Shown here: piece after piece, positions 1 through 64,000 of the stretch
Layout: each line of letters opens with the position of its first letter
Position numbering within the stretch: position 1 is the first letter of the stretch
DNA from: Pyrinomonadaceae bacterium
GTDB taxonomy: Bacteria > Acidobacteriota > Blastocatellia > Pyrinomonadales > Pyrinomonadaceae
Assembly: GCA_036380435.1 (NCBI GenBank)
Contig: DASVES010000154.1
Coordinates: 924 to 64,923 of the forward strand
Length of the DNA: 64,000 nucleotides
Reading direction: 5' to 3'
The notes under the pieces: generated by a model
Told to the model about the DNA's origin: nothing
Databases searched by the model: none
The model's input: the letters and a program-made list of their open reading frames with translations, nothing else
Made by a program: the position numbers and the translations under genes

Positions 1-1
1 G

Positions 2-496
2 GCGGCCGGCTATCTCGGCGCGGATCACCGGGAATATCTCGCCGGCGTCGAGCGCAAGATGCGCGAGTGGGGGCTGGCGGAAGAGTTTCACTACCGCGGC
101 GTGCTCGACCGCGTGGAGAAGATCGACTTCCTGCGCTCGCTCGACGTGCTCTCCGTGCCGGCCACCTACGACGAGCCGAAGGGCATCTTCCTGCTCGAAG
201 CGATGGCCTGCGGCGTCCCCGTCGTGCAACCGCGCCGCGGCGGCTTCACCGAGATCGTCGAGCGCACCGGCGGCGGCCTGCTCGTCGCACCCGACGACCC
301 GGCGAGCCTCGCCGACGGCCTGCAAAAAATTCACGACGACCCGGCGTTCGCCGCCGACCTCGGCCGCCGGGGGTTGCAAGGCGTCCGCGAGCACTACGCC
401 GTCGAGCGCATGGCGGAGCGCGCGCTCGAAGTCTACGAGAGCCTTGCGGACACGAACGCGCGAAGTGTCGAGACGGTGCAGGCCGGCGCGGCGTAA
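2..496 (+). CDS. Glycosyltransferase, GT4/Glycos_transf_1 family, C-terminal fragment (5' end outside window)
   Basis: Frame open from base 2 to TAA 494-496. Translation contains the conserved GT-B C-terminal block DVLSVPATYDEPKGIFLLEAMACGVPVVQPRRGGFTEIV. Confidence 0.8.
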   Translation, partial: AAGYLGADHREYLAGVERKMREWGLAEEFHYRGVLDRVEKIDFLRSLDVLSVPATYDEPKGIFLLEAMACGVPVVQPRRGGFTEIVERTGGGLLVAPDDPASLADGLQKIHDDPAFAADLGRRGLQGVREHYAVERMAERALEVYESLADTNARSVETVQAGAA

Positions 497-576
497 CAGT
501 ACCGCGAGCGGGTCTACCTACGATGAGAGGCCCGCGTCGCGCGTCCACACCCGCTCGCTACCGCTCGCGGTACTGT
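496..576. repeat. ACAGTACCGCGAGCGG palindromic element, copy 1 (left arm shortened)
   Basis: acagtaccgcgagcgggt ... acccgctcgctaccgctcgcggtactgt. Starts on the last base of the upstream TAA stop. The loop shares ctacgatgag.ggcccgc with copy 7. Confidence 0.9.
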
Positions 577-613
577 TTGTGCCGGCAATCAATCATTATA
601 ACGAGGGCTAGGT

Positions 614-1282
614 TTGCTCGAAGTCTCGAATCTCTACAAAGAATACCCGACGCCGCAGGGGCCGCTCGCGATCCTCTCGGACGTGTCGCTGGCGCTCCGG
701 CGCGGCGACGCGGTCTCGATCATGGGGCCTTCGGGCAGCGGCAAGTCAACGCTGCTCTACATCGTCGGCGCGCTGGAGCGGCCAACCGGCGGGCGCGTCA
801 CGCTCGACGGGCAAGACCCGTTCTCCCTGCGCGAAAAAGAACTGGCCGCCTTCCGCAACGAGCGCGTCGGCTTCGTCTTTCAGGATCACTGTCTGCTGCC
901 GCAGTGTAACGTTATCGAGAACGTGCTCGCGCCGACGCTCGTCTCTAAAAACGGCGACGACGCGGCCGGGCGCGCGCGCGAGCTGTTGGAACAGGTCGGA
1001 CTCAGCGGGCGCACGTCGCACCGCCCCGCAGAGCTTTCGGGCGGCGAGAAGCAGCGCGTCTCGCTCGCCCGCGCGCTCATCCGCCGCCCGTCGCTGCTTC
1101 TGTGCGACGAGCCGACGGGCAACCTCGACGCGCGCGCGGCCGAGTCGGTCGCCTCGCTCCTCTTCGAGCTGCACCGGCGGCAGGAGACCATCCTCATCGT
1201 CGTCACCCACAGCGCGGAGCTGGCCGCGCGCTTCCCCCTGCGCTACGAACTCGTCGGACAGCAGCTCCGCCCCCGCCAATGA
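614..1282 (+). CDS. ABC transporter ATP-binding protein (LolD/MacB type)
   Basis: Walker A GPSGSGKST, signature LSGGEKQRV, Walker B LLLCDEPT. TTG start. The stop overlaps the next start (ATGA at 1279-1282). Confidence 0.92.
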   Translation: MLEVSNLYKEYPTPQGPLAILSDVSLALRRGDAVSIMGPSGSGKSTLLYIVGALERPTGGRVTLDGQDPFSLREKELAAFRNERVGFVFQDHCLLPQCNVIENVLAPTLVSKNGDDAAGRARELLEQVGLSGRTSHRPAELSGGEKQRVSLARALIRRPSLLLCDEPTGNLDARAAESVASLLFELHRRQETILIVVTHSAELAARFPLRYELVGQQLRPRQ

Positions 1283-4200
1283 CCACCGCCACACTCCTCC
1301 GCCGCAACCTCACCTTCTTCTGGCGCACGAACCTCGCGGTCGTCCTGGGCGTGGCCGCCGCCACGGCCGTCCTCGCCGGCGCGCTCCTCGTCGGCGACTC
1401 CGTGCGCGCCTCCCTGCGTAACATTTTCCTCGGCCGTTTGGGCCGCGCCGACCACGTCGTCTCGTCCGCCGGCTTCTTCCGCGAGGCGCTGGCCGAAGAC
1501 TTGAGAGGCGACGCGCGGTTCGCGTCGGGCGGGTTCGACGGAGCCTGCCCGCTCGTCATCCTCGAAGGCGCCGTCACGCACGAGGAGACGGGCCGACGCG
1601 CGGCCGGCGTCGCGGTCTACGGCGTGGACGAACGCTTCTGGGAGTTTCACGGCGTGGACGGCGCCGGTGAGATTGCCCCGCGACGGCGCGACGTGCTCGC
1701 CAGCCCGAGCCTCGCCGGCGAGCTTGAGCTGAAGGCGGGCGACGTGTTGCTGCTGAGAGTGGAGAAGCCCTCGTCGATCCCGGCCGAGTCGCTGCACGGG
1801 CGCAAGGACGACCTCGGCCGCACCATCCGTCTCACGGCGCGCGACACGCTCGACGCCGCGCGCATGGGCGACTTCAGCGCGCGAGCGCAACAGTCAGCCG
1901 TCCGCGCCGTCTTCGTCCCGCTCAGATTGCTGCAACAAGACTTAGAGCAGGACGGCCGCGTCAACTCCCTCCTCGTCTCGACCGCGGGCGGCGACGATGG
2001 CGCGGACGAGCGCGAAGACGCTGCGCGCACCGCGACGCTTGAGGCGATCATCAAAGAGCGCGCTTCGCTCGAAGACCTCGGCATCCGTCTGCGCGCGCTG
2101 CCCGAGCGCGGAAGCATCTCGCTCGAAACCGAGAGCGCCGTCGTCACGGATGCGCTTTACGAGACGGCCCGCGAGGCGGCACGCGCTTCGGGCCTGCGCG
2201 CCGCGCCCGTCCTCTCCTATCTCGCCAACACGATCCGCGTCGGCGCGCGCGAAGTGCCTTACTCGCTCGTGACCGCCATCGATGACGAAACCTTCGAGGG
2301 CTTGCGGCGAACGGCGACGCAGACACAGGGCGACGGAGTGACAGGGCAACAGGGCGACGGGGCGACTGGCGTCGATTCGTCTGCGAGTCAAACGTCATCG
2401 GCTGCCTCGCCGTCGCCGCCCACCGACTCCCAACCCCCAACCCCGATCCTTTTGAACGAGTGGGCCGCGCTCGACCTCGGCGCGCGCACGGGCGACGAAC
2501 TCCAGCTCGAATACTACGTGTGGAAGGAGGACAACCGGCTCGCGGCCGAGAGCGCGCGGTTCCGCGTCGCGGGCGTCGTCCCCATCGCCGGCCTCGCGGC
2601 GGACAGAGACCTCGTCCCCGTCTACCCCGGCATCACCGAGTCGGAGAGCCTTGCCGAGTGGGACCCGCCGTTCCCCGTCGAGCTAAAGCGTGTGCGCCGG
2701 CAGGACGAGGACTACTGGAAGCAGCATCGCACGACGCCGAAAGCGTTCGTCCCGCTCGAAGCCGGGCAAAGACTCTGGCAGACGCGCTTCGGCCGCCTCA
2801 CCTCCGTCCGCATCGACACGCCGGGCGCAGCGGCGACAACCGTTGACGCGCCGGGCGGCGCACAGTTTCAGGCGTCGTTCAATGCGTACCGCGACGAGTT
2901 GAAAAAGTTGATCGACCCGGCGCGCGTGGGACTCGGGGCCTACGGCGCGCGCGCGCAGGGGCTGGCGGCGTCGCGCGGGGCGACGAACTTCGGCGAGTAC
3001 TTCCTCTACTTCAGCTTTTTCATCGTCGTCTCGGCGCTGATGCTCACCGCGCTCTTCTTCAAGCTCGGCGTCGAGCAGCGTCTGCGCGAGATCGGCGTGC
3101 TGCGCGCCGTGGGCTTTCCGCCCGCGCGCGTCCGCAACATCTTTCTCGCCGAAGGGTTCGTGCTCGCGCTCCTGGGCAGCCTGCTCGGACTCGCCGGAGC
3201 CGTCCTCTACGGAAACCTGATGGTGCATGGCCTGCGCACGTGGTGGGTTGACGCCGTCGGCACGACGAGTATCGCCTTGCGCGTCTCGCCGTGGTCGCTC
3301 GCGGCGGGCGCGGCCGGCGCCGTCGTCGCCGCGCTCCTGTGCGTCGTCTGGACGTTGCGCCGGCTCGTGCCCGCGTCGCCGCGCAGCCTGCTCGCCGGTA
3401 AGCCGGAAGGGGGAAGGAGTAAAGGGGAAGGGGTAAAGGCCGGCGGCGCGGCGCGGCGCAAACTTTTGCCCTTTACCCTTTACCCTTTACCCCTTGCCCT
3501 CCTGCTCGCGGCCGTCGGCGTCGCCCTGCTTGTCGCGGCGTGGCTGAAGGCAGTGGGACAGGTGGCGGGGTTCTTCGGCGGTGGGACGCTTCTGCTCGTG
3601 GCGCTGCTGCTGGCGCAGGCCGGCTGGCTGAGAGGCGGACGCAGGAGAGGCGCGTCGATTCAGGGGCATGGCTTCTGGCCGGTGTCGCGTCTGGGTTTTC
3701 GCGGCGCGACGTATCGGCCGGCGCGAAGCGTCTTGTGCATCGCGCTCATCGCGTCGGCCGCCTTCATCGTCGTCGCCGTCGATGCCTTCCGGCGCGACGA
3801 CCGCGCGGCCTCGACGGAGCGCAAGTCGGGAAGCGGCGGCTACGCGCTCCTCGGCACGGCGCTGCTGCCAGTCATCCCCGACCCGAACACCGCCGAAGGG
3901 CGCGACGCGCTGGGCCTCGCGGCCGACGATGAGACGCGCGCGGCGCTCGCCGGCGTCGAGGCGGCGCGCTTCCGCCTGCGCCCCGGCGACGACGCGAGTT
4001 GTCTGAATCTCTACCAGCCGCGCAACCCGCGCATCCTCGCGCCGTCGGCCGATTTCGTCGCCAGCGGCCGCTTCGACTTTCAGGACTCGCTGGCCGAGTC
4101 CGCGGAAGAGAAGTCGAACCCGTGGCTGCTGCTGGGCCGCGACACGTCGGACGCTACGGTGCCCGTCATCGCCGACGCCAACTCGCTCAACTACGTCCTC

Positions 4201-4872
4201 CACCTCGGCCTCGGCGACGTGTTCGAGCTTGCCGGGGCGGGCGGCGAGCCTGTCCGTCTGCGCGTCGTCGGCGCGCTCGCCGACAGCGTCTTTCAGGGCG
4301 AGATGCTGATGTCGGAGTCAAACTTCCGACGCCTCTTCCCCGAACAGGAGGGCTACAGATTCTTCCTGCTCGACGTGCCGCCCGAGCGCGCCGCCCGCGT
4401 GGCCGGCATACTCGAAGAACGACTCGCCGATTACGGCTTCGACGCGGAGGCCACGGCCGAGCGCCTCGCGAGCTTTCATCGCGTCGAGAACACATTCCTC
4501 TCGACCTTCCAGATGCTCGGCGGCCTGGGTCTCGTGCTCGGCACTTTGGGCCTCGCGGCCGTGCTCCTGCGCAACGTCCTCGAACGCCGGAGGGAACTGG
4601 CGCTGCTGCGCGCCGTCGGCTACAACCGCTCACACTTCGCGCTGATGGCGCTGGCCGAGAACGCGCTGCTCCTGTTCTGCGGCCTGCTAACGGGCACGCT
4701 CTGCGCGCTCCTCGCCGTCGCGCCCGTCTCGCTCGCGCGCGGCGGACGGCTCCCGCTCGCCTCGGTCGGCCTGCTCCTCGCGGCCGTCGTCGCCGCCGGC
4801 CTGCTGTCGTCGCTCCTCGCCACCGTCGTCGCCCTGCGCTCGCCGCTCATCCCGACATTGCGCGCGGAGTAG
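1279..4872 (+). CDS. Very large FtsX-family ABC transporter permease with two permease modules
   Basis: ATG 1279 overlaps the ATPase stop. N-terminal LRRNLTFFWRTNLAVVLGVAAATAVLAGALLVGDS. Two FtsX-like blocks (…REIGVLRAVGFPPARVRNIFLAEG… and …RELALLRAVGYNRSHFALMALAEN…). The track start at 1102 is an Arg-rich shadow extension inside the ATPase gene. Confidence 0.85.
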   Translation: MTTATLLRRNLTFFWRTNLAVVLGVAAATAVLAGALLVGDSVRASLRNIFLGRLGRADHVVSSAGFFREALAEDLRGDARFASGGFDGACPLVILEGAVTHEETGRRAAGVAVYGVDERFWEFHGVDGAGEIAPRRRDVLASPSLAGELELKAGDVLLLRVEKPSSIPAESLHGRKDDLGRTIRLTARDTLDAARMGDFSARAQQSAVRAVFVPLRLLQQDLEQDGRVNSLLVSTAGGDDGADEREDAARTATLEAIIKERASLEDLGIRLRALPERGSISLETESAVVTDALYETAREAARASGLRAAPVLSYLANTIRVGAREVPYSLVTAIDDETFEGLRRTATQTQGDGVTGQQGDGATGVDSSASQTSSAASPSPPTDSQPPTPILLNEWAALDLGARTGDELQLEYYVWKEDNRLAAESARFRVAGVVPIAGLAADRDLVPVYPGITESESLAEWDPPFPVELKRVRRQDEDYWKQHRTTPKAFVPLEAGQRLWQTRFGRLTSVRIDTPGAAATTVDAPGGAQFQASFNAYRDELKKLIDPARVGLGAYGARAQGLAASRGATNFGEYFLYFSFFIVVSALMLTALFFKLGVEQRLREIGVLRAVGFPPARVRNIFLAEGFVLALLGSLLGLAGAVLYGNLMVHGLRTWWVDAVGTTSIALRVSPWSLAAGAAGAVVAALLCVVWTLRRLVPASPRSLLAGKPEGGRSKGEGVKAGGAARRKLLPFTLYPLPLALLLAAVGVALLVAAWLKAVGQVAGFFGGGTLLLVALLLAQAGWLRGGRRRGASIQGHGFWPVSRLGFRGATYRPARSVLCIALIASAAFIVVAVDAFRRDDRAASTERKSGSGGYALLGTALLPVIPDPNTAEGRDALGLAADDETRAALAGVEAARFRLRPGDDASCLNLYQPRNPRILAPSADFVASGRFDFQDSLAESAEEKSNPWLLLGRDTSDATVPVIADANSLNYVLHLGLGDVFELAGAGGEPVRLRVVGALADSVFQGEMLMSESNFRRLFPEQEGYRFFLLDVPPERAARVAGILEERLADYGFDAEATAERLASFHRVENTFLSTFQMLGGLGLVLGTLGLAAVLLRNVLERRRELALLRAVGYNRSHFALMALAENALLLFCGLLTGTLCALLAVAPVSLARGGRLPLASVGLLLAAVVAAGLLSSLLATVVALRSPLIPTLRAE
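3406..3502. repeat. Heptamer-arm hairpin (GTAAAGG / CCTTTAC) lying in frame inside the permease CDS
   Basis: Left arm ggaagggggaaggagtaaaggggaaggggtaaaggc, right arm gccctttaccctttaccctttaccccttgccctcc, GC-rich loop. Encodes GKPEGGRSKGEGVKAGGAARRKLLPFTLYPLPLALLL without breaking the ORF. Confidence 0.85.
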
Positions 4873-4873
4873 T

Positions 4874-4983
4874 AATTAACATGGATGGACAGGATGAATA
4901 GGATGAGAAATTTGAGATTTGAAATCTTCAATCTCAAATCTGCTTTGTCTTCATCCTAGCCATCCTGTCCATCCATGTTAATT
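4874..4983. repeat. Nested palindrome immediately after the permease stop
   Basis: aattaacatggatggacaggatgaataggatga ... tcatcctagccatcctgtccatccatgttaatt, with inner hairpin atttgagatt/aatctcaaat. Preceded by TAGTAATTAA. Confidence 0.9.
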
Positions 4984-4999
4984 CTCCTGCTGCCGTATT

Positions 5000-5043
5000 T
5001 TTTACAGACTTTTTACACCCGCCGAGCCGGGGCGTAATATGAT
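5000..5043 (+). promoter_or_regulatory. Bipartite TTTTACAGACTTTTTACA motif plus A/T-rich hexamers (candidate promoter of the 5118 gene)
   Basis: TTTACA 5012-5017, TAATAT at 17-nt spacing and TATGAT at 20-nt spacing. The same 18-nt motif recurs at 12240, 12271, 30390 and 41584 (minus strand). Confidence 0.5.
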
Positions 5044-5117
5044 TGCAGCCCGGCCGCTAAACGAAGGTCACACGCGACGCGTGAAGGCTTTCCGCGCCCT
5101 CGAAGGAGATTCGGAAG

Positions 5118-6377
5118 ATGTGTAAATCCCCCGTCAGAATGTTTCGCTTGGCCGCGCTCGCGCTCGCGCTGTCATCTTTGTCCGCCACGGGCGCACTCGC
5201 GCAGGGCGACTGGACGCAGTGGGGCGGCCCGTCGCGCAACTTCATCGCGAAGTCGAAGGGGCTGGCCTCCGCGTGGCCCGAGAAGGGGCCGAAGCAGCTC
5301 TGGACGCGAGCGCTCGGCGAGGGCTACGCGGCCATCGTCGCCGACGGCCCCGTGCTCTACACGATGTACAGTCAGGGCACGCAGGAGGTGGCCGTCGCGC
5401 TCGACGCCGCCACGGGCAAAACGCTTTGGGAGCACAAGTACGACGCCGCCGCCGCGGGGATGAACTACGAATTCGGCGCCGGGCCGCACTCCACCCCGCT
5501 CGTCGCGGGCGAGCGCGTCTTCACCGTCGGCTCGACGGGCAAGTTCCACGCGCTCGACAAGAAGACGGGCAAGGTCGTCTGGTCGAAAGACCTCTGGAAA
5601 GATTTGGGCGGCGCGCGCATGGATCGCGGCTACTCGTGCAGTCCCGTGGCTTACAAGAACCTCGTCATCGTCACCCTCGGCGGCCCCGGACAGTCGCTCG
5701 TCGCGCTCGACCAGAAGGACGGCCGCGTGGTCTGGAAGAAACAAGACCTCCCCGTGTCGCCCTCCTCTCACCTCGTCGTCAACGTGGACGGTCAGGACCA
5801 ACTGATCGCCTTCATGGGCGGCGCCGTCGCCGGGCTTGACCCCGCGACGGGCGAGCTGCTGTGGTCGCAGCCGCACGCGACCGACTTCGGCCTCAACATC
5901 ACGTCGCCCGTGTGGGGCGACGACAACCTGCTCTACGTCTCGTCGGCCTACGGCGGCGGGAGCCGCGTCATCAAGCTCACGCGCGACAAGGCGACGGGCA
6001 AGACCGCGGCGAGCGAAGTCTGGTTCCACCGGCGCATGCGCGTCCACCAGACGACGGCCGTGCGCGTCGGCGACATCGTCTACGGTTCGAGCGGCGACTT
6101 CGGCCCCTCGCCGCTCGTCGCCGTGGACGTGAAGACGGGGCAGGTGCTCTGGCAGGATCGCAGCTTCGCCAAGGCCAACATGGTCTACGCCGACGGCAAG
6201 TTCATCCTCCTCGACGAGGACGGCCAACTCGGCCTCGCCACCGCCTCGGCCGCGGGCCTCAAGGTGATCTCGAAGGTGTCGCTCCTGCAAGACCGCGCCT
6301 GGACGGTGCCGACGCTCGTCGGCACACGCCTCTACGTCCGCGACCGCAAGAACATCATGGCTCTGGATTTGAGCTGA
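5118..6377 (+). CDS. Secreted BamB/PQQ-like beta-propeller repeat protein
   Basis: AAGGAG 9 nt upstream. Signal peptide MFRLAALALALSSLSATGALAQ followed by the family entry motif DWTQWGGPSRNF. Repeated blade motifs (VVADGxVY, ALDxxTGKxLW). Confidence 0.9.
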   Translation: MCKSPVRMFRLAALALALSSLSATGALAQGDWTQWGGPSRNFIAKSKGLASAWPEKGPKQLWTRALGEGYAAIVADGPVLYTMYSQGTQEVAVALDAATGKTLWEHKYDAAAAGMNYEFGAGPHSTPLVAGERVFTVGSTGKFHALDKKTGKVVWSKDLWKDLGGARMDRGYSCSPVAYKNLVIVTLGGPGQSLVALDQKDGRVVWKKQDLPVSPSSHLVVNVDGQDQLIAFMGGAVAGLDPATGELLWSQPHATDFGLNITSPVWGDDNLLYVSSAYGGGSRVIKLTRDKATGKTAASEVWFHRRMRVHQTTAVRVGDIVYGSSGDFGPSPLVAVDVKTGQVLWQDRSFAKANMVYADGKFILLDEDGQLGLATASAAGLKVISKVSLLQDRAWTVPTLVGTRLYVRDRKNIMALDLS

Positions 6378-6454
6378 CGCCGGGCCGCGAACGCGCAGGG
6401 AAGTTAGTGACGGGCCGCGGAGACGTTGAAGCAAGCGACGACGAGCCGCGGAGC

Positions 6455-6640
6455 GGCGGCAGAATGTAGCCCCGGTCGTGAGACCGGGGTGGCAGCAGGA
6501 TGAAAAGATTTTAGCCCCGGAGGGGCGAAAGAACATTAACCTTGACGGTGGCCGATGTTGATGTTCTTTCGCCCCTCCGGGGCTTTCGTCTCTTTCGCAC
6601 CTGTTCCCACGGCTCGCGCCGTGGGCTACATTCTGCCGCC
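6455..6640. repeat. Multi-hairpin (cloverleaf-like) palindromic element, copy 1
   Basis: Outer stem ggcggcagaatgtagcc / ggctacattctgccgcc. Small hairpins ccccggtc-gtga-gaccgggg and cccacggc-tcgc-gccgtggg. Central stem agccccggaggggcgaaagaa / ttctttcgcccctccggggct. Confidence 0.9.
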
Positions 6641-6711
6641 GCCTTCGGCGGCTGGCATCGCGTTCCTCCCACGCGGTGCGTAACGCTTCTGTCGTCATCG
6701 TCGTTGGAAAC

Positions 6712-6742
6712 TTGAATCGCGCCGCCCGATGTGGAATAAAAT
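6712..6742 (+). promoter_or_regulatory. Candidate sigma70-type promoter for the 6771 gene
   Basis: TTGAAT 6712-6717, 17-nt spacer, AATAAA/TAAAAT at 6735-6742. This implies a transcription start after the ATG at 6729. Confidence 0.35.
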
Positions 6743-6770
6743 GGCGACAACCCTGAAAGGAGAATCACAC

Positions 6771-8054
6771 GTGAGTTCACGTCTCGCCCTCGCCTTCGCC
6801 GCCGCCTTGTCTTTCGCCGCCGCCCTCGCCTTCGCTGCGCCGGTCTTCGCCGACAACTGGCCGCAGTGGCGCGGCCCGGCGCTCAACGGCACGAGCGTCG
6901 AGCGGAACCTGCCTGTCAAGTGGGGGCCGGAGGAGAACGTCTCGTGGAAACTCCCGATGCCGGACGGCAGCGGCTCGACGCCGATTGTCTGGGACGAGCG
7001 TGTCTTCCTCAACGTCGCCGAGGGCGACGCGCTCGCGCTATGGTGCGTTGATAGATCGAAGGGCAGCGTCCTTTGGAAGCGCCCGCTCGGCGGCGGCAAC
7101 GAGCGGATGCGTAAGCACAACATGTCTTCGCCGTCGCCCGTGACCGACGGCCGCAGCGTCTACGTGATGACCGGCACGGGCCTCCTCAAAGCATTCGACT
7201 TCGCGGGCAAGGAACTCTGGTCGCGCGACATCCAGAAGGACTACGGACAGTTCGGACTCCAGTGGGGCTACGCCTCGTCGCCGCTCCTCCACGACGACGC
7301 GCTCTTCGTGCAGGTGCTCCACGGCATGAAGACCGACGAGCCGTCTTATGTCTTGCGCGTCGATAAGAAGACGGGTAAGACCCTGTGGCGCGTCGAGCGC
7401 CCGACGGCGGCCGTGCGCGAGTCGCCTGACGCGTACACGACGCCCGCGCTTCTGCGCCACGGTAAGACGTTTGAGATCGTCGTCACCGGCGGCGACGTGG
7501 TGACGGGCCACGACCCGGCGACGGGCAGGGAACTGTGGCGCGCCGGCGGTCTTAACCCCGACAACAACCCTTTCTACCGCATCGTCGCCTCGCCCATCGC
7601 CTTCGACGGAATCATCTACGCCCCGACGCGCGTCCGCCCCCTGCTCGCCATCCGCGCGGGCGGGCGCGGCGACGTGTCGAAGTCGCACCTGCTATGGTCA
7701 ACGGAGAACGGGCCGGACGTGCCGACGCCTGTCACCGACGGCAAATATTTCTACGTCGTTAACGACCGCGGCATCGTCTGGTGCCTCGACGCGAAGACCG
7801 GCAAGGAGGTCTACGGCGCGCAGCGCATCAAGTCGGGAACCTACAGCGCGTCGCCGGTGTTGGCCGACGGCAAAATCTACGCGACGAGCGAGGACGGCGT
7901 GACGACCGTCGTCAGGGCCGGGCCGCAGTTCGAGGTGCTGGCCGAGAACGACCTCAAGGAGCACACGCTCAGCTCGCCGGCCGTCTCCGACGGACAGCTC
8001 TTCCTGCGTACCTCGCAGAACCTCTACTGCATCGGCAAGCGGCAGAAGCAGTGA
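6771..8054 (+). CDS. Secreted BamB/PQQ-like beta-propeller repeat protein
   Basis: GTG 6771 with AAGGAG 7 nt upstream gives signal peptide [27 protein letters not shown], then [12 protein letters not shown]. The stop TGA 8052-8054 lies inside the AGCAGTG repeat arm. The track start at 6729 is less likely. Confidence 0.88.
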
Positions 8055-8330
8055 GCAGTGAGCAGTAATGAGCGCCGGAGGCGCGGAAGAAAGTAGCCAC
8101 GGGCGACCGTCCCGTGGAATAGCCGTAAATAAAAATTGAAAGCCCCGGAGGGGCGAAAGAATCTGAAGCCTGCCTGAAACGTGGCTTGAGGTTCTTTCGC
8201 CCCTCCGGGGCTTTGATCCTTTAATCGAACTCGTACCCACGGCTCACGCCGTGGGCTACATTCTTTCGCGCCTCCGGCGCTCGTTGACGCCCGTAGCTTA
8301 CCGCGCACCGCTCACTGCTTACTGCTCACT
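8047..8330. repeat. Multi-hairpin palindromic element, copy 2, enclosed by AGCAGTG heptamer arms
   Basis: Outer arms agcagtgagcagtgagcagtaatgagcg / cgctcactgcttactgctcact. Next layer gagcgccggaggcgcggaagaaagtagcc / ggctacattctttcgcgcctccggcgctc. The central stem has the same agccccggaggggcgaaagaa sequence as copies 1 and 3. Confidence 0.9.
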
Positions 8331-8332
8331 CT

Positions 8333-8782
8333 TCAAGACTGCGGCTTGAAGTAGAGGGCCATGCCGGCGCCGAGGGCGGCGAGGAGGAAGCCGACGTAGA
8401 CGAGCGGGTTGGGCGCTTGCTTCGGCGGGTGGAGGATCATCGAGACGATGACGTTGACGACGGGCGCGCCGGCGAAGACGAGCGGCATCACGTAGGTCGG
8501 CAGTCCGCCGTTGCGGAAGGCGTAGATGATGCAGACCGCGCCGACGGCGCCGAGGGCCCCGCCGGCCGTCGCCGCCGCCGACCCCTTCAGGTTGAAGCCG
8601 CCGAGCTGCCCCTGCGACCACAGGCTGATGACGGGCACGAGCACCCCGACCAGAAAGTACGCCACGCCCACACACAGCAGCGCCCGCATCGGGTTCTTCA
8701 ACTCCACCTGCCCCTGATGCAGTATCGGCCCGTACAAACCCCACGACAGCGCCGCGCCGAGCGCGAAGATTACCCAGAGCAT
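8333..8782 (-). CDS. Small integral membrane protein, EamA/DMT-like half-transporter
   Basis: 149 aa with about four hydrophobic helices (MLWVIFALGAALSWGLYGPIL…, C-terminal VYVGFLLAALGAGMALYF). High GC3 frame. The family call is tentative. Confidence 0.6.
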   Translation of the reverse strand: MLWVIFALGAALSWGLYGPILHQGQVELKNPMRALLCVGVAYFLVGVLVPVISLWSQGQLGGFNLKGSAAATAGGALGAVGAVCIIYAFRNGGLPTYVMPLVFAGAPVVNVIVSMILHPPKQAPNPLVYVGFLLAALGAGMALYFKPQS

Positions 8783-8801
8783 AGAAGACCTCTCGGAAGA
8801 A

Positions 8802-8921
8802 GGGAGTCAGGAGTCAGGAGTCAGGAGTCAGAATAAAAACCTCCGACCGCGCCGGTCTGTGGTAACACGGCGGCCGTCCGTCGTCAATCTTCTGACTCCT
8901 GTCTTCTGACTCCTGACTCCC
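8802..8921. repeat. GAGTCAG heptamer-arm hairpin, copy 1
   Basis: gggagtcaggagtcaggagtcaggagtcagaataaaaac ... cttctgactcctgtcttctgactcctgactccc, followed by ttttttat. Confidence 0.9.
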
Positions 8922-8928
8922 TTTTTTA

Positions 8929-11900
8929 TCAGAACACCAGCCGCAGCCCCAACTGAATCTGCCGCGACGAGGTGACGGTCGAGCGGACGCGCCCGAAGGT
9001 GGAGAGCGGAAGCTCGCCGTCGGTCGTGCCCGTGAAGGCGAGGAGGTTCGGCGGTGCGAAGTTTGCCCGGTTGAAGAGGTTGAACGCCTCGAAGCGAAGC
9101 TGGAGGACGGTGTTCTCGCCGAGCGCCGGCAGGCGCGTGTTCTTGACGGCCGAGAGGTCGAAGATTCTGAGGTTGGGGCCGATGAAGGTTCCGCGCCCGA
9201 GCGTGCCGAGCCGGCCGGCGCTCTGGAGCACGAAGGCGTCGGGGTTGAACCACTGTTCGGGCCGACCGAGCACGGCCGACTCGTGCGTGAAGCCGGGCGC
9301 GAGGCTCGGGCGGTCGAACCCCTGGCCGGGGCCGATGGAGGGCGACCACTGCGAGCGCGAGCGGTTGCGCTGGACGAAGACGGTCAGCGGGTTGCCCGAG
9401 CGCATCTGCCCGATGCCGGCGAGTTGCCAGCCGTCCAGAATCTTGCCGGCCGCGCCGCGCATCCCGCGCGCGAAGGGAAGCTCCCAGATGAAGTTGAGGA
9501 CGAAGTTGTGCTTGGCGTGGTAGTCGGCGAGGCCCTTGTTGTAGTTGAGGCCGGGGAACTCTGGGAAGGCCGTGGTGGTGCCGTTGGTGGCGTCGGAGAA
9601 GAAGGTCGATGCCTGCGTGGTGTCGATGTTGCGCGAGAAGGTGTAGGACGCTTGCGCGCTGAAGCCGCGGCTGAAGCGCTTGCGCGCCTCGAAGACGGCC
9701 GAGTTGTACCACGAGTTGCCGTCCGAGGACTTCAGCTCGATGGTCGTAAAAGCCGTGTTCGGCCGGAGCTGCCCCGTGGGGAAGAAGAGCGAGCCGTCGG
9801 CTTGCGTGACGGGCACAGGCGTGTTCACGTCGGAGCTACGCAGGAGGTGGACGCCGCGCGAGCCGGCGTAGCCGAGCGTGACGACGGTGTCGAACCACAG
9901 CTCGCGCTGGAGGTTCAGGTTCCACACTTGCAGGTACGGATTCTTCAGGTCGTACTGGATGGGCCGAATCGACTGCGACCCCACGGCGAACGAGGGAACG
10001 GGGAACGTCGGGTTGGCGATGATGGGCCGGGGCGTGGCCGGCGGGTTCGTCACCGTGACGATGAGGTTCTGCTGGTTGTTCGTGTTGAAGTAGACGCCGA
10101 AGCCGCCGCGCAGAGAGGTCTTCCCGTCGCCGAAGATGTCCCACGCGAAGCCGACGCGCGGGGAGAGGTTCTTGTGGGTCGGGTTCTGGTAGAGCTGCCC
10201 GGCGGTGGGCGTGCGATCCGTCAGGTTCGGCAAAGAAACGTCGCGCCCGCCGGTGTCGAGCGGCATGGTCGAGAACTCGTAGCGCAGGCCGGCGTTCAAG
10301 GTCAGGCGGTCGGTGACGCGGAAGGTGTCCTGCGCGTAGAGGCCGAAGAGGGTGAAGCGCCAGTAGCGGTCGAGCGCGCCGCCCGGAGAGATGCCGAGGA
10401 AGCGCGCCGGCGTGTTACGCAGGAAGTCGCGCAAAGAGTTGAAGGTGAAGACCCCGAGACTAAACGTCGGGTTGACCATGTTGTCCTGGTAACGCTCGGC
10501 GAGGCCGCCGACTTTAATCAAGTGGCGGCCGCGGCTGTGGACGAGGCCGTGCTCGAAGCCGAAGACGTTCTGGGTGAGCCGCAGGTTGGCGGAGGTCTGC
10601 GGGCCGAAGCGACCGGGGATGCCGCCGATGTCGATGCCGCCGACGAGGTCCTGACCCGGCACGAAGGGCGTCAAGGCTTGCGTCGTGTTCGACTCGACGT
10701 TCTGACCGACGCGCGTGCGGCCGAAGTTGAAGCGGAAGGTGTTGATGGTGTTGGCCGAGTGCGTGCGTCGGTACTCGCCCGTGAAGAACTGGTTGCGCGA
10801 AAGGAAGGTGCGCGGGAATTGCGGGAAGTCGGTCGGCAAGAGTTGGTCGGCGTCGTCGAAGGTGTAGCGGGCGAAGAACTGCTCGCGCTCGCTGCGGTTG
10901 TAGTCGATGCGCCCCTGAAAGAAGTGCTGGCGCACCTGCTGGTTGAAGCCGAAGACGTAGTCGGCGAGGTTGCCGCAGACGCGCGACGCGCCTGTGTTCG
11001 GCAGCGGGAACTCGTCGAGGTACGGCCTCACGGCGGCGCTCACGCCGACGAACTGGCGGTTCGGGCACGGCTGCCCTGCGGGCGCGACGGCCTGCGAGGT
11101 GGAGATAAAGCCTTCGCGCGCGTCGAGGTCGGGGACGATGGTGCGAACGGTGCGGCCGAGGTCTTCGCGCAGCGACTCGTATGCGCCGAAGAAGAAGAGT
11201 TTGTCGGTGCGGACGGGGCCGCCGATGGAGCCGCCGAACTGGTTGCGTCGAAACTCAGGCTTCTCCGCGCCGTCGAAGAAGTTACGCGCGTCGAGGTTGT
11301 CGTTGCGGTGGAACTCGTAGAGCGAGCCGTGAAACTCGTTCGTCCCCGACTTGGTGACGGCGTTGATCTGGCCGCCGAAGTTGCGGCCGAACTCGGCGCT
11401 ATAGGCGTTGGTCTCGATGCGAAACTCGCGGATGCTCTCGATGCCGAGCGAGGTGCCGGCGGCGCTGCCGGCGGGGCCGTTGGTGAAGTCGTTCTGCGGC
11501 GTGCCGTCGAGGAGATAGACGTTCGAGCGCGGGTCTTGTCCGTTGATGCTGGTGCCGAGGCCGTGGGCGACGACGGAGCCGCCGTCGCGGTGGGGGAAGG
11601 CGACGACGCCGGGCTGCAGGAGCGCGAGGTCGGTGTAGTTGCGACCGTTTAAGGGCAGCTCGCGGATGGCGCGCTCGCCGACGAGGTAGGAGAGTTCGGG
11701 CGTCTGCGTGTTGACGAGCGCCGTCTCGTCCGTGACGGTGATCGAGTCGGAGACGCCGGCCGCCTCCAGAGGGATGTTGAGCGTGGCCGTCTCGCCCACG
11801 GTGAGGCGCACGCGGTCGGCGACGTAGTTCTTAAAGCCTTCCTTCTCGGCGCTCACCTCGTAGGCGCCGACGGTGAGCGCGGGGAAGGTGAACAGCCCCT

Positions 11901-12135
11901 CATCGTCGCTCACGGTCTCGCGCTCAAGACCCGTCTCCAGACTCTTGGCGCGCACGCGCGCGCCGGCGACGACCGAGCCTTGCGCGTCGCGCACGTCGCC
12001 CGTCAGCGTACTCGTCGTCTGCGCGCTCGCCGCCGGGGCGAGACACAGCAGCAGGAGCAGCGCGGCGGCGGTCGTGTTGAAAAAGAAGGGGAGACGAAGA
12101 AAGGGCGCGGGAAAAAACCGTTGCGTGTGGTGCAT
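8929..12135 (-). CDS. TonB-dependent receptor with N-terminal carboxypeptidase-regulatory-like domain
   Basis: Signal peptide …[37 protein letters not shown] (CarboxypepD_reg), plug region, long beta-barrel, C-terminal [13 protein letters not shown] 12135 is preferred over the track start at 12198. Confidence 0.9.
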
Positions 12136-12239
12136 GACTGCCTTATGACTCCAGGTTGAACGGCGGACGAAACTGCCTGCCCGTTGACTGACGAACATTC
12201 TAACAGGCGGGTTCTGACATACATAAACGGCCCCGCCCC

Positions 12240-12314
12240 TTTTACAATCTTTTGACAGTTGCCGGCTGACTTTTACACGTCGTTTACAACAATCCCGCCC
12301 GATTCCGCGATAAT
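12240..12314 (+). promoter_or_regulatory. Two tandem copies of the bipartite TTTTACA motif plus GATAAT
   Basis: ttttacaatcttttgaca (12240-12257) and ttttacacgtcgtttaca (12271-12288). GATAAT at 12309-12314 lies 20 nt after the second TTTACA. Confidence 0.4.
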
Positions 12315-12374
12315 GCCTGAGCTATTTGAAAAGCCACGGTTGTCTGGCCGCGACAGCCGCGAGCGTCGTCACGC

Positions 12375-12467
12375 ACAGTACCGCGAGCGGAAGCCTCGCG
12401 GGTGCGGCCTGCGCTTAAGGCTCGCCTTGCGTGCGGCAGACCCGCTCGCTACCGCTCGCGGTACTGT
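12375..12467. repeat. ACAGTACCGCGAGCGG palindromic element, copy 2 (hybrid arms)
   Basis: The left arm is the ggaagcctcgcgggt variant and the right arm is the acccgctcgctacc variant, so only the outer 16 bp pair. It lies in a 5' region rather than a 3' region. Confidence 0.9.
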
Positions 12468-12571
12468 GGTTGTGTGGTTGCCCTCGCGTGGGCGGCGCGT
12501 TAAGGTTTGAATCTTCGTAGTACGTTTCGCCGTACATCCTGACGGGCGAAGATTCGGAGCCTTCAACACCC

Positions 12572-12976
12572 ATGACCTTCATCTCCGTGACGCGTTTGCG
12601 ATTGCGCTCGGTGCGCTATCTGCCGCCGTTTCTGTGGCACACGCTCAGGAGTCTCCTTCAGGCGAAGCGCGCGCCCGGAAACGCCAGTGCGAAGACGAAG
12701 CGCGCCGCCGACGGCGCCTACTGGACGCTGACGGCGTGGGACACGGCAGCCGCGATGCGCGCCTACCGAAATTCTGGCGCGCACAAGCGGGCGATGCCGA
12801 AACTCCTCGAATGGTGCGACGAGGCTTCAGTCGGCCATTGGGAGCAGGCGTCTGATGAGCTGCCCGACTGGCGCGTGGCGCACCGGCGCATGATCGAGAC
12901 GGGCAGGCTCTCGAAGGTCAATCATCCGTCCGAGAGACAGAGGGCGGGCGAGATGCCCGCGCCGGAAAACATTTAA
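12572..12976 (+). CDS. Small ABM/DUF3291-like (ferredoxin-fold) protein of unknown function
   Basis: MTFISVTRLRLRSVRYLPPF…YWTLTAWDTAAAMRAYRNSGAHKRAMPKLLEWCDEASVGHW resembles a recurrent monooxygenase-like family. Recognised from memory only. Confidence 0.55.
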   Translation: MTFISVTRLRLRSVRYLPPFLWHTLRSLLQAKRAPGNASAKTKRAADGAYWTLTAWDTAAAMRAYRNSGAHKRAMPKLLEWCDEASVGHWEQASDELPDWRVAHRRMIETGRLSKVNHPSERQRAGEMPAPENI

Positions 12977-13002
12977 GCCGAGATTAAATCGGGAGATCAC
13001 TC

Positions 13003-16000
13003 GTGAAGATAAAAGCCCCAGTCGCCGCCATCCTGCTGCTCGCATTCGCTGCCTCCGCCTTCGCGCAGACGCACCGCGCCACCGTCCGCGGCGCCGTCAC
13101 CGACCCAAACGGCGCCGTCGTCCCCGGCGCGGTAGTGAAAATCATTAACAGGGAGACCCGCGAGTCTCGCGAGACCGCGGCTGGTGAGAGCGGGGAGTAT
13201 GCGGTTTCCTCGCTCGCGCCGGGCTTGTACGAACTGACTGTGGAAACCGCGGGCTTCCCCAAATTCACGCAGAAACTCTCCCTTTATGTGAATCAGGAGT
13301 TGCGTGTCGATGTCATCATGGCGACCCCGACGCTTGATGCGGCCTATGTCGATGTCGAGACGCAGGAGGAGCTGAAAAAAGATTCGGCGGCCATCAGCAC
13401 GGTCATCGAAAATCGGCAGGTCGAAAATCTGCCGCTCGACGGCCGCAACTTCTTCGAGCTGGCTCTGCTCGTCCCCGGCGCCGTGCCGGCCGCGCCCGGC
13501 TCCGCCGGCTCGGTGCGCGGCGACTTCTCCTTCAGCGTCAACGGCGCGCGCGAGGACGCCAACAACTTCCTCCTCGACGGCGTCTACAACCTCGACCCCA
13601 AGCTCAACACCTTCGGCGTGCGCCCGCCCGTCGATGCCATCCGCGAGTTCGAGATGGCCACCTCGACCTACGACGCCTCGTTCGGACGCAACCCCGGCGC
13701 GCAGGTCAACGTCGTCACCAAGAGCGGCACGAATGACTTTCACGGCTCGCTCTACGAGTTCCACCGCAACGCACAGTTCGACGCGCGCAACTACTTCGCG
13801 CCCGCCGGCGAAGGTAAGCCCAAGTACATTCGCAACCAGTTCGGCGGCTCTCTCGGCGGCCCCCTGCGCCGCGACCGCACCTTCTTCTTCGCCGACTACG
13901 AGGGCACGCGCGCGCGCGAAGGCGTCACGCGCGTCACCAACGTGCCCACGGCGCAAGAGCGCGCGGGCGATTTCTCGCAGAGCATCTTCGGCATCCCGAC
14001 GAATCCGTTCACGGGCCAGCCGTTCGAGGGCGGGCGCCTCCCCGACTTCTTCATCCACCCCGTAGGCCGCCGGATCGCCGCTTTGTATCCGCTGCCGAAC
14101 CGCAACGTAGCGTTCCAGAACTTCGTCTCTTCGCCCACTCAGCGCGACGATCAGAACAGCTTCGACGTGCGCCTCGACCACGCCTTCAACGACGCGTCGC
14201 ACTTTGTCGCCCGCTACAGCTTCGGCGAGCGCGACCTCTTCGAGCCGTTCACGGGGCCGACCCTCGCGCTCGTCCCCGGCTTCGGCGACGACGTTCGCCG
14301 CCGCAGCCAGAACCTGATGCTCGGCGAGACGCACGTCTTCACCCCGCGCTTCGTCAACGAGGCGCGCGTCGCCTTCAGCCGCGTCGCCTCCTCGGTCACG
14401 CAGGAGGCGAGCGTCCTCAACACAGACGTGGGCCTGCCCTTCGTCTCGACGCGCGCGCGCGATGCGGGCTTGAGCTTCATCACCGTCACCGGCTTCTCGC
14501 CGCTCGGCGACGAGGGCAACAACCCGCAGCAGAGCGTGACGAACGTCTATCAGGTGCTCGACACCGCGACTTATGCGCGCGGCCGGCACCTCGTGAAGTT
14601 CGGCGCTGATCTGCGCTTCACACAGCAGAACGCCTTCCGCGACGTGGAGTCGCGAGGCCGCCTCCAGTTCTCGCCCTTCTTCCCGTTCACCGGAAACGCG
14701 CTGGCCGATCTCCTCCTCGGCTTCCCGCTTTTGACGAGCGTCGCCCGCGTCGATAACCCGCAGCAACTCCGCACGCAGAGCTACAACTTTTTCATTGACG
14801 ATAGCTGGCGCGTCACCCCGCGCCTGACCATCAACGCCGGTCTGCGTTACGAATACAACACGCCGCCCGTGGACGCCGAGGATCGCTCCAACGTCTACGA
14901 CTTCTCGACGGGCACGCTCGCCCGCGTCGGCACGAACGGCATCCCGCGCGGCGGCTATGAGGCCGACAAAAACAATTTCGCGCCGCGTGTCGGGCTGGCG
15001 TGGACGGTCGGAGAAGACGGCGAGACGGTCGTGCGCGCCGGCTACGGCGTCTATTACGATCAGTCGCCGCTCGCGCCCGGCGAGGCGCTCTACTTCAACT
15101 CGCCCTACTTCGACAACAACATCTTCTTCTCCCTGCCGGGGCTGCCGCTCACCCTGAGCGACCCGTTCCCCGCCTTCTTCCCCTTCCCGCTTCCCGACTC
15201 GGCGCTCGCCATCCAGCGCGACCTCCGCACCGGCTACATGCAGCACTGGAACCTGAACGTCCAGCGGCAACTCGGACGCAGCCGCGTCGTCGAGCTGGCC
15301 TACGTCGGCTCGAAGGGCACGAAACTTCTGACGGCGCGCGACATCAACCAGCCTCTTCCGTCGGTGCTTCCGCCGGGCCTGCCCTTCGTCCCGCGCCCCA
15401 ACCCGCGCTTCGACGACATCAGCACTCTGGAGTCGCGCGCCTCGTCCAACTACCACAGCCTTCAGGCGCGCTTCCAGCAGCGCCTCTCGCAAGGGTTGTC
15501 GATGCTCGCCTCCTACACCTTCGCGAAGTCTCTGGACGACGCTTCTAACTTTTTCTCCAGCGCCGGCGACGCAAACTTCCCGCAGAACTCCAACAATCCG
15601 CGCGCCGAACGCGGGCGCTCGAACTTCGACGTGCGCCACCGTCTCTCCGTCTCCTACGCCTACGACCTGCCCTTCGGACGCGGCCGCCGCTTCGCCGCTG
15701 ACTCCGGCCTGCTCACCACGCTGCTCTCCGGCTGGCAGACCTTCGGCATCGTCACCCTGCAATCAGGACGGCCCTTCACGGTCGCCATCCTGCCCGAGCT
15801 GGACGTGAGCGGCACGGGACGCTCCATCCTCGGCTTCGGCGCGGGCGACCGGCCCCAAGTCGTCGGCGACCCGCGCTTGTCTACCCCGACGCCCGAGCGT
15901 TGGTTCAACACCTCGGCCTTCTCCTTCCCGGCGCCCGGCACGTTCGGCAACGCGGGCCGCAACGTCCTCGACGGGCCGGGCTACCAGAACGTCAACGCCT

Positions 16001-16185
16001 CGCTCGTCAAGAACACCGCGCTCGGCGAACGTCTCAGACTGCAACTGCGCGCGGAGGTCTTCAACCTCTTCAACCACCCGAACTTCAACCTGCCCGACAA
16101 CTTCGTCGGCTCGCCCACCTTTGGGCGCATCACGTCGGCGCGCGACCCGCGCCACATCCAGTTCGGGGCGAAGCTGCTGTTCTGA
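13003..16185 (+). CDS. TonB-dependent receptor with N-terminal carboxypeptidase-regulatory-like domain
   Basis: GTG start, signal peptide [44 protein letters not shown], plug and barrel, C-terminal [10 protein letters not shown]. Confidence 0.9.
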
Positions 16186-16204
16186 GAGAGCGTCAAGGAG
16201 ACAT

Positions 16205-16876
16205 ATGAGCAACAAGATCGTCGTTCCGCGCAGGGAGTTTTTGCTGGCGGGCGCGGCGGCCGTCCCACTCCTCGGCGTCGCGGCCTCTCGCATGAAGCAG
16301 GGCGTCGTTGTCGAGCCGCTGGCGGCCAACGACGCTTCCGCCGCGGCCGAGACGTGTCGTCTCACGGAGGAGAGCCAGTACGGCCCCTTCTATCGCGAGG
16401 GCGCACCGTGGCGCGCGAAATTCTGCGGCTTGGAGGAGCCGGGCGAGCGGCTCACAATCGCGGGCCGCGTGACGGCCGCCGACAACTGCCAGCCGCTCAA
16501 AGACGCCGTCCTCGACGTGTGGCACGCGAGCGCCGCCGGCTTCTACGACAACAACGACCCGGCGCGCCCTTTCGACCCCGCGCGCTATCATCTGCGCGGC
16601 CGCGTCCGCACGGACTCGGACGGCCGCTACCAGTTCGAGACCGTCCTGCCCGGCAACTACGGACAGGGCCGCTTCATGCGCGCCAAGCACATCCACCTGC
16701 TCGTCACCTGCGCCGGCCGCGCGCCGCTCGTCACCGAAATCTACTTCGCTGGCGACAAGCACAACGACACCGACGGCCTCGTCCGCCGCTCACTCATCAC
16801 GCAGTTGTCGGGCGCCGCCCGCGAGAAGGACGCCGCTCCACAGCGCGGCACGTTCGACATCACTCTGGGGAAGTGA
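16205..16876 (+). CDS. Intradiol ring-cleavage dioxygenase-like protein with Tat-type leader
   Basis: MSNKIVVPRREFLLAGAAAVPLLG. Core YGPFYREGAP…LDVWHASAAGFYD…RGRVRTDSDGRYQFETVLPGNY…RAKHIHLLV. Stop TGA 16874-16876 lies inside the GTGATAA arm. Confidence 0.8.
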   Translation: MSNKIVVPRREFLLAGAAAVPLLGVAASRMKQGVVVEPLAANDASAAAETCRLTEESQYGPFYREGAPWRAKFCGLEEPGERLTIAGRVTAADNCQPLKDAVLDVWHASAAGFYDNNDPARPFDPARYHLRGRVRTDSDGRYQFETVLPGNYGQGRFMRAKHIHLLVTCAGRAPLVTEIYFAGDKHNDTDGLVRRSLITQLSGAAREKDAAPQRGTFDITLGK

Positions 16877-16946
16877 TAAGTGATGAGTGATAAGTGATAA
16901 GAAAGAACTGCCTCTCTTTCTTATCACTTATCACTCATCACTTATC
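16873..16946. repeat. GTGATAA heptamer-arm hairpin, copy 1
   Basis: gtgataagtgatgagtgataagtgataagaaaga ... tctttcttatcacttatcactcatcacttatc. TGA at 16874, 16881 and 16888 covers all three frames. Confidence 0.92.
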
Positions 16947-16962
16947 CCTCCCAGAGGTGTTC

Positions 16963-17388
16963 ATGGTCAACGGTTTCTTCGACTTCTTCAGGCGGCGCGC
17001 CGAGTACGGCCCCGTCTTTATCCGCCTCGTCGTGGGCTGGATGCTCATCTGGGGCACGCAGGACAACGTCCTCAGTTGGGAGCGGATGCTGGAGTTCGCG
17101 AAGTTCTTAGGCGAGCGCGGCACGCCCTTCCCGCTGTTCGCGGCGCACCTCTCGGTCTACACGCAGCTCATCTGCGGGGTTCTCATACTGCTCGGCGCGG
17201 CCGTGCGCGCGGCGGCCGTCCCGCTCATCATCAACTTCATCGCCGCCATCCTCATCGCGCACCTCGGCGACACCTTTGCGGGCGCCTTCCCCGCGCTCGT
17301 CATGCTGGCGTCCGCCCTCTTCTTCCTCTTCCACGGGGCGGGCAAGCTCTCGGTCGATGAAGCATTGGAGCGGCGCGGGCCGGCGTGA
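16963..17388 (+). CDS. DoxX family membrane protein
   Basis: MVNGFFDFFRRRAEYGPVFIRLVVGWMLIWGTQDNV… with four hydrophobic helices. The ATG at 16963 avoids reading through the hairpin. Confidence 0.8.
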   Translation: MVNGFFDFFRRRAEYGPVFIRLVVGWMLIWGTQDNVLSWERMLEFAKFLGERGTPFPLFAAHLSVYTQLICGVLILLGAAVRAAAVPLIINFIAAILIAHLGDTFAGAFPALVMLASALFFLFHGAGKLSVDEALERRGPA

Positions 17389-17395
17389 TTGATGA

Positions 17396-17486
17396 ACAGT
17401 ACCGCGAGCGGTAGCGAGCGGGTGTGGACACGCGACGCGAGCCTTCAGCGCAGGCCGCACCCGCTCGCTACCGCTCGCGGTACTGT
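17396..17486. repeat. ACAGTACCGCGAGCGG palindromic element, copy 3
   Basis: Perfect 28-nt arms acagtaccgcgagcggtagcgagcgggt / acccgctcgctaccgctcgcggtactgt. The loop is the reverse complement of the copy 1 loop type. Confidence 0.95.
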
Positions 17487-17579
17487 CCGCTACGAGCGGC
17501 GCGACGAAGCACTTCGCCACGCGGGAAATCGTCCGGCAGCGAGTTGAAAGCATGTGCGTGGATTTCATCGGCCGCACGC

Positions 17580-18230
17580 TTAGGAGTTCGAGGGCATCAC
17601 GTAGAGAATCACGGCGAGGTAGTGGCAGACGCTGCCGGCGAGGACGAAGAGGTGCCAGATGGCGTGATTGTGGCGGATACGGTCGCAGGCGAAGAAGAAG
17701 ACGCCCGTGGTGTAGGCGAGGCCGCCCGCGATGATGAGCAGGATTGCCCCGGCCGGCACCAGCTCGTAGATCGGCTTGACGGCGACGACGGCCAGCCAGC
17801 CCATCAACAGATAGGAGCCGAGGGTCGCCGCCTTGAAGCGTTCGCCGAACATCACCGTGACGGTGATGCCGGACAGGGCGAGCGCCCACACGAGTGCGAA
17901 GAGCGTCCAGCCCCAGCCGCCGCGCAGCGTGACGAGTGTGAAGGGCGTGTAGGTGCCCGCGATGAGCAGGTAGATGCAGCACTTGTCGAAGATTCGCAGG
18001 GCGTCCTTGGTGCGCGGGTGTCGCGCCGCGTGATAGAGCGTCGAGGCCGTGTAGAGGGCTACCAGCGACGCGCCGTAGACGCCGCCGCTGACGAGGTGTA
18101 GCGTCCCGCCGCGCGTGGCCGCCAGAAGGATCAGCGCCGCCAAGCCGACCAGACTCAGCCCCAGCCCCACGCCGTGCGTGACGCAGTTCGCCAACTCCTC
18201 GATGCTCAGCCTTTCTCTCGCCGTCTTCAT
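17580..18230 (-). CDS. Hemolysin III / PAQR family membrane protein
   Basis: MKTARERLSIEELANCVTHGVGLGLSL…STLYHA…IYLLIAGTYTPF…HAIWHLFVLAGSVCH, the typical PAQR His motifs. Confidence 0.88.
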   Translation of the reverse strand: MKTARERLSIEELANCVTHGVGLGLSLVGLAALILLAATRGGTLHLVSGGVYGASLVALYTASTLYHAARHPRTKDALRIFDKCCIYLLIAGTYTPFTLVTLRGGWGWTLFALVWALALSGITVTVMFGERFKAATLGSYLLMGWLAVVAVKPIYELVPAGAILLIIAGGLAYTTGVFFFACDRIRHNHAIWHLFVLAGSVCHYLAVILYVMPSNS

Positions 18231-18386
18231 CTCGCAACTCTTTCGTCCTGACGCGCAAAGACTCGCGCCGCCGCCGCCTTCAACACTTCGGCCCATGCTA
18301 ACGCCGTCGAGACTCGGAAGACAATACCGAGATGCGCGCGGGCGCGTTGGAGGACGCGCTACGGCCTCCGCGGCCGACCGATGATC

Positions 18387-18779
18387 CTATTTTTTCCGGT
18401 TGAGGATGGCGGAAGCCGACACGTCCGACGCCCCGCGATGTGAGTATCTGAAGGCGACTTGCCGGCGGCTTAATTTTTCGACGACCACGCGGCCTCTGTC
18501 CGCGCAAGCCTCCCGGTTGCGCGTGATGCGCTCCCGAAACGTGGCCCGCCGGGAGTTGATGCTCAGAAGCCTCCACTCCCCGCCGCAGTCGAGCGAAGGG
18601 TATTCGATCAAAAATTTCCGGCCCCGCGCCGTGAGCACCATCGTCCACGTGCTGTCGGTGTCCATCTGATAGCCTGTGCCCTCCCACCTGCCGCCGAGCC
18701 ACGCACCATTCCTGTTTTGCGGCAGAGCGACGACGCTCAGAGAGAAGAACAGGCAGAGGGCCGCCACAGTCCTGAGCAT
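18387..18779 (-). CDS. Secreted hypothetical protein
   Basis: Signal peptide MLRTVAALCLFFSLSVVALPQ. No recognisable domain. The region is visibly less GC-rich than its surroundings. Confidence 0.6.
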   Translation of the reverse strand: MLRTVAALCLFFSLSVVALPQNRNGAWLGGRWEGTGYQMDTDSTWTMVLTARGRKFLIEYPSLDCGGEWRLLSINSRRATFRERITRNREACADRGRVVVEKLSRRQVAFRYSHRGASDVSASAILNRKK

Positions 18780-18892
18780 TATTCAATGCCTCCGAAGGGT
18801 TGTGATTGATGGTCGAGCTTAATTATAGCCCTGTGCGAAGGGGGGCGTTCGTCCGCGCGCCGGGCTGGAGAGAACACGGATGAGACGGCCGT

Positions 18893-19816
18893 CTAACTCG
18901 CGGTCGGCTCCAAAGACTTGTTCGGCGCCGGACTGCCCAGAGGGGAAGTGACATGCGCCGGCGGCGTCCGCAAGTCCCACACGACTCCCACCCACGAAAG
19001 CATGCGGAGCGTGTAGTGGGCCATGTCGATCTCCCACCAGTAGAAGCCCTGTCGCTCCGAGGACGGGTAGTGATGGTGATTGTTGTGCCAGCCCTCGCCG
19101 AGCGTGATGAGGGCGACGAAGAGATTGTTCCGGCTGTCGTCTTTGGTCTCGAAGCGGCGGCTGCCGAAGAGGTGGGCCAGAGAGTTGACCGTGAACGTGC
19201 CGTGGTAGAGCAGCACCGTGCTGATGAAGAATCCCCAGACGAGCATCTGCCAGCCCGAAGTGCCCAAACTCGGATAGTAGCGTTCGAGCGCCGCCCCCAG
19301 TAGAAAGGTGGCCCCGGCCAGTATGATGGGCGGCAGCGCGTAGAAACGATTGAGCAGGCGCAGGTCGCGGAACTTCATCAGGTTGGAGACGAGCGGCGCA
19401 TCAGTCGTCCGGCTCTCGCGCGACATGAACCAGCCGACGTGTGAGCGCCACACGCTGCGGGAGACCGGCGAGTGGAAATCGTCATCGGTGTCGGCGTAGA
19501 GATGATGGCGGCGGTGATGTGCGGCCCACCACAGCGGCCCCTTCTGGTAGGCGGCCGTCCCCGCGAAGGCCATCAGGAATTGAAAGACGCGGCCGGTCTT
19601 GTACGAGCGGTGCGCGAGGAGCCGATGGAACCCGGCCGTGATCGCAAACATCCGCACGACGTAGAGCGCCACGCAGACGGCGACGGCCACCGCGCTCACG
19701 CCCGTCCAGACGGCGAGCAGGCAGGCCGCGTGCATCAGGAAAAACTGGATGCAGACGGAGTAGTCAAGATTTTCCCGGTCGAGACGGCGCGGATTGTGAA
19801 GAATGGATTCGGACAT
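18893..19816 (-). CDS. Acyl-CoA/acyl-lipid delta-9-type fatty acid desaturase
   Basis: Three His boxes: HRLLAHRSY, HHRRHH, HNNHHHYP. ATG 19816 is preferred because the candidate promoter overlaps the track start at 19846. Confidence 0.88.
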   Translation of the reverse strand: MSESILHNPRRLDRENLDYSVCIQFFLMHAACLLAVWTGVSAVAVAVCVALYVVRMFAITAGFHRLLAHRSYKTGRVFQFLMAFAGTAAYQKGPLWWAAHHRRHHLYADTDDDFHSPVSRSVWRSHVGWFMSRESRTTDAPLVSNLMKFRDLRLLNRFYALPPIILAGATFLLGAALERYYPSLGTSGWQMLVWGFFISTVLLYHGTFTVNSLAHLFGSRRFETKDDSRNNLFVALITLGEGWHNNHHHYPSSERQGFYWWEIDMAHYTLRMLSWVGVVWDLRTPPAHVTSPLGSPAPNKSLEPTAS

Positions 19817-19848
19817 TAACCAACCTTGTTCCCTGTAAGATGTCATCC

Positions 19849-19876
19849 ACTATAAAGTGTATTTTCCCTATTGCAA
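19849..19876 (-). promoter_or_regulatory. Candidate sigma70-type promoter for the desaturase
   Basis: On the minus strand, TTGCAA, 16 nt, TATAGT. Confidence 0.45.
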
Positions 19877-19933
19877 CTCCCGGCCGGCGCAGACCGCACA
19901 GTTGGCATTCACATTTTGCGGTATCGATGAAAG

Positions 19934-20719
19934 CTACCCGTCCATGACGATGCCAAAATGCTCGCGCAGCGCCGCGTCATACTCTTCCTTACTCGAAAGC
20001 GTTTGCTCCCGTCGCTCGCCGTCGAGAGAGGTCGTGATGAGACGCATCTCGCTCAGTGTGACGCGCCCTTCGCCGGACGAGCGCGTGCAGATGCGCCCCT
20101 TGGTGAAGTGCGACTGAGGGGAAGTCTGGTGATAGCGGCACATCTCTTCAAAGTCGGCAAATTCGTGGCGACGCAGGCTGAAGCGATACTGCGGGTTCCA
20201 TTCGCCGTCGCCGTCGCGTTGCATCAGACGGAAGTGGTCGCCGTCGGGGACGATGCGGTAGGCCCGGCTCCCCTGTACCTGCTCGCCGCGCGCGTCGAGC
20301 AGCAACGGCTCACGGAACGAATCGCCGAAGCCCACGTCCACGAGCCAACGCTCTTCCAGATCAACCAGCAGCGTCATGTGGTCGAAGTCGGGGCCGAAGC
20401 CGCCTTCCGCATTCGCGACCCCGGCCGAGAGCATCGAAACGTTGAAGCCCAGGGCACGCAGTAGCACGCAGAACAGGCCGTTGGCTTCGTAGCAGAAGCC
20501 GCCGCGCCGACGTCGGACGATTTTCGTGAACAGGGCCTCGTCATCAAGAACGATGGACTGCCCGGCGTGAATACTCAGATTCTCAAAAGGCACCGCCGAC
20601 AGGTGCGCCAACTGCAACGCGCGCAGGGTCTCGGCGGTAGGCGCTATCGAGTATTGATGATTGATGCGGTCGAGATAAGCCTCGATGCGAGCGCTGTTCA
20701 AGGAAAGCCTGCCCTTCAA
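19934..20719 (-). CDS. Arylamine N-acetyltransferase
   Basis: LRALQLAHLSAVPFENLSIH…RRRGGFCYEANGLF (catalytic Cys context). The length is typical for NAT. Confidence 0.88.
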   Translation of the reverse strand: MKGRLSLNSARIEAYLDRINHQYSIAPTAETLRALQLAHLSAVPFENLSIHAGQSIVLDDEALFTKIVRRRRGGFCYEANGLFCVLLRALGFNVSMLSAGVANAEGGFGPDFDHMTLLVDLEERWLVDVGFGDSFREPLLLDARGEQVQGSRAYRIVPDGDHFRLMQRDGDGEWNPQYRFSLRRHEFADFEEMCRYHQTSPQSHFTKGRICTRSSGEGRVTLSEMRLITTSLDGERREQTLSSKEEYDAALREHFGIVMDG

Positions 20720-20721
20720 TC

Positions 20722-21285
20722 TTAGATTTTCCTGACCACGTCGCCGACCCGGATGACGCCGGGTTGAACGACACGGGCGTTAATGCCGCGCAGGTGAAGC
20801 TGCTTGCCCACAGTTGAGTTGACGAACTTCATCGCGTCCAGCCCGAAGCGCGCCACGAATTTTTTGCAGCCGGTGTGTGGCTGGGCGGTGACTTCAATCA
20901 CGGCCGAGCCGAGCGCGAGGCGCGTCCCGGCGGGCAAGTTTTCGTCGCTCAGGTCGAGGTCGATGTAGAGCTGGTCGCCGGCCAGCGGCCAGCGCCCTTT
21001 GTCCCGCGCCACGAGGGCAACCGCGCGGGAGTTCATGACGTTGAGCTGCGTGTCGGGGTGCGGCGACCCGTCCGGTGTGCGAGAGCTGCCGCGCGCGCTC
21101 CAACTGTCGCCCACGAGACCCACTTCCGTGTGCAGCTCGCCCTCTTCCAAAATTTCCCGCGCGTCCTCCCGCGGCCGTCGCACGATCAACTCCAGCACGC
21201 CTTCGTCGCTGGGCGACAGGCGAATCTCGCTCAGGCCGGCTTCAAGTTCCGCCATCGTTAAATGTCTTACCTCGTCCACCGCCAA
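20722..21285 (-). CDS. MOSC domain-containing protein
   Basis: C-terminal …VTAQPHTGCKKF…LRGINARVVQPGVIRVGDVV is typical of MOSC. It ends 2 nt upstream of the NAT start, which suggests an operon. Confidence 0.8.
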   Translation of the reverse strand: MAVDEVRHLTMAELEAGLSEIRLSPSDEGVLELIVRRPREDAREILEEGELHTEVGLVGDSWSARGSSRTPDGSPHPDTQLNVMNSRAVALVARDKGRWPLAGDQLYIDLDLSDENLPAGTRLALGSAVIEVTAQPHTGCKKFVARFGLDAMKFVNSTVGKQLHLRGINARVVQPGVIRVGDVVRKI

Positions 21286-21395
21286 ACCTCCTTACGCCGC
21301 GCGTCCTCCCGGCGTCGTCATGGTCGATTATAAACCTATCGCAACCCGGTTCCTGATGTACGATTGCCGTCGGGATTATACAATCTGCATCGCCC

Positions 21396-22361
21396 ATGGT
21401 TTCAAGGCTCTGGCACATGAACGCCGATTTCGAGTCTGAGCTGGCCGCCCCCGCCGGCTCATACCGCCGTCCCGCTTCCTTTGAAACTCTCAACCGCCGC
21501 CTCGCCGAACACCTGCTGTGGCTGGCCCGACGGGGCGACGCGCTGTTACAAACGGAGCCGTGGTCTGAGAACCTTCGCGCGCAGTCGCGCCGGCGCGGCG
21601 TGGAACTCGTCTCTCCGGCCGAGGCAGGTGACCAAAGCACGCGCGTCTTTACGCCTTGGGGCTGGTCGCCGAGCGCCGTGGCGGCCGGCGAAGAGGCCGG
21701 GGCGGTGCTGCGCTCCATTCCTTTCGCCGTCGCGGCGCGCGTCAACTCAAAGCTCTGGAGTCACGCGCTCGAAGTCGAACTGGGAATAGCACAGGCGGGG
21801 GCGGCGCTCGCCGCCACGTTCGAGGAACTGCAAGAGGCGGTCGCGCGCGCCTGCCCCGAGCCGGATGACAAGTGGGTCGTCAAAAGTCCATACGGTTTCG
21901 CCGCCCGTGACCGCGTGCTGGGCCGAGGCCCGTCGCTGGAGGAGCCACAGGCGAAGTGGTCTCGCCGTCGTCTGGGCCGGGGCGAGACGTTGATCTTTCA
22001 GCCGTGGCTCAAGGTCGTTCGCGAGTACGGCGTCGTGTTGGAGATTAACCCGGACGGTTCATTCGAGGTTCAAGGCATCAGCGACCTCCAGACCAACGGC
22101 GCGGGCACAGGCACGGGCTACATCCTCGGCCGCGCGCCCGAACCACGACGCGCGGCCGAACTCACGCGCGTCGCGTCCCTCGTTGCCGCACGCCTTTTCG
22201 CAGAGGGCTATACCGGGCCGGTCGGAATAGACGCGCTTGAGCACGCGGGCGGTCTCCACCCCCTGCTGGAAATAAATGCACGCTACACGATGGGCTTCGT
22301 CGCGCTCGCCGTCGAGCGCAGCCTCAAGCCCGCCGCGCCCGTCTTCTGGAGTACGAAATAA
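21396..22361 (+). CDS. ATP-grasp-fold protein of unknown specificity
   Basis: …KWVVKSPYGFAARDRV…GPVGIDALEHAGGLHPLLEINARYTMG resembles the ATP-grasp C-terminal half. The assignment is tentative. Confidence 0.6.
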   Translation: MVSRLWHMNADFESELAAPAGSYRRPASFETLNRRLAEHLLWLARRGDALLQTEPWSENLRAQSRRRGVELVSPAEAGDQSTRVFTPWGWSPSAVAAGEEAGAVLRSIPFAVAARVNSKLWSHALEVELGIAQAGAALAATFEELQEAVARACPEPDDKWVVKSPYGFAARDRVLGRGPSLEEPQAKWSRRRLGRGETLIFQPWLKVVREYGVVLEINPDGSFEVQGISDLQTNGAGTGTGYILGRAPEPRRAAELTRVASLVAARLFAEGYTGPVGIDALEHAGGLHPLLEINARYTMGFVALAVERSLKPAAPVFWSTK

Positions 22362-22378
22362 CCTGAGGGAGTTTTCAA

Positions 22379-22470
22379 ACAGTACCGCGAGCGGTAGCGA
22401 GCGGGTCTCGCGTGTGCGGTGCAGGCCGCTCATCATGGCCGCACCCGCTCGCTACCGCTCGCGGTACTGT
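22379..22470. repeat. ACAGTACCGCGAGCGG palindromic element, copy 4
   Basis: Perfect 28-nt arms, 18 nt after the upstream stop. Confidence 0.95.
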
Positions 22471-22535
22471 TGCCGATGACGGCGACGCGTCGGGCGGCGG
22501 GCGTTGTAGCGTCGCCATCAGACGCACGACGTTTC

Positions 22536-23042
22536 TCATGTTTGCGGCAACGACGGCCCGCCCTTCGTCGCTTCGGGCCAGACATCGTCGGGGCTGATCG
22601 GCGCGGCCTGATCCGGGCCGAGGCGCGCGGCGTCGATGTCGGCCACGATGAAATTCTCCGGGGGCACGGGATGACCCGCGAGACGCCTCAGCAGGGCGAG
22701 TTGTCCGGCGTGGGTCATCGCATCGGAGAACGGCCCCTGTAGTAAGCGTTCCGCGGTCATCCCTTCGAGAAAAGGTGTGCCGGCCTCGATGTGCCGGGCA
22801 AGCTCCTCAAGCATCTCGTGAAAGCGAAGGATTTCTTCATTCAGCGAAGGCAGGGGCGCGGGCCTGTACTGACCGCCGACGAAGAAGGTGCGGGCGTAGC
22901 CGAGCACGCTCGTCATGTGACGAACCAACTCCGCTGGAGTACGCACCTTGTCGCCCGCGCGGAAGGCGCCGAACTCGGCGGGAGCGTCCCGCAGCGCCTT
23001 CTGCGTGCGGTAGGCGAGCGCGGCCAGAAAGTGCCGCAGCAA
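22536..23042 (-). CDS. DinB superfamily protein
   Basis: Four-helix-bundle pattern with conserved His residues (…LVRHMTSVL…, …DAMTHAGQLALLRR…). Confidence 0.7.
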   Translation of the reverse strand: MLRHFLAALAYRTQKALRDAPAEFGAFRAGDKVRTPAELVRHMTSVLGYARTFFVGGQYRPAPLPSLNEEILRFHEMLEELARHIEAGTPFLEGMTAERLLQGPFSDAMTHAGQLALLRRLAGHPVPPENFIVADIDAARLGPDQAAPISPDDVWPEATKGGPSLPQT

Positions 23043-23068
23043 TCCTCGTTTCTCATCAGATAGAACTG

Positions 23069-24130
23069 TCAGGGCTTGGCCTCGAAAATGAGATTGAATG
23101 GCGTTTCGGTGGCGCGGCGAAAGTGTTTGAATCCCCCGCCGGTGACAACCTCGCGCATTCTGGCTTCACCCGCTTGCGCCCCGAGCGCCAGCCCTACTTC
23201 CTGTGACAGAGACGCCGGAGTGCAGAGCAATGTCGAAGCGGAATAGTAGATGCGTCCGACCGGGTTCAGATTATCTTCCACTCGATCCCCGGCAAACGGC
23301 TCAACGATCATCCACGTGCCGTCAGGCGCAAGCGAGTCTTTGACATGAGCGGCCGCGCCGACGGGGTCTCCCATGTCATGCAAACAATCGAAGAACGTGA
23401 CGAAGTCGTAGTTATCTCCCGGATAATCTTTAGCCTTGGCGACTGCGAACTCCACGCGTTCAGCCACCCCCGCCTCGGCCGCCTTCTGCCGCGCCATTTC
23501 GATGGACTTGTCGTGATAATCGAAACCCACGAATGTAGAATTGGGGAAAGCCTGCGCCATCAGGATTGTCGAAGCGCCAAGCCCGCACCCCACGTCTGCC
23601 ACCTTCGCCCCTGACTTTAGTTTAGCCTCGACTCCGTCAAAAGCAGGGATCCATGCGTTGACCAGATTGGCGGCATAACCGGGGCGGAAAAATAGCTCAG
23701 TCCCACGAAACAATCCGTGATCGTGCTGATGCCAGCCGAAGCCCTCCCCCGTGCGAAATGCTTCGGTAATCTTCGGCACTGCTCTCAGCGAAGAGACGGC
23801 CAGCAAAAAAGCTCCCGGTAAATATGCCGGACTCTGCTCATCAGCCAGAGCGAAGGCTTGCTCCTCGGTGAGAAAGTAACGCTGCGTCTGGGCGTCATAT
23901 TCAACGTAACCCCCGGCCGCCTGTGAGCAGAGCCACTCGCGCACGTAACGCTCAGTCGTGTTGGTTCGCTCGGCCAGCTCGGCGGAAGTGAGCGGTTGCT
24001 CCGCCTGAGCCAGCGCCTTGTAAAGACCGAGGCTTTCGCCGATCACCACCAGACCAGCGTGGAGTGCCGCGCCGAAGTCGGCGACGAACTTTCCTAACAA
24101 TTGATTCAATTTTTCTTCGTTGATGGACAT
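23069..24130 (-). CDS. Class I SAM-dependent methyltransferase with N-terminal winged-helix domain (Rv2258c-like)
   Basis: N-terminal wHTH (LGLYKALAQAEQPLTSAELAERTNTTERYVREWL), SAM motif I VADVGCGLGAST. AAAGGAGAG RBS. Visibly lower GC than the flanking genes. Confidence 0.85.
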   Translation of the reverse strand: MSINEEKLNQLLGKFVADFGAALHAGLVVIGESLGLYKALAQAEQPLTSAELAERTNTTERYVREWLCSQAAGGYVEYDAQTQRYFLTEEQAFALADEQSPAYLPGAFLLAVSSLRAVPKITEAFRTGEGFGWHQHDHGLFRGTELFFRPGYAANLVNAWIPAFDGVEAKLKSGAKVADVGCGLGASTILMAQAFPNSTFVGFDYHDKSIEMARQKAAEAGVAERVEFAVAKAKDYPGDNYDFVTFFDCLHDMGDPVGAAAHVKDSLAPDGTWMIVEPFAGDRVEDNLNPVGRIYYSASTLLCTPASLSQEVGLALGAQAGEARMREVVTGGGFKHFRRATETPFNLIFEAKP

Positions 24131-24234
24131 TCAATTCTCTCCTTTGGCGGGCAGGTAATCAGGCGGAATGCTTTTTATAACAAAGCGGCCCGAGCGTCAA
24201 CGGCCGCGCGCGGCAAATAGTGTCCTAATTTCAG

Positions 24235-24334
24235 TTCTCTGCGCGTCCTCGGCGTCCTCCGCGGCTCGGCGGTGAATCACGGCTGAAGGCCACTCACCGC
24301 AGAGTCGCCGAGGACGCCGAGGACGCGCAGAGAA
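24235..24334. repeat. CACCGCAGAG-family hairpin with CGAGGACGC repeats
   Basis: 25-bp perfect stem ttctctgcgcgtcctcggcgtcctc (24235-24259) / gaggacgccgaggacgcgcagagaa (24310-24334). Inner ggcggtgaat … actcaccgc. Confidence 0.9.
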
Positions 24335-24466
24335 GAAACATTCAATTCAGGACACAACCTACCTGCGAGTCGCGCGCATGAAGACATAGGAAAGGCGGGC
24401 GGAAGCCGTTCAAGCTTCCGCCCGCTGGTGTTCGTCCGTCGTCGCGGGGCGTGTGTGGTGGCCGCT

Positions 24467-25990
24467 TCAGTCGGAGAGCTTGAAGGCGGCCATCTCGTTG
24501 GCGTTGCGGACGAGGAGGCGGCCGTCGGCAATGACGGGGACGTTCCACGTCTTGCCCTCGACGGCCTTGAAGCGCGCGACCTCCGTGTGCGCCGCGGGAG
24601 TGGCGCGCACGAGGACGACATCGCCCTCCTCGGTCGTGACGATGAGGTGTCCGCTGGCGAAGATCACCTGCCCGTAGCCGTAGCGCCCGCCCTTCCACTT
24701 GCGCTCGCCCGTGTTCACGTCGATGCAGGCCATGATGCTCTCGTCGAACCCGTAGACGTGGCCGTCGTGATAGACGGGGCTGTTGAACTTGGCCTTGAGC
24801 GACGTGTTCTCCCAGACGGCGCGCGCCGTGTAGGTGTTGCCGGAGCCGGCCACCTCGACGAGCGCCGAACCCTTGCCGTAGCCGGAGGAGATGAAGACGC
24901 GGTTGGCCGCGACGACGATGGGCTGCGAGACGTTGATGCCGTAGCCGTTCGACCACGGGTGCTCCCACAACACCGCGCCGTCCTCGGGCGCGAGGCCCGC
25001 GAGGCGGCGCGCCGTGACGACGACGATCTGCCGCCGGCCGGCGAGCGTCGTGAGCACCGGCGACGTGTACGACGCCTGATCGCTCATCGAGTTCCAGACG
25101 CGCGCGCCCGTCATCTTGTTGTAGGCGACGACCGTCTTGCCGGAGGTTCCGCCCGGCATCACGATCACCTTGTCGTCAACGATCAAGGGCGCGGCCGCCT
25201 GCCCCCACTGGATGTTCTGCGCGCCGTTGTCGGAGAGGATGTTCTTCGACCAGATGGCGCGGCCCGTCTTCGCGTCGAGACAGCGAAACTCGCCGGTGGC
25301 CCCGAGGGCGTAGAGGCGTCCGTCGTCGAAGGTGGGCGTGGAGCGCGGGCCGTCGCCGGTGTCGTCGGGGCTGAAGGTGGCGTTCCAGGCGTTCGTCCAC
25401 AGCTCGCGGCCCGTCGAGGCGTTGTAGGCGGCGACGACTTCCTGACCGCGCCGCTGCTCGATGGTGTAGGCCGTGCCGTCGGCGACGACGAAGGAGGCGT
25501 AGCCGCCGCCCACGGGCTGCTTCCAAAGGAGCTGTAACCCTTCGGCGGGCCAGCTCGTCTTCACCTGCCGCTCTTCATAGCGGCCGTCGCGCGAGGGGCC
25601 GCGGAAGTTAGTCCAGTAGCGACGACCGCCGCCGGCGGCTCCGGCCGCGGGCGCCGTGGCCGCGCCGGCCGCCGTGGCGGGCTGCTCGCCCGCGGGCGCG
25701 CCCGGTTGCGCCGCCGCGCCTTCCACCGCGGGCTGGCCCTCGACGGGCGCAGCCGCCGCTGCCTGTTCGGCCGGGGCTGCCTGCGTGCCGTCGGTCGCGG
25801 CTTGCTGTTGCTGCGCGGCGCGGTGGCGTTCGAGTTCGTCGTAGTGCGCCTGCGAGCCGGGCGCGCCGCCCCGCGTGGCAAAGAAGTAAGCGGCGACGGC
25901 CGCGAGAGCGACGACGGAGACGAGCGCGATGATGACGGGCGGGCGTCGATACCAGGGCGCGGGCTTGTTGAAGGACTCTTCGCTCAGCAT
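24467..25990 (-). CDS. Membrane-anchored BamB/PQQ-like beta-propeller repeat protein with Ala/Gln-rich linker
   Basis: N-terminal TM helix PPVIIALVSVVALAAVAAYFF, low-complexity linker, then YWTNFRGPSRDG and propeller blades. Confidence 0.88.
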   Translation of the reverse strand: MLSEESFNKPAPWYRRPPVIIALVSVVALAAVAAYFFATRGGAPGSQAHYDELERHRAAQQQQAATDGTQAAPAEQAAAAAPVEGQPAVEGAAAQPGAPAGEQPATAAGAATAPAAGAAGGGRRYWTNFRGPSRDGRYEERQVKTSWPAEGLQLLWKQPVGGGYASFVVADGTAYTIEQRRGQEVVAAYNASTGRELWTNAWNATFSPDDTGDGPRSTPTFDDGRLYALGATGEFRCLDAKTGRAIWSKNILSDNGAQNIQWGQAAAPLIVDDKVIVMPGGTSGKTVVAYNKMTGARVWNSMSDQASYTSPVLTTLAGRRQIVVVTARRLAGLAPEDGAVLWEHPWSNGYGINVSQPIVVAANRVFISSGYGKGSALVEVAGSGNTYTARAVWENTSLKAKFNSPVYHDGHVYGFDESIMACIDVNTGERKWKGGRYGYGQVIFASGHLIVTTEEGDVVLVRATPAAHTEVARFKAVEGKTWNVPVIADGRLLVRNANEMAAFKLSD

Positions 25991-26022
25991 TTTAAATTCC
26001 CTCCGATTACGAGCAAGGACTA

Positions 26023-26113
26023 ACAGTACCGCGAGCGGTAGCGAGCGGGTGCGCCTGCGGCGAAAGTCTCGCCCCGCGCACGCTGACCCGCTCGCTACCG
26101 CTCGCGGTACTGT
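26023..26113. repeat. ACAGTACCGCGAGCGG palindromic element, copy 5
   Basis: Perfect 28-nt arms, between two minus-strand propeller genes. Confidence 0.95.
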
Positions 26114-26132
26114 TTTTCATTTCATCCTTGCC

Positions 26133-27479
<1,347 letters not shown>

Positions 27480-27580
27480 GGTGCGATTTCCTCGGGCTGT
27501 AAGTTTAGACGGCACGGGGCGGAGTTTTGTTCCGTTTCCGCGTGATGTTTGGCTCGTTACTTGAGCGTTGGGCGAACTGG

Positions 27581-27717
27581 ACTCACCGCAGAGGCGCAGA
27601 GGACGCGGGGAAGCAAGGATGAAGGATGAAGGATGAAGGATGAGGGGAAGACGACCTGTCTTTTTTCATCCTTCATCCTTCATCCTTCATCCTTGCCTCT
27701 GCGCCTCTGCGGTGAAT
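27581..27717. repeat. Composite hairpin: CACCGCAGAGGCGCAGAGG outer arms plus GGATGAA heptamer inner arms
   Basis: actcaccgcagaggcgcagagg…caaggatgaaggatgaaggatgaaggatga / ttcatccttcatccttcatccttcatccttgcctctgcgcctctgcggtgaat. Confidence 0.92.
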
Positions 27718-27744
27718 ATTGCCCGCGTCAAACTCAAGTGAAAG

Positions 27745-29133
27745 TTAATTACCTGACTTCGAGACCTTGTCCTTCGCCGCTCCGGCCTCGCCGAAGGCGT
27801 AGACGTGTTTGAGGGCGCGGACGATGACGAGGCCGTCGGAGATGGCCGGCGTCGCCATGATGACCTCGCCGACCGGGTTGATGCCTAAGAACTCATACTT
27901 CGGCCCGGCCTTGACGACAAAGACCTCTCCGTCCTCGCTCGAAAAGTAGAGCTTGCCGTCGGCCGCCACCGGCGAGGCCGTGAACGCGCCGCCCTTGCCG
28001 CCGACCCGCTCCTGATAGAGCCGCTCGCCGGTCTTCGCGTTGTAGGCCGTCACCACGCCCTGATTCGAGATCGTGTAGAGATGATCGCCGTAGACGATGG
28101 GCGTCGGCATGTACGGGCCGCCGCGCTGCTTGCTCCACGCGATGGAATCGCTCGACTCCTTGCCTTCCTTGAGCGTGATGTCGCCCATGGCGCCGGGTTT
28201 GATGGCGTAGATGGGCTGGATGGGGCGGTAGCCGCTGGTGACGTAGATGAGGTCGTGGCCGAAGATGGGCGTCGGGGTGATGACCTCGGAGTTGGGCGTC
28301 AGACGCCACAGCTCTTTGCCGGTCGCGGGGTCGTAGCCGCGGATGGCCTTCGTGCCGTTGGTGACGAGTTCCGCGCGCGTCTTGCCCTCGACGACGGTCG
28401 GCGTGCTCCAGGAGGGAATCTCCTCGCGCGGCGTCATCCACAGGCGCTTGCCCGTCTTGATGTCGTAGGCCGCGATGAAGGAATCTTTCTGGATGTCGGC
28501 CTGCACGATGACCATGTTCTTGTAGATGATGGGCGAGGAGCCGTACTCCCACTGGTAATCGGGGTCGTAGAACCAGCCGGCGTCGAGCGTGCCGAGGTCT
28601 TGCTTCCACAAAAGCTTGCCGTTCAGGTCGTAGGCGTACAGGCCCTCGGAGCCGAACAGCGCGACGACGTATTTGCCGTCGGTGGCGGGCGTCGCCGCGG
28701 CGTGTGTTGACTTGGGATGGCGCTTCACCTTGGGCACGCCCTCCCATGCCGCGCGCTCCCACAGCACCTTGCCGGTGCGCTTGTCGAGCGCGTAGACCTT
28801 GTAGGTGTGCTTCGAGTCGTCCTTGACCGGGTCCACGTCGCCGTAGAGTCCGAAGCGCGTCTCGTCTTTAGCGGCGCCGCTGATGGCCGTGATGACGAAA
28901 ACTTTGTCGCCCCACACGACGGGGCTGGCGTGCGAGAGTCCGGGGATCGGGGTCTTCCACGCGACGTTCTGCGACTTGGCGGCGTCCCACGCGGCCGGCG
29001 TCGCCTTGCCGTCGGTCACGCCCGACGCGCTCACGCCGCGAAACTGCGGCCAGTTCTGGTTCTGAGTCTGCGCGCGGGCGCCGGCAGAGAGGGCGCTAAA
29101 GAGGCAGAGGAGGGAAAGTGCGAATCTTTTCAT
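27745..29133 (-). CDS. Secreted BamB/PQQ-like beta-propeller repeat protein
   Basis: MKRFALSLLCLFSALSAGARAQ, then NWPQFRGVSASG. Clearly paralogous to the 26133 gene (AWEGxPxxxRHxKS…, NGKLxWKxDLG). Confidence 0.9.
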   Translation of the reverse strand: MKRFALSLLCLFSALSAGARAQTQNQNWPQFRGVSASGVTDGKATPAAWDAAKSQNVAWKTPIPGLSHASPVVWGDKVFVITAISGAAKDETRFGLYGDVDPVKDDSKHTYKVYALDKRTGKVLWERAAWEGVPKVKRHPKSTHAAATPATDGKYVVALFGSEGLYAYDLNGKLLWKQDLGTLDAGWFYDPDYQWEYGSSPIIYKNMVIVQADIQKDSFIAAYDIKTGKRLWMTPREEIPSWSTPTVVEGKTRAELVTNGTKAIRGYDPATGKELWRLTPNSEVITPTPIFGHDLIYVTSGYRPIQPIYAIKPGAMGDITLKEGKESSDSIAWSKQRGGPYMPTPIVYGDHLYTISNQGVVTAYNAKTGERLYQERVGGKGGAFTASPVAADGKLYFSSEDGEVFVVKAGPKYEFLGINPVGEVIMATPAISDGLVIVRALKHVYAFGEAGAAKDKVSKSGN

Positions 29134-29156
29134 GGGAAGGAACCTCTCGGAAAGTC

Positions 29157-29240
29157 GGGAGTCAGGAGTCAGGAGTCAGGAGCCAGAAGGAAGAAAGCAA
29201 CCATGCTTTTATTCTGACTCCTGACTCCTGACTCCTGACT
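29157..29240. repeat. GAGTCAG heptamer-arm hairpin, copy 2
   Basis: gggagtcaggagtcaggagtcaggagcc … cttttattctgactcctgactcctgactcctgact. It abuts the TGA of the ankyrin gene. Confidence 0.9.
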
Positions 29241-30146
29241 TCACTGTTGTTTCGTTTCTTCGACCCTCGTGTAAGGGATGGTGGCCGGCCCCTGCTTGAG
29301 CGTGAAGCCGTTGACCTTGCCGGCCTCGGGCGTGAAGATAACGGTGATGCCGTCGAAGGCGGTCGGCTTGAAGGTCATCTTGTCGAGGGCGTACATGGTG
29401 AGCGGCGGCTGGCCCGTGGCCGCGGCGATGAGCTTGCCGTCCTTGACGGAGAAGACCAGCTCGGGGCCTTGCGTGCCCTTGAAGCGGCCGACGTATGTCT
29501 GGAGCGTCGCGGCATCGACCTCGGCGGGCGGCTGCGCGCCGGCCTTCTTCAACATCTCGACGATCTCGACTCCCTTATCGCCGGCCTCCGTCGCCGCGAC
29601 GAACGCGCCCGTCATCGACTCCGGCTTGAGATTGCCCTTGTCGAGCGCGGCGCGGACGAGCGCGGCGTTTCCGCCTCGCGCCCCCGTGGAAAGCACGTCG
29701 CCCGCGTCGTCGGCGCTCTTTTCAAGGATGGCGCGGACGGCATCGACGTGCCCCTTGTCGAGCGCCCACGTCATCGCCGTCGCGCCGTAGAAAGTATCGC
29801 GCACCGTCACATCAGCGCCGCGCTCGATGAGCAGTTTGACGATGTCGGCGTTGCCGCGCTCGGCGGCCTTGAACAGAGCCGTCGCGCCGTAGCGGAATTT
29901 GGCGTTCACGTCAGCGCCCTTGTCGAGCGTGGCCTTGACGGCGGCCACGTCGCCCTTGCGAACGGCCTCGTAGAGTTCATCGTTGAGCTTTTGTTTCTCC
30001 GGCGACGGTGTCGCGGCCGGCACGGGCGTCGGCGTCGCGGTCGGTGCTGGCGACGGTGTCGGCGTCGGCGTCGCGGTCTGCGCGATGGCGGCCGGCGGGG
30101 CGAGCAGGAGCAGGAGGAGGAGGGGCAGAAGTCTTCTGAGTTTCAT
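29241..30146 (-). CDS. Secreted ankyrin-repeat protein with extra C-terminal beta domain
   Basis: MKLRRLLPLLLLLLLAPPAAIAQ, Thr/Pro linker, then ANK repeats (GADVNAKFRYGATALFKAAERGNADIVKLLIERGADV…). ATG 30146 is preferred over 30236. Confidence 0.85.
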   Translation of the reverse strand: MKLRRLLPLLLLLLLAPPAAIAQTATPTPTPSPAPTATPTPVPAATPSPEKQKLNDELYEAVRKGDVAAVKATLDKGADVNAKFRYGATALFKAAERGNADIVKLLIERGADVTVRDTFYGATAMTWALDKGHVDAVRAILEKSADDAGDVLSTGARGGNAALVRAALDKGNLKPESMTGAFVAATEAGDKGVEIVEMLKKAGAQPPAEVDAATLQTYVGRFKGTQGPELVFSVKDGKLIAAATGQPPLTMYALDKMTFKPTAFDGITVIFTPEAGKVNGFTLKQGPATIPYTRVEETKQQ

Positions 30147-30389
30147 AAATCGTAACTCCCCGGTTTTTCGGAGTCGTCCGGTAGGTGGTAAATTAAAGGA
30201 GCAACCAGTAAGGCTCGCGCCCGTCGCGGGCCGCAAAACGCGGAGCCGACGTAAGCGCCGCTTGTCCCGGCCGAAAGCCCGGCGTATTTAAACTGTGTTC
30301 GGGCCTGAAAGCAAGGCCGCCGAAAGTCGCCTCGGGCGCGGGCCGAATTCTACACGCGTAGAAACGCAGGCGAGCGGCTAAAGGTTTCT

Positions 30390-30433
30390 TTTTACAGCCT
30401 TTTTACAACGAACACGGTTCGATGCGGCATAAT
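30390..30433 (+). promoter_or_regulatory. Bipartite TTTTACAGCCTTTTTACA motif plus CATAAT
   Basis: 17 of 18 nt identical to the motif at 5000-5017. CATAAT lies 20 nt after TTTACA. Confidence 0.45.
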
Positions 30434-30588
30434 ACTTTGGTCACTGAAACAAACCGCCGGCGTGCGGCGTCTAAACTTCGGGCGAGCCTGAATGAGTAGC
30501 GGCCCCGGCGGGCGCGGAAGGCAAGCCCGCGAGCCGTCTCCCGCAAGCTCTCCCACGAACCGAAATCAAATACCCGAGAACTTAGAAG

Positions 30589-32805
30589 ATGCGTGCAATG
30601 TTGTTCTCCAGACGTTTCGTCCTCCTCGCCCTTTCAACTCTTCTGCTCGCGCCGGCCGCACTCGCGCAGAAACTCACCGGCCCCGTCGATTGGGCGGAGT
30701 GGCGCGGCCCCCTGCGCGACGGGCGCTCGTTCGAGAAGAATCTGCCGTCGAAGTGGTCGCCGGCGGGCGACGGCCTGTTGTGGAAGGCCCCCTACGGCGG
30801 GCGCTCGACGCCGGTCGTCTTCGGCGACCGTCTCTACTTGCAGAACACGGCCGAGAAGGGTGAGCGCGAGCAGGAGCGCGTGATCGCGTTTAACGCCGAC
30901 ACGGGCAAGCTCGTGTGGGAGCATCGCTTCAACGTGTACCTGTCGGACGTGCCGGCGCATCGTGTCGGATGGGCCTCGCCCGCGGTTGACCCGGCGACGG
31001 GCAACGTCTACGTGCTCGGCGGCGGGGGCACACTGCTCGCGCTCTCGGGGCGTGACGGAAAAGTTTTATGGGAGCGCACGCTCGGCGAAGACTTCGGCCT
31101 GCTGACGACGCACGGCGGGCGCACCATGTCGCCGATTGTTGACGGCGACTTAGTCATCGCCAGCGGCGTGATGTTCGTCTGGGGCCAGCACGGGCAAGGC
31201 CGACACCGCTTAGTCGCTTTCGACAAGCGGACGGGCGAGGCCGTCTGGGTGAGCGCGCCGGGCGGGCGGCCCTACGACACGACCTACTCGCCGCCGCTCA
31301 TCGCCAACGTGGCGGGGACGCGCCTGCTGCTTCAGGGCGGCTCGGACGGGCAGGTCTACGCCGTCAAGCCGCAGACGGGCGAGTTCGTCTGGAAGTACGA
31401 AATCTCGAAGCGCGGCCTGAACACGGGCGTCGTCGTGTCGGGGACGACCGCATATCTCACGCACAGCGAGGAGAACCTGAATTCGAGCGAGATGGGGATG
31501 CTCACGGCCGTGGACGCCACGGCCAAGGGCGACATCAAGCCGGAGCACGTGAAGTGGACGGTGACGGGCTGGCAGGGCGGCTTCTCCTCGCCCATCCTCG
31601 ACGGCGAACGCCTCTACCAGATCGACAACGGCGCCAACCTCGGCGCCTTCGACACCAACACCGGCAAGCAGCTCTGGCTCCAGAACCTCGGCACCATCCA
31701 GAAGGCTTCGCCCGTCTTGGCCGACGGCAAGCTCTACGTCGGCACCGAGAACGGCAAGTTCTTCATCATCGAGCCGTCGGCGACGGGCGCGAAAGTTCTC
31801 GACGAGGATCAGCTCGGCACCGCGGCCCTGCCCGAGTCCATCATCGCCTCGGTCGCCGTCTCCCGAGGCCGCATCTTCCTCGTCACCGACGCGGCGCTCT
31901 ACGCCTTCGGCAAGAAGTCGAACGCCGCGCCGCCGCCGCTCCCCGGCGACCCCGTCAGCGGCAACTCCAACCCGACGGTCGCGCACGTGCAGGTCGTCCC
32001 GACCGAGCTGCTGCTGCGGCCCGGCGACAAGGCGAGCTTCCGCGCGCGTCTCTTCGACGAGCGCGGCAACTTCATGCGCGAAGAGAAAGCGACGTGGACG
32101 CTCGAAGGACTCAAGGGCGCGGTCACCGAAACGGGGCAGTTCACGGCCGCGGGCGACGCGGCGCAGGCCGGTCTCGTCAAAGCCACGGTCGGCGGCGTCG
32201 CGGGCGCGGCCCGCGTGCGCGTCATCCCGCCGCTGCCGTGGGCCGAGAACTTCGACGCGCTGGAGCCGAACGCCAGTCCGGCGCACTGGACGAACGCGAC
32301 GATGAAGTTCGCCGTGCGCGAGATGGAGGGCAACAAGGTTCTGGTGAAGACGACCGAGGGGTCGTCGCTCCTGAGCCGCTCGCGCGCCTACATGGGCCAG
32401 CCCGACTTGCACGACTACACGGTCGAGGCCGACGTGCGCGGCGCCGAGCGCCGTCGCACGATGGGCGACGCCGGCGTCATCGCGCAGCGCTACGCCCTCA
32501 CGCTCTACGGCAACGGGCAGAGGCTCAGCATCGAGCCGTGGCAGCCCGAAGTCGAACGCACTGCCTCCGTCCCCTTCGAGTGGAAGAAAGACACGTGGTA
32601 TCGCATGAAGCTGCGGGTGGAGAACCTGCCCGACGGCCGTGTGCGCGCGCGCGGCAAGGTCTGGCTCACGGGCCAGCCGGAGCCGGAGGCGTGGACGATT
32701 GAGAAGGTCGATGCGCTCCCGAACCGCGTGGGCGCCCCCGGCATCTTCGGCAACGCGCTTGCCGAAATCTACTTCGATAACCTGAAGGTGTACGCCAACA
32801 ACTAG
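30589..32805 (+). CDS. Secreted multidomain protein: PQQ-like beta-propeller + Ig-like domain + LamG/DUF1080-like jelly-roll
   Basis: Signal peptide, DWAEWRGPLRDG and propeller blades. Then VAHVQVVPTELLLRPGDKASFRARLFDERGN (Big_2-like). C-terminal …WYRMKLRVENLPDGRVRARGKVW…EIYFDNLKVYANN (concanavalin-like). Confidence 0.85.
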   Translation: MRAMLFSRRFVLLALSTLLLAPAALAQKLTGPVDWAEWRGPLRDGRSFEKNLPSKWSPAGDGLLWKAPYGGRSTPVVFGDRLYLQNTAEKGEREQERVIAFNADTGKLVWEHRFNVYLSDVPAHRVGWASPAVDPATGNVYVLGGGGTLLALSGRDGKVLWERTLGEDFGLLTTHGGRTMSPIVDGDLVIASGVMFVWGQHGQGRHRLVAFDKRTGEAVWVSAPGGRPYDTTYSPPLIANVAGTRLLLQGGSDGQVYAVKPQTGEFVWKYEISKRGLNTGVVVSGTTAYLTHSEENLNSSEMGMLTAVDATAKGDIKPEHVKWTVTGWQGGFSSPILDGERLYQIDNGANLGAFDTNTGKQLWLQNLGTIQKASPVLADGKLYVGTENGKFFIIEPSATGAKVLDEDQLGTAALPESIIASVAVSRGRIFLVTDAALYAFGKKSNAAPPPLPGDPVSGNSNPTVAHVQVVPTELLLRPGDKASFRARLFDERGNFMREEKATWTLEGLKGAVTETGQFTAAGDAAQAGLVKATVGGVAGAARVRVIPPLPWAENFDALEPNASPAHWTNATMKFAVREMEGNKVLVKTTEGSSLLSRSRAYMGQPDLHDYTVEADVRGAERRRTMGDAGVIAQRYALTLYGNGQRLSIEPWQPEVERTASVPFEWKKDTWYRMKLRVENLPDGRVRARGKVWLTGQPEPEAWTIEKVDALPNRVGAPGIFGNALAEIYFDNLKVYANN

Positions 32806-32806
32806 A

Positions 32807-33859
32807 ATGAACGAAGACGCACAGCACGCGACGCAGGCGACGACGCCACAGCAACAACAGCAGGGGCCGACGCCCGAGCGCATCTTTCTAACGCTCACCG
32901 GCTATCAGCAGGCCGCCGCCCTGAAAGCCGCCATCGAGCTGGATATCTTCAGCGCCATCGCCGAGGGCGACGACACCAGTGAGAAGCTGGCCGCGCGCCT
33001 CCCGGCGGCCGAGCGCGGCGCGCGCATTCTCTGCGATTACCTGACCGCTTTGCAGTTTCTCGCCAAAGAGGACGGGCGCTACCAGCTCACGCCGGAGTCG
33101 AAGTTGTTTCTCGACCGCCGCTCGCCGGCCTACGTCGGCGGCGTCTCCGGCTTCCTCTCGCGGCCTTACATGATCGAGGCGTTTCAGAACGTGGCCGAAT
33201 GCGTCCGCAAGGGCGGCACGATGCTCGAAGATCAGGGCACGGTGACGCATGAGAACCCGATCTGGGAAGACTTCGCGCGCAGCATGGCGGCGATGATGCA
33301 GCCCTCGGCACAGGCCATCGCGCGCATCACGGGCGCGGCCGAGATGGAAGAGTGTAAGGTGCTCGACATCGCCGCCGGCCACGGCATCTTCGGTATCACC
33401 ATCGCCGAACAGAACCCGAGGGCCGAGGTCTACGCCGTCGATTGGCACAACGTCTTGCAGATTGCGCGCGAGAACGCCGCCAGCGCGGGCGTCGCCTCGC
33501 GCTATCACATGATGCCGGGCAGCGCCTTCGAGGTGTTGTTCGGCGACGACTACGACCTCGTGCTCTTTACCAACTTCTTTCACCACTTCGACCCGCCGAC
33601 CTGCGAGGCGCTGATGCGAAAAGCGCACGCCGCCCTCAAGCCGGGGGGCCGCGCCGTGACGCTCGAATTCGTGCCCAACGAAGACCGCGTCACGCCGCCC
33701 GCGGAAGCCGCCTTCGCCATGACCATGCTCGCCTCGACCCCTTCGGGCGACGCCTATACGTTCTCCGAATTCGACCAGATGTTCCGCAACGCCGGGTTCG
33801 CCCGCAGCGAGCTGCACCCGTCGCCGCCGGAGCACATCATCGTGAGCACAAAGCAGTGA
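32807..33859 (+). CDS. O-methyltransferase, family 2 (COMT/ASMT-like, with N-terminal dimerisation/wHTH domain)
   Basis: Starts 1 nt after the upstream stop. VLDIAAGHGIFGI SAM motif. Stop TGA 33857-33859 lies inside the AGCAGTG arm. Confidence 0.85.
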   Translation: MNEDAQHATQATTPQQQQQGPTPERIFLTLTGYQQAAALKAAIELDIFSAIAEGDDTSEKLAARLPAAERGARILCDYLTALQFLAKEDGRYQLTPESKLFLDRRSPAYVGGVSGFLSRPYMIEAFQNVAECVRKGGTMLEDQGTVTHENPIWEDFARSMAAMMQPSAQAIARITGAAEMEECKVLDIAAGHGIFGITIAEQNPRAEVYAVDWHNVLQIARENAASAGVASRYHMMPGSAFEVLFGDDYDLVLFTNFFHHFDPPTCEALMRKAHAALKPGGRAVTLEFVPNEDRVTPPAEAAFAMTMLASTPSGDAYTFSEFDQMFRNAGFARSELHPSPPEHIIVSTKQ

Positions 33860-33992
33860 GCAGTGAGCAGTAACACAGAGGAATTGAAGTCAATGAAAAA
33901 TATTCGACGCAGTAGAGTCATCATTCTTTTAACGGCGGTGTTCGCGGCGGTAGCGGCAGGCGGTTTACTGCTTACTGCTCACGGCTCACTGC
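33853..33992. repeat. AGCAGTG heptamer-arm hairpin spanning a gene junction
   Basis: Left arm gcagtgagcagtgagcagtaa (33853-33873), right arm ttactgcttactgctcacggctcactgc (33965-33992). The 91-nt loop holds the RBS and ATG 33893 of the next gene. Confidence 0.85.
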
Positions 33993-35431
33993 CGAACCCT
34001 TCAGACCCCGGCACCGGCGACTGGCCGATGTGGGGCGGCACGCCCGACCGCAACATGGTCACGAGCATGAAGGGGCTGCCCGTCTCGTGGGACGTGAAGA
34101 CGAAGAAGAACGTCAAGTGGATGGCGCAACTGGGTTCGCAGACCTACGGCAATATCACGGTGGCGGGCGGCATCGTCTTAGTCGGCACCAACAACGAGGG
34201 CGCGCGCGATCCCAAGATCACCGGCGACAAGGGCGTGCTCATGGCCTTCAAGGAGTCCGACGGCACGTTTCTCTGGCAGGCCGTCCACGACAAGCTCGTC
34301 GCGGGCCGCGTCAACGACTGGCCGTATCAGGGCATCGCCTCCTCGCCCCTCGTCGAAGGGGAGCGCGTCTACTACGTCTCTAATCGGGGCGAGTTGATGT
34401 GCGTCGATGCTCAGGGGTTCCGCGACAAGGAGAACGACGGCCCCGTGACCGACGAGAAGCTGACGGGCGAGACCAACCCGGACATCATCTGGCGGCTCGA
34501 CATGATGGGCGACGAGGTCGGGAGCTTCCCGCACAACCTCTGCAACTCCTCGCCCGTCTCCTACGGCGACCTCGTCTACGTCAGCACCTCGAATGGGCAG
34601 GACGAGAGCCACGTCAACATCCCCGCGCCGAAGGCCCCGGCCATCATCGCCGTCGATAAGAAGACCGGGAAAGTCGTCTGGGAGGACGCCAGCCCCGGCG
34701 ACAAGATTCTCCACGGGCAGTGGTCAACACCCACGGTCGGAAAAATCGGCGACACCGTACAGGTCATCATGGGTCAGGGCGACGGCTGGGCGCGCGGCTA
34801 CGACGCTTTGAAGGGCACGAAGCTCTGGGAGTTCGACCTCAACCCGAAGGACTCCGTCTGGCCCAAGACGCGCAACGAGATCATCGCCACCCCGGTCATC
34901 TACGAGGGCAAGATTTATCTCGCCAACGGACAAGACCCGGAGCACGGCGAAGGCGTCGGCCACATGTACTGCATCGACGGCACCAAGCGCGGCGACATCA
35001 CGAAGACCGGCATGGTCTGGCACTACGACAAGATTCGCCGCACCATCTCAACGCCGGCCATCGTTGACGGCATCATCTATCAACCCGACTTCAGCGGCTT
35101 CCTCCACGCCATCGACGCCAAGACCGGACAGGCTTACTGGGTACACGACATGTTCGCGGCCATGTGGGGGTCGCCCCTGGCGTCGGTCGCGGGCGGCGTG
35201 CTGTATCTGGGCGACGAGGACGGCGACGTGGTCGTCATGCAGTTGGGGAAGACGAAGAAGGTGCTGGCCGAGATCAACATGGGAAGCTCTGTCTACAGCA
35301 CGCCCGTGCCGGCCAACGGCGCGCTCTACATCGCCAACCGCAACCAGCTCTTCGCGCTGGCCGAGGGGGCCGGCGGCGCGCCCGCCACGCCCAAGCCGGC
35401 GACGGCCTCGGCCACGCCGGCCAACCCGTAG
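33893..35431 (+). CDS. BamB/PQQ-like beta-propeller repeat protein with N-terminal signal anchor
   Basis: GAGGA RBS, MKNIRRSRVIILLTAVFAAVAAGGLLLTA, then DWPMWGGTPDRN. C-terminal Ala/Pro tail. Confidence 0.88.
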   Translation: MKNIRRSRVIILLTAVFAAVAAGGLLLTAHGSLPNPSDPGTGDWPMWGGTPDRNMVTSMKGLPVSWDVKTKKNVKWMAQLGSQTYGNITVAGGIVLVGTNNEGARDPKITGDKGVLMAFKESDGTFLWQAVHDKLVAGRVNDWPYQGIASSPLVEGERVYYVSNRGELMCVDAQGFRDKENDGPVTDEKLTGETNPDIIWRLDMMGDEVGSFPHNLCNSSPVSYGDLVYVSTSNGQDESHVNIPAPKAPAIIAVDKKTGKVVWEDASPGDKILHGQWSTPTVGKIGDTVQVIMGQGDGWARGYDALKGTKLWEFDLNPKDSVWPKTRNEIIATPVIYEGKIYLANGQDPEHGEGVGHMYCIDGTKRGDITKTGMVWHYDKIRRTISTPAIVDGIIYQPDFSGFLHAIDAKTGQAYWVHDMFAAMWGSPLASVAGGVLYLGDEDGDVVVMQLGKTKKVLAEINMGSSVYSTPVPANGALYIANRNQLFALAEGAGGAPATPKPATASATPANP

Positions 35432-35472
35432 CTTGAATGTGGATCCATAGCTTGAATGTATAGAGTGGGGCG

Positions 35473-35557
35473 TTCACCGCAGAGTCGCAAAGCACGCAGA
35501 GGGGCGCAGAGACTTGAATCAACTCTCTGCGCCCTCTGCGCCTCTGTGTACTCTGCG
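35473..35557. repeat. CACCGCAGAG-family hairpin
   Basis: gcagaggggcgcagaga / tctctgcgccctctgc, plus outer cgcagagt / actctgcg. Confidence 0.85.
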
Positions 35558-35617
35558 TTAAATGATTTTCCTGAACACACACGCCGACGAACTCTGTAAC
35601 GAGTTCCACGTCTGAAC

Positions 35618-36772
35618 GTGACCTTCATGCAATCTTTCGACTTCCAGCCGCGCACGCGCGTGATTTTCGGCGAGGGCGCTGTCGCGCGTCTCGGTGAGGC
35701 GGCGCGCGAGCTGAACTTTCGGCGCACGCTGCTCGTCGCCGATCATGGTCTCGTCGCGGCCGGACACGTCGGGCATGCGTCGGAGATTTTGTCGGTGGCG
35801 GGCGTTGAAGTAGTCGCGTTCCACGAGTTCGAGTCGAACCCGGACACGGCGATGGTCGAGCGCGGGCGCGCGTTCGCGGCCGACGCCGGTGTGGATTCCA
35901 TCGTCGGCCTCGGCGGCGGAAGCTCGCTCGACTGCGCGAAGGGAGTCAACTTCCTCCTGTCCAACGGCGGGCAGATGCGCGACTACCTCGGCTACGGCCG
36001 CGCCGCGCGACCCTTGCTTCCGATGATCGGCGTGCCGACGACGGCCGGGACGGGGAGCGAGGCGCAAAGTTACGCGCTCATCTCCGACGCCGAGACACAT
36101 GCCAAGATGGCCTGCGGCGACCCCGGCGCTTCCTTCCGCGTGGCCATCCTCGACCCCGCGCTCACTATCTCGCAGCCGCGCCACGTCACGGCCACCGCCG
36201 GCCTCGACGCCGTCGCGCACGCCGTCGAGTCGTTCGTCTCGACGCGCCGCACGCCTGTCTCCGAAGTCTTCTCACGCGAGGCGTGGCGGCTGCTCGAATC
36301 ATCCTACGAGCGCGTGCTCGCCGTAGCCACGGACGTGGAGGCGCGCGGCCGGATGCAGCTCGGCGCGCACTTCGCGGGCGCGGCCATCGAGAACTCGATG
36401 CTCGGCGCCACGCACGCCTGCGCCAACCCACTGACGGCCCGCTACGGCACCGAACATGGCGCCGCTATCGCCGCCCTGCTCCCGACGGTCGTGCGCTGGA
36501 ACGCATCGGCCGCGGGCGAGCGTTACGCGGAGTTGCTCCACGCGGCGCGGCGGGGCGGGGATAATGAATCGAACGCGGCGGAGGCGCTCGCGCGCCGGCT
36601 CGAAGAGTTGATCGCGGCGGGCGGACTCGCGTCGCACGTCCGCGCCGTCGTCGCGAGCCGCGAAGACCTCGCGGCCCTCGCCGAAGACGCGGCGGGACAG
36701 TGGACGGGACGCTTCAACCCGCGGCCGTTCGACCGGGCGGGCGCTTTGGAAGTTTACGAGCGGGCGTACTAG
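35618..36772 (+). CDS. Iron-containing (group III) alcohol dehydrogenase
   Basis: FDFQPRTRVIFGEGAV…, GLGGGSSLDCAKG, and His-rich metal site …AHAVESFVS…GATHACANPL. Start is GTG 35618 or ATG 35627. Confidence 0.88.
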   Translation: MTFMQSFDFQPRTRVIFGEGAVARLGEAARELNFRRTLLVADHGLVAAGHVGHASEILSVAGVEVVAFHEFESNPDTAMVERGRAFAADAGVDSIVGLGGGSSLDCAKGVNFLLSNGGQMRDYLGYGRAARPLLPMIGVPTTAGTGSEAQSYALISDAETHAKMACGDPGASFRVAILDPALTISQPRHVTATAGLDAVAHAVESFVSTRRTPVSEVFSREAWRLLESSYERVLAVATDVEARGRMQLGAHFAGAAIENSMLGATHACANPLTARYGTEHGAAIAALLPTVVRWNASAAGERYAELLHAARRGGDNESNAAEALARRLEELIAAGGLASHVRAVVASREDLAALAEDAAGQWTGRFNPRPFDRAGALEVYERAY

Positions 36773-36804
36773 ATTAGTTTTCGCTTGAGTGTAAGGAAGG
36801 TTGT

Positions 36805-36851
36805 ACTCACCGCAGAGGCGCAGAGGACGCAGAGGGGGCGCAGAGAGTTGA
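36805..36851. repeat. Solo half of a CACCGCAGAG-family element (no partner arm)
   Basis: actcaccgcagaggcgcagaggacgc is identical to 27581-27606. It continues gcagagggggcgcagagagttgaa, like 35496-35518. No inverted partner lies nearby. Confidence 0.8.
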
Positions 36852-36871
36852 AGCGTTTAGAGGGAGGGAAG

Positions 36872-38038
36872 ATGCGGGAAGTTGAAAGTGAAGAAGGGCA
36901 GGAGACGTTGGCGCGTTCAATCTCGCGGCGCGGGTTCCTCGCGGTGCCCGTGGGTCTCTACCTCGCGGGCCATGCGGCGCGCGCGCAGGAGTTCACGGGC
37001 GGCGACAGTTGGCCGCAGTTTCGGGGCAACCCGGCGCTGACCGGCTTTACGCGCTCCGGTCTCTCGGACACGTTGCGCGTGCTGTGGACTTACGAGGCGG
37101 GCGAGTCGGTCGAGTCATCGGCGGCGATTGTGGGCGGCACGGTCTACGTCGGCTCGCAGAAGGGGGAGCTGGTGGCGCTCGATTTGGGAAGCGGGCGCGA
37201 GCGTTGGAAGTACGGGGCCGGGTCGCCGATAGGCGAGTCGTCGCCGGCGGTCGTCGGCGGCACGGTCTACGTCGGCGACCTCGGCGGCACAGTCCACGCC
37301 GTCTCGGCGCGCGACGGGAAGCGCGTGTGGGTTTTCAAGACGGGGAGCGAGGTGAAGTCGTCGCCGGTCGTAAGCGCCGGCAAGGTGCTCGTCGGCTCTT
37401 ACGATCAGCACTTGTACGCCCTCGCGGCGCGCGGCGGAAACGTCCTCTGGAAGATGAAGACGGACGGCGCCGTCCATTGCACGGCGTCGGTCGTGGGCGG
37501 CGTCGCTTACATCTCGGGTTGCGATGAGCGTCTGAGGGCCGTGCGCGTCGCCGACGGCCGACAGGTCTTCCAGCTCAACTCGGGCGCATACACCGGCGCC
37601 TCGCCCGCCATCATGGCCGGCAACGCCTTCTACGGCACCTTCAACAACGACGTGCTCGGCATCAACCTCGTCGCCAAGCGCGTCGGCTGGCGCTACACGA
37701 ACCCGGAGCGGCAGTTCCCGTTCTATTCCTCGGCGGCGGCCGTGGACGCGCGCGTCGTCGTCGGCGGGCGCGACAAGGCCGTCCATTGTCTCGACGCGCG
37801 CAACGGCGCTCGACTCTGGAGCTTCAACACGCAGGCGCGCGTCGATTCGTCGCCCGCGCTCGCCGCCGGGCGCGTCTTCGTCGGCTCGAACGACGGACGC
37901 CTCTACGCGCTCGACTTCTTCTCCGGCGACAAGGCGCAGGAGTTCAACCTCGGCGGCCCCGTCTCGGCCTCGCCGGCCGTCGCCGCGGGCCGCGTCGTCG
38001 TCGGCACGCAGGACGGGCGCGTTTACTGTTTGGGATGA
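36872..38038 (+). CDS. BamB/PQQ-like beta-propeller repeat protein with Tat-type signal
   Basis: AGGGAGGGA RBS. …SISRRGFLAVPVGLYLAGHAARAQE, then SWPQFRGNPALTG. Regular VVGGTVYVGS…G.L.ALD…G blades. Confidence 0.88.
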   Translation: MREVESEEGQETLARSISRRGFLAVPVGLYLAGHAARAQEFTGGDSWPQFRGNPALTGFTRSGLSDTLRVLWTYEAGESVESSAAIVGGTVYVGSQKGELVALDLGSGRERWKYGAGSPIGESSPAVVGGTVYVGDLGGTVHAVSARDGKRVWVFKTGSEVKSSPVVSAGKVLVGSYDQHLYALAARGGNVLWKMKTDGAVHCTASVVGGVAYISGCDERLRAVRVADGRQVFQLNSGAYTGASPAIMAGNAFYGTFNNDVLGINLVAKRVGWRYTNPERQFPFYSSAAAVDARVVVGGRDKAVHCLDARNGARLWSFNTQARVDSSPALAAGRVFVGSNDGRLYALDFFSGDKAQEFNLGGPVSASPAVAAGRVVVGTQDGRVYCLG

Positions 38039-38061
38039 GTCAGTAAGCATTAAGCCTCAAC

Positions 38062-38275
38062 GAGCGCCGGAGGCGCGGAAGAATGTAGCCCACGGCGTCA
38101 GCCGTGGGTTTTAAGCGGCAACCAAAATCAAAGCCCCGGAGGGGCGAAAGAAGTGCAGCGCGCGTCTAACGGCGGTCGCAATTTCTTTCGCCCCTCCGGG
38201 GCTTCATTTCCTTTGCCGGGCCTGTCCCCACGGCTCGCGCCGTGGGCTACACTCTTCCGCCGCTTTCAGCGGCTC
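38062..38275. repeat. Multi-hairpin palindromic element, copy 3
   Basis: gaagaatgtagcc / ggctacactcttc outer stem. cccacggc-gtca-gccgtggg, central agccccggaggggcgaaagaa / ttctttcgcccctccggggct, cccacggc-tcgc-gccgtggg. Degenerate heptamer arms lie outside at 38036-38055 and 38281-38301. Confidence 0.9.
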
Positions 38276-38298
38276 GTCGTCTTCTTACTGCACATCAC

Positions 38299-38811
38299 TC
38301 ACGCCTTCTTAACGAAGACGCGCTTGTTGTTGAAGGTGCCGCGCGGGGTCTCCTGGATGGTCTCGATGGAGATGGTGCCGTCGGGCCACGCCGTCCACTT
38401 GCGGGCGATGATGAGGGTCACGTCCTGCCCCTGCGGGTTCTTGGTCTGAATCTCCTCTTCGAGGAAGAAGCCCTTGCCGTTGGGGAGCCAGTTGCCTTTG
38501 CGCTTGCCCTTGGCGGGCGGCGCGTCGGGGCGCGGCGGCGGCGGGGTGAAATCGATCTCCTTGCCGTCGAGCACGAACTCGTCCTTCTGTACGCGCTCGC
38601 CCTGCGCGTTGACGATCTTGACCTCTAAAGAGACCTTGTCGCCGTTGTGGACGACCGTCATCGTCTGCTTCATGTCGGGCGGGATACTGTGGCTTTGCTT
38701 CTGGTCGAGTTCCCATGTGCCGCTGAAGTTGGGCCGGGGGCCGAAGGCTTTCGCCGCGACCACCGCGGCGAGCAGGCAGGCGAGGGTAACGAGGGGGGTT
38801 CTTAGTCTCAT
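38299..38811 (-). CDS. Secreted hypothetical protein
   Basis: MRLRTPLVTLACLLAAVVAAKAF signal peptide. No recognised domain. ATG 38811 avoids the repeat-derived N-terminal extension. Confidence 0.65.
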   Translation of the reverse strand: MRLRTPLVTLACLLAAVVAAKAFGPRPNFSGTWELDQKQSHSIPPDMKQTMTVVHNGDKVSLEVKIVNAQGERVQKDEFVLDGKEIDFTPPPPRPDAPPAKGKRKGNWLPNGKGFFLEEEIQTKNPQGQDVTLIIARKWTAWPDGTISIETIQETPRGTFNNKRVFVKKA

Positions 38812-38849
38812 CGCTTTAATCTCCTGAATGACACCTGATTGTGGGAGCA

Positions 38850-38941
38850 ACAGTACCGCGAGCGGTAGCGAGCGGGTCTGACGCACGCGTGGCGAGCCTC
38901 TCAGTACAGCCGCACCCGCTCGCTACCGCTCGCGGTACTGT
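38850..38941. repeat. ACAGTACCGCGAGCGG palindromic element, copy 6
   Basis: Perfect 28-nt arms. Confidence 0.95.
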
Positions 38942-38963
38942 GGAAAACGGCCGCGGCGGGCAG

Positions 38964-39518
38964 CTACTTCTTCTGCAACTCGGCGAGCGCCGCCAGCACC
39001 TCTTCGCTGTGGACGCTCGGCTTGACCTTGAGGAACACGCGCGCGATCTTGCCCTCGGGGTCGATGATGAAGGTGTTGCGCGCCGAGTAGTTGGCCCCGT
39101 TGTATTCCATCACCGAGCCGTAGGCGTTCGACACCTTCGCGTCGATGTCGGCGAGCAGCTTGAAGTTGAGGCCCTCCTTGGCGCAGAACTCCTTGTGCGA
39201 GTCGGCGGTGTCCACGCTGACGCCGAGGATGACGGCCTTCGCCTGCTCATACTTCTGTAGGTCGCGCTGGAAATTGCGCGCCTGCATGGTGCAGCCGGAG
39301 GTGAAGTCCTTCGGGTAGAAGTAGAGCACGACCCACTGGCCGCGGAAATCTTTGAGGGCCGCCTGCTTGTTCTCGTTCGTGGTGAGCTGGAAGTCGGGAG
39401 CCGCCGCGCCGACCGCGGGCGGATCCGTGGCTGCCGTGGCGATGGCCGACGCGGAGAGCGTCAGCGTGACGGTGGCGATGGCGAGCAGTGTAAGAATGCG
39501 CGTTGTCAGCAGTTTCAT
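38964..39518 (-). CDS. bcp: Exported peroxiredoxin (Bcp/AhpC-TSA family)
   Basis: Signal peptide, then …WVVLYFYPKDFTSGCTMQA… (peroxidatic Cys context). Confidence 0.85.
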   Translation of the reverse strand: MKLLTTRILTLLAIATVTLTLSASAIATAATDPPAVGAAAPDFQLTTNENKQAALKDFRGQWVVLYFYPKDFTSGCTMQARNFQRDLQKYEQAKAVILGVSVDTADSHKEFCAKEGLNFKLLADIDAKVSNAYGSVMEYNGANYSARNTFIIDPEGKIARVFLKVKPSVHSEEVLAALAELQKK

Positions 39519-39546
39519 TGGGAATCCCTTTTGTCTTGTTTGTTGT

Positions 39547-41181
<1,635 letters not shown>

Positions 41182-41200
41182 CTAGAAGCTCCTATGAATA

Positions 41201-41269
41201 GGTGATAAGTGATAAGTGATAAGTGATAAGAAAGAATTTGTCTTCTCTTATCACTTATCACTTATCACC
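41201..41269. repeat. GTGATAA heptamer-arm hairpin, copy 2 (between DUF3311 and the symporter)
   Basis: ggtgataagtgataagtgataagtgataagaaaga … tcttctcttatcacttatcacttatcacc. Confidence 0.92.
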
Positions 41270-41481
41270 TTCCGTGCCACTTCTTCTTCGAGGTGGCCGG
41301 GCCAGGCGAAGGTCACGAGCAGCCACATCAGCCCGGCGCACGCCACCGAGAAGCACGCCTGATAGAAGAGGCCGATGGGCATGAAGCCGAAGACGAAGGG
41401 GCGCGCCTCTCTCCAGTTCCAGAAGTCCTGGTGCAGCACGTAGAGCACGGCGACGGCGATGACGAGCAGCAGTTTTCTCAT
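41251..41481 (-). CDS. DUF3311 small membrane protein
   Basis: MRKLLLVIAVAVLYVLHQDFWNWREARPFVFGFMPIGLFYQ…. The C-terminal KVISDK and the TGA are encoded by the repeat arm. Confidence 0.8.
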   Translation of the reverse strand: MRKLLLVIAVAVLYVLHQDFWNWREARPFVFGFMPIGLFYQACFSVACAGLMWLLVTFAWPGHLEEEVARKVISDK

Positions 41482-41557
41482 CGTTCTTTACAATGGCGGC
41501 GGGCGCCGCGGCGTTGGACGCGCTATTATCATCGCAGACGCGAAAGCCGGCAACTTT

Positions 41558-41601
41558 TTTATTCGCCGTTTCGCCGGATATGATGTAAAAAGGTCGTAAA
41601 A
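41558..41601 (-). promoter_or_regulatory. Bipartite TTTTACGACCTTTTTACA motif plus AATAAA (minus strand)
   Basis: Minus strand reads ttttacgacctttttaca, then 20 nt, then aataaa. It lies upstream of the DUF3311-symporter operon. Confidence 0.45.
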
Positions 41602-41679
41602 ATAGTGTCCTCGCCGGAACGACTTCCCCGGTTAACCACGAGGCCGCCGCCCCGACGAACGAAAGGGAGTGTGACCGCC

Positions 41680-42930
41680 GTGCGCCTGATACACAGAATC
41701 TTTCTCCTGCTGGCCGCGTTCGTCATGAGCGCCGTGAGTGCGTCGGCGCAGAAGACCACGCCGCCGTCTCAAACCGCGCCGCCTGCGTCGTCGTCGGCGG
41801 CCGCGACAACCCCGTCGGACGACGACGACGAAGTCGAGCGCGTGAGCGTCCACGTCGTCTCGGTGCCGGTGTCCGTGACCGACCGCGACGGCCGCTTCGT
41901 CCCCGACCTCAAGGAGTCCGACTTCCGCGTCTCCGAGAACGGCCGCGACCAGAGCATCTCTTACTTCGCCTCCGTCGAGCAACCCTTCAGCGTCATGTTG
42001 CTCCTCGACACCAGCGGCTCGACCAGCATCCGCCTTCGGGACATCCAAACGGCCGCCGTCGAATTCATCAACCAGCTCCGCCCGCAAGACCGCGTGTTGC
42101 CCATCGCCTTCGACAACGACGCCGTGGCGCTCCTGCCCGGCTGGGCCAGCGACCGCGCCGTGCTCACACAGGCCATCCGCTCCGCGCGCACGGGGATGAT
42201 CATGGAGGACAAGGATCGCGAGGTGAAGGTCGGCTCGGACGGCAAGAAGGTCGTCTTCCAGCACATCAACACGCGGCTCTACGACGCCTTCTACAAGTCG
42301 GCCGAAACGCTCCGACATATCAAGGGCCGCAAGGCTCTCATTCTCTTTACCGACGGCTACGACAATTCGAGTCGCCTCGCGACACGCGCGAGCACGCTGA
42401 CGCTGGCCGAGGAATTGGACGCGCTCGTCTACGTCGTCCAGTTCACGCCCTACGGCAACTACGCGCCCAAAGAGCAGCCGGTGGCGGGTAACCTCGGGGG
42501 GCCGGTCGCGCGGCCAAGCACGGCGCCTTCAGTGAGCGAGATTCGGCAGTCGACCACGCAGATGACCGCGGCGGGAGTGTCGCCGGCCTCGCCGACGCGG
42601 GCCTCGCCCATCGGCGGCGGCAGCGCCAGCGTGCTGGGCGCAAGGACGACGAGACCGTCCGAGCAGCGTCACCCGAAGGCGCTGGAGGTCGAACGCTATC
42701 TCGAAGGGCTGGCCGAGAAAACGGGCGGACGCTTCTACGTCGCCGACGACATGAACAAGATCAAGCTGGCGTTCGCGGCCGTCGCCGACGAGCTGCGACG
42801 CATGTACAGCATCGGCTATCACCCGACGCCGCTCGCCAAACCCGGCGAGCGTCGCGAAGTGAAGATCAATGTCCGGCGCGAGCGCGTCGCCGTCCGCGCG
42901 CGGCGCGCCTACGTCTTCCGTCCACGCTGA
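41680..42930 (+). CDS. VWA domain-containing protein (Acidobacterial VWFA-related type)
   Basis: GTG 41680 (AGGGAG upstream) gives VRLIHRIFLLLAAFVMSAVSASAQ. N-terminal beta-sandwich (VSVTDRDGRFVPDLKESDFRVSENG), then MIDAS-like LLLDTSGST. The exact start is uncertain. Confidence 0.82.
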   Translation: MRLIHRIFLLLAAFVMSAVSASAQKTTPPSQTAPPASSSAAATTPSDDDDEVERVSVHVVSVPVSVTDRDGRFVPDLKESDFRVSENGRDQSISYFASVEQPFSVMLLLDTSGSTSIRLRDIQTAAVEFINQLRPQDRVLPIAFDNDAVALLPGWASDRAVLTQAIRSARTGMIMEDKDREVKVGSDGKKVVFQHINTRLYDAFYKSAETLRHIKGRKALILFTDGYDNSSRLATRASTLTLAEELDALVYVVQFTPYGNYAPKEQPVAGNLGGPVARPSTAPSVSEIRQSTTQMTAAGVSPASPTRASPIGGGSASVLGARTTRPSEQRHPKALEVERYLEGLAEKTGGRFYVADDMNKIKLAFAAVADELRRMYSIGYHPTPLAKPGERREVKINVRRERVAVRARRAYVFRPR

Positions 42931-42978
42931 GCGCGCCGTCTCAAAAACCTCGCAGTGAATCATTCATGGAGTTCGATG

Positions 42979-45246
42979 ATGAAAACTAAAGCCTCGCTTG
43001 CGCCGACCCTCCTCTGTCTCAGCCTGCTCGCGCCGGCCTTCGCGCAACAGCCCGTCGCTAATCCGGCGAGCGCGCCGCGACAACAGCCGACCCAGCCGCG
43101 GCCGCAGCAGGACGATGACGACATCGTGCGGATCACGTCGAACCTCGTGCAGCTCGACGTGATCGTCACGGACAAAGACGGCCGCCCCGTCACCGACCTG
43201 CGCCCCGAAGATTTCCAGATTTTCGAGGACGGCAAGGAACGCGAGATTACGAACTTCTCCTTTGTCTCGACCGAAGGCCCGTCGCCCGGCCAGCCCACGG
43301 AGGCGGGCGCTCCACAGCCGGCCCCACGCCGGACGGAAAAGGCACTGCCGCCCATGCCGAGCGCCCCGCTGCATAGGAGAGAGGTGCGGCGCACCATCGC
43401 GCTCGTCGTCGATAATCTGAGGATGAGCCACCTGAGCGCCACGTCGGCGCGCGAGGGGCTGCGGAAGTTCGTCAACGAGCAGATGCGGCCGGGCGACCTC
43501 GTCGGCATCTACACGACGCGCGGCGGCAGCGGCTCGCTCCAGCAGTTCACCTCCGACAAGACCCAGCTTCACCGGGCCATCGACCGCGTGCGCTGGTATC
43601 CGCCCCCCCTCGGCGGCGTGGGCGTGGACGTGTTCGAGCCTGCGCGGGACGACTCCACCTTCAAGCCGACCACGCCGGGCTCCGGCGGCACGCGCCTCGA
43701 CGGCTTGGCCGTTGGCAAGGAGGAGTTCGGGGACGCGGAGACGCGGCAGAGGCGAGAGCGCATGGACGAGCGCAACCGCGACCTCGTCGCCTACGGCGCG
43801 CTCGGCACGCTGCGCTACATCATCCGCGGAATGCAGGAAGCGCCGGGGCGGAAGTCGGTCGTGCTGTTCTCCGACGGGATACCGCTCTTCTCACGCAATG
43901 ACGGCGCGGCGTCGCGCTCGTTCGACGCCATGGATCGGGTCATCGAATCGGCCACCCGCGCCGCGGTCGTCATCTACACGGTGGACGCGCGCGGCGTTCA
44001 CATCCCCGGCATGATCACCGCGGCCGACGACGTGCGCCCGAACGCCACCCAGAGTCTGGTTGAATCGCGTCTCGAAAAGGGAGCCCGCGCCGAGGACGGT
44101 TTGACCTACCTCCCGGCCAAGACGGGCGGCCTCTTCGTCCGCGGCACGAACAACATGGACCGCGCGCTCGAACGCGTGATGCGCGACCAAGGCGGTTTCT
44201 ACCTGCTCGGCTACCGCCCCACGGAGCAGACCTTCAAGGGCGGAAGCAAAGCCTTTCGTGAGATCGACGTGAAGGTCAGACGCTCGGGCGTGAGCGTCCG
44301 CTCGCGCGGTGGGTTCATGGCCATCACGGACGAGGATGCGCGCCGCGAGACGCGCGGCAGCGACAAGGAGCTGTACGCCCTGCTTGCGTCGCCCGTCAAC
44401 GCCGGCGGCGTTTACGTCCGCCTGACGGCGCGGGTCGTCGGCGACCCGCGCGGAGGTGGGTCGGCGGCCCGCATGCTCCTGCACGTGGACGGCAAAGACC
44501 TGACCTTCACCGACGCGCCCGAGGGCGGCGGCTATAAAAAACTCGTCCTCGACGTGGCGGCCGTCACGCTCGGCAAGGAGGGACAGATCATCGACGAGTT
44601 CAACCGCACGCACACCGTCCGCACGGGCGGCGAGCATCTCGACAACATCGTCCGCCACGGCCTGACCTACACGGCCGACGTGCCCGTCAAAAAGCCCGGC
44701 ACCTACCAACTCCGCATCGTCGTGCGCGATCAGGCGTCCCAGCGCGTCGGCTCGGCGAGCCAGCTCATCGACGTGCCCGACCTCAGTAAGCAGCGCCTCA
44801 CGCTCTCAGGACTCACGCTGCGCGAGATCGTCGCCGGGGGCGCACAGCAGCAATCGCCGCCCGATTCGGCGCGGCCCACGGCTGAGACGGCGATTGCGGC
44901 CGTCACCAGCCTCTCCGACCCTGCCGTCCGACGCTTCCGTCCCGGCGCCATCCTCGCCTACGGCTCACAGGTTTATCACACGACGGCCGGCGGCGGGCCG
45001 GGCGGGACGCCGCGTCTGACGGCTCAGGTGAGCCTGTTTCACAACGGCCAGCCGGTCGTGAAGGGCGCGCCCACCGCGGTCGAGTTCGACCCGACGCGGC
45101 CCGGCTGGCTCGAGGGCGCGCTACGGCTCGTCCCGCAGGCGAAGCCGGGCGAGTACGTCCTTCAGGTCGTTGTCACCGACGAGTCGGTCAAGGACAAGGA
45201 TCGGCGACAGACCGCGCAGTGGATCGACTTCGAGGTAATCAACTGA
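42979..45246 (+). CDS. VWA domain-containing protein (Acidobacterial VWFA-related type), long form
   Basis: MKTKASLAPTLLCLSLLAPAFAQ. VIVTDKDGRPVTDLRPEDFQIFEDG, VVDNLRMS…, and a long C-terminal extension. Confidence 0.85.
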   Translation: MKTKASLAPTLLCLSLLAPAFAQQPVANPASAPRQQPTQPRPQQDDDDIVRITSNLVQLDVIVTDKDGRPVTDLRPEDFQIFEDGKEREITNFSFVSTEGPSPGQPTEAGAPQPAPRRTEKALPPMPSAPLHRREVRRTIALVVDNLRMSHLSATSAREGLRKFVNEQMRPGDLVGIYTTRGGSGSLQQFTSDKTQLHRAIDRVRWYPPPLGGVGVDVFEPARDDSTFKPTTPGSGGTRLDGLAVGKEEFGDAETRQRRERMDERNRDLVAYGALGTLRYIIRGMQEAPGRKSVVLFSDGIPLFSRNDGAASRSFDAMDRVIESATRAAVVIYTVDARGVHIPGMITAADDVRPNATQSLVESRLEKGARAEDGLTYLPAKTGGLFVRGTNNMDRALERVMRDQGGFYLLGYRPTEQTFKGGSKAFREIDVKVRRSGVSVRSRGGFMAITDEDARRETRGSDKELYALLASPVNAGGVYVRLTARVVGDPRGGGSAARMLLHVDGKDLTFTDAPEGGGYKKLVLDVAAVTLGKEGQIIDEFNRTHTVRTGGEHLDNIVRHGLTYTADVPVKKPGTYQLRIVVRDQASQRVGSASQLIDVPDLSKQRLTLSGLTLREIVAGGAQQQSPPDSARPTAETAIAAVTSLSDPAVRRFRPGAILAYGSQVYHTTAGGGPGGTPRLTAQVSLFHNGQPVVKGAPTAVEFDPTRPGWLEGALRLVPQAKPGEYVLQVVVTDESVKDKDRRQTAQWIDFEVIN

Positions 45247-45263
45247 AGGCCAGAGGCCGGTGG

Positions 45264-46004
45264 ATGGACGATTACACGAGCGACACATACGGCGAGCGCC
45301 ACGCCGACATCTACGACGAGCGCCTGCCTGACTACGACGAGGCCGCCATCGAGATGCTCGTCGGGCTGGCGGGCGGCGGGCGTGCGCTGGAGCTTGGCGT
45401 CGGCACGGGCCGCGTCGCCCTGCCGCTCGCGGCCCGAGGCGTGGAAGTCAACGGCATCGACGCTTCACCCCGAATGGTCGAGAGGATGCGCGCCAAGCCC
45501 GGCGGCGAGGCCGTGCGCGTGACCTTCGGCGATTTCGCCGGGGTCGAAGCCGAAGGCGAGTTCGCGCTCGTCTACGTCGTCTTCAACACCATCTTCGCGC
45601 TGCTCACGCAGGACGAGCAGGTGCGCTGCTTCCGCAACGTCGCGCGCCGGCTCGCGCCCGGCGGCGTCTTCCTCATCGAAGCCTTCGTGCCCGACCCGAC
45701 GTTTCACCCCGGCGGCCAGAGCGTCAAGGTCGGACAGATGACCAACGACTTGGTCGAACTCCACGTCACGCAACTCGACGCGGCGACGCAGATGCTCGTG
45801 GGTCAGCAAATCCGTTTCGACGGCGCGGGCGCGCGACTCTACCCCGTACAACTCCGCTACGCGTGGCCCTCGGAGCTGGACTTGATGGCCCGGCTCGCCG
45901 GCCTCTCCCTGCGCCAACGCCATGCGGGCTGGCGCCGCGAGCCGTTCGACGCGCGGAGCACGAAACACGTCTCGGTCTACGCGCGCGAGGGTGACGCCGG
46001 ATGA
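45264..46004 (+). CDS. Class I SAM-dependent methyltransferase
   Basis: ALELGVGTGRVALPLA motif I. The stop overlaps the next start (ATGA at 46001-46004). Confidence 0.85.
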   Translation: MDDYTSDTYGERHADIYDERLPDYDEAAIEMLVGLAGGGRALELGVGTGRVALPLAARGVEVNGIDASPRMVERMRAKPGGEAVRVTFGDFAGVEAEGEFALVYVVFNTIFALLTQDEQVRCFRNVARRLAPGGVFLIEAFVPDPTFHPGGQSVKVGQMTNDLVELHVTQLDAATQMLVGQQIRFDGAGARLYPVQLRYAWPSELDLMARLAGLSLRQRHAGWRREPFDARSTKHVSVYAREGDAG

Positions 46005-47047
46005 GTCCCACGCGCGCGAAGGCGTCCAGAGGTGTGAACTCGAAATGGCACAGGCTGAGCGACGATGAGTTGCTCGACATGCGTCTGTGCGATCTGCCCG
46101 TGAGCATCCGCAAGACGCCGCTCGAAGGGCGTATCGTGCGGCTCTACTCGGAATTGGCCGAGCGCGGCCTGCGCTTCCGCCCGCACATCTGGCTCTCGGA
46201 GGATTGGTTCTCGCCCGACGGCGTGCCCGGCTTCGCCATCCCGTTCTACCTCGCGCACCCGCGCCTCGTGAAGCTTGAGCGCGCGCAGATGCTCGAAGTC
46301 GAGGGCGGCGCCGAGAAGGAATGTCTCGCCATCATGCGCCACGAGGCGGGCCACGCCGTCTCGAACGCCTTCAACCTCCACCGCCGCCGCCGCTGGCGCG
46401 AGGCGTTCGGACGCTTCACCGCGCCCTACCCCGAGCACTACATGCCCGACCCTACCAGCCGCGGCTTCGTCCTCCACCTCGGCGCATGGTACGCACAGGC
46501 CCACCCGGCCGAGGACTTCGCCGAGACCTTCGCCGTCTGGCTCGCGCCCGGCTCGCGCTGGCGCAAGCGTTACGTGAGTTGGCCGGCCATGAAGAAACTG
46601 CGTTACGTGGACGAGCTGATGCGCGAGATCGCGGGCGCTCGTCCGCCCAACAACAGCCGGCAGAAGGTCGAGCCTCTGGCCGAGATCAAAAAGACGCTGC
46701 GCGAGCACTACCGGCGCAAGCGCGGCCACTACTCCTTCAAGTGGCCCGCCTACTACGACCGCGACCTCAAACGAATCTTTTCGGACGACGAGGCCCACCG
46801 CGCTTCGGCCACGGCCGCCAGCCTCCTGCGCCGTCACCGTCGCGAGCTGGGGCGCCTCGTCGCCGACGTGACCGGCGTCCACAACTACGCCGTCGATCAG
46901 GTCCTGAAGAACATGATCGACCGCTGCAAGGAGCTGCGCCTGCGCGTCCCCCTACACGAGGAGAATGCCAAAGAGCGCGCTCTCATCATGCTCACCGCGC
47001 ACACGATGAATATCGTGCACGCCGGCTATCACCGCGTCCCGCTATGA
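46001..47047 (+). CDS. Putative zinc-binding metallopeptidase-like protein (HExxH)
   Basis: AIMRHEAGHAVSNAF motif. The stop overlaps the next start (ATGA at 47044-47047). Confidence 0.75.
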   Translation: MSPTRAKASRGVNSKWHRLSDDELLDMRLCDLPVSIRKTPLEGRIVRLYSELAERGLRFRPHIWLSEDWFSPDGVPGFAIPFYLAHPRLVKLERAQMLEVEGGAEKECLAIMRHEAGHAVSNAFNLHRRRRWREAFGRFTAPYPEHYMPDPTSRGFVLHLGAWYAQAHPAEDFAETFAVWLAPGSRWRKRYVSWPAMKKLRYVDELMREIAGARPPNNSRQKVEPLAEIKKTLREHYRRKRGHYSFKWPAYYDRDLKRIFSDDEAHRASATAASLLRRHRRELGRLVADVTGVHNYAVDQVLKNMIDRCKELRLRVPLHEENAKERALIMLTAHTMNIVHAGYHRVPL

Positions 47048-48087
47048 CGAAGAAAAAAAAGCCGACCGTCAAGAAGCTCCGCATTCTCGTGCTCTGCCAG
47101 CACGACCTCGTCCCGCCCGACGCGCTCCCCGAGGGCGTGGCGAAGGAGACGCTGCGCTGGCGCACCGAGTACGACGTGGTCTCCACCTTACGCTCGATGG
47201 GCCACGACGTTTACCCCGTCGGCCTCTACGACGAGACGGACGTGATTCGCACGGCGATGCAGGATCACGAGCCGCACGTCGCCTTCAATCTCATCGAAGA
47301 GTTCGACCGCCAGCCCATGTTCGACCAGCACGTCGTCAGCTATCTGGAGCTGAAGCGTCTGCCCTACACGGGCTGCAACCCGCGCGGCCTGACCATCGCC
47401 AAAGATAAGGCGCTCACCAAGAAGATTCTGGCCTACCACCGTATCAACGTCCCCGGCTTCGGCGTCTTCCCGCAAGGACGCAAGGTGCGCCGGCCCGCGC
47501 GCCTGCGCTTTCCGCTGCTCGTCAAGTCCGTGACGGTCGAAGGCTCGGTCGGCATCTCGCAGGCTTCCATCGTCAACACTGACGAAAAACTCGCCGAGCG
47601 CGTCGATTTCATCCACCGGCAGACGAACTCGCCGGCCATCGCCGAGGAGTTCATCGAGGGGAGAGAAATCTACGTCGGCGTCATCGGCAACCGTCTGCTG
47701 AAGGCTTACACGCCGTGGGAGCTGGAGATGAAGACGCTGCCCGAGGGGACTGTGAACATCGCCACGGGGAAGGTGAAGTGGAACCCGAAGTATCAGGAGA
47801 AAGTCGGCCTCGTCACGCACGCGGCCGAGGTCACGCCCGAGCTGCGCCGCCGCCTCGAACATCTCTCGAAGCGCATCTACCGCCTGCTGTTTCTCTCCGG
47901 CTACGGCCGTCTCGACTACCGCATCACCGAGGACGGCCGCATCTATCTCCTCGAAGCCAACCCCAACCCGCAAATCGCCCACAACGAGGACTTCGCCGAC
48001 TCGGCCGAAGACTGCGGCGTCAAATACGGCCCGCTGCTCCAGAAAATCCTCACCCTCGGCATGAGCTACGAGCCGGGCGTGGTGTAA
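47044..48087 (+). CDS. ATP-grasp ligase, D-Ala-D-Ala ligase-like family
   Basis: …KDKALTKKILAYHRINVPGF…PLLVKSVTVEGSVGIS…EEFIEGREIYVGV…GRLDYRITEDGRIYLLEANPNP. The track ORF from 46321 is an out-of-frame shadow extension. Confidence 0.85.
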   Translation: MTKKKKPTVKKLRILVLCQHDLVPPDALPEGVAKETLRWRTEYDVVSTLRSMGHDVYPVGLYDETDVIRTAMQDHEPHVAFNLIEEFDRQPMFDQHVVSYLELKRLPYTGCNPRGLTIAKDKALTKKILAYHRINVPGFGVFPQGRKVRRPARLRFPLLVKSVTVEGSVGISQASIVNTDEKLAERVDFIHRQTNSPAIAEEFIEGREIYVGVIGNRLLKAYTPWELEMKTLPEGTVNIATGKVKWNPKYQEKVGLVTHAAEVTPELRRRLEHLSKRIYRLLFLSGYGRLDYRITEDGRIYLLEANPNPQIAHNEDFADSAEDCGVKYGPLLQKILTLGMSYEPGVV

Positions 48088-48091
48088 AAAA

Positions 48092-48176
48092 GCAGTCAGG
48101 AGTCAGGAGTCAGGAGTCAGAATAAAAACGGAGGCGCTGTCTTCATTCTGACTCCTGACTCCTGACTCCTGGCTCC
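48092..48176. repeat. GAGTCAG heptamer-arm hairpin, copy 3
   Basis: gcagtcaggagtcaggagtcaggagtcagaataaaaac … cattctgactcctgactcctgactcctggctcc, followed by tgtttta. Confidence 0.9.
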
Positions 48177-48300
48177 TGTTTTATCCCTTTCGTCCTGAAG
48201 CGCGGCCCTTTCGTCCCACGCCGCTTCACAGGGCGGCGCGGGGGCGTTTATACTCACGCGTTTCGACGGGGTGGGCGGCGCGCGACTGTGGGTGCTTTCT

Positions 48301-49431
48301 ATGGATTTGCCGACTGAGACCGAGAAGAAGCCGGTGTGGCAGAGGCGCTGGTTCCTGTGGGCGCTGATTTTCGGCGTCTGGACGTTCCTCGCCTTCTTCT
48401 TCACGGGGCAGGTCTATTTCTCCCGGCGCATCATGGAGCGCCCGATACCGTGGTCGGAGGTCGCTCGGGAACAGTTCATCTACCCGTACATGTGGGCGCT
48501 GGCGACGCCGCTCATCCTCTGGCTCGCCGGCCGCTATCCCGTCGAGCGGCCCCGTCTCAAGCAGCACCTGCTCATCCACCTCCTCTTTAGTACGGCGCTC
48601 ACCGTCCTCATCATGAGCGCCTTCCAGTTCGTCTATTATGTGCTCTACCTCATGCCCCAGGGCAAGACCTTCTCCCCGGTGAGCATGCTGCGCGCCACCG
48701 TCTTCAACGCCAGCGAAAACTACGGCCTCTACGGCCTCATCGTCTTGCTGCACCACGTTTATCGCTACTACAACCGCTTCCGGCAGGGTGAGCTGCGCGC
48801 TTCGCAACTCGAAGCGCGTCTGTCGCAGGCGCAGCTTCAGGCCCTCAAGATGCAGCTCCACCCACACTTCCTCTTCAACACGCTCCACTCCATCTCCTCG
48901 CTCGTCCACAAGGACCCGGAGGCGGCCGACAAGATGCTCGCGCGCCTCGGCGACTTCCTGCGGATGACGCTGGAGAACTCCGGCGCGCAGGAGGTGAAGC
49001 TCAAACAGGAGCTTGAGTTCCTCCGCTGCTATCTGGAGATCGAGCGCATACGCTTCCGCGACCGCCTCACCACCGAGATGAACATCGACCCGAAGTCGTT
49101 AGACACACGCGTCCCCAACCTCATCCTCCAGCCCATCGTCGAAAACGCCATCCGCCACGGCGTAGCGCCCCGCTCCGCACCGGGCCGCATCGAGATTGAG
49201 TCGAAACAGCACAACGGCACCCTGCGTATAGAGGTCAGGGACAACGGGCCGGGGCTGTTACCGAATCAAAGGGCCGACGGCCTGTTACACAAAGGTCTCG
49301 GGCTCGCCAACACGAAGGCACGCCTCGAACAGCTCTACGGCGCGGCGCACCGTCTCGAGTTGGCCGAAAATCCCGGTGGCGGCCTGCTGGTGGCACTGGA
49401 AATTCCGACCCGCCGCGAGCCGGCCCTCTAA
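48301..49431 (+). CDS. Sensor histidine kinase, LytS/YehU type
   Basis: Polytopic N-terminus. …LKMQLHPHFLFNTLHSISSLV (His_kinase PF06580-type H box), NAIRHG, DNGPGL, GLGLANTKARL. Confidence 0.88.
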   Translation: MDLPTETEKKPVWQRRWFLWALIFGVWTFLAFFFTGQVYFSRRIMERPIPWSEVAREQFIYPYMWALATPLILWLAGRYPVERPRLKQHLLIHLLFSTALTVLIMSAFQFVYYVLYLMPQGKTFSPVSMLRATVFNASENYGLYGLIVLLHHVYRYYNRFRQGELRASQLEARLSQAQLQALKMQLHPHFLFNTLHSISSLVHKDPEAADKMLARLGDFLRMTLENSGAQEVKLKQELEFLRCYLEIERIRFRDRLTTEMNIDPKSLDTRVPNLILQPIVENAIRHGVAPRSAPGRIEIESKQHNGTLRIEVRDNGPGLLPNQRADGLLHKGLGLANTKARLEQLYGAAHRLELAENPGGGLLVALEIPTRREPAL

Positions 49432-49607
49432 AGTCCTAAACGCCTGATAAGAAAAGCATTCGGCCCCGCGCGAGCGGCTACTTGCCGACCCGGCCCGCCA
49501 CAAAACGGGCGTGGGCGGTGTTCTATTTTTAAGAACGGGTGCGAGAAGTTTCGGCAACCTGCGGGCGGTCACGCGCGTGTAAGGGGTCTAGAGAGGGCAG
49601 GTAAAGG

Positions 49608-50420
49608 ATGGCTTCGGACGCCCCCTCGCGAATCCGGGTGCTCGTCGTTGACGACGAGCCTCTGGCGCGAGAAAAAATTCGCGAGATGGTCAAGCGCGAC
49701 GCGGAGATCGAGATCGTCGGCGAGTGTTCGAGCGGCGCCGAGGCTGTCTCGGCCGTGCGCGAGCTGCGCCCCGACCTGTTGCTGCTCGACGTGCAGATGC
49801 CCGAACTCGGCGGCTTTGAAGTTCTTCAGGCGCTCGACGGCGAGCACCCGCCCGCCGTCATCTTCGTCACGGCCTACGACCAGTACGCCGTGCGCGCCTT
49901 CGAGGTACACGCGCTCGATTACCTTCTGAAGCCCTTCGACCGTGAGCGTTTCGAGGCCGCGATGGGGCACGCCAAGGCGCACCTGCGCGGACAGGGCCGC
50001 GGCGGCGGCGACTCAAACGGCGCCGGCGGCCCGTTCGACCGGAGGATTCTCGACCTGCTCGAAGAGTTGAAGGCCGAGAAGCGTTACGCCGAGCGACTCG
50101 TCGTCAAGGACGCGGGCCGCGTCTTCTTTCTGGAGACGGCCGAGATCGAATGGGTCGAGGCCGAGGGCAACTACATCAACGTCCACACGCAGAAGAAGTC
50201 GCACCTGCTGCGCGAGACCATCAGCGGACTCGAAGCGCAGCTCGACCCTCGGAAGTTCGTCCGCATCCATCGCTCGGCCATCGTCAACATCGGCAGCGTC
50301 CGCGAGCTTCAGCCGTGGACGCACGGCGAGTACCACGTCATCCTGCGTAACGGCACGAGCCTGACCTTGAGCCGCAACTACCGGGAGAACCTTCGCAACG
50401 TCCTCGGCAACGGGCTGTGA
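49608..50420 (+). CDS. LytR/AlgR-family response regulator (REC + LytTR)
   Basis: IRVLVVDDEPLAREKI…DLLLLDVQMPE (REC). C-terminal …IEWVEAEGNYINVHT…FVRIHRSAIVN (LytTR). Confidence 0.9.
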   Translation: MASDAPSRIRVLVVDDEPLAREKIREMVKRDAEIEIVGECSSGAEAVSAVRELRPDLLLLDVQMPELGGFEVLQALDGEHPPAVIFVTAYDQYAVRAFEVHALDYLLKPFDRERFEAAMGHAKAHLRGQGRGGGDSNGAGGPFDRRILDLLEELKAEKRYAERLVVKDAGRVFFLETAEIEWVEAEGNYINVHTQKKSHLLRETISGLEAQLDPRKFVRIHRSAIVNIGSVRELQPWTHGEYHVILRNGTSLTLSRNYRENLRNVLGNGL

Positions 50421-50761
50421 CGTGCGCCGAACGGCGCGCGGCGGGGCGCGTCGGAGTCGAACTGTAAATTGATTGTAAAGCGCGCCGCGGCCGCACACGG
50501 CTTCGAGTCCGCTCCGGCACGCGCCTTTGCCCTTTCATCACAAAATACTTCCGCGCATGCGTCCTGATCAATTAACTTCGACGCGTGCCAGCCCGCCGCC
50601 GTTCCCGGCGAAGACCATGTGTGACGAGCATGCCCGCCGCGTCGCACGCTCAGCCCCGTGGTCGCGCCAGAAGGGTCTCGGCTGTCATCGAATGTTAAGC
50701 GTCCGAATCGGGAACTCAATTAGTCGAAGGAGGGAATCAATTGTGCCAGGGAGGTGTGCCA

Positions 50762-51514
50762 ATGAGATTTCCTCTTGCTCCGAATGCGTTCGCGCTGATG
50801 CTCTGCGCCCCCATCTGGGTGGCGGCCTTCGAGACGCCGCCCTGCGTGCCCCCCGACGCCTGCGCCACGTTCGCCGAGAGCATGGCGATAGGTGCGACCG
50901 CCGGAGGGCGAGACGACTTGGCGGGGCCGCCGATGCCGACTGAAGCAGCCCCGGTGAAAATCATGCTCGAAGACGCGCAGCGGGCTGTACTCCTTGAAGA
51001 AGCCTACAAGGATGCCCGCGACGTGCTGGCCCGAGATGATGAGTGCAGCGACTTCTTCGGCGGACGTGACGGCGCACAACACGTCCTTGGCCGGCTCGTC
51101 GGTCAGTTGCGAGACGACCCGGCGCTCGAACCAAACATAGGCATCGTGATGAAGGGTGACTATACGAACATCATCAACTTACAAAGCGGCTTGAGCTATC
51201 GCCTGTTCACCGAGGCGATTGTCAACAGCAGAGGCCCCTTCTTCCGTAAGAACGACGGCCGGCGCGTGTTCCCGGACTGCGGCAGCTTCGCGCCGAACAC
51301 GCGGGGCGTGCGCGCCGCGATGCTCTTGCACGAACTGGGACACCTGATTCAAGGCGCCAATGGCCGCTGGCTGCTGCCGAACGACGGGAACAACCCGATG
51401 TTAGCCGAGCGCAACAGCAACCGCATCGAGAAGAAGTGTGGCCGGCAGATCAAAGCGCTCGACGCCAAACCGGCCCCGAGCGATCTGGGAACGGCGAAAC
51501 GCGCTCGCAGTTGA
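50762..51514 (+). CDS. Secreted hypothetical protein with HExxH motif (possible metallopeptidase)
   Basis: GGAGG RBS, MRFPLAPNAFALMLCAPIWVAA signal, LLHELGHLIQ. Visibly lower GC. Confidence 0.6.
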   Translation: MRFPLAPNAFALMLCAPIWVAAFETPPCVPPDACATFAESMAIGATAGGRDDLAGPPMPTEAAPVKIMLEDAQRAVLLEEAYKDARDVLARDDECSDFFGGRDGAQHVLGRLVGQLRDDPALEPNIGIVMKGDYTNIINLQSGLSYRLFTEAIVNSRGPFFRKNDGRRVFPDCGSFAPNTRGVRAAMLLHELGHLIQGANGRWLLPNDGNNPMLAERNSNRIEKKCGRQIKALDAKPAPSDLGTAKRARS

Positions 51515-51593
51515 AGGGAAAGTTAAACGAGGCTTCAACGCCGCGCGTTTAAAGCTGCGGGCGGGCCTGGGAAACAATAGGGAGGTTTACGAG

Positions 51594-51983
51594 ATGATTA
51601 ACGTCGCACTACTGGATCACGAAGTCATCCGCGCGCGCGAGGGCGTGAGAGTGGAAGGCTCCGCGGGCGAGATCGACCTCGCGCGCAAGGTCGAGTCGCT
51701 ACGCGAGGTGGCCCTGTCGCTCCTCAAGCAGGTGGAGCAGCTCGAAGAGTCGCTCTCGGCCAGAGGCACGGCCCGCAGCACCGACCTCCACGCCGAGGTG
51801 CAACGCTTTGAGACCGAAATCATCCGCGACGCGCTGAAGAAGACGGGCGGCCACCAGCGCCGCGCCGCGCGCATGCTCGGCGTCAAGGTTTCGACCCTCA
51901 ACGCCAAGATCAGGCGCTACGGCATCCGCCCGGAGGACTTGAACGACGCGGGCGGCCTCCGCCTCGTCGGCGAAGGAGCCTGA
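51594..51983 (+). CDS. Small Fis-family HTH (HTH_8) DNA-binding protein
   Basis: GGAGG RBS. C-terminal IIRDALKKTGGHQRRAARMLGVKVSTLNAKIRRYGI. Confidence 0.75.
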   Translation: MINVALLDHEVIRAREGVRVEGSAGEIDLARKVESLREVALSLLKQVEQLEESLSARGTARSTDLHAEVQRFETEIIRDALKKTGGHQRRAARMLGVKVSTLNAKIRRYGIRPEDLNDAGGLRLVGEGA

Positions 51984-52032
51984 CGCCGCCACAGAGGACG
52001 GCCGCCGCGCGCTCTTTCCGCGGCCGAAGTTC

Positions 52033-52062
52033 TTGACACGGTTTCGGCAGGCTGCCTATATT
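52033..52062 (+). promoter_or_regulatory. Near-consensus sigma70-type promoter with no CDS directly downstream
   Basis: TTGACA 52033-52038, 18-nt spacer, TATATT 52057-52062. Confidence 0.55.
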
Positions 52063-52068
52063 GATGCC

Positions 52069-52304
52069 CGCGGCGGTCGTCGGTTCGACCCGAAGAGTAG
52101 TTCACAAGTTTACAGACGCGATGCACGTCACACGTTTTTATTACTTCGCCTTTACGTTCCGCTTCTCCACAGGGGAGGGGCGGCTCGGGCGAAGCACGCG
52201 CGCGCGTCGAAGGTTTGAGGGCTAAGGCCCGGACGCCGCGAAAGAGTTTCCGAGAGCCGGCCGCGACCTCCCCGAGAGAGGTCGCGGCCGGCTCTTTTTG
52301 TTTT
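52069..52304 (+). ncRNA. Candidate small RNA or long leader bounded by the promoter and the intrinsic terminator
   Basis: About 230 nt between the predicted start and a strong terminator. Only an Arg-rich shadow ORF lies in it. Locally A/T-richer. No known RNA family recognised. Confidence 0.3.
52253..52304 (+). terminator. Rho-independent terminator
   Basis: 18-bp perfect stem agagccggccgcgacctc / gaggtcgcggccggctct, 7-nt loop, then ttttgtttt. Confidence 0.85.
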
Positions 52305-52364
52305 CAAGTTGAGTGCGTCGCCGGGACACCGGCGGCGCGGCCGAGTCGGAAGGAGACACACGAG

Positions 52365-52604
52365 ATGAAAGATGGGAATTGGCAGACGGAGGTCGAGGTC
52401 ATCGACGGCGAGGTGCTGCGGCTGTTGGAGCGCCGGTCGCAGATCGTCGCGCTGGCCGCGTGCGCCGGCGACTACGCGCGGGCGGCGCGGCAGGTCGATA
52501 CGAGCGCCGGCGGCGAAGCGCGCCCGCGACGCTCACGGGCGGCGTCGCTCTACGCCTCACAGCCGCACCCGGAGGCGCACGTCGCCGCCGGTGATTTGCC
52601 GTGA
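52365..52604 (+). CDS. Small hypothetical protein (N-terminal helix faintly chorismate-mutase-like)
   Basis: GGAAGGAG RBS 9 nt upstream of the ATG. GC3-rich frame. EVIDGEVLRLLERRSQIVALA. Otherwise low complexity. Confidence 0.35.
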   Translation: MKDGNWQTEVEVIDGEVLRLLERRSQIVALAACAGDYARAARQVDTSAGGEARPRRSRAASLYASQPHPEAHVAAGDLP

Positions 52605-52606
52605 GG

Positions 52607-52769
52607 AGCTATTAGCCATTTGCTGTTAGCTGTTAGCTAAATGCTGTCCGTTGTCCGTGGTCAGTCATCCGTTGCTCGCGGCCCGCGGCTTGAGCCGTCC
52701 GACGCGAGCGGGAAGAAGCGTCAACGGAAAGCGTTTAGCTAACAGCTAATGGCTAACAGCTAACAGCTT
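52607..52769. repeat. GCTGTTA heptamer-arm hairpin
   Basis: gagctattagccatttgctgttagctgttagctaaa … tttagctaacagctaatggctaacagctaacagctt, with a loop of about 92 nt. Confidence 0.9.
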
Positions 52770-52788
52770 CTTGCGTTAGAATCTGTGT

Positions 52789-53763
52789 GTGATGAGGCTC
52801 AGTCGTTTCTCGGTTTTCGTGTGGGGCGTGGTGGCCTTCAACCTCGGCGTGATCGTGTGGGGTGCTTACGTGCGCGCGTCGCTGTCGGGCGACGGGTGCG
52901 GGAGCAGTTGGCCACTGTGCAACGGCGAGGTGGTGCCGCTCGGCGCGGGCGCGAAGACGCTCGTGGAGTTCACGCACCGCGCGACGAGCGGCGTGGCGCT
53001 CCTGCTCGTCGTCGCGCTCGTCGCGTGGGCGCTGCGCGCCCTGCCGAAGCGACACCCGGCGCGAGCCGGCGCCGTCATGTCGCTCGTCTTCATCGTCGTC
53101 GAGGCATTGATCGGGGCGCTGCTGGTACGCTATCAGTTCGTGGCCGGCAACCCCTCGGCCTCGCGCGCCGTCTGGATGGCCGTCCATCTCGTGAACACCT
53201 TTCTACTGCTGGCGTCGCTCGCGCTGACGGCGTGGTGGGCTTCCGGCGGCACGGCCGTGCGTCTCAGGCGGCAGGGGACGCTCGGGCTGGTCGTCTACAG
53301 CGCGCTCGCCGGGACACTGGTGCTGGCGGTGAGCGGGGCGGTGGCCGCACTCGGCGACACGCTCTTTCCCGCCGGCTCGCTGGCCGAAGGGTTGAGACAA
53401 GACCTGTCGCCGGCGGCGCACGCGCTCGTCCGCCTGCGACTGTTGCACCCGCTGCTGGCATTGGTCGTCGGCGGCCTCGTCCTCTTCGCCGCCAGCTACG
53501 CCAACCGCGTGCGCGCCGGCTTGTGGGTGGGCCGACTCTCAGGCGCGGCGGCCGCGCTCGTGCTGTTGCAACTCCTCGTCGGCGCCTTCAACGTGGCGCT
53601 GCTCGCGCCCGTCGGCCTTCAGCTCACACACCTCCTGCTCGCCGACCTCATGTGGATCGCGCTCGTGCTGCTCGGGGCTGCGGCCCTGTCGCACGAGGCG
53701 CACGCGGCCGCCGCCCCCGGCTTCGAGCCGTCGGGCGTGCCCTCGGCGGCCGGGTCTTCCTGA
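52789..53763 (+). CDS. ctaA: Heme A synthase (COX15/CtaA family)
   Basis: …FNLGVIVWGAYVRASLSGDGCGSSWPLCNGEVVP…EFTHRATSG. Eight hydrophobic helices. Start is GTG 52789 or ATG 52792. Confidence 0.85.
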   Translation: MMRLSRFSVFVWGVVAFNLGVIVWGAYVRASLSGDGCGSSWPLCNGEVVPLGAGAKTLVEFTHRATSGVALLLVVALVAWALRALPKRHPARAGAVMSLVFIVVEALIGALLVRYQFVAGNPSASRAVWMAVHLVNTFLLLASLALTAWWASGGTAVRLRRQGTLGLVVYSALAGTLVLAVSGAVAALGDTLFPAGSLAEGLRQDLSPAAHALVRLRLLHPLLALVVGGLVLFAASYANRVRAGLWVGRLSGAAAALVLLQLLVGAFNVALLAPVGLQLTHLLLADLMWIALVLLGAAALSHEAHAAAAPGFEPSGVPSAAGSS

Positions 53764-53838
53764 ATCATCCGCGCCGCGACAAAATCGAGAGACAAGCGTG
53801 ATTCCTTCCGCGCCGCGCCCGCGCATCATAAGGGCACG

Positions 53839-54777
53839 ATGCACGGGGATAATCACTTGGGGATACAAGACGACGCGCGGACGACGCCGAACCTCGGCCT
53901 CGTCTGCATCACCACCACGGACGCCGTGCGTTACCGCACGACGACGCGCAAGCGGCTCTTGCAGTTTGAGACCGCCGAGCAGAAGCGACGCTTGCGCGAA
54001 CTCTACGCCGCCAACCTCTCGCGCCTCGACGGCGCGCTCGACTTCTGCCTGTCGCAAGACTTGCGCCTCTATCGCATGACCTCGGGGCTGTTCCCGTTCG
54101 CCGACGACGAGGCGGGCGCCGACGTGCTCGAAGAGTTTCGCAGTGAGGCGGCGCGCGTCGGGCGTCGCGCCACGCAACGGGGCATCCGCCTCGTGCTCCA
54201 CCCCGACCAGTTCGTCGTCCTCAGCAGCGACTCGCCGCACGTCGTCGCCAACAGCATCAAGATTCTGGAGACGCACGCCCTCGTCATGGACCTCCTCGAA
54301 CAGCCGCGCTCCGCGTGGGCGCTCGTTGAGATTCACGGCGGGAAGTCGGGCCGCGCCGCGCAGCTCGTGAGCGTGGTGCGCGACCTGCCCGACGCCGTCC
54401 GCTCGCGCCTCGCCTTCGAGAACGACGAGTACTCGTACAGCGCCGCGGAGATTCTCGAAGTCTGCCACGCCGCCGGCGTGCCGATGGTCTTCGACGCGCA
54501 CCACCACGTCGTCAGCGAGCGGCTGGAATCTTACGACCACCCGAGCGTGGGCGAGATGCTGCGCTCCGCGCGCGCGACGTGGGCCGTGCCCGAGTGGCAG
54601 CTCGTCCACATCTCCAACGGGCGCGAGTCCTTCAACGACCGGCACCACAGCGACCTCATCCACGACATGCCCGAGGCGTACCGCGATGCGCCGTGGATCG
54701 AGGTCGAGGCGAAACACAAGGAGTTGGCGATAGAAAAACTGCGCGCCGGGTGGCTGGCGCAGGGCGCAGCGGCATAA
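53839..54777 (+). CDS. uvsE: UV damage endonuclease
   Basis: LGLVCITTTDAVRYRTTT…YRMTSGLFPF…LVLHPDQFVVL…LVEIHGG…FENDE…VFDAHHH, the UvdE TIM-barrel signature. Confidence 0.88.
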   Translation: MHGDNHLGIQDDARTTPNLGLVCITTTDAVRYRTTTRKRLLQFETAEQKRRLRELYAANLSRLDGALDFCLSQDLRLYRMTSGLFPFADDEAGADVLEEFRSEAARVGRRATQRGIRLVLHPDQFVVLSSDSPHVVANSIKILETHALVMDLLEQPRSAWALVEIHGGKSGRAAQLVSVVRDLPDAVRSRLAFENDEYSYSAAEILEVCHAAGVPMVFDAHHHVVSERLESYDHPSVGEMLRSARATWAVPEWQLVHISNGRESFNDRHHSDLIHDMPEAYRDAPWIEVEAKHKELAIEKLRAGWLAQGAAA

Positions 54778-54811
54778 TTCCCAAATCAACTTTCAGTTGA
54801 ACGAAGTGACG

Positions 54812-55438
54812 ATGCTCCGCGAGTCGGCTAAAAAAGGGCGCAAGCTCAGTCGCTCCTTCTACGCTCGCGACGACACGCTGCTCGTTGCGCGCGAGCTTCT
54901 CGGCAAGCGTCTGGTCGTGCCGGCGGCGGACGGCGCGCGCGTCTCGGGCCTCATCGTCGAGACCGAAGCCTACATGGGGCCGGAGGACAAAGCCTCGCAC
55001 GCCTTCGGGGGCCGCCGCACCGCGCGCACCGAGATGATGTACGCGCGGGGCGGCGCCGTCTACGTCTATCTCATCTATGGCCTGCACCACCAGTTCAACG
55101 TCGTGACCGGAACGGAAGGCATTCCGCACGCCATACTCGTGCGCGCGCTCGAACCCGTCGAGGGCGTCGATGTGATGCGCGCGCGGCGCGGCCTCGAAGA
55201 CGTGCGGAGGCTCGCGAGCGGGCCGGGCAAGCTCTGTCAGGCGCTTGCCCTCGACCGCGGCTATAACGGCGAAGACCTGACGCGAACGCGCGTGTGGCTT
55301 GAAGACGCGGGACGCCCCGTTAGCCCTCGCGAAATCGCGCGCGGCCCGCGCGTCGGCATCGACTACGCGCAGGAGTACATCGCCAAACCGTGGCGCTTCT
55401 GGGTCAAAGACAACCCCTTCGTCAGCAAAAAGGCTTAA
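54812..55438 (+). CDS. DNA-3-methyladenine glycosylase (AAG/Mpg family)
   Basis: …LLVARELLGKRLV…GLIVETEAYMGPEDKASHAFGGRRTARTEMMY…GGAVYVYLIYGLHHQFNVV…SGPGKLCQALAL. Confidence 0.9.
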   Translation: MLRESAKKGRKLSRSFYARDDTLLVARELLGKRLVVPAADGARVSGLIVETEAYMGPEDKASHAFGGRRTARTEMMYARGGAVYVYLIYGLHHQFNVVTGTEGIPHAILVRALEPVEGVDVMRARRGLEDVRRLASGPGKLCQALALDRGYNGEDLTRTRVWLEDAGRPVSPREIARGPRVGIDYAQEYIAKPWRFWVKDNPFVSKKA

Positions 55439-55473
55439 CGTCGTCATCGCGTCCTTTGCGCCTTCATTGAGAA

Positions 55474-55567
55474 ACAGTACCGCGAGCGGCAGCCTCGCGG
55501 GTGTGTCTACGATGAGCGGCCCGCTTAGCGCATGCGAGACCCGCGAGGCTTCCGCTCGCGGTACTGT
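55474..55567. repeat. ACAGTACCGCGAGCGG palindromic element, copy 7 (variant arms on both sides)
   Basis: acagtaccgcgagcggcagcctcgcgggtg … acccgcgaggcttccgctcgcggtactgt. Both arms carry the cctcgcggg variant, so pairing is kept apart from one mismatch. Confidence 0.92.
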
Positions 55568-55708
55568 GCTTCTGGCATATGAAGACTCACGCGAAAGGCG
55601 CAAAGATAAGGCGCGGTTGAAACGTGGGGAGGGGGTTGGTCGCTTGTGTGCCGGCGGCGGATTGCTGTTACATTAGACAGCGACTTCACACGGACGGGAA
55701 AACCGAAC

Positions 55709-56647
55709 TTGCAGATAACTTTCCTCGGAACCAGCGCCGGCGTGCCGACGCGCTCGCGCAACGTCTCCTGCGTCGCGCTTCGCCTTGAGCAGCGCGGCGA
55801 GGTGTGGCTCTTCGACTGCGGCGAGGGCACGCAGCACCAGTTCCTGCGCTGCAACGAACTCAAGATCAGCCAGATCACGCGCGTCTTCATCACGCACATG
55901 CACGGCGACCACGTCTTCGGCCTCATGGGTCTTCTGGCCACCTGCGGCATGGCCGGGCACGCCCGACGCATCGATGTCTACGGCCCGCCGGGACTCGCCG
56001 AGTACGTCCGCGAGTCAACACGCCGCTCGCAGACGCGCTTCTCCTACCCGGCGGAGATACACACAATCGAGGGGGCCGGCCGTATCTATGAAGACGACGA
56101 GTACTCGGTCGTCTGCGACGCGCTCGTCCACCGCGCGCCGACCTTCGGTTACCGCGTGACGGAGAAAGACCGACCGGGCCGCTTCGACGTGGAGCACGCC
56201 CGCGCGCTCGGCATCCCCGAGGGGCCGCTCTACGGCCGCCTCAAGCGCGGCGAAAGCGTGGAGCTGCCGGACGGGCGCATCGTCAACGGCCGCGATCTCA
56301 CCGGCCCCACGGAGCCGGGGCGCAGCGTCGCCTATTGCACCGACACGGTCTACTGTCAGGCGTCGGTCGAACTCGCGCGCGACGCCGACGTGCTCATCCA
56401 CGAGGCGACCTTCGCGCGCGACGAGATAGAGCTTGCGCGCCAGAGCATGCACTCGACGACCGAGACGGCGGCCCGCGTCGCGCTTGAAGCGCAGGCGCGT
56501 CGCCTCGTCATCACGCACATCAGCCCGCGCTACGCCGAGGTCAACCCCGTCACCCCGCAAGACCTGCTCGAAGAGGCCCGCGCCGTTTTCCCTGATACCT
56601 ATCTCGCCCGCGACTTCCTCACCCTCGAAGTCCCGAGACGTGTGTGA
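55709..56647 (+). CDS. rnz: Ribonuclease Z
   Basis: LQITFLGTSAGVPTRSRNVSCVAL…WLFDCGEGTQHQ…ITHMHGDHVFGL. A TTG 55709 start fits the family N-terminus. GTG 55646 is the alternative. Confidence 0.9.
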   Translation: MQITFLGTSAGVPTRSRNVSCVALRLEQRGEVWLFDCGEGTQHQFLRCNELKISQITRVFITHMHGDHVFGLMGLLATCGMAGHARRIDVYGPPGLAEYVRESTRRSQTRFSYPAEIHTIEGAGRIYEDDEYSVVCDALVHRAPTFGYRVTEKDRPGRFDVEHARALGIPEGPLYGRLKRGESVELPDGRIVNGRDLTGPTEPGRSVAYCTDTVYCQASVELARDADVLIHEATFARDEIELARQSMHSTTETAARVALEAQARRLVITHISPRYAEVNPVTPQDLLEEARAVFPDTYLARDFLTLEVPRRV

Positions 56648-56668
56648 GGCCGCGGCCCGCACCGCACT

Positions 56669-59434
56669 TCACTCGTGGCGCAGCGCGATAACAGGATCGA
56701 CGCGCGCGGCCCTGCGCGCCGGCAGGTACATGGCGAAGAGCGCCACCGTCGCCAGCAGCAGCGAGACGCCGCCGAACGCCAAAGGGTCGAGTGGACTTAA
56801 CCCGTAGAGGAAGCCGACGAGCACCTTCGAGAGCGCGGCGGCCCCGATGAGTCCCGCGACGACGCCCGCCAGAACGACGCGCATCCCCCCGCCGATGACG
56901 AGCCGCAACACGTCGCGCCGTCGCGCGCCCAGCGCCATGCGGACGCCTATCTCGTGCGTGCGTTGCGCGACCGAGTAAGAGATCACGCCGTACAGTCCGA
57001 TGGACGCAAGCACCAGCCCCATCGCCCCGAGCACGCTGCACGCCAACGTGAGCACGCGCGCCGGCAGCAACTGCTGCGCGACCGTTTCCTCCAGAAGCGT
57101 CACGTTGGGATAGATTCCCCGGTCGAACCGCTCGACCTCGTCGCGCACCGCGCCCAGCACGGAGCGCGGCTCGCCCCGCGTGCGCGCCAGCAGCCACACC
57201 TGCACCTCGTTCGTCGGCCGCAGCGGCAGGTAGACCAGAGCATCATCGACTTCGCTGATGCGAACGCTGCGCACGTCCTTCGCCACGCCGATTACCTCGC
57301 ACGAGGGCGAGTAAGGCTCCGGCTCGAACTGCCGCCCCGCAGCGTCGCGCGCCGGCGCGACCCCCAGACGCACGCGCCGGCCCAGCGGCTCCTCGCCGGG
57401 CACGAACAGACGCCGCGCCGTCGCCTCGCTGAGAATGGCGACGCGCGGCGCCGTCTCGCGCGTCTCCTGCTCCGTGAAGCCTCGGCCGCGGAGGACGGCG
57501 ATGCCCGTCGTCTCGAAGTAGTTCGGCGCGACCATCGTGTAGTAGGCCCGGAGTTGCCGGCCGCCGCCTTGCGCCCCCGGCTCAGCGACGGCCGCGACCG
57601 CCGTCTTGCGCGCGCCGGCCGTCCGCGTGCTCAGTGTGACGGACTCCACACCCGGCAACGCTTGCAGACGCTCCGAGAGTTGGCGATGCATCTCCGCGGT
57701 GCGCGCGGCGTCGTGGCCGAGCGAGAGCAGGTTGGGTTCGACGACGAGGAAGCGCGCGGTCTCGTAGCCGGCGTCGAGCGACTGGCCCTTGCGCACGCCC
57801 CTGATGAGCAGCCCGGCCCCGACGAGGAGCACGAGACAGACCGCCACCTGCACGCCGACGAGCACATCGCGCAGGCCGAGCCGGAAGATTCCGCGCCGGC
57901 GGACGCGCGCCGCGCCGCCGTCCGCCTGTTTGAGCGCCGAGACGAGGTCAGGCCGCGACGCCTGAAGGGCCGGGGCGAGGCCGAACGTCACACCGGCCAC
58001 GAGCGTCAGTAGCAGCGTGTAAGCGAAGACGCGCACGTCCGGGCTTAAGTCAAACGCGGTGTTGACCACGCCCATCTCCGGCGGCAGCCCGGCGAGCACG
58101 ACCTTGAGCACCACGTCGAGCGTCCACACGGCGAGCAGTAGCCCCAACGCTCCGCCCGCGAACGAAAGCATCAGGCTCTCCGTCACCAACTGCCGCACCA
58201 GACGGCCGCGCGTCGCCCCCAGCGCGAGGCGGACGGCAATCTCCCTGCGTCTCGCGGACGCGCGCGCGAGCAGGAGGTTGGCGACGTTGGCGCAGGCGAC
58301 GAGCAGCACCAATAGATCAGCCGCGAGGACGAGGAAGAACATCGTGCGCAGGAAGCCGTCGAGCCGCGCGAACGACGACGCCGGCTCGACCGCCGCACCG
58401 ACGCGCTCATTCGTCTCCGGGAACGAACGCGCGAGTTGCCCGGCGAGCACATCGATCTCGGCTTGCGCCTGCTCCGTCGTCACGCCGGGTTTGAGTCGCC
58501 CGACCGAGCGGAAGAAGGTCGCGCCGCGATCCCGGCTGTCGAAGATGGGGAGCACGCTGTTCTGCATCGCGACGGGCACCCACACATCGGGGACGAGCGG
58601 CGTCACGCCATAGAAGTCGGCTGCGGCCACGCCGACGACGTTCAACTGCCGGCCGTTGATCGCAAACGTCTTCCCCAGAACGCGGGTGTCGGCGCCGAAG
58701 CGTCGCTGCCAGTATTTGTGGCTGAGGACGGCGACGGGGTGCGTCCCCTGTGTCGTGTCCTCGTCGGACGTGAAGGTGCGACCCAGTTGCGTCGCGCCGC
58801 CTAGTAGGGAGAAATAGTTGCCCGAGACGAAGGCGATCTGCGCCACCTCGGCCCGCGCGCCGGCGTCGGCCGCCCCCGCTTCGGAAGGCGACTCGCTCAT
58901 CGTCAGCGGGGCGGGGCCGGCGTAGACGAGCATCCCGGCGAAGACCTGATTGTGTTCGTCGAAGTATGCGTGGTCGGGGTAGGAAGTGGTCTCGGCGCGC
59001 GTGCCGTCGGGGTTGACGCGCTCGACGCGGACGAGCGCGCCGGGGTCGCGGACGGGAAGGGGACGCCACGCGAAGGCGTTGCAGAGCGTGAAGACGGTGG
59101 TGTTGACGCCGATGCCGAGGGCGAGGGTGAAGACGGCCGCGGCCGCGAAGCCGGGGTTCTTCCGCAACACGCGCGCGCCGTAGCGCAGGTCGTGCCAGAC
59201 GGTCTCCAGCCAGCCGCCGCCGCGCACCTCGTAGCCGCGCTCACGCACACGCGTGCGGTTGCCGAAGCGACGCAAAGCCTCTCGGCGCGCCTCCTCCGGC
59301 GACATCCCACGCCGCACGTTCTCCTCCGCGCGCATGTCGATGTGGAAGCGCATCTCCTCGTCGATCTCGCGCCCGATCTCGTCGGCTCGCCAGAGGCCGC
59401 GCGCCCTCCGCACAAAAGACTTCATCCAGCCCAT
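56669..59434 (-). CDS. ADOP-family (Acidobacterial duplicated orphan permease) FtsX/MacB-like permease
   Basis: MGWMKSFVRRARGLWRADEIGREIDEEMRFHIDMRAEENVRRGMSPEEARREALRRFGN is the canonical ADOP N-terminus. Two FtsX modules. GGGAGG RBS. Starts 12 nt after the PadR stop. Confidence 0.9.
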   Translation of the reverse strand: MGWMKSFVRRARGLWRADEIGREIDEEMRFHIDMRAEENVRRGMSPEEARREALRRFGNRTRVRERGYEVRGGGWLETVWHDLRYGARVLRKNPGFAAAAVFTLALGIGVNTTVFTLCNAFAWRPLPVRDPGALVRVERVNPDGTRAETTSYPDHAYFDEHNQVFAGMLVYAGPAPLTMSESPSEAGAADAGARAEVAQIAFVSGNYFSLLGGATQLGRTFTSDEDTTQGTHPVAVLSHKYWQRRFGADTRVLGKTFAINGRQLNVVGVAAADFYGVTPLVPDVWVPVAMQNSVLPIFDSRDRGATFFRSVGRLKPGVTTEQAQAEIDVLAGQLARSFPETNERVGAAVEPASSFARLDGFLRTMFFLVLAADLLVLLVACANVANLLLARASARRREIAVRLALGATRGRLVRQLVTESLMLSFAGGALGLLLAVWTLDVVLKVVLAGLPPEMGVVNTAFDLSPDVRVFAYTLLLTLVAGVTFGLAPALQASRPDLVSALKQADGGAARVRRRGIFRLGLRDVLVGVQVAVCLVLLVGAGLLIRGVRKGQSLDAGYETARFLVVEPNLLSLGHDAARTAEMHRQLSERLQALPGVESVTLSTRTAGARKTAVAAVAEPGAQGGGRQLRAYYTMVAPNYFETTGIAVLRGRGFTEQETRETAPRVAILSEATARRLFVPGEEPLGRRVRLGVAPARDAAGRQFEPEPYSPSCEVIGVAKDVRSVRISEVDDALVYLPLRPTNEVQVWLLARTRGEPRSVLGAVRDEVERFDRGIYPNVTLLEETVAQQLLPARVLTLACSVLGAMGLVLASIGLYGVISYSVAQRTHEIGVRMALGARRRDVLRLVIGGGMRVVLAGVVAGLIGAAALSKVLVGFLYGLSPLDPLAFGGVSLLLATVALFAMYLPARRAARVDPVIALRHE

Positions 59435-59448
59435 CCCTTCGACCTCCC

Positions 59449-59793
59449 TCAAGCCGTCTGCAAGACCTTGCCGACCGCCAGCGCGAACCGGCGCCAACTC
59501 TCCTCCTCGACGTGTAGCTGCCGGCGCCCGGCGGCCGTGAGCTTGTAGAAGCGCGCCCTCCGGTTGTTCTCCGACACACCCCACTCCGAGGTGATCCACT
59601 CGCGCTCTTCGAGCCGGTAGAGGGCCGGGTAGAGCGACCCCTCCTCGACGCGCAACATCTCCTCGGCCATCTGCGCGATGCGCTGCCCGACGCCGTAGCC
59701 GTGCATCGCCCCGTGCGAGAGCGCCTTCAGGATGAGCAGATCGAGCGTGCCCTGGAGCAAATCCGCCTGTTTATCTTCACGCCGCTTGGTCAT
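59449..59793 (-). CDS. PadR family transcriptional regulator
   Basis: LLQGTLDLLILKALSHGAMHGYGVGQRIAQMAEEMLRVEEGSLYPALYRLEEREWI. AAGGAG RBS. Confidence 0.92.
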   Translation of the reverse strand: MTKRREDKQADLLQGTLDLLILKALSHGAMHGYGVGQRIAQMAEEMLRVEEGSLYPALYRLEEREWITSEWGVSENNRRARFYKLTAAGRRQLHVEEESWRRFALAVGKVLQTA

Positions 59794-59805
59794 CGATATC
59801 TCCTT

Positions 59806-59859
59806 CCCTAGACAAGGTAGGGGAGAAGTCTAAATCATCTTTCCCTACCTTGTCTAGGG
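59806..59859. promoter_or_regulatory. 17-bp perfect inverted repeat just upstream of the PadR RBS (candidate operator or 5' UTR hairpin)
   Basis: ccctagacaaggtaggg (59806-59822) / ccctaccttgtctaggg (59843-59859), 20-nt spacer. Confidence 0.6.
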
Positions 59860-60065
59860 GAGAGGCCGTCTGCGCCCATGAAGAAGTGGAAGACGTGTCG
59901 CGCCGGGAACATCTCGCCACGAAACTGCGGGCGGCGCGTGATGACTGTGCCAATTGCCCTGTGTACAACCTCTGCCGGCTGTGATACGATGTGCCACGAT
60001 TGCAACAACCGGCGCGCGGTGTGTCGGCGGCACTTCAAGAGCTTACGAGAGAAGAGGACAAGATC

Positions 60066-60530
60066 GTGTCATTCAATAAAGTGATCGTGGTAGGAAACCT
60101 GGGCAAAGACCCGGAGATGCGCTTCACGCCGCAGGGCACGCCGGTTTGCACCTTCACCGTCGCCACGAACGAGCGGCGCAAGGACAAGGCCGGCGAGCAG
60201 CAGGACGTGACCACGTGGTTCCGCGTCACGGTCTGGGGCAAGCAGGCCGAGACCGTGTCGAAGTACCTGACGAAGGGCCGCAGCGTCTACGTCGAGGGCC
60301 GGATGCACGTCGAGGAATGGACGGACAAGGACGGGAAGCTGCGTTTCACTCTGGAGCTGAACGCGAGCGACGTGCGCTTCATCGACGGCGCGCAGGGCGC
60401 ACCGTCCGAAGGCATCCCCGTCCGGCAGACGGGGCAGGTGCGTGAGTCGGCCGCGCGCGCGGGCGTCGGCGGCGGCGGTCGCGCGCCCTCGTCCGCCGCG
60501 GACATCGACGACGACTCGATCCCGTTCTAA
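60066..60530 (+). CDS. ssb: Single-stranded DNA-binding protein
   Basis: GTG start. VSFNKVIVVGNLGKDPEMRFTPQGTPVCTFTVATNE…WFRVTVWGKQAE. Gly-rich tail ending in the acidic tip DDDSIPF. Confidence 0.92.
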   Translation: MSFNKVIVVGNLGKDPEMRFTPQGTPVCTFTVATNERRKDKAGEQQDVTTWFRVTVWGKQAETVSKYLTKGRSVYVEGRMHVEEWTDKDGKLRFTLELNASDVRFIDGAQGAPSEGIPVRQTGQVRESAARAGVGGGGRAPSSAADIDDDSIPF

Positions 60531-60668
60531 CGCCGTTGCGGCGGGCGGCGCAGACTAAAAACCTAACGACGCGGACAAACGCGAGGTGATTGAATTCCCG
60601 TGCGGCGGGGCGTTGAGACGCGCGCTCATGCGTTCGTCTCGCCGGCCCGGCTGTTGTATCTTCGACGC

Positions 60669-62084
60669 GTGAAGGATTCGACGACGCTCGTCTTAAGCTT
60701 CGAGGCCGGGACGCTCCTGCTCGAAGGGGTTGGCCCCACAGAGAAAGCGCCCACGGCCTTCCGCTGGGACGAGCGCGTCGGGCGCTGGCGCGCGCCGGCC
60801 AGCTCCTACCGTCAGGTCGTCAGCGAGTTGACGCGCGGCCGCGTCGCCTTCCACGACCGCGCGCGCGGCTATCATCAGTTCGACTTTCCCACCAAGTTCC
60901 TCGTCGAGCCACGGCCCTACCAGCACGAGGCGATCCGCGAGTGGAAGGCCGCGCTAGGGTGCGGCGTCGTCATCCTGCCGACGGGCGCGGGCAAGAGTCT
61001 CGTCGCGCAGATGGCCATCGAGCAGGTGAAGCGTTCGACGCTCGTCGTCGTGCCCACGCTCGATTTGATGAACCAGTGGTACGACCTCCTGCTCTCCTGC
61101 TTCGAGGCCGAGGTGGGACTCATCGGCGGCGGCTTCTACGAAGTGGGCGCGCTCACCGTGACGACCTACGCCTCCGCCTTCCGCTTCATGGAGCGACTCG
61201 GGAACGCGTTCGGCCTCGTCATCTTCGACGAGTGCCACCACCTCCCCTCCGGCTCCCACCGCTACGCCGCCGACCTGTGCATCGCGCCCTACCGTCTGGG
61301 CCTCACGGCCACGCCCGAGCGCGCCGACGGCGGCGACCAACTTCTCGAACAACTCATCGGCCCCACCGTCTATCGCCGCGAGGCGCGCGAGTTCGCCGGC
61401 GAATATCTTTCGGACTACACGGTCGAGCACGTCAGCGTGCGCCTCACGACGGAAGAGCGCGCCCGTTACGAGAGCGAGCGCGAAATCTTCCGTCGCTTCC
61501 TGAGCGAAAAGGGAATCGGCCTCGGCTCTTTGCGCGGGTGGCAGATGTTCGTCGCGGCGAGCGCGCGCACGAGTGAGGGGCGGCGCGCAATGATGGCCTA
61601 CCGCGAGTCGAAGCGCATCGCGCTCGGCACAGACGCGAAGCTACGCGTGCTGGGCGAGTTGCTGCTGCGGCACCGGCGCGAGAAGGTGCTCGTCTTCACC
61701 GCCGAGAACGAGATGGTTTATCGCATCTCGCGCCGTTTCCTGATACCCGCCATCACACACGAGACCAACGTCAAGGAGCGGCGCGCATGGCTCGAAGCCT
61801 TCAACCACGGCGACGTGCTCGCGCTCGTCACCTCGAAGGTCTTGAACGAAGGCGTCAACATCCCCGACGCGTCCGTGGCCGTCGTGCTCTCCGGCTCCGG
61901 CTCCTCGCGCGAGCACGTCCAGCGCCTCGGCCGCATCCTCCGCAAGCTGCCCGGCAAGGAGGCCACGCTCTACGAGGTCGTCACCGAAGACACGACCGAG
62001 GAGCAGATCAGCCGCCGGCGGGGCGGCGAACAGTTCGACGCGAAGCGACAACGCGCGCCGACCACCGCCGAGATACCCTTCTAA
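60669..62084 (+). CDS. XPB/Ssl2 (ERCC3/RAD25)-like SF2 DNA helicase
   Basis: N-terminal …LSFEAGTLLLEG… domain. RPYQHEA, motif I ILPTGAGKS, motif II IFDECHH, motif III GLTATPER, motif VI HVQRLGRILR. The start (GTG 60669 or GTG 60600) is uncertain. Confidence 0.85.
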   Translation: MKDSTTLVLSFEAGTLLLEGVGPTEKAPTAFRWDERVGRWRAPASSYRQVVSELTRGRVAFHDRARGYHQFDFPTKFLVEPRPYQHEAIREWKAALGCGVVILPTGAGKSLVAQMAIEQVKRSTLVVVPTLDLMNQWYDLLLSCFEAEVGLIGGGFYEVGALTVTTYASAFRFMERLGNAFGLVIFDECHHLPSGSHRYAADLCIAPYRLGLTATPERADGGDQLLEQLIGPTVYRREAREFAGEYLSDYTVEHVSVRLTTEERARYESEREIFRRFLSEKGIGLGSLRGWQMFVAASARTSEGRRAMMAYRESKRIALGTDAKLRVLGELLLRHRREKVLVFTAENEMVYRISRRFLIPAITHETNVKERRAWLEAFNHGDVLALVTSKVLNEGVNIPDASVAVVLSGSGSSREHVQRLGRILRKLPGKEATLYEVVTEDTTEEQISRRRGGEQFDAKRQRAPTTAEIPF

Positions 62085-62095
62085 AGAGGACTGGA

Positions 62096-63304
62096 ATGCT
62101 GACGGCCGACCTCGCGATGAGCTGGCAACGTGGCGAACAGGTTCGGCCGCGTCAGCTCGCCACGAAAGACCCGCGCCACCTGCAAACTGCCGCCGACCTC
62201 GTCGCCATCTTCGAGGCGCACGCGGGGCGCGAGCGGCACGAGCTGGACGAAGCTCTGGGCGAGTACGTCGGCACGGGGACGGACTACCGCGTCCTGCGCG
62301 GCCTGATAAAACTTCTCACTGACCGTTGTCGCTTCGAGACGGACGTGTCCGTCGAGCCTTCCGAGATTCGCCGCGCGCTCTTCCTCAAGGCGCGCGAGCG
62401 CCACCCCGTCGCGGGCGCGGACGGCGCGGCGCGCTTGGATGTCGCCGCCGAAGTCGCGTCCTCCCTCGGGTGCGACGCCGAGACCGTGCTCAGGAGTATG
62501 TACGCCGACCTACCGGCCGAGCAGCGCCTGCTGGAGTTCGACCCCACGGGGCCGGGCGAACTCATCGACCTCTACAACCTCGCGCAGGCACAGGCGCTCC
62601 TCTACCGCTCGGTCGAGATGCGCCTGTGGGTCGAGCCGCAGGGGCCTGACGGCTACCGCGAGTTGTTCGGCGCCATCAAGGCGTACCGGCTGATTCACAC
62701 CGTCCGAGGCGACGCGGCCACGGGCTACGAGATAACTTTGAGCGGGCCGGTCTCGATGTTCCACCGCTCGCAGAAGTACGGCGTGCAGATGGCCGTCTTC
62801 CTGCCCGCGCTGCTACTCTGCCGCGGCTGGCGCATGCGCGCCGAGATCAACACTAGACACGGCCACGCCTACTTCGAACTCGACAGCCGGCAGACCTCTC
62901 TGCGCTCACACTATCTGGAAGTGACCCCTTACCAGAACCCCGCGGCGGAGAAGTTCGCGGAGAGCTGGGAGCGCGCCGGCTGCGCCTCGCTGCTGGAGCC
63001 GAACCGAGAGGTCATCGGCCACGGCGATACCGCCTTCATCCCCGACTTCTCTATCACGCACCCCTCGGGCCGCCAGTTCTATCTTGAATTCCTCGGCTTC
63101 TGGACGCCCGAGCACCTGCGCGCGCGCCTCGCGGAGTTTGAGCGACACCGCCTGCGTAATTATCTCCTCGCCGTGTGGGAAGACCTGCGCGGGACGCGCG
63201 AGCCGCTCACGAATGTCCCGCCGAACGTCGTCGTCTTCAAAAAGAATCTCGACCCCTCAATCGTCGAACTCGCCATCAGTAAACTCGTCGCGGCCGAGGC
63301 GTAA
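62096..63304 (+). CDS. DUF790 / Bax1-like endonuclease
   Basis: Starts 11 nt after the helicase stop. C-terminal nuclease block AFIPDFSITHPSGRQFYLEFLGFWTPEHLRARL is typical of DUF790. Confidence 0.82.
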   Translation: MLTADLAMSWQRGEQVRPRQLATKDPRHLQTAADLVAIFEAHAGRERHELDEALGEYVGTGTDYRVLRGLIKLLTDRCRFETDVSVEPSEIRRALFLKARERHPVAGADGAARLDVAAEVASSLGCDAETVLRSMYADLPAEQRLLEFDPTGPGELIDLYNLAQAQALLYRSVEMRLWVEPQGPDGYRELFGAIKAYRLIHTVRGDAATGYEITLSGPVSMFHRSQKYGVQMAVFLPALLLCRGWRMRAEINTRHGHAYFELDSRQTSLRSHYLEVTPYQNPAAEKFAESWERAGCASLLEPNREVIGHGDTAFIPDFSITHPSGRQFYLEFLGFWTPEHLRARLAEFERHRLRNYLLAVWEDLRGTREPLTNVPPNVVVFKKNLDPSIVELAISKLVAAEA

Positions 63305-63356
63305 TCCGTCACACTTCGGCCGGCGTGCGGCGCCGGTCCCGTGGTCGCGAAATCTG

Positions 63357-63386
63357 TTGCAACGCGACCGGGAGTTGCGATATAGA
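63357..63386 (+). promoter_or_regulatory. Candidate sigma70-type promoter for the KAP NTPase gene
   Basis: TTGCAA 63357-63362, 18-nt spacer, TATAGA 63381-63386. Confidence 0.35.
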
Positions 63387-63559
63387 TGCCGCCGCGCGGG
63401 GCGCGGGGACTGATCCGCCGGGACACGTTACCCGCCCCCTCCGGTTGAAAACTTCGGACGGCCAGACACTCGCCACCCTGTCTGTCGCCACTCACGGGCG
63501 CGCGCGTCACACCGCACATCCCATCCTGCCTACGCAGGGGCCGCAAAGGATCGGCTGCT

Positions 63560-64000
63560 ATGGCCGTAATGATCGACGGACCATCCACACGACAACAGTC
63601 CGAGGCCGCGCCGGAGCAGGCGTCGGTGACCGCACCGGAGTCTCTGCGAGGCCCCTGCATCACGAAGCTGGTCAGTGACAAGCCCGTCGAGCAGGTCGGG
63701 TCGGACGATGAAGGCGCGCACAAGCGTCTGGCGTCTGCGCTTGCCGACCTCATGCGCGGCGAGGAGAAGGGTGGCGTCTCCGTCGGACTCGAAGGCGACT
63801 GGGGCTCCGGGAAGACGAGCGTCCTCATGCTCTTTAAGCAGGAGTTGCGAGACGCCGGGGAACTCATCGAACCGTCCCCCGAGGACGAGGGACAAGAGGG
63901 GGAGAAGGCGGCGGGGGCGGCCTTGCCTGCCCCCGGGAGCGGCGCCAAAGATTTCGCCGTCATCACCTTCGACGCGTGGGCGCACGAGAAAGACCCTCTG
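63560..64000 (+). CDS. KAP family P-loop NTPase, N-terminal fragment (runs off the window)
   Basis: Not in the ORF track because it is open-ended. ATG 63560, in frame to base 64000. …HKRLASALADLMRGEEKGGVSVGLEGDWGSGKTSVLMLF…AVITFDAWAHEKDPL matches the KAP Walker A context and the downstream FDAW motif. Confidence 0.75.
   Translation, partial: MAVMIDGPSTRQQSEAAPEQASVTAPESLRGPCITKLVSDKPVEQVGSDDEGAHKRLASALADLMRGEEKGGVSVGLEGDWGSGKTSVLMLFKQELRDAGELIEPSPEDEGQEGEKAAGAALPAPGSGAKDFAVITFDAWAHEKDPL

Follow-up and report, generated by a model that had tools for sequence, protein, structure and literature searches.

The window analysed in the present study is a 64,000-nucleotide stretch of DNA from the MAG of a Pyrinomonadaceae bacterium. 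An ABC transporter ATPase gene (614-1282, + strand; from the ORF list, Pfam ABC_tran, E 2.9e-34) is followed by a permease gene (1279-4872, + strand), and the two are joined by an ATGA overlap, in which the stop of the ATPase gene (1282) shares bases with the start of the permease gene (1279). The latter is intact and encodes a 1197-aa duplicated permease of the MacB_PCD and FtsX type with 10 predicted transmembrane (TM) helices, for which Pfam returned FtsX in two stretches (1.2e-25), module 1 being located at aa 578-697, as well as MacB_PCD (7.8e-10). Homologues numbered 4908, the best of which were 1130-1220 aa long with 57-65% identity and 100% coverage; the protein is of full length and lines up collinearly with more than 100 orthologues, and no stops were found in its orthologues in 12 related genomes. 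An assignment to the ADOP duplicated permeases (TIGR03434) was rejected because the score of 26.8 bits compares with an NCBIfam cut-off of 622, and the host permease is a member of a different, longer fused MacB_PCD/FtsX family.

A predicted hairpin with heptamer-repeat arms is present inside this permease gene. The earlier note, which was prepared from the sequence alone, described an imperfect stem of this type at 3406-3502 within an uninterrupted CDS, and the stem was found as quoted, except that its left arm begins at 3405. The purine-rich left arm (3405-3441, + strand; GGAAGGG GGAAGGA GTAAAGG GGAAGGG GTAAAGG CC) encodes EGGRSKGEGVKA and contains at 3419-3436 (+ strand; C154:4342-4359) the 18-mer GTAAAGGGGAAGGGGTAA, the signature of the repeat family described below. 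The loop (3442-3467, + strand) is GC-rich (GGCGGCGCGGCGCGGCGCAAACTTTT), includes a small inner stem and encodes GGAARRKLL, and the pyrimidine-rich right arm (3468-3502, + strand; G CCCTTTA CCCTTTA CCCTTTA CCCCTTG CCCTCC; period-7 score 19) encodes LPFTLYPLPLAL. An inverted-repeat search placed the arms at 3410-3439 and 3470-3499, 30 nt each, 87% complementary and spaced by 30 nt, and the predicted minimum free energy of 3396-3512 was -63.8 kcal/mol (RNAfold) versus a mean of -50.1 +/- 3.8 for dinucleotide shuffles of the same segment (z -3.58; 0 of 200 as good). The sequence CCCTTTACCCTTTACC occurred once in the window, at the element, with an expected count of 0.

The ORF (1102/1279-4872) is unbroken across the hairpin, and its translation was as previously given. 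Regarding the TAA-bearing heptamers, which had been stated to occur twice and outside the coding frame, both were located in the left arm, at 3420 with the T in codon position 3 and at 3434 in codon position 2, and the ORF is free of in-frame TAA because both fall off frame. When the left arm was altered so as to pair perfectly with the right arm, an in-frame TAA arose, with a stop at codon 717. GC3 was 0.62 in the element versus 0.88 elsewhere in the host gene, a foreign composition relative to that gene. Beyond the right arm the sequence continues with CCTGCTCGCGGCC, and neither a terminator-like site nor a U-tract was found within 3200-3700; no promoter was found inside the permease gene at the element, and the best Rfam match reached 31 bits versus a gathering threshold of 97, the sub-threshold matches being eukaryotic or viral miRNA-precursor models, which fit any long hairpin.

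The element codes for aa 709-742 of the permease. A Kyte-Doolittle analysis placed TM4 at aa 674-692 and TM5 at aa 737-755 (peak 2.48 for TM5), and the coding sequence of TM5 occupies 3487-3543 (+ strand; Kyte-Doolittle, AlphaFold), its first codons being supplied by the right arm. The suggestion that the coded segment lies between the two permease modules and runs into a hydrophobic helix was borne out by these positions, aa 709-742 being located after FtsX module 1 and reaching the helix at 737-755. The AlphaFold model of the permease is weak (mean pLDDT 59) and was used for the local contrast of coil and helix alone, in which a coil with pLDDT below 50 at aa 701-734 was followed by a helix at aa 736-755 in a block with pLDDT 84. 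The linker contains seven K+R versus two D+E, and is predicted to be a cytoplasmic, basic, disordered loop between TM4 and TM5.

The element belongs to a dispersed family, for which motif clustering identified approximately 25 copies in the source genome, built on the plan GGGTAAG GGGTAAA GGGGAAG GGGTAAG, loop and complement. The 76-nt consensus gave 45 strand-hits in the source genome with 74-97% identity, no matches in three genomes of the same genus and only weak ones in one other genus, while the signature GTAAAGGGGAAGGGGTAA, with up to 1 mismatch, was found at 45 sites in the source genome versus 0, 0, and 0 in the three same-genus genomes. The arms of the permease copy were 90-97% identical over 20-37 nt to copies in C10, C519, C480, C314, and others. 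Exactly one open frame was found in 30 of 40 family strand-copies (VRGKGEGVRE...PYPFPFTPY or ...PLPLPLYPLP), and the permease copy is read in this stop-free frame (SKGEGVK...PFTLYPLPL). A GTAG or CGTC end tag, as in REP/REPIN, was absent from the consensus (GGGTAAGGGGTAAAGGGGAAGGGGTAAGGG...CCC) and from the permease copy; by eye, the flanks of the family copies lacked a consistent target-site duplication, and the whole element is one palindrome. The family left arm (GGG TAA GGGG TAAA GGGG AA GGGG TAA GGG) fits a four-G-tract quadruplex motif.

The genes of the source genome are nearly free of such arrays: approximately 4-5 of 1394 testable arrays (about 0.3%) were located inside credible long ORFs, indicating a purifying filter. 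The clear in-gene arrays lie in membrane-protein loops or in the Mfd linker. Most of the 20 array-in-ORF candidates were rejected as chance GC-rich repeats in ordinary coding sequence, while the candidate in C216 resembles a spurious frame on the antisense strand and that in C445 is probably upstream of the true start; the C302 protein matched no Pfam family.

Across 120 homologues and 91 orthologous loci, the linker was unalignable throughout and 29-85 aa long, its length of 52 aa in the query not being unusual. Because the linker is unalignable everywhere, a count of "30 extra residues" in the element has no scorable baseline, and because it is hypervariable, a clean empty site is absent among the orthologues. 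The earlier note had named the same segment in distant permeases, or a gene split at this point, as evidence to the contrary; the sequence of the element was present in no orthologue, distant ones included, and the gene was unsplit at the linker in all of the orthologues examined. Purine-rich AAAGGG-type arrays already occupy the position of the element in the nearest relatives (65-71% aa identity), such that the conversion of an older array or growth in situ is possible besides one-step insertion. Sister-pair DNA alignments across the linker were too diverged to fix the ends of the element or target duplications. Among the intragenic period-7/8 arrays in 92 orthologues, 21 of 29 were located at aa 708-741; the linker arrays and hairpins comprised at least 12 unit types, and the tree indicated at least 12 changes in the hairpin state of the linker, or at least 19 when a hairpin or array was counted. 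In the same-genus genome G003, the array at this place belongs to a different family (AAAGGY AAAAGGY). These counts, together with an excess of significant hairpins over control windows (16 of 91 linkers versus 4 of 182), mark the linker as a hot spot, which appears to have been colonised repeatedly by other arrays with a 7- or 8-nt period and by palindromes across Acidobacteriota.

Considering these results, we regard the element as probably a tolerated, RPE-like in-frame palindromic repeat, namely, a somewhat decayed copy of a dispersed family residing in the permease linker. The earlier description of an intergenic-type repeat that was either tolerated or domesticated as a linker stands in its first part, in view of the approximately 25 dispersed copies, the sole stop-free frame and the intact host; the domestication in its second part would be hypothetical, and only the last seven or so of the element-coded residues enter TM5. 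The palindrome family, the arms of which are tandem heptamers (GGGTAAG/GGGTAAA/GGGGAAG), would have expanded in the lineage of the source genome, and one of the dispersed copies would have given rise, through insertion or conversion and after the species split, to the element in the hypervariable cytoplasmic linker between TM4, at the end of FtsX module 1, and TM5. The ribosome would pass through the element, which is presumably translated as part of the permease, and the hairpin would be a tolerated by-product and not a device, with the element itself likely to be selectively near-neutral. Its persistence may be attributed to the linker being nearly free of sequence constraint, to its being read in the one stop-free frame of the family, to a net length that preserves the downstream frame, and to the translation of the palindrome suiting the site: the purine-rich arm would provide a loop of Gly/Lys/Arg/Glu, in line with the positive-inside rule, and the pyrimidine-rich arm would provide Pro/Leu/Phe residues continuous with the first part of TM5.

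An alternative, which we consider unlikely, is that the hairpin is a selected mRNA or DNA cis-element, such as a translational pause between the insertions of the half-transporters, a site for processing or stability, or a structure in the DNA; palindromes would then have been recruited by the linker because a stem was useful there. The 16 of 91 orthologous linkers that have a significant hairpin (fold z <= -3), versus 4 of 182 control windows, are in accordance with this idea, as are linker stems of 16-30 bp that are nearly perfect despite the deep divergence of the proteins. In the Pyrinomonadaceae clade L030/L033/L035/L068/L028, the stem at this position was 90.8% paired and 8 of 26 pairs had changed on both sides, which was matched by 1 of 500 shuffles, while slid registers gave 0-3; the retention of a stem through such double changes would not be predicted by pure neutral tolerance. 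However, this covariation comes from 5 sequences only, and double changes may also originate from arm-to-arm template switching or conversion by family copies. Furthermore, the hairpin was absent from the linker in 75 of 91 orthologues, sister pairs disagreed (L037/L041, L053/L054, L036/L034, and L013/L061), the same-genus orthologues G002 and G003 lacked the right arm, and the stem of the permease copy was weaker and more degenerate than those of the intergenic copies (-0.61 versus a median of -0.79 kcal/mol per nt); the element also lacks a U-tract, promoter or Rfam match, as described above. In view of the compensatory changes in that clade and of a site that gains new palindromes far more often than other parts of the gene, a strong hairpin in the mRNA or DNA, situated mid-gene between the half-transporters, may with low probability have been repeatedly recruited and maintained. 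A recruited hairpin could pace translation so that module 1 enters the membrane ahead of module 2, or could define a point of processing, and one-frame heptamer palindromes, which encode a basic loop and then a hydrophobic stretch, would be pre-adapted to provide it in membrane proteins.

We also attach little probability to the formation of the hairpin in situ, by the expansion of a linker array through slippage and the generation of the second arm through fold-back or template switching, the likeness to the family being convergent or due to later conversion. The purine-rich arrays of G002 and G003 at the homologous place, where the right arm is missing, point in this direction, together with the solo arrays in the orthologues L007, L019, L043, and L052. 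Three perfect CCCTTTA units in the right arm next to an irregular left arm are as expected from recent slippage, and the loop GGCGGCGCGGCGCGGCGCAAACTTTT is unlike the usual family loop AAAGACAAGTTCTTCT. However, some intergenic variants do have TTTACCC units and a GC-rich loop (C10:4430-4497 and C505:20103-20172), both arms of the permease copy match the same intergenic copies, e.g., C10 and C314, and the 18-mer signature recurs at the 45 sites of the source genome and in none of the three same-genus genomes. An assembly artefact or dead gene, in which contigs were joined through the repeat, or the gene is either a pseudogene or a pair of genes split at the hairpin, is scarcely credible: the source is a MAG of 532 contigs and the G002 assembly breaks within the permease linker, but the two flanks follow each other in frame within a single orthologous protein covered at 100%, one continuous frame crosses the linker at 92 of 92 loci, and invariant residues are retained on either side of it.

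As a tolerated in-frame copy of a dispersed family, the element resembles several systems described before. Rickettsia palindromic elements (RPE-1 to RPE-10; Ogata et al., 2000, 2002) and their Wolbachia counterparts are summarised in PMC10969869 as dispersed hairpin repeats found both between genes and in frame within unrelated genes, to which they add tens of residues; according to this summary, the host genes remain functional, the insertion sites are compatible with the fold, and nearly half of the copies in R. conorii are intragenic. The present element is similarly a palindromic copy of a dispersed family, in frame in an intact host ORF and in a linker that suits the fold. It is alike by functional class, and a relationship in sequence is not expected. 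It differs from RPEs in its shorter length, approximately 76-98 nt versus about 100-150 nt, in its arms of tandem heptamers, in its host, a free-living soil acidobacterium of 65% GC, in an intragenic share of approximately 0.3% of arrays versus nearly half of RPE copies in R. conorii, and in that the same linker has been struck by many different families across the phylum.

Intragenic REPs are GTAG- or CGTC-tagged palindromes, a minority of which are wholly within ORFs and encode 20-30 residues; it has been argued that copies of this type are retained in proteins of modular build (Di Nocera, De Gregorio and Rocco, 2013; PMC3733652). The element shares with them the presence of a short intergenic-type palindrome inside an ORF, but has no such tag and has 30-nt heptamer-repeat arms instead of stems of 5-13 bp. 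The Xanthomonas GGGAATC and Nostoc GGGGAYT repeats (STRR-type) are tandem G-run heptamers, often in convergent inverted pairs and capable of forming stem-loops, that are strongly under-represented in coding regions, the coding copies having been excluded from that analysis (PMC4692102). Our family is alike in its tandem G-run heptamers, stem-loop pairing and rarity in coding regions, but has other unit sequences and occurs in another phylum; since its units form a fixed mosaic of three heptamer variants with a defined loop, it qualifies as a discrete element rather than a variable-number repeat. MITEs (ERIC, BOX, and Anabaena MITEs) are small non-autonomous repeats with an internal open frame that can fuse to the host ORF (PMC10969869), a property shared by the family, to which, in contrast to MITEs, neither terminal inverted repeats with a target-site duplication nor a parent IS has been linked.

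The element may be viewed as the equivalent, in an acidobacterium, of what is known from Rickettsia as "selfish DNA inside genes", extending the RPE-type phenomenon to free-living, GC-rich soil Acidobacteriota and to heptamer-armed repeats. It also allows the filter to be quantified, with approximately 1400 arrays in the genome and a handful in genes, each in a loop or linker. The linker of this widespread permease family and a loop in a second membrane protein serve as natural landing pads, in which the turnover of repeats across the phylum is recorded, and this record may be used for dating bursts of repeat families, avoiding annotation errors, such as split-gene calls and assembly breaks like that in G002, and asking whether selection or arm-to-arm correction keeps palindromes paired.

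The permease contains another variable segment that is predicted to be disordered. A second hairpin considered at aa 345-390 (TQTQGDGVTGQQGDGATG...ASPSPP) was rejected because the segment is a period-8 array with a fold z of +1.18, no better than shuffles. The degenerate period-8 array ACAGGGCAACAGGGCGACGGGGCGAC is located at 2341-2366 (+ strand) and encodes TGQQGDGAT, and the residues around it (aa 350-384) had pLDDT below 50 in the AlphaFold model of mean pLDDT 59.

The earlier note described the hairpin correctly, apart from a start shifted by one base (3405, not 3406): the element occupies window positions 3405-3502 and consists of the left arm GGAAGGGGGAAGGAGTAAAGGGGAAGGGGTAAAGGCC, a 26-nt GC-rich loop, and the right arm GCCCTTTACCCTTTACCCTTTACCCCTTGCCCTCC, and an inverted-repeat search of the window returned 30-nt arms that were 87% complementary with 30 nt between them. 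The RNA fold of 3396-3512 was -63.8 kcal/mol versus -50.1 +/- 3.8 for dinucleotide shuffles (z -3.6; 0/200 equal). The heptamer word CCCTTTACCCTTTACC occurs once in the window (expected 0), and GC3 is 0.62 in the element versus 0.88 in the remainder of the permease gene.

The suggestion that this is a repeat of an intergenic type was borne out, in that its arms and the exact 18-mer GTAAAGGGGAAGGGGTAA are common to a dispersed palindromic family of approximately 25 copies in the source genome (5.2 Mb, 65.5% GC, 532 contigs). The family consensus of 76-77 nt is composed of GGGTAAG GGGTAAA GGGGAAG GGGTAAG GG, AAAGACAAGTTCTTCT, and CC CTTACCC CTTCCCC TTTACCC CTTACCC, and many copies are 90-97% identical to it. 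Owing to its different loop, the focal copy as a whole fell below the threshold of the consensus search. Identity to other copies in the arms is 90-97% over 20-37 nt; the variants that it resembles have long GC-rich loops (e.g., C10 and C505:20090), and its fold is weaker than the intergenic-copy median (-0.61 vs -0.79 kcal/mol per nt). The 18-mer was found at 45 sites in the source genome (up to 1 mismatch) and at none in the three same-genus genomes (G001-G003), in which the consensus also gave no match; one other genus gave weak matches only.

In the source genome, there are 1463 tandem arrays of period 7, with a wide variety of units, and many of the arrays form hairpins with the purine-rich arm first. 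In every heptamer-armed hairpin seen in the window and genome, such as those at window 8797-8926, 16869-16952, 27602-27707, 41200-41270, and 48085-48183, the purine-rich arm lies 5' of the pyrimidine-rich arm, with none in the opposite order, and this is true of both strands because the elements are palindromes. The left arm of the family (GGG TAA GGGG TAAA GGGG AA GGGG TAA GGG) matches the four-tract pattern of a G-quadruplex, and the right arm matches an i-motif; the focal copy (3409-3441) retains just three G-runs of at least 3.

The host gene is uninterrupted, as had been claimed, with a frame open from the ATG at 1279, which overlaps the stop of the upstream ABC ATPase gene (ATGA), to 4872. 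Its 1197-aa product has a MacB_PCD match and two FtsX matches; membership of the ADOP family was rejected (26.8 bits vs a 622-bit cut-off). Homologues number in the thousands, the best 120 of which are 1111-1235 aa long, 57-65% identical, covered at 100% in nearly all cases, and mostly named Pyrinomonadaceae or Blastocatellia. Orthologues in 41 related genomes all keep a single frame through the linker region; in a near-complete genome of the same family (G004:C4:588066-591552), matches in two frames overlap near query aa 310-315, which indicates either a frameshifted pseudogene or an error of sequencing.

The survival of this frame is explained by the design of the family. A TAA-bearing heptamer walks through the three frames in three units, so that a perfect arm of three TAAAGGG units would shut all of them; the third unit of the family is GGGGAAG, and, therefore, exactly one stop-free frame per strand was present in 30 of 40 strand-copies, encoding VRGKGEGVRE(K/R)...PYPFPFTPY or ...PLPLPLYPLP. 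The permease uses this one open frame (GGRSKGEGVKAGGAARRKLLPFTLYPLPLA), and the left-arm TAA triplets at 3420 (codon position 3) and 3434 (position 2) lie outside the coding frame, as the earlier note had stated. When the left arm was rewritten in silico to complement the right arm perfectly, a stop appeared at codon 717, and the imperfection of the stem is thus a condition for the survival of the gene.

The reported placement between the two permease modules, running into a hydrophobic helix, was also confirmed. Hydropathy placed TM4 at aa 674-692 and TM5 at aa 737-755, with 7 Lys/Arg versus 2 Asp/Glu in the intervening segment, which we take to be cytoplasmic from MacB topology and the positive-inside rule. 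In the AlphaFold model, the mean pLDDT of which is only 59, aa 701-734 are coil (pLDDT <50) and helices follow at 736-755 and 761-789. These patterns suggest that the left arm and loop encode a floppy basic loop and that TM5 owes its first turns to the last seven or so residues encoded by the right arm (PLPLALL).

The lineage-specific insertion that the earlier note suggested testing for did not emerge in simple form: in all homologues, the residues separating RSLLxG from GQxAGFFGGG are hypervariable, numbering from 29 aa (Terriglobia, Bryobacterales) to 85 aa, with the query (52 aa) near the median, and the same-genus orthologues are just 65-71% identical to the query. Purine-rich arrays that lack a right arm already occupy the homologous place in two of the same-genus genomes (GGAAGGAAGAAAGGGAAAGGGAAAAAGGG in G002 and AAAGGCAAAGGGTAAAAGGCAAAAGGTAAAAGGCGAAGGGGAAAGGG in G003), and that of G003 belongs to another family (AAAGGY AAAAGGY) abundant in the source genome, G001, and G003. 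The 18-mer signature of the focal copy is confined to the source genome, which indicates that the focal copy was acquired, or overwrote an older array by conversion, after species divergence. The G002 assembly breaks within the linker, at the starts of C57 and C163 (loci L093 and L094), the ends sharing a 14-nt overlap within a GC-rich quasi-palindrome, and the permease would consequently be annotated there as two fragments.

Across the phylum, this linker is a hot spot for repeats. Among the 29 intragenic period-7/8 arrays found in orthologues, which exclude two matches upstream of the start (query positions -8 to 0), 21 map to query aa 708-741, and the others are confined to aa 341-389 (5), 953-960 (2), and 236-249 (1); their units are of at least 12 types, including AAGTTCA, GGTCAGT, CAGTCAG, AAAAGGC, GAAGAGTG, GACGCGGG, CGCAAAGG, and GTCGCCCC. 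In linker DNA from 91 orthologous loci, a fold z of -3 or below was reached by 16, versus 4 of 182 control windows of matched size at a distance of 600 nt. Several of the hairpins are near-perfect palindromes of 16-30 bp, including non-heptamer REP-like ones (L036, L049/L080) and Vicinamibacterales cases. In a phylogeny that omitted the linker columns, hairpin state changed at least 12 times and hairpin-or-array state at least 19 times, and the sister pairs L037/L041, L053/L054, L036/L034, and L013/L061 differ in the presence of an element.

Regarding function, the focal hairpin bears no mark of a terminator or promoter and matched no known RNA family, and most permease orthologues have no stem at the linker. 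One Pyrinomonadaceae clade (L030, L033, L035, L068, and L028) carries an in-frame CGCAAAGG-armed hairpin at the same site (peptide SRKGAKAQRK...FAPLREK). Its stem has 90.8% pairing, and both sides have changed in 8 of 26 pairs; 1 of 500 shuffles was as high, and slid registers gave 0-3. These compensatory changes argue against pure neutrality in that clade, as a lead rather than proof because there are five sequences and template switching is a known palindrome-correcting mutation. Another member, L032, has lost the hairpin.

Copies within genes are rare. By a proxy of a long open frame and coding-type GC3, which overlooks copies up to 80 codons from a gene end, 20 of 1394 arrays with enough flank in the source genome were in-gene candidates, most of them GC-rich chance repeats. 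The credible repeat-type cases are the focal copy, C302:21120-21321, C97:242-300, and C203:1741-1766. The C302 copy (locus L095), in a 722-aa membrane protein, has both arms of the focal family (GGGTAAA), approximately 125 nt apart, and is read in the same frame as the permease copy (KGEGVKGKGEE...PFPLTLSPFPF). Its arms flank a basic loop directly before a hydrophobic helix; in 7 of 8 orthologues, this loop holds arms or arrays from different families (GGAGACG, AAAAGGC, GAGAAT). The other two are solo arms, heptamer arrays read in frame. That of C97 (RKSEVGSQHSAVSSRQWAVGE) codes for part of an MFS transporter's central loop, and that of C203 (ERQKEKGKRK) for part of a linker in the transcription-repair coupling factor Mfd. 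A purine-arm-first palindrome, if translated, would give a basic loop and then a hydrophobic stretch, a peptide that may be least harmful in a cytoplasmic loop leading into a TM helix, and the C302 case appears to fit this idea.

Palindromic repeats read in frame, as here, include the RPE of Rickettsia (PMC10969869) and the GTAG/CGTC REPs of several phyla (PMC3733652). Other MITEs form in-frame ORF fusions (PMC10969869), and G-rich heptamer repeats in convergent pairs, rarer in coding regions, occur in Xanthomonas and Nostoc (PMC4692102). The features particular to the present case are the heptamer-built arms, the single-open-frame design, and a single linker that many families have repeatedly colonized.

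Another variable segment of the host permease with predicted disorder (aa 350-384) contains a degenerate period-8 array (TGQQGDGAT; window 2341-2366, aa 355-363). Long arrays occupy the same site in L062, L067, and L073 of Vicinamibacterales and in L016 of Pyrinomonadaceae, with up to 10 CCGGACC units in L067.

Follow-up and report, generated by a model that had tools for sequence, protein, structure and literature searches.

The draft genome (5.21 Mb, 65% GC) of a soil acidobacterium, a Pyrinomonadaceae MAG, carries hundreds of hairpins whose arms are tandem heptamers, and many of the genes that adjoin them take their stop codon, and in some cases their last residues, from an arm. We consider it probable that these arms are part of a large REP/MITE-like population of palindromes wedged in tight gene junctions, where their built-in stop codons make the intrusion tolerable. 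The window analyzed here, a stretch of 64,000 nt at C154:924-64923 of this genome, holds about ten of the hairpins (Table 1). By its D-Ala-D-Ala ligase-like protein (gene ddl), the nearest relatives are soil MAGs tagged Pyrinomonadaceae (Acidobacteriota, class Blastocatellia), at 84 to 86% identity. Among the genomes compared below, G055 is a species of the same genus, and G001 and G006 belong to other genera.

Period-7 tracts number 2,014 genome-wide, against 152 to 236 for periods 5, 8, 10, and 11, an approximately 10-fold excess, and they form about 573 inverted pairs separated by a median of 31 nt. Each arm is a run of tandem heptamers of about 25 to 30 bp, AT-rich relative to the 65% GC genome, that pairs with an inverted copy 10 to 80 nt away. 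The whole hairpin spans about 60 to 100 nt with about 30 perfect base pairs. About 20 unit families can be distinguished, including AAGTGAT/AGTGATG, AGCAGTG/AAGCAGT, AGAGGTC/AGAGGTT, AGGAGTC, AAAAGGC, AAAGTTC, and AATCGTC/G. Polarity is strict, in that the 5' arm is the purine-rich version whichever strand is read (113:0 for AAGTGAT, 58:0, 52:0 for AGCAGTG, and 40:1). Members of a family share conserved inner stem ends and differ in the loop center, and the loop ends are family-specific. Listings of five families and a profile of flank composition revealed neither a conserved tetranucleotide at the outer ends (a GTAG/CGTC head) nor a conserved target motif beside the arms. No Rfam family covers the heptamer hairpins; the sole match, Acido-Lenti-1, falls inside a nested compound palindrome of about 240 nt (REPIN-like) in the loop of the 8047-8330 hairpin. 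This nested element also lies inside AAAAGGC-family hairpins elsewhere in the genome.

An earlier note on this DNA had reported that several genes in the window draw their stop codons from repeat arms, and its readings of the gene ends are accurate. The 22-mer AGCAGTGAGCAGTGAGCAGTAA occurs exactly at 8047-8068 and 33852-33873, with none expected in 100 shuffles, and both the propeller gene and the O-methyltransferase gene (32807-33859) end AAG CAG TGA, encoding a terminal KQ, within this arm. The Dioxygenase_C gene ends GGG AAG TGA in an AAGTGAT tract. The KVISDK tail and stop of the DUF3311 gene are read wholly from the arm at 41244-41270 (GTG ATA AGT GAT AAG TGA), and the ankyrin gene TGA exactly abuts the arm at 29212-29240. 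The stops of the genes ending at 38038 and 38299 lie in TGAGTCAGTAAGCATTAAGC and TGAGTGATGTGCAGTAAG, respectively, which we interpret as degraded AAGCAGT-type arms flanking a nested palindrome of 214 nt.

Table 1. Heptamer arms, nested palindromes, and adjoining gene ends in the window
Feature	Position	Strand	Remarks
Heptamer arms GGGTAAA/TTTACCC inside FtsX-like CDS 1279-4872	3405..3500	+	One of only 2 in-gene elements genome-wide
End of propeller gene (BamB/PQQ-like) 6771-8054	8045..8068	+	AAG CAG TGA, stop 8052-8054, in 5' arm of three AGCAGTG units
Nested compound palindrome of about 240 nt, REPIN-like, in heptamer hairpin loop	8069..8305		Acido-Lenti-1 match 8236-8281
3' arm, CACTGCT-type, then native stop 8333-8335 of gene 8333-8782	8306..8335	-	
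GGAGTCA hairpin, arms 8803-8831 and 8888-8920	8803..8931	-	TonB-type receptor native stop 8929-8931, 9 nt outside
AAGTGAT hairpin	16871..16946	+	Dioxygenase-like gene 16205-16876 stops in first heptamer (TGA 16874-16876)
AAGGATG hairpin	27615..27694		50 nt downstream of stop of minus-strand gene 27745-29133
AGTCAGG/CTGACTC hairpin	29153..29243	-	Ankyrin native TGA 29241-29243 abuts arm
AGCAGTG hairpin	33850..33993	+	O-methyltransferase stop 33857-33859 in 5' arm; 3' arm 33963-33993 in signal-peptide coding part of next gene
Decayed AAGCAGT-type arms 38036-38056 and 38280-38301 around 214-nt REPIN-like palindrome	38036..38301		Stops of genes ending at 38038 (+) and 38299 (-) native
AAGTGAT hairpin between DUF3311 gene (41251-41481) and symporter partner	41198..41270	-	Tail KVISDK and stop 41251-41253 arm-coded
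AGTCAGG hairpin after native TAA 48085-48087 of D-Ala-D-Ala ligase-like gene (ddl)	48085..48178	+	
AGCTGTT/AGCTAAC-type heptamer arms, longer spacer	52607..52768		Tandem gene junction

Genome-wide, a gene 3' end adjoins 516 of the 573 hairpins, while 31 occupy spacers between divergent genes and 2 fall within genes. These counts rest on crude calls (4,177 genes) from a simple in-house ORF and codon-usage caller, in which stop positions depend solely on the reading frame, starts are less certain, and some small ORFs are doubtful. At 274 of the 577 gene ends next to a hairpin, stop codon and stem overlap, and at 135 the stop falls within the heptamer tract itself; relative to the outermost paired base, the first base of the stop peaks at -1 and falls mostly between -10 and +10. 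About 70% of adjoining genes end at their own stop ahead of the arm. Tandem gene junctions hold 74 to 87% of the elements, with a median of 18 to 35 nt from the 3' arm to the next start, and in many junctions the element makes up almost the entire intergenic spacer. Many elements lie within operons, between translationally coupled genes, as at the DUF3311-symporter junction, an ABC ATPase-permease junction in G001, and locus seg2.

The length of the repeat unit bears directly on how reading frames end. Because 7 is not a multiple of 3, a stop triplet in the unit shows in all three frames within 21 nt, so that an ORF entering such an arm closes within that distance. Indeed, in 46% of element sides no frame stays open through the first arm, compared with 7% of composition-matched shuffles. 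Of the genes that adjoin an inbound arm with all three frames closed, 35% terminate within that arm; for arms that close no frame, only 10% of genes continue into the loop or second arm. The length of arm-coded tails is bounded by the period, with a gain of 0 to 6 residues (mostly 0 to 5 codons), and longer tails such as SSKFKVQS occur solely with stop-free arms. Certain tails recur on unrelated proteins, among them VISDK/VISDE/VMSDK, VSSKQ, EVRG, NRES/NRQS, and DEG. Relatives whose hairpins are built of other units have arm-coded tails of their own (VNRES, MMSDE, KDEDEG, KVTSDK, and others), indicating that the phenomenon runs through the family.

The earlier note had also proposed, as one of two options, that insertion at or near gene 3' ends replaced the native C terminus, a claim that stands for some of the cited genes and fails for others. 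Orthologues were drawn from 5 to 60 genomes, with alignments reaching the last few residues. For the DUF3311 gene, 18 of 19 relatives end in EEEVExxxxKEEDEAR, about 11 codons longer, with a TGA that overlaps the TTG, GTG, or ATG start of the symporter gene. In this comparison, only the window has the hairpin of about 75 nt and the KVISDK tail at this junction. Judged by these alignments, the C terminus and stop of DUF3311 are truly replaced, and this inside a translationally coupled pair.

Changes of one or a few residues are seen in three further genes. O-methyltransferases of relatives end in a lysine (AAG followed by TAG, TAA, or TGA), whereas the window gene has one added glutamine and is closed by the arm. 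This site carries AGTAGAC/AGTAGAA-type hairpins, clearly in G001, G055, and G064 and more decayed in G062 and G061, and in the window, as in the close relatives G001, G055, and G062, the 3' arm falls within the part of the next gene that encodes the signal peptide. In the propeller protein, the motif LY(A/C)(I/V)G is followed in each genome by a different short basic tail (KRQKQ, QRKK, RRKK, KKKG, KRTVSR, or KK), and the G006 orthologue also stops inside an arm, with the unit AGGGATG. The dioxygenase-like protein ends in LGK in the window, 2 residues shorter than homologues ending in LARTA or LRKAN, a weaker comparison since orthologues are absent from the five closest genomes and homologues of only 53 to 57% identity were used.

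In contrast, replacement did not take place at the genes ending at 38038 and 38299 or at the ankyrin gene, all of which keep native stops. For these genes the outcome is the one that the note itself had named as refuting its reading. The first two (YCxG; KKA or KKQ) end at the same residue as relatives whose sites are free of repeats. The ankyrin gene (KQQ or KQP) stops at the same position as in G055, where only a remnant, TAAAGTCCTGACTCC, stands. Neighboring genes ending at 8333 (minus strand; FKPQS, as in all compared relatives), 8929 (RLxF), and 48087 likewise keep native stops, with the arm starting at or after the stop.

For a wider sample, the C-terminal 75 residues of 26 genes with a stop at least 3 nt inside a tract were joined as a single query and searched in five genomes, three from the same genus and two from other genera, and the gene ends were then retrieved. 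Tails differ in length and sequence from those of element-free relatives in 21 of 23 new genes, with 1 to 7 native residues lost and 2 to 11 arm-coded residues gained, so that C-terminal replacement holds for most sampled genes. The other 2 of the 23 (ending KKQ, and NQ versus KQ) end at the residue of the repeat-less orthologue. For these Acidobacteria the practical lesson is caution, as a gene's stop codon and terminal residues are often non-orthologous from one species to the next.

Empty sites are very tight junctions, with an ATGA, TGATG, or TTGA overlap or a spacer of a few nucleotides; at seg2, for example, G062 has an ATGA overlap in place of the element. We compared filled and empty sites at DUF3311, ddl, seg13, seg14, seg16, seg18, seg24, and seg25. 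In the alignments at DUF3311 and the seg loci, the downstream start codon is kept, and the last codons and stop of the upstream gene are replaced. Relatives have empty sites at DUF3311 (18 of 19), ddl (about 40 of 40), seg1, seg13, seg14, seg15, seg16, seg18, seg24, and seg25, and at many of the sampled sites all five relatives lack the element. At the ddl junction, G055 and G062 have an empty site, and about 40 further relatives have no heptamer hairpin of any kind. Other elements are shared. The seg4 element is common to the window genome and G001, and the TonB hairpins of the window and G006 have related units and the same AATAAAAAC loop start; to judge from these shared sequences, some elements have clearly been inherited across genera. 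Hairpins with unrelated units stand at the TonB site in G055 and G001. More generally, TonB 8929, seg3, and seg23 have a hairpin in every genome compared, with differing units. Random landing explains such junctions less well than a hot spot or a required function would.

The distribution of the families is uneven. The AAGTGAT-type sequence GTGATRAGTGATRAGTGAT has 833 matches in this genome, none in G055, and 100 to 380 in five other genera, and an AGCAGTG-type pattern (GCAGTRAG..) has 255 matches here versus none in G055. From presence and absence at orthologous sites together with shared sequence, and from these only, we infer that the elements move. What speaks against a simple transposon is that neither a transposase nor a target motif nor target-site duplications were found. 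As to duplications, direct flank matches of 3 to 6 nt occur at the level of shuffles (87 versus 85.5, 21 versus 23.8, 8 versus 6.5, and 3 versus 1.8), flank identity over 3 to 8 nt is likewise at shuffle level, and no duplication is visible in the eight comparisons of filled and empty sites. We also considered a fold-back origin, with an inverted copy of the target at the outer stem, and rejected it because the stem extensions are variant heptamers or the family-typical AAAGGC/GCCTTT rather than locus-specific sequence.

The empty sites of seg16 and seg18 hold a near or full copy of a unit (TCAGTAG and GCAGTGA). Such sites are compatible, too, with arms that grew out of the local stop context or were copied under guidance by homology. 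Microhomology between empty site and incoming unit amounts to 7 of 7 nt at seg18 (GCAGTGA/GCAGTAA), 6 of 7 at seg13 and seg16, and at most 5 of 7 at six other sites. Since TGA is fixed and a match may be made to any of about 20 units, this does not exceed chance.

The probable course of events is that elements are gained and lost lineage by lineage and persist almost only at gene junctions, chiefly those where the stop and start of co-directional genes lie close together or overlap. To leave the downstream start intact, an insertion would often have to remove the last codons and stop of the upstream gene. As the TGA, TAA, or TAG of the unit appears in all frames, the cut ORF would be closed at once, with 0 to 6 arm-coded residues added. 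The supply of stops would then be a by-product that lets insertions survive, not the purpose of the element, and element positions may be shaped by selection, with only harmless insertions surviving, rather than by targeting of stop-codon contexts, which would leave a similar pattern.

An alternative, which we regard as unlikely, is that the hairpins are host-selected RNA elements that follow stop codons (bidirectional terminators, 3'-end stabilizers, or RNase III sites) and evolve in place, their arms growing by slippage from the local stop context and their overlap with stops reflecting a compact genome. The predicted stems are indeed very stable, at -40 to -65 kcal/mol (z of -10 to -14), with -53 kcal/mol (z of -13.7) for the AAGTGAT hairpin at 16871..16946. 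The 5' flank is rich in A and the 3' flank in T, and at least four T's occur among the 8 nt after the stem in 21% of elements, compared with 10% of controls. However, a T tract is absent from the other 79%, and AT-rich stems of about 30 bp are unlike canonical terminators. Near absence from divergent spacers is in keeping with RNA elements placed after stops, whereas a terminator would be harmful inside operons with coupled genes, such as the three cited above; with T tracts in so few elements and so many elements within operons, a general terminator role appears unlikely. The occupation of the same junction by different units in several genera, the six window genes that keep native stops, and the unit-like empty sites of seg16 and seg18 could all reflect evolution in place. 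Against this, about 20 families with family-specific loop ends are common to hundreds of unrelated loci, a sister species of the same genus has no copies of the two commonest families, and the ddl junction is filled solely in this genome among about 40.

A second alternative is that the hairpins are selected translational insulators, which stop ribosomes in every frame on both strands, fold as a hairpin, and are kept for blocking read-through or uncoupling neighbors. Whole elements close all three frames in either direction in 82% of cases, compared with 47% of shuffles, and T-N-A occurs in some register in 524 of 573 units, giving TGA or TAA on one arm or its complement on the other; together with the strict polarity, this is the pattern that insulators would produce. 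Frame closure follows automatically, however, from a period of 7 and a single stop triplet, and 27% of first arms close no frame, with the AAAAGGC family (39 copies) lacking a stop on either arm. Moreover, the roughly 70% of adjoining genes that end before the arm leave the extra stops mostly unused, and lineage-specific presence argues against necessity. We therefore find selection for insulation improbable. A more elaborate possibility, and a similarly doubtful one, is that the T-N-A period-7 arms are an evolved self-insulating design of a mobile palindrome that splits overlapping coupled genes. Whatever its phase, the upstream frame would be closed by the arm, and the stem of about 30 bp would hold the old stop and the next start together at its base, so that termination-reinitiation might survive an insertion of 80 to 100 nt that removes the downstream Shine-Dalgarno context; polarity would reflect either this function or template-directed making of the arms. 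Finally, that ORFs happen to enter AT-rich stop-bearing repeats, or that gene ends are miscalled, is very improbable in spite of the crude caller and its doubtful small ORFs, as the cited genes are backed by Pfam domains and by orthologues that align up to the last residues, which refutes miscalling for these genes, and neither the 10-fold excess of period-7 tracts nor a shared 22-mer with zero expectation is a matter of chance.

If the arms are palindromic repeats wedged in gene junctions, a selfish element would have colonized the tightest sites of a genome, including overlapping stops and starts in operons, with the genes surviving. The same short repeat-coded C-terminal tails are found on well over 100 unrelated proteins of a single genome, and on more across the family; they are both annotation noise and a source of new C termini. 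Should the hairpins preserve or modulate the coupling of neighboring genes, termination-reinitiation across structured spacers could be studied on them in a natural setting.

Several known systems resemble the heptamer hairpins in part. Correia/NEMIS elements in Neisseria and RPE in Rickettsia are small nonautonomous palindromic elements at or in gene ends, where they add residues or stops. Coxiella MITEs (PMC5896051) and enterobacterial RU elements (PMC2759123) are likewise reported as small palindromic elements that reshape ORF ends. Such MITEs have unique internal sequence, IS-tied terminal inverted repeats, and usually target-site duplications, whereas here the entire stem is a simple 7-nt repeat with no duplication; presence/absence polymorphism at orthologous sites is a feature in common. 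Like intrinsic terminators, the heptamer elements place a stable hairpin right after a stop, and some copies have A-tract and T-tract flanks, as a bidirectional terminator would; unlike them, they have an AT-rich stem of about 30 bp rather than a GC-rich stem with a U tract, and many lie within operons. Tried as a classification, the canonical terminator proved weak, T tracts being a minority.

Stops in repeats have precedents. TAACTGA repeats in marine Beggiatoaceae present stops in all three frames, which limits their overlap with an ORF end to 18 nt; thirteen cases overlap a stop codon, and the author argues that mobile carriage into a coding sequence would end the gene (MacGregor 2015, PMC4679880). 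Unlike the heptamer hairpins, these repeats are direct (with one inverted case), consist of a single unit, form no hairpin, and lie mostly just upstream of starts (PMC4679880). Tandem heptamer arrays close to stop codons are known from Xanthomonas (GGGAATC) and Nostoc (GGGGA(C/T)T), where they are mostly intergenic, 0 to 50 bp from stops on the coding strand, with some overlapping the ORF end (Rehm et al. 2015, PMC4692102). Each of those genomes has one G-rich unit, read as quadruplex-forming and mostly in single arrays, with 70 to 75 convergent inverted GGGAATC pairs per Xanthomonas genome (PMC4692102). The period enrichment of such short tandem repeats (STRR) is found here too, in tracts that are mostly paired as inverted copies rather than single direct runs. 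Arm-coded tails and orthologue-based replacement of C termini are not reported in that study (PMC4692102).

Another parallel is with GTAG REPs and BIMEs (REPINs), high-copy extragenic palindromes between co-directional or convergent genes, near or overlapping ORF ends and, as here, without target-site duplications; their GTAG termini supply flanking ORFs with TAG stops (Di Nocera, De Gregorio & Rocco 2013, PMC3733652). The heptamer hairpins are likewise high-copy, short, extragenic, imperfect palindromes (573 pairs, only 2 inside genes). They differ in having about 20 heptamer units instead of one conserved 20- to 40-bp palindrome with a GTAG/CGTC head, in stems that at about 30 bp are longer than those of classical REPs, and in offering a stop in all three frames. 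A literature search for heptamer hairpins in Acidobacteria found no description of them. Stop-donating REPs are thus already published, and the population described here combines known features in a more extreme and regular form, with many units, paired arms, strict polarity, wedging into overlapping junctions, and replaced C termini.

At some gene junctions, all of the genomes compared have a heptamer hairpin. Window positions 8803-8931 and the orthologous sites in three relatives (G055, G006, and G001) all hold a hairpin, and its 7-base unit is different in each; two further junctions sampled across the genome containing the window (G000), seg3 and seg23, are likewise occupied in all genomes compared, with a different unit each time. 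Hairpins occupy about 13% of gene junctions per genome, and occupancy of these three sites in all genomes exceeds the expectation from independent landing. This pattern points either to hot spots or to in-place turnover of the unit.

The hairpin downstream of the O-methyltransferase gene has its 3' arm (33963-33993) within the part of the next gene that encodes the signal peptide (..GGLLLTAHGSLP..). The layout is retained in the relatives G001, G055, and G062 (loci L023, L024, and L025), where the unit is of the AGTAGAC type, unlike that of the window. The site is thus fixed, while its two arms have been altered in concert.

Other orthologous sites show variant states. In G055 (locus L076, contig G055:C218), the sequence downstream of the ankyrin gene, orthologous to window position 29241, reads TAA AGTC CTGACTCC; it looks like the window hairpin minus its interior and is possibly an excision scar or a seed. 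At the DUF3311-symporter junction (window 41251), the place taken by the heptamer hairpin in the window holds, in the relative G021 (locus L015), a different inserted inverted repeat that is not built of heptamers, TGATTTGC...GCAAATCA. The junction between the ABC ATPase and permease genes is the reciprocal case, filled in G001 and empty in the window. The window genes (ABC ATPase, 614-1282) overlap with no hairpin between them; in G001 (locus L073, G001:C4, near 591.7 kb), an AGGGATG arm is inserted between the two, and the ATPase gene stops within it (..RRDEG*).

Arm polarity is strict. Genome-wide in G000, the purine-rich version of the heptamer forms the 5' arm on both strands in every major family, without exception (113:0 in the AAGTGAT family); examples in the window are the hairpins at 16871, 27615, 29153, 41198, and 48091. 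Stop-codon content accounts for this polarity only in part, since the 5' arm lacks a stop codon in 5 of the 10 commonest families; the same is true of 7 of the 19 major families. At the filled junctions seg13, seg14, seg16, seg18, and seg24 of G000, the downstream start codon lies a few nucleotides past the pyrimidine-rich 3' arm, and no Shine-Dalgarno sequence is visible. The empty sites in relatives for seg14 and seg16 have purine-rich runs in or just past the end of the upstream gene. Only two intragenic elements were called in the whole genome, one of them the GGGTAAA/TTTACCC hairpin at 3405-3500, which lies within the FtsX-like coding sequence 1279-4872 and leaves it uninterrupted.

Five stretches of the window match the Acido-Lenti-1 RNA family, all over the gathering score.

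Acido-Lenti-1 RNA matches (Rfam RF01687) in the window
Positions	Strand	Context
6444-6489	-	forms a pair of matches with 6606-6653
6606-6653	+	forms a pair of matches with 6444-6489
8236-8281	+	within REPIN-like compound palindrome
38063-38108	-	within REPIN-like compound palindrome
38227-38274	+	within REPIN-like compound palindrome

Since the matches starting at 8236, 38063, and 38227 sit within these palindromes of about 214-240 nt, the published Acido-Lenti-1 "sRNA" motif may correspond to one arm of a palindromic DNA repeat.

Follow-up and report, generated by a model that had tools for sequence, protein, structure and literature searches.

The closest described counterparts of the repeats reported here are the GGGAATC heptamers of Xanthomonas, which form convergent inverted pairs at 70-75 pairs per genome (Rehm et al. 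2015, PMC4692102), and the STRR heptamers of Nostoc and Calothrix (Mazel 1990, as cited in PMC4692102). In both, the number of units varies between related strains and the type of repeat is preserved (PMC4692102). The window analysed here, a stretch of 64,000 nt from a Pyrinomonadaceae bacterium (Acidobacteriota), contains hairpins that share with them head-to-tail heptamers in mainly intergenic positions, often as opposite-strand arrays able to form a stem-loop, and a copy number that is variable between relatives. However, the Xanthomonas and STRR genomes possess one G-rich, quadruplex-prone heptamer each, whereas here dozens of families occur with a defined spacer and loop, and G-runs are absent from units like GTGATAA, GGAGTCA and AGCAGTG. 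Nesting, in-frame copies, insertion polymorphism and the different phylum likewise go beyond those systems. Direct TAACTGA repeats, scattered across phyla in Beggiatoaceae, cyanobacteria and Bacteroidetes (MacGregor 2015, PMC4679880), are also intergenic heptamers with stop triplets (two in TAACTGA) a few nucleotides from start codons, and the related units AACTGAC and CAACTGA are present in the window and related loci. Yet TAACTGA repeats form 169 direct sets against a single inverted one, while the repeats here are as a rule inverted and able to form a hairpin.

In most genomes, long simple repeats are most often heptanucleotides, for which polymerase slippage has been proposed (Mrazek 2007, as summarised in PMC4679880). 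Their dominance, and the role of the cyanobacterial STRR and the Xanthomonas inverted pairs, is a question that has been standing since 1990-2007. With dozens of sister families that display presence and absence, nesting and coding insertions, the Pyrinomonadaceae make origin, spread and effect of such repeats comparable across species.

Among mobile palindromes, our hairpins resemble REP and REPIN (Bertels & Rainey 2011, PMC3116915) as short extragenic palindromes in tens to hundreds of copies and as hairpin doublets. Like these they are non-autonomous and lack target-site duplications; REP and REPIN are believed to move in the form of single-stranded hairpins. The arms of REP, in contrast, are imperfect palindromes of 20-40 nt with a GT[AG]G head and a flanking RAYT gene. 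Here each arm is a tandem heptamer array that is not palindromic by itself and carries no GT[AG]G head, and neither a transposase nor a RAYT was found among the 30 window proteins (Pfam), nor a linked gene near the copies listed. Rickettsia palindromic elements (RPE; PMC10969869) are translated in-frame palindromes, and hairpin 3407-3499 and the signal-peptide arms described below behave so; RPE measure about 100-150 bp, are mostly intragenic and have no tandem short units, whereas most copies here lie at gene junctions. The pneumococcal BOX, RUP and SPRITE repeats (PMC10969869) are likewise small and structured, occur in clusters and insert into each other. The dispersed SPRITE looks like a rho-independent terminator (PMC10969869), in contrast to most elements here, in which a canonical GC stem with U-tract is missing, and all three lack microsatellite arms.

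From sequence comparison, we consider it likely that the heptamer-armed hairpins are small non-autonomous palindromic repeat elements which proliferated in Pyrinomonadaceae. They would best be read as members of a MITE/REP/RPE-like superfamily with microsatellite arms: they are shorter than 300 bp, non-coding, multi-copy and bear inverted arms, as MITEs do, but display no target-site duplication. The repeat families are probably mobile and spread through soil Acidobacteria; in our literature search, no account of repeats of this kind from Acidobacteria or Blastocatellia was found.

Structure and periodicity of the hairpins

Positions are those of the window, and hairpins are given without strand unless one is named. 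The canonical GTGATAA element (16873-16946), characterised by unit order, fold and orthologue comparison, has the 5' arm GTGATAA-GTGATGA-GTGATAA-GTGATAA-GAAAGA, an 8-nt loop and a mirrored 3' arm, and its stem is lengthened by the flanks CTCTGGG (16863-16869) and CCCAGAG (16951-16957). It folds at -65.2 kcal/mol (z -11.6, RNA fold against dinucleotide shuffles). The second GTGATAA element (41200-41270), assessed by sequence, fold and orthologue comparison, folds at -43.9 kcal/mol and its loop, GAAAGAAtyTGyCTTCTCTTATC, belongs to the same loop subfamily. An Rfam search of 16800-17010 with an E-value threshold returned only generic miRNA-precursor hairpins, all sub-threshold; at the gathering score the heptamer hairpins match no Rfam family, and the only family found, Acido-Lenti-1, is located elsewhere.

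GGAGTCA units form three elements. The first (8800-8923) folds at -83 kcal/mol and has a 56-nt loop that holds a small GC-rich hairpin followed by a T-run (8857-8845, minus strand). The second (29152-29241, -63.9 kcal/mol) lies between an Ank-repeat gene (stop 29241) and the start of a PQQ_2 gene (29133), and the third (48085-48183, -70.8 kcal/mol) has GCAGTCA as its first unit, with an A-run on one flank and a T-run on the other, and is the most terminator-like of the copies. An AAGGATG hairpin with four units (27613-27696), whose unit is a single base step from the AGGGATG and GTGATGA types, is nested in the loop of an octamer-arm hairpin with two outer CGCAGAGG units (27583-27715). The latter is a member of a CGCAGAGG/CGCAAAGG/CACAGAG superfamily, and the whole nested structure folds at -104.7 kcal/mol. 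A degenerate GCTGTTA/AGCTAAC hairpin (52604-52771) lies between a 129-aa ORF and ctaA, and this family is also nested in the loops of four GTGATAA elements from metagenomes. A CGCAGAG-type hairpin with a period of 8-9 nt (35473-35564) occupies the intergenic region of PQQ and Fe-ADH genes.

AGCAGTG arms occur twice. Those of element 8047-8330 (8047-8074 and 8306-8330) lie between convergent genes, and one of them holds the TGA of the upstream gene (8052); the approximately 230 nt inside consist of nested palindromic repeats, namely an Acido-Lenti-1 pair and an inner hairpin (8139-8214). The long-range hairpin 33852-33992 (plus strand; arms 33852-33873 and 33965-33992) includes a methyltransferase stop in its 5' arm (TGA 33857), and the RBS, ATG (33893) and n-region of a PQQ_2 gene in its loop, while the 3' arm codes for LLLTAHGSLP in the signal peptide of that gene. 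Nine related loci possess orthologues of this hairpin with other CAG-type heptamers. A further hairpin within coding sequence consists of GGGGAAGG/GTAAAGG units with a period of 7/14 (3407-3499, plus strand) and is in frame within an FtsX/MacB-type permease ORF (1102-4872). It occupies a variable linker ahead of a TM helix, with TAA triplets in the two non-coding frames only, and permease homologues align on both sides of it (..RSLLAG and VGQVAGFFGGG..) with a variable insert between.

All hairpins listed in the original prediction are present and fold strongly. With stems of 24-50 bp, folding energies of -43.9 to -104.7 kcal/mol and z-scores of -8.6 to -16.4 against dinucleotide shuffles, these structures are far beyond chance.

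The period of the arms was surveyed in a census of arrays and inverted repeats covering the window and 80 related loci (1.33 Mb). Among perfect tandem arrays with 2.6 copies or more, 71 have period 7, against 25 with period 6, 14 with period 8, 8 with period 9 and one with period 10. Of these, 42 arrays of period 7 and 12 of period 8 have an inverted partner no more than 400 nt away, and none of period 6 or 9 does. An unbiased inverted-repeat scan of the same loci recovered 210 long hairpins, 37 of them with periodic arms (30 of period 7, five of period 8, and one each of periods 9 and 10). The bias towards period 7 is real. The shared heptamer period that had been predicted thus stands as the dominant, not as the exclusive one, as the window itself contains hairpins of 8- to 10-nt period (27583-27715, 35473-35564, 24235-24334, 4874-4983). 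A putative general slippage bias would account for the preference for period 7 over 5, 8 or 10. Neither are the six heptamers first noticed clearly unrelated, since mixed arrays join them by single-base steps, in one chain from GTGATAA through GTGATGA and GGGATGA to AGGATGA and in another from AGCAGTG through AGCAGTC to AGGAGTC.

Unit number and content are likewise variable. One related locus contains an array of 16.6 copies, arms of unequal unit number occur (e.g., in L093 and L157), and the orthologous copies in L121 and L192 differ in unit content. The arms may accordingly be microsatellites, whose variation in unit number between arms and copies is consistent with replication slippage. 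Complementarity of the arms would then be kept by common descent together with intrastrand template switching, selection for pairing, or both.

Dispersal and presence at orthologous sites

The GTGATAA family was sampled by scanning metagenomes for the exact 20-mer GTGATAAGTGATAAGAAAGA, and all counts of this family refer to copies ascertained by that one sequence. At least 120 matches were obtained, with at least 25 copies on contigs of the single assembly Ga0193747. Among the matches listed, a mirrored arm is present in 110 of 121, the unit order TAA-TGA-TAA-TAA of element 16873-16946 recurs in 42 of 109 metagenome copies, and the termini are A...T (A-GTGAT...ATCAC-T) in 77 and 76 of 110 copies. 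Loops are common within a genome (GAGATTnGCTTTTCTC) and different between genomes among these matches. Each heptamer type constitutes a family of many dispersed copies, in which the order of the units is fixed and loop subfamilies are inherited; the non-coding elements are about 45-160 nt, mostly 75-88 nt, long. Among the matches listed, 26 have enlarged loops; most of these loops hold other heptamer arrays, and eight of the 26 contain strict inner inverted repeats; two copies (L096 and L150) are themselves nested in GGTGACA hairpins.

It is conceivable that such structures arise purely locally, by slippage expansion and fold-back (template-switch) copying in place and without any movement between loci. 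Unequal arms and long arrays indicate active slippage, and template switching would fit the mirrored unit variants. The lack of a transposase among the window proteins and of target-site duplications points in the same direction: for k=2-6 at all offsets, no direct repeat exceeded the shuffled expectation among the matches listed. However, well over 100 loci agree in the order of their four units, in the GAAAGA spacer and in loop subfamilies specific to a genome, which independent local origin cannot produce, and the same families recur as inner elements of unrelated loops. We regard a purely local origin as highly improbable.

Dispersal of mobile palindromic elements is in line with the comparison of orthologous sites. 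Judged from these, both GTGATAA copies of the window are lineage-specific insertions. The first separates a Dioxygenase_C gene (16205-16876, plus strand; identified by Pfam, homologue C-termini and the DNA of relatives) from a DoxX gene (16963-17388, plus strand; Pfam), which starts 16 nt past the element. The orthologous junction is without the element in all three relatives compared (L201, L202 and L204); the window and L201 have the ATGGTCAACGG start of DoxX in common, and synteny is uninformative in L203 and L204. The dioxygenase ends in ..DITLGK* here against ..DISLAKAS* in the relatives, and its stop (TGA 16874-16876) is the first TGA of the element.

The second copy (41200-41270) lies in the junction of a DUF3311 gene (41251-41481, minus strand) and a sodium:solute symporter gene (39547-41181, minus strand) immediately downstream of the element. 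It is missing in 80 of 80 related species, whose loci were retrieved with the symporter as query, and in these relatives the two genes share a TTGA overlap. The element splits an operon pair that is conserved and translationally coupled. The C-terminal tail of DUF3311 is replaced (..ARKVISDK*): the ORF runs five codons into the arm and stops at the first in-frame TGA.

At both copies the flanks are rearranged rather than simply interrupted. We infer the act of transposition and the exact junctions, because no clean case of an empty and a filled site in near-identical strains was found; exact-protein look-ups of the window DoxX and DUF3311 returned no record of such strains. The orthologous spacer of the PQQ and ADH genes is empty in about 10 species; in other species it is occupied by hairpins, which belong to at least four families. 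Some hairpins, on the other hand, persist at orthologous sites across species which are 73-84% identical in protein, and a change of unit in one arm is matched in the other, as with AGGGCGG/CCGCCCT in L041 and in the PQQ 5' hairpin, whose heptamer is species-specific. This persistence with mirrored unit change could reflect functional constraint instead of selfish persistence.

Short gene junctions and the loops of other hairpin elements received the insertions, as did, occasionally, coding segments that tolerate an in-frame copy, such as linkers and signal peptides. They may be mobilised in trans by a putative enzyme acting on single-stranded DNA hairpins, as in REP/REPIN-RAYT or IS200/IS605, which would fit both the targeting of loops and the absent duplications. 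As for the genes linked to the elements, an all-against-all BLAST of 1,310 ORFs within 2.5 kb of 121 copies revealed no recurrent neighbour gene among the matches listed, and only orthologous housekeeping genes recur beside the copies. The gene between two close copies in L104, read by eye, looks like a signal peptidase I and not like a transposase. Readings as CRISPR, attC or iterons were discarded, since the elements lack spacers and associated genes and their units are of many unrelated sequences.

Stop codons, gene context and the fate of insertions

The original prediction interpreted the heptamer arms as a selected design, in which bidirectional intrinsic terminators place a stop in every frame on both sides. 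Its reading of the stops is correct (TGA at 16874, 16881 and 16888; TGA at 8052 and 8059 and TAA at 8066, each in three different frames). GTGATAA-type 5' arms stop all three frames, as do AGCAGTG and AAGGATG arms, and the stops are in use at the dioxygenase and DUF3311 genes. In gene contexts called by a crude longest-ORF rule, with start-codon calls likewise crude, 45 of 84 gene 3' ends facing a GTGATAA-family copy have their stop inside the element, in three registers, and 71 of 84 stops lie within -26 to +20 nt of the element edge (both among the matches listed). A gene whose end is replaced by an element with stops in its arms terminates at the first of these that is in frame, so that the all-frame stop is a real consequence of insertion.

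Stops are nevertheless not a general property of the arms. They occur in the 5' arm of 12 of 21 heptamer families, against 9.9 +/- 1.7 in composition-matched shuffles (P=0.18). If either arm is counted, 16 of 21 families contain them against 12.8 expected (P=0.045), which does favour the terminator design. By contrast, the octamer families and the GGAGTCA 5' arms have none, and hairpin 3407-3499 and stop-free arrays are in frame inside ORFs, where they are translated. Nor is an enrichment of the elements at gene 3' ends supported: among 85 copies in the matches listed, 68 lie between co-directional, 8 between convergent and 9 between divergent genes, and the downstream start is as close to the element (median 17 nt) as the upstream stop. 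Both a lack of 3'-end enrichment and a lack of stop richness had been named beforehand as evidence against the design, and both were found.

Features of termination are similarly sparse. Partial likeness to a terminator is confined to 48085-48183, with its A-run and U-run flanks, and to the loop of 8800-8923, in which the GC hairpin and U-run are in the right orientation. A U-tract is absent at 16873, 41200, 27613 and 29152 and from most other copies, and neither a GC stem with U-tract nor a conserved position at operon ends characterises the elements. A scan of 1-20000 for terminator and promoter consensus gave 21 sites against 15.9 +/- 4.3 in shuffles, which is no enrichment, and none of the 21 is a heptamer hairpin. 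Together with the split operon pair at 41200-41270, and with gene ends that are not conserved around what appear to be recent insertions, these observations make a selected terminator design improbable. Selection on the design had been preferred to mobile spread; the dispersed families, conserved unit order, loop subfamilies and lineage-specific insertions argue for the reverse. The all-frame stop is probably a filter on surviving insertions and not a universal design.

The nine copies in divergent promoter regions (among the matches listed) and the inverted arrangement of short repeated motifs, typical of operator and iteron arrays, might also suggest binding sites at the DNA level, where iteron-like 7-bp arrays serve a dimeric regulator or nucleoid protein and the palindrome reflects dimer symmetry. 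Dozens of different heptamers in one architecture, variable unit numbers, copies within ORFs and at gene 3' ends, and flanking genes with no function in common (among the matches listed) render this scarcely credible. A preferred orientation of the asymmetric spacer relative to transcription was also considered, and 41 copies against 27 among the matches listed is too weak to interpret.

It is doubtful, if conceivable, that the mobile palindromic repeats form a novel class of self-propagating microsatellite-arm hairpins with structure-specific movement, free of target duplication, into loops and stop/start junctions, which are translation-compatible and phase-switching. A purine-rich 5' arm and a pyrimidine-rich 3' arm would provide the compatibility: copies at gene ends would stop all frames, and in-frame copies would encode a charged-then-hydrophobic peptide that could join a signal peptide or a TM lead-in. 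Arrays at the 5' ends of secreted PQQ beta-propeller genes would be possible phase-variation switches of +/-7 nt. If arm asymmetry indeed yielded signal-peptide-like segments or phase-variable starts, selfish DNA would have a route to shape secreted proteins, and a free-living soil bacterium would display phase-variation switching. For annotation it matters that many genes take their stop codon from these elements, that signal peptides and linkers become longer through them and that operon junctions are split; gene callers and terminator predictors are expected to misread them.

In mRNA the very stable stems of inserted elements may protect 3' ends, be cut by RNase III or, in a few copies, terminate transcription. 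In addition to the reading as mobile elements, it is possible, though we hold this tentatively, that stems were kept after insertion as domesticated cis-acting RNA structures: RNase III sites, 3'-end protectors that uncouple the stability of cistrons, or stop-start appositions which preserve translational coupling. Stem length and folding energy would suit such roles, as would a stop in the first heptamers followed by a start at the median distance given above. The tolerated insertion into an ancestrally overlapping stop/start pair at 41200-41270 and the orthologous hairpins kept around the PQQ start with concerted unit change point the same way. Against this stand the same elements between divergent genes and in frame within ORFs, an orthologous spacer that is empty in many species, and the crudeness of the start-codon calls. 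By these calls, 59 of 86 starts are no more than 30 nt away from an element (among the matches listed). A split SD and AUG bridged by the hairpin was dismissed as a candidate, being inseparable from the intrinsic purine-rich 5' flank of the element. At both GTGATAA copies of the window an ordinary SD follows the stem, and that of DoxX, AGAGG, in part overlaps the outer stem of 16873-16946.

Structure and dispersal of the hairpin elements

The hairpin at 16873-16946 reads GTGATAA GTGATGA GTGATAA GTGATAA GAAAGAA, followed by an 8-nt loop and an exact mirror, in which TCATCAC faces GTGATGA. Every hairpin of the original prediction was found where it had been placed, and the stop positions quoted for them are correct and spread over three frames, which confirms the observation as such. 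RNA folding of the hairpins yields -43.9 to -104.7 kcal/mol (z -8.6 to -16.4 against dinucleotide shuffles). The window has a G+C content of 66% and acidobacterial-looking genes (CarboxypepD_reg/TonB receptors, many PQQ_2 beta-propellers); its symporter gene (39547-41181) retrieved 80 loci of 81-87% identity, all from Pyrinomonadaceae/Acidobacteriota MAGs. Seven PQQ_2 beta-propeller paralogues occur in the 64 kb (6771-8054, 24467-25990, 26133-27479, 27745-29133, 30601-32805, 33893-35431, 36908-38038), and the majority of the window's heptamer hairpins flank PQQ_2 genes.

The shared architecture had been attributed to selection on the design rather than to spread. Common unit order, loop subfamilies and insertion polymorphism argue against this, and the architecture is explained mainly by mobile families that have spread. 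Scanning metagenome contigs for exact occurrences of one 20-mer, GTGATAAGTGATAAGAAAGA, gave at least 120 matches, and the assembly Ga0193747, whose contigs reach 649 kb, contains at least 25 copies of the GTGATAA element. Among the matches listed, the mirrored arm is present in 110 of 121, the modal element length is 75-88 nt, 42 of 109 have their units arranged exactly as in the window copy (TAA-TGA-TAA-TAA), and the loops are alike within one genome (GAGATTnGCTTTTCTC) and unlike between genomes. The loop subfamily of both window copies is common to the metagenome loci L152, L183 and L185. The common unit order together with genome-specific loops implies inheritance by copying, not convergent design.

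The elements also target loops and vary in unit number. Many GTGATAA copies carry other heptamer hairpins inside their loops, e.g., GCTGTTA (the family of window 52604-52771), AAAACTG, GTCCAAAG, CCGTGAA and GGTGAAT; the copies in L096 and L150 sit within the loops of other hairpins, and in the window an AAGGATG hairpin is nested inside a CGCAGAGG hairpin.

Comparison with related loci shows the elements to be polymorphic insertions. All 80 relatives have a DUF3311 gene that runs into the start of the symporter gene (..AAGGAGGACGCGCGTTGA..), while the 71-nt hairpin at this junction (41200-41270) is confined to the window, where DUF3311 has a substituted tail and its ORF stops within the arm (..ARKVISDK*). 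Likewise, the window dioxygenase (16205-16876) ends ..DITLGK* on the first TGA of the element, its closest homologues (81-87% identity) ending ..DISLAKAS*. No hairpin follows the dioxygenase stop in the three relatives with DNA (L201, L202, L204), and in L201 doxX begins with the same start, 170 nt downstream. The PQQ/Fe-ADH spacer (window 35431-35627; about 30 orthologous spacers) is empty, at 9-70 nt, in about 10 species, and in other species it is occupied by hairpins from at least four different families, which often begin at the stop codon (TGA followed by GCCACA.., TAG followed by CCACA..). Types include CGCAAAGG, GCCACAAAAGGCACAA (whose ends, TTAGCCACA...TGTGGCTAA, are conserved) and a palindrome, GGAGTGCGCC... 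Such differences between species at one site, empty or filled by differing families, indicate rapid turnover.

Gene junctions, stop codons and termination

The insertions target gene junctions, leave no duplication, and their arm stops are used. By a crude longest-ORF rule, 85 GTGATAA copies among the matches listed were classed as co-directional (68), convergent (8) or divergent (9), several of the last being flanked by ORFs of 700-2,600 nt. Among these matches, 71 of 84 facing gene ends lie within -26 to +20 nt of the element, and 45 of 84 have their stop codon inside it, in registers that fit the first, second or third heptamer. Downstream starts are at a median distance of 17 nt (59 of 86 within 30 nt, among the matches listed). 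Since starts are as near as stops, the elements fill short junctions and do not specifically mark gene 3' ends as had been proposed. Of 110 listed copies, 77 and 76 have the termini A...T. Neither a target-site duplication nor a recurrent neighbouring gene was found at the copies listed, and a transposase is absent from the 30 window proteins scanned.

The original interpretation finds partial support: in some families a stop in every frame is a genuine property and consequence, but it is not a shared design. Stop content was compared with composition-preserving shuffles across 21 heptamer families (clustered at up to 1 mismatch). The 5' arm contains a stop in 12 families (expected 9.9 +/- 1.7, P 0.18), the 3' arm in 7 (expected 5.5, P 0.24) and either arm in 16 (expected 12.8, P 0.045); octamer families contain none. 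A role as terminators finds no support for most copies. The U-tract is missing from most of them; a terminator consensus scan of 1-20000 gave no enrichment (21 sites against 15.9 +/- 4.3), with no heptamer hairpin among its matches. Only 48085-48183 and the loop of the GGAGTCA element 8800-8923 look terminator-like. In the latter, 8845-8857 (minus strand) forms a small GC-rich stem followed by TTTTTATT, a canonical terminator shape oriented for the upstream TonB-receptor gene.

In-frame copies and the heptamer period

Nine orthologues of the PQQ gene 33893-35431 (L006, L032, L038, L049, L052, L061, L064, L071, L078) carry stop-free arrays in frame before the signal-peptide core, and their ORF continues without a stop from the ancestral ATGA start across CAGTTTT, CAGTTGG, GAGTCCG or CAGAAGT arrays. 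Since adding or losing a single unit would change the reading frame, this secreted protein may be subject to phase variation. In the window, 33852-33992 forms a long-range hairpin around the RBS, start codon and n-region of the PQQ_2 gene, and its 3' arm codes for LLLTAHGSLP of the signal peptide. This hairpin is kept across species (L001 19707-19890, L048 19480-19627, L021 18686-18820, L015 19453-19715), the heptamer changing in concert on both arms (AGCAGTG, GCAGAAG, CAGTAGC..).

The element at 3407-3499, one of the originally proposed examples, lies in frame within a single FtsX/MacB permease ORF (1102-4872), whose homologues align on both sides of the insert (..RSLLAG and VGQVAGFFGGG..). 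Here GC3 dips to 0.64, TAA triplets are confined to the two unused frames, and the purine-rich arm translates as KPEGGRSKGEGVKAGG, the pyrimidine-rich arm as KLLPFTLYPLPLALL, leading into a TM helix. Similar low-complexity inserts occur in the permease homologues P0048 (GKREKGEEGKREE..FPFSPFRLLTFSP) and P0049 (SPRLPVS, 7-aa periodic). Just 3' of the permease gene, a hairpin with 9-nt-period arms (4874-4983) has sigma-70-like hexamers (TTAACA-17-TAGGAT) placed symmetrically on the two strands.

The shared period of 7 is special but not exclusive. Among perfect tandem arrays of at least 2.6 copies in the window and 80 related loci (1.33 Mb), an inverted partner within 400 nt accompanies 42 of 71 arrays of period 7, 12 of 14 of period 8, and none of the 25 of period 6 or the 8 of period 9; period 10 has one array. 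A periodicity-blind inverted-repeat scan of the same loci returned 210 long hairpins, 37 with periodic arms (30 of period 7, 5 of period 8, one each of periods 9 and 10), and octamer and 9-mer-period hairpins occur in the window (27583-27715, 35473-35564, 24235-24334, 4874-4983). Many heptamers were seen, e.g., AGGGATG, CAGTAGC, GGTCAGT, CAGTTTT, GGTCTTT and AAAATGC. Several of the units that had been regarded as unrelated are joined by single-base steps within mixed arrays, such as GTGATAA / GTGATGA / GGGATGA / AGGATGA and AGCAGTG / AGCAGTC / AGGAGTC (at 48092, for instance, the array opens with GCAGTCA). One heptamer array, (AGGCAGT)x16.6 at L035 11100-11215, exceeds all others observed by a wide margin; it is unpaired, so that expansion is not confined to hairpin arms. 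A direct CGCAGAGG-type array of about 3 units without a nearby inverted partner (36811-36845) may be half an element.

Possible mechanism and relation to known repeats

The arms may evolve as microsatellites. In most genomes, heptanucleotides outnumber the other long simple repeats, and polymerase slippage has been put forward to explain this (Mrazek 2007, as summarised in PMC4679880). Arm complementarity would be maintained by descent plus template switching and/or selection. Arm variants are mirrored in the focal hairpin (GTGATGA/TCATCAC) and in L041 (AGGGCGG/CCGCCCT), L009 has a unit change on one arm only, and arm mismatch within copies is slightly but significantly below between-copy mismatch among the matches listed. 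Mobilisation may occur in trans, by a putative enzyme acting on single-stranded hairpins, and the insertions that survive would either bring the upstream ORF to a rapid end or remain in frame.

In architecture, the closest precedents are the inverted GGGAATC heptamer pairs of Xanthomonas and the cyanobacterial STRR (PMC4692102); TAACTGA direct repeats near start codons are a further heptamer case (PMC4679880). In behaviour, REP/REPIN (PMC3116915), Rickettsia RPE, which insert in frame, and pneumococcal BOX/RUP/SPRITE, with mutual nesting and a terminator-like repeat (both PMC10969869), come closest. The elements lack the target duplication that defines MITEs, the GT[AG]G-headed palindromic unit that, beside the RAYT, defines REPs, the operon-end position of intrinsic terminators and, in most copies, their U-tract, and are therefore filed as separate palindromic repeat elements. 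The searchable literature yielded no account of such repeats in Acidobacteria.

Two further repeat families share the window. Five Rfam Acido-Lenti-1 (RF01687) matches form inverted pairs around an inner GC-rich hairpin (AGCCCCGGAGGGGCGAAAGAA..), in three composite palindromic repeats of about 210 nt (6444-6653, about 8075-8304, 38063-38274), one of which the AGCAGTG hairpin encloses in its loop; the Acido-Lenti-1 "sRNA" motif resembles an arm of a MITE-like repeat. The other family, distinct and REP-like, is built of arms ACAGTACCGCGAGCGGTAGCGAGCGGGT of 28-32 nt, reaching 45 nt in one copy, with loops of about 17-53 nt, mostly 27-36; its six copies in the 64 kb (12374-12468, 17396-17486, 22378-22471, 26015-26121, 38850-38941, 55474-55567) are all intergenic.

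Follow-up and report, generated by a model that had tools for sequence, protein, structure and literature searches.

The three palindromes of ~210 nt found in the window (the whole 64-kb stretch of DNA that was analysed) are most probably gene-less mobile repeats of the REPIN/MITE type, and not RNA elements tied to the propeller genes that precede them. Each of these palindromes, located at 6444–6653 (copy A), 8071–8281 (copy B), and 38063–38274 (copy C), is a doublet in which one ~90-nt unit is present twice, inverted and head to head, around a central spacer of exactly 30 nt, the sequence of which differs in each copy. An earlier sequence-only reading of this DNA had offered three explanations for them: a structured 3' UTR RNA co-duplicated with the propeller genes, a nested MITE, or a cruciform-forming DNA site. 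The second has come closest, as the copies are inverted pairs of units that bracket a Y1 transposase gene in other genomes.

The three copies described by that reading are far above what chance would produce. Their alignment reveals long invariant blocks, with exact stretches of 21–46 nt common to the copies. The 21-mer AGCCCCGGAGGGGCGAAAGAA occurs six times in the window without mismatches, arranged as three inverted pairs, and three more matches with 2–3 mismatches are located in the outer arms of the copies; none is expected by chance, and shuffled sequence yielded none. A covariance model of the unit (R1, built from 85 units) retrieves exactly six full units in the 64 kb, and the scan of the window with this model found no singletons and nothing beyond the six paired units. 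The predicted folds are also exceptionally stable, with z-scores of −16.5 for copy A and −12.0 for copy B, and with −163.9 kcal/mol as RNA (z = −14.3) and −97.2 as DNA (z = −14.7) for copy C.

Each unit comprises, in this order, a hairpin B1 (TTCTTTC-GCCCC-TCC-GGGGC-T), a T-rich spacer, a hairpin A, a linker (CTACATTCT), and a hairpin B2. In all six units of the window, hairpin A is abutted by a GTAG foot tetranucleotide (read as CTAC), and among 137 units the foot is CTAC in 50, CTGC in 34, CTAA in 16, and CTAT in 14. Two points were absent from the sequence-only reading: the outer 46 nt belong to the Rfam family RF01687, and both arms of what it called the long central stem are small hairpins themselves (GCCCC-GGA-GGGGC) with a GAAAGAA tail, resembling the outer hairpin-plus-linker, from which they differ by 2–3 mismatches. 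Since the arms of each copy consist of hairpin A, linker, and hairpin B, the "outer stem" of that reading corresponds to two linkers facing each other. The left small hairpin, as had been noticed, varies in sequence and yet pairs in each copy. As for the cloverleaf, the four-way shape holds for copies A and B, whereas in copy C the small hairpins on the left and right are complementary to each other, so that this copy collapses into one long hairpin.

Copy A, previously placed at 6455–6640, is indeed present but runs slightly wider, with outer hairpins of 5–6 bp at 6444–6457 and 6638–6653. Its left unit (6444–6533, minus strand) scores 87.3 bits with R1 and 54.4 bits with RF01687 on 6444–6489(−), and carries the hairpin A CCCCGGTC/GACCGGGG; its central spacer (6534–6563) is partly self-complementary (CATTAAC...GTTGATG), and its right unit (6564–6653, plus strand) scores 82.1 bits with R1 and 43.1 bits with RF01687 on 6606–6653(+). 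In copy B, the left unit (8071–8161, minus strand; R1 72.1 bits) holds a variant hairpin A, CCACGGG/CCCGTGG with a 7-nt loop, and reaches only 29 bits with RF01687 (8071–8102(−)), under the gathering score of 37. It is followed by the spacer at 8162–8191 and by the right unit (8192–8281, plus strand), which scores 95.9 bits with R1 and 57.9 bits with RF01687 on 8236–8281(+). The left unit of copy C (38063–38152, minus strand; R1 91.8 bits; RF01687 58.2 bits on 38063–38108(−)) is composed of the outer hairpin B2 (38063–38076), the linker with the GTAG foot (38077–38088), hairpin A (38089–38108), a spacer (38109–38131), and the inner hairpin B1 with a linker-like tail (38132–38152). Its central spacer (38153–38182) is unrelated to those of copies A and B, and the right unit (38183–38274, plus strand; R1 83.4 bits; RF01687 41.6 bits on 38227–38274(+)) comprises hairpin B1 (38183–38203), the T-rich spacer (38204–38226), hairpin A (38227–38246), the linker CTACACTCTTCC (38247–38258), and hairpin B2 (38259–38274).

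The enclosure of two copies by AGCAGTG-type arms, also part of the earlier description, is clear for copy B and only loose for copy C. Around copy B, a palindrome of heptamer repeats, (AGCAGTG)n, has its left arm at 8045–8070, overlapping the stop codon of the propeller gene (TGA at 8052–8054), and its right arm, CGCTCACTGCTTACTGCTCACTC, at 8309–8331, adjoining the 3' end of a convergent EamA-like gene (8333–8782, minus strand). Similar heptamer palindromes are found elsewhere in the window without any doublet. A minority of the doublets, including copy B, lie within such tandem-heptamer palindromes. Insertion into the apex of pre-existing palindromes was considered as a general rule and rejected, as complementarity of the flanks is only modestly enriched: 7 of 42 doublets fall below the 5th percentile of permuted controls, and this applies to a subset only (copy B and the loci L089 and L021).

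The outer half of each unit (hairpin A, linker, and hairpin B2; 46 nt per side) corresponds to RF01687, the Acido-Lenti-1 family, which is held in Rfam as an sRNA. The two ends of each copy are both hit by the model, on opposite strands (minus for the left end, plus for the right), and five of the six arms score 41.6–58.2 bits over model positions 1–46, with a curated gathering score of 37 bits and a full model of 46 positions; the sixth is the 29-bit arm of copy B. Hairpin A has in this model the form CCCACGGC-loop-GCCGUGGG, followed by the linker CUACAUUCUUCC and a 5-bp hairpin B. The Rfam model thus matches the outer 46 nt of the units end to end; however, Rfam describes a free-standing sRNA of unknown function, while here the same sequence makes up one half of a longer unit, always has a mirror-image partner on the opposite strand, and lies at the ends enclosing a transposase gene. 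The Acido-Lenti-1 motif was rated as a probable RNA on the grounds of covariation (Weinberg 2010, PMC2864571), and a recent paper reads Acido-Lenti-1 matches as possible regulators of protease genes in Tannerella. In the titles, abstracts, and part of the full texts of the four papers considered that mention Acido-Lenti-1, no link to transposases was found. Other matches to miRNA and snoRNA families in a permissive Rfam scan were below threshold and were set aside as generic matches to long hairpins.

The exact 21-mer is present in at least 109 genome stretches, in a search with one genome per species. Among the matches listed, most come from Acidobacteriota, about a dozen each from Verrucomicrobiota and Planctomycetota, and a few from other phyla, the taxonomy being that of the MAG labels, in which binning errors are possible; several matches, including several non-acidobacterial ones, are on long contigs (0.1–2 Mb). 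The window itself is probably acidobacterial, judging by its domain architectures and best DNA matches. The unit architecture in nearly all of the listed loci is the same as in the window, although choosing this sample by the exact 21-mer, among the matches listed, exaggerates the apparent conservation of B1. In these loci, the 21-mer is nearly always followed by 18–28 variable, T-rich nt, by CCCACGGC-loop-GCCGTGGG-CTRCATTCT, and by a 5-bp hairpin. One unit is inserted in frame within a DnaE2-like ORF in five genomes.

The spacing between units in these loci points to their partner. For 197 units, the gaps between head-to-head neighbours are largely bimodal: 43 doublets have centres of 3–41 nt, 10 head-to-head pairs have centres of 370–541 nt, and only two pairs fall in between, with gaps of 75 and 117 nt. 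All 10 long-gap pairs enclose a Y1 ORF or what remains of one, so that the position of the central spacer of the doublets is the site of a Y1 transposase gene in related genomes. This ORF between inverted units encodes a Y1/HUH transposase of ~148 aa (148–150 aa in seven proteins), and it is bracketed tightly, with one unit ending 1 nt before the ATG and the other starting 1–3 nt after the stop codon; in several loci, the 21-mer directly precedes an ORF that starts MSHTYTNLLTHVIFSTKDR. The encoded protein matches Pfam PF01797 (Y1_Tnp) with E = 2.5e-21 and passes the NCBIfam IS200/IS605 model (63 bits, cut-off 55), but fails REP_Tyr_transpos (21 bits, cut-off 80), and its nearest solved structures are ISDra2 and other TnpA proteins of the IS200/IS605 type. 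The motifs DH[VI]H, WQ, and YIxxQxxHH are invariant in the seven intact proteins, whose alignment holds D54, H55, H57, W94, Q95, Y114, Q118, H121, and H122 as invariant residues. Close relatives are named "RayT" in some JGI records and IS200/IS605 family transposase at NCBI.

The association is reciprocal. When Y1 homologues were collected by protein similarity alone, units abutted the gene in four of four distinct places, with a unit 1 nt before the ATG and/or a unit 1–3 nt after the stop codon, and the RF01687 model itself matches both flanks of the Y1 genes. Most 90% protein clusters occur on 1–3 contigs and look-ups of exact proteins returned one place each on contigs of 1.3 and 2.1 Mb, which fits a low copy number. 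Most of the bracketed genes come from Acidobacteriota MAGs, while one carries the label Deltaproteobacteria and one the label Binatus. The suggestion of the sequence-only reading to look for a RAYT-type transposase was therefore the right lead, even though no Y1 gene was found within the 64-kb window and the bracketed genes are encoded in other genomes. The possibility that the 30-nt centre of the doublets is the remnant of a deleted Y1 gene was rejected, as the centres of different copies bear no relation to one another and are partly self-complementary.

The hairpins of the units covary, with 98% of the cells paired and double-sided changes at 15 of 18 pairs, values reached by 0 of 500 shuffles, for alignments of which one (A2) had been selected for pairing and another (A3) fitted to the structure. 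Mismatches in the units are distributed as 19 G:T, 25 A:C, and 25 others, with no excess of wobble pairs on either strand. Such an almost strictly Watson–Crick pairing points to a DNA palindrome, and the constraint looks to be at the DNA level, a feature with which the cruciform proposal of the earlier reading is in agreement. This distribution bears directly on the possibility that the copies represent a structured RNA, either the Acido-Lenti-1 sRNA or an element of the 3' UTR of propeller mRNAs involved in stability, localisation, or regulation. The status of RF01687 as "Gene; sRNA" in Rfam, with five of six arms above the gathering score, its rating as a probable RNA in 2010, the covariation of the hairpins, and the location of 3/3 window copies just after genes and on their coding strand would all agree with an RNA. 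However, an RNA would be expected neither on both strands, in mirror image, in every copy, nor as the inverted ends that bracket a transposase gene; G:T mismatches are no commoner than A:C or other ones, the DnaE2-like ORFs hold a unit in frame, and no propeller ORF is found near the 109 listed copies. An RNA origin of the family is therefore regarded as very unlikely, and the REPIN-like doublet as the preferred explanation.

REP, BIME, and REPIN sequences, together with their RAYT (TnpA-REP) proteins, constitute the so-called REPtrons (Nunvar 2010; Bertels & Rainey 2011, PMC3116915; Ton-Hoang 2012; Quentin 2018, PMC6006769), and several of their hallmarks are found in the elements described here. 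First of all, these are made of short hairpins with GT[AG]G at the foot, present in all six window units. Second, inverted doublets with a short spacer, three in the window and 43 in the loci, fold into a long hairpin. Third, a low-copy Y1/HUH gene is enclosed between inverted copies of the repeat, here in related genomes only, and the copies are dispersed and intergenic, with a bias towards 3' regions. Despite these similarities, there are clear differences. The unit is of ~90 nt and has three hairpins, instead of being a single palindrome of 20–40 nt; its 21-nt core is shared without change by several phyla, whereas REP sequences tend to be restricted to particular lineages; and the partner is IS200-like, with a Y motif YIxxQxxHH in place of Y..NP, and consequently not a canonical RAYT.

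The four signatures of the bracketed proteins—a length of 148–150 aa, the HuH motif DH[VI]H, the W motif WQ, and the Y motif YI..Q..HH—all match subclass 1.2 of TnpA-Y1, an assignment made by comparing motif signatures with Table 1 of Quentin 2018 and not with the HMM of those authors. The apparently low copy number (1–3 contigs for most 90% clusters) is another point in common. In that table, subclass 1.2 is listed as "REP: no" and as occurring mainly in Cyanobacteria and Bacteroidetes (PMC6006769), while the genes described here are tightly bracketed by a dispersed repeat and are mostly found in Acidobacteriota MAGs. On the other hand, Y1 genes flanked by long terminal inverted repeats have been described by Di Nocera et al. 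2013 as TIRtrons, with proteins named TIRYT (PMC3733652). The TIRtron repeats are also found on their own, in dimers, and in clusters, and Acidobacteria are among their hosts (PMC3733652). However, the aligned TIRYT proteins from Acidobacteria (aba 1552, aba 3477, tsa 392, and others) are longer and exhibit the RAYT-like Y..NP motif, which places them in a different Y1 group, and identity with them was rejected for this reason. The organisation described here can be confidently identified as that of the REP/REPIN-RAYT REPtrons and of the TIRtrons, with a different partner protein.

Likeness to IS200/IS605 elements concerns the fold and motifs of the transposase and the presence of hairpins at the ends. 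The hairpin just upstream of the Y1 start codon contains GGAGG, as read from the sequence, and in IS200 GGAGG likewise lies within a hairpin just upstream of the start codon. Nevertheless, known IS200/IS605 elements lack long inverted repeats and have asymmetric sub-terminal hairpins at their ends, unlike the mirror-image 90-nt units, and the known elements are multi-copy as whole units, often with tnpB, neither of which is seen in the bracketed loci. The organisation of the region 5118–8282, in which two genes are each followed by an imperfect palindrome, is also reminiscent of integron gene cassettes marked by attC-type recombination sites. Some group II introns target attC sites. Introns of this group have been found near the Acido-Lenti-1 motif in Lentisphaerae (Weinberg 2010, PMC2864571), in keeping with such sites. 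However, the ends of the copies lack the GTTRRRY/RYYYAAC core sites (R'' and R'), on which sequence grounds this reading was rejected; moreover, the associated enzyme is a Y1 HUH transposase and not an integron integrase, and the copies are dispersed rather than arrayed, making attC sites hardly credible.

The relationship with propeller genes, central to the sequence-only reading, holds in the window and is lost outside it. In agreement with that reading, the genes upstream of all three copies encode PQQ_2 propellers, with the element starting 66 (A), 16 (B), and 24 (C) nt after the stop codon. With seven propeller paralogues among the ~50 genes of the window, the association of 3/3 copies has a post-hoc hypergeometric p of ~0.002. 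Across genomes, copies do not preferentially follow propellers: a phmmer search with six window propellers against 4592 ORFs around the 109 listed loci (757 kb) gave no match and no propeller ORF. Across the genomes sampled, the elements are scattered with no link to propellers, the outcome that the earlier reading had named as contrary to its proposal. The association in the window probably reflects a coincidence local to this region, which is rich in propellers.

When metagenomes were scanned with the focal propeller (36785–38038), 20 homologous loci were recovered. In the closest orthologue (92% aa identity), the stop codon is followed by an ordinary terminator, a GC hairpin and a T-run, and not by the element, and as its downstream neighbour also differs, synteny breaks there; no clean pair of filled and empty sites was found among the loci of propeller homologues. 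The element is absent from 15 of ~17 homologous propeller loci, including that of the 92% orthologue, and doublets of the same architecture, belonging to a diverged sequence subfamily, are found right after the stop codon in the other two, L119 (62%) and L121 (58%). A frequency of 2/~17 is not clearly above the base rate of the window (three doublets per ~50 genes). These data are difficult to reconcile with the copies being a 3' flank of the propeller genes duplicated together with the paralogues. Such an origin would account for the 3/3 copies located after PQQ-like propellers and for the doublets just after the stop codon of two distant metagenome homologues. However, the three upstream propeller proteins are only 23–27% identical in pairwise comparisons, while the elements share exact blocks of 21–46 nt, which argues that they were not co-duplicated. 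Moreover, the doublets of L119 and L121 are of a diverged subfamily, most homologous loci have no element, and the family is found beside unrelated genes in many phyla. Co-duplication, including that of a structured 3' UTR RNA, is therefore largely refuted and highly improbable.

The genomic context of the doublets raises the question of their relationship with transcription termination. According to a heuristic GC3-based gene caller, which recovers most genes of the window but misses at least the Pfam-supported gene at 23069–24130, doublets are found in convergent, tandem, and divergent intergenic regions in 19, 11, and 3 cases (background, 101, 225, and 81), so that 19 of the 33 classifiable doublets are convergent versus 25% expected. 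Two of the three window copies are located between convergent genes. Single units are found in every type of context, ORFs included. An A-rich and a T-rich tract flank the long, GC-rich central stem on opposite sides, and the 14 nt after hairpin B1 contain 44% T versus a background of 20%. A consensus scan for terminator-like features flags B1 and its tail on both strands (the three copies taken together), although T makes up only 5 of 8 positions in the tails, and across the family the T peak occurs 8–12 nt after the B1 hairpin and not directly after it, which is weak for a classical intrinsic terminator. These context data fit insertion into, or tolerance in, 3'/terminator regions, and a bidirectional terminator side effect is also possible.

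A different interpretation of the same data would be that the copies are bidirectional terminators or 3'-end stabilisers that evolved in the host, with their function, and not mobility, explaining their spread, and with the likeness to transposase flanks being secondary. The convergent location of the doublets, the flanks of the GC-rich stem, the result of the scan on both strands, and the ordinary terminator hairpin found at the same place in the closest propeller orthologue speak for it. Nevertheless, a terminator has no need for ~210 nt, three kinds of hairpins, or a 21-nt core identical across phyla, and neither the precise bracketing of Y1 genes by the same units, nor the single units inside ORFs, nor the offset of the T-rich peak from the stem would be expected from it. 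Host-evolved terminators are thus considered unlikely as the origin of the family, even though a terminator effect is compatible with the mobile-doublet explanation as a side effect and does not compete with it.

The window doublets would represent the non-autonomous form of the system, that is, the bracket without the Y1 gene, a proposal that rests on analogy with IS200/IS605 TnpA and E. coli TnpA-REP, the biochemistry of which is established (summarised in PMC6006769). By this analogy, a Y1 enzyme encoded elsewhere in the genome would recognise the hairpins of the units as single-stranded DNA, cut next to the foot tetranucleotide by means of its HUH and Tyr residues, and move or copy units and doublets, which would survive mainly in 3' intergenic DNA. 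Once transcribed, a doublet, with its GC-rich stem and T-rich flanks on both sides, may act as a bidirectional terminator or have a protective effect on 3' ends.

A more far-reaching proposal is possible, although rather doubtful. Subclass 1.2 Y1 proteins, described in 2018 as lacking both associated repeats and the behaviour of insertion sequences, might drive a second, independently arisen REPIN-type system, whose DNA partner would be the Acido-Lenti-1 motif. The identical 21-nt core in Acidobacteriota, Verrucomicrobiota, and Planctomycetota would then reflect a spread between phyla that is not strictly vertical, and doublets might have acquired a role as bidirectional 3'-end elements and, in occasional cases such as DnaE2, as insertions in frame within proteins.

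For the propeller genes of this bacterium, these results remove a false lead, as the elements are not a propeller-specific regulatory RNA. For the Y1 transposases, they provide a candidate substrate for a subclass whose function was left open in 2018. Finally, a curated "sRNA" family of Rfam is suggested to be the DNA recognition end of a transposase-associated repeat, and the annotation of Acido-Lenti-1 matches would change accordingly, as in the case of those read as regulators of protease genes in Tannerella.

The 64 kb of the window encode seven PQQ_2-type beta-propeller paralogues (5118-6377, 6771-8054, 26133-27515 and 27745-29133 on the minus strand, 30589-32805, 33863-35431, and 36785-38038), which share a mutual identity of only 20-44%. 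Near them are encoded a pair of outer-membrane proteins with OMP_b-brl_4/CarboxypepD_reg domains and a pair of permeases of the MacB/FtsX type, and this propeller, outer-membrane protein and permease architecture suggests an origin in Acidobacteriota. Doublets (head-to-head inverted pairs of the approximately 90-nt repeat unit) with the architecture of the focal family are also found immediately 3' of the stop codon of propeller genes from other sources, at 2137-2355 in locus L119 and 4237-4442 in locus L121. The proteins encoded there are distant homologues of the focal propeller (62% and 58% amino acid identity, respectively), and their doublets have diverged in sequence from those of the window, as exemplified by a hairpin B of the form GCCCGC-GAAA-GCGGGT. 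These doublets could represent either separate insertions at the same type of site or an old insertion held in common.

GGAGTCA heptamers precede the L119 doublet, and the doublet of locus L021 is flanked by AGTGAGC heptamers, as found among the heptamer palindromes of the window. The latter are long tandem arrays in which one arm is the repeat and the other its complement (8797-8926, 29152-29248, 48086-48196, 16859-16907, 41188-41236, 27602-27707, 33842-33876, 52604-52771, and 24235-24334), built from (GTCAGGA)n/(TCCTGAC)n, (GTGATAA)n, (GGATGAA)n, (AGCAGTG)n, TTAGCTG, and GCAGAGG-type heptamers. Several of them are located near gene ends and carry A-rich or T-rich tails, and heptamer palindromes of this kind may act as bidirectional terminators.

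A second palindromic repeat family, with seven copies in the window (504-583, 12369-12474, 17390-17493, 22373-22477, 26017-26120, 38844-38948, and 55468-55574), outnumbers the focal doublets. Its layout, ACAGTACCGCGAGCGGTAGCGAGCGGGT and ACCCGCTCGCTACCGCTCGCGGTACTGT separated by approximately 40 nt with a GTAG/CTAC foot, looks like that of a canonical GTAG-type REP doublet, presumably served by its own transposase encoded elsewhere.

Some units of the focal type hold an additional small palindrome, such as CCCACGGCTTGCGCCCCTTCGACAAGCTCAGGGCAAGCTGTGGG, within the loop of hairpin A (L027, L041, and L088); nested palindromes also occur in units of L002 and L064. Such nesting suggests repeats inserted into repeats.

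A single unit (2193-2279) was also observed in frame within an ORF of locus L017 (91-3129), which continues uninterrupted across the insertion (…PAAKRRQNAAHGASRGLDAKNDAAPEGRKKIALRMGLRYVRGL…) and is putatively DnaE2-like, judging by its IALRMGLRYVRGL motif. A unit within coding sequence that matches the flanks in L017 is also present in L032, L073, L083, and L099, all from Acidobacteriota MAGs (Acidobacteriaceae/Terriglobia). An in-frame palindromic element within an ORF resembles the RPEs of Rickettsia.

In related genomes, units bracket Y1 genes, which encode an IS200-like tyrosine transposase. In locus L132, on a 2.1-Mb contig, two adjacent Y1 genes lie on opposite strands (612-1264 and 1405-2008), each with its own bracketing pair, the unit after the second gene being a weak match (14 bits). 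In L061, L045, L098, and L054, the bracketed gene has decayed (it lacks its N-terminus, is frameshifted or is truncated), and the flanking units are intact. A GGAGG in the loop and stem of the inner hairpin B1 lies 11-12 nt upstream of the Y1 ATG (AGCCCCGGAGGGGCGAAAGAAC-ATG), for example in the units at L038 7832-7852 and L131 1405-1499. The position of the GGAGG suggests that this repeat end may both provide and sequester the ribosome-binding site of the transposase, an arrangement known from IS200.
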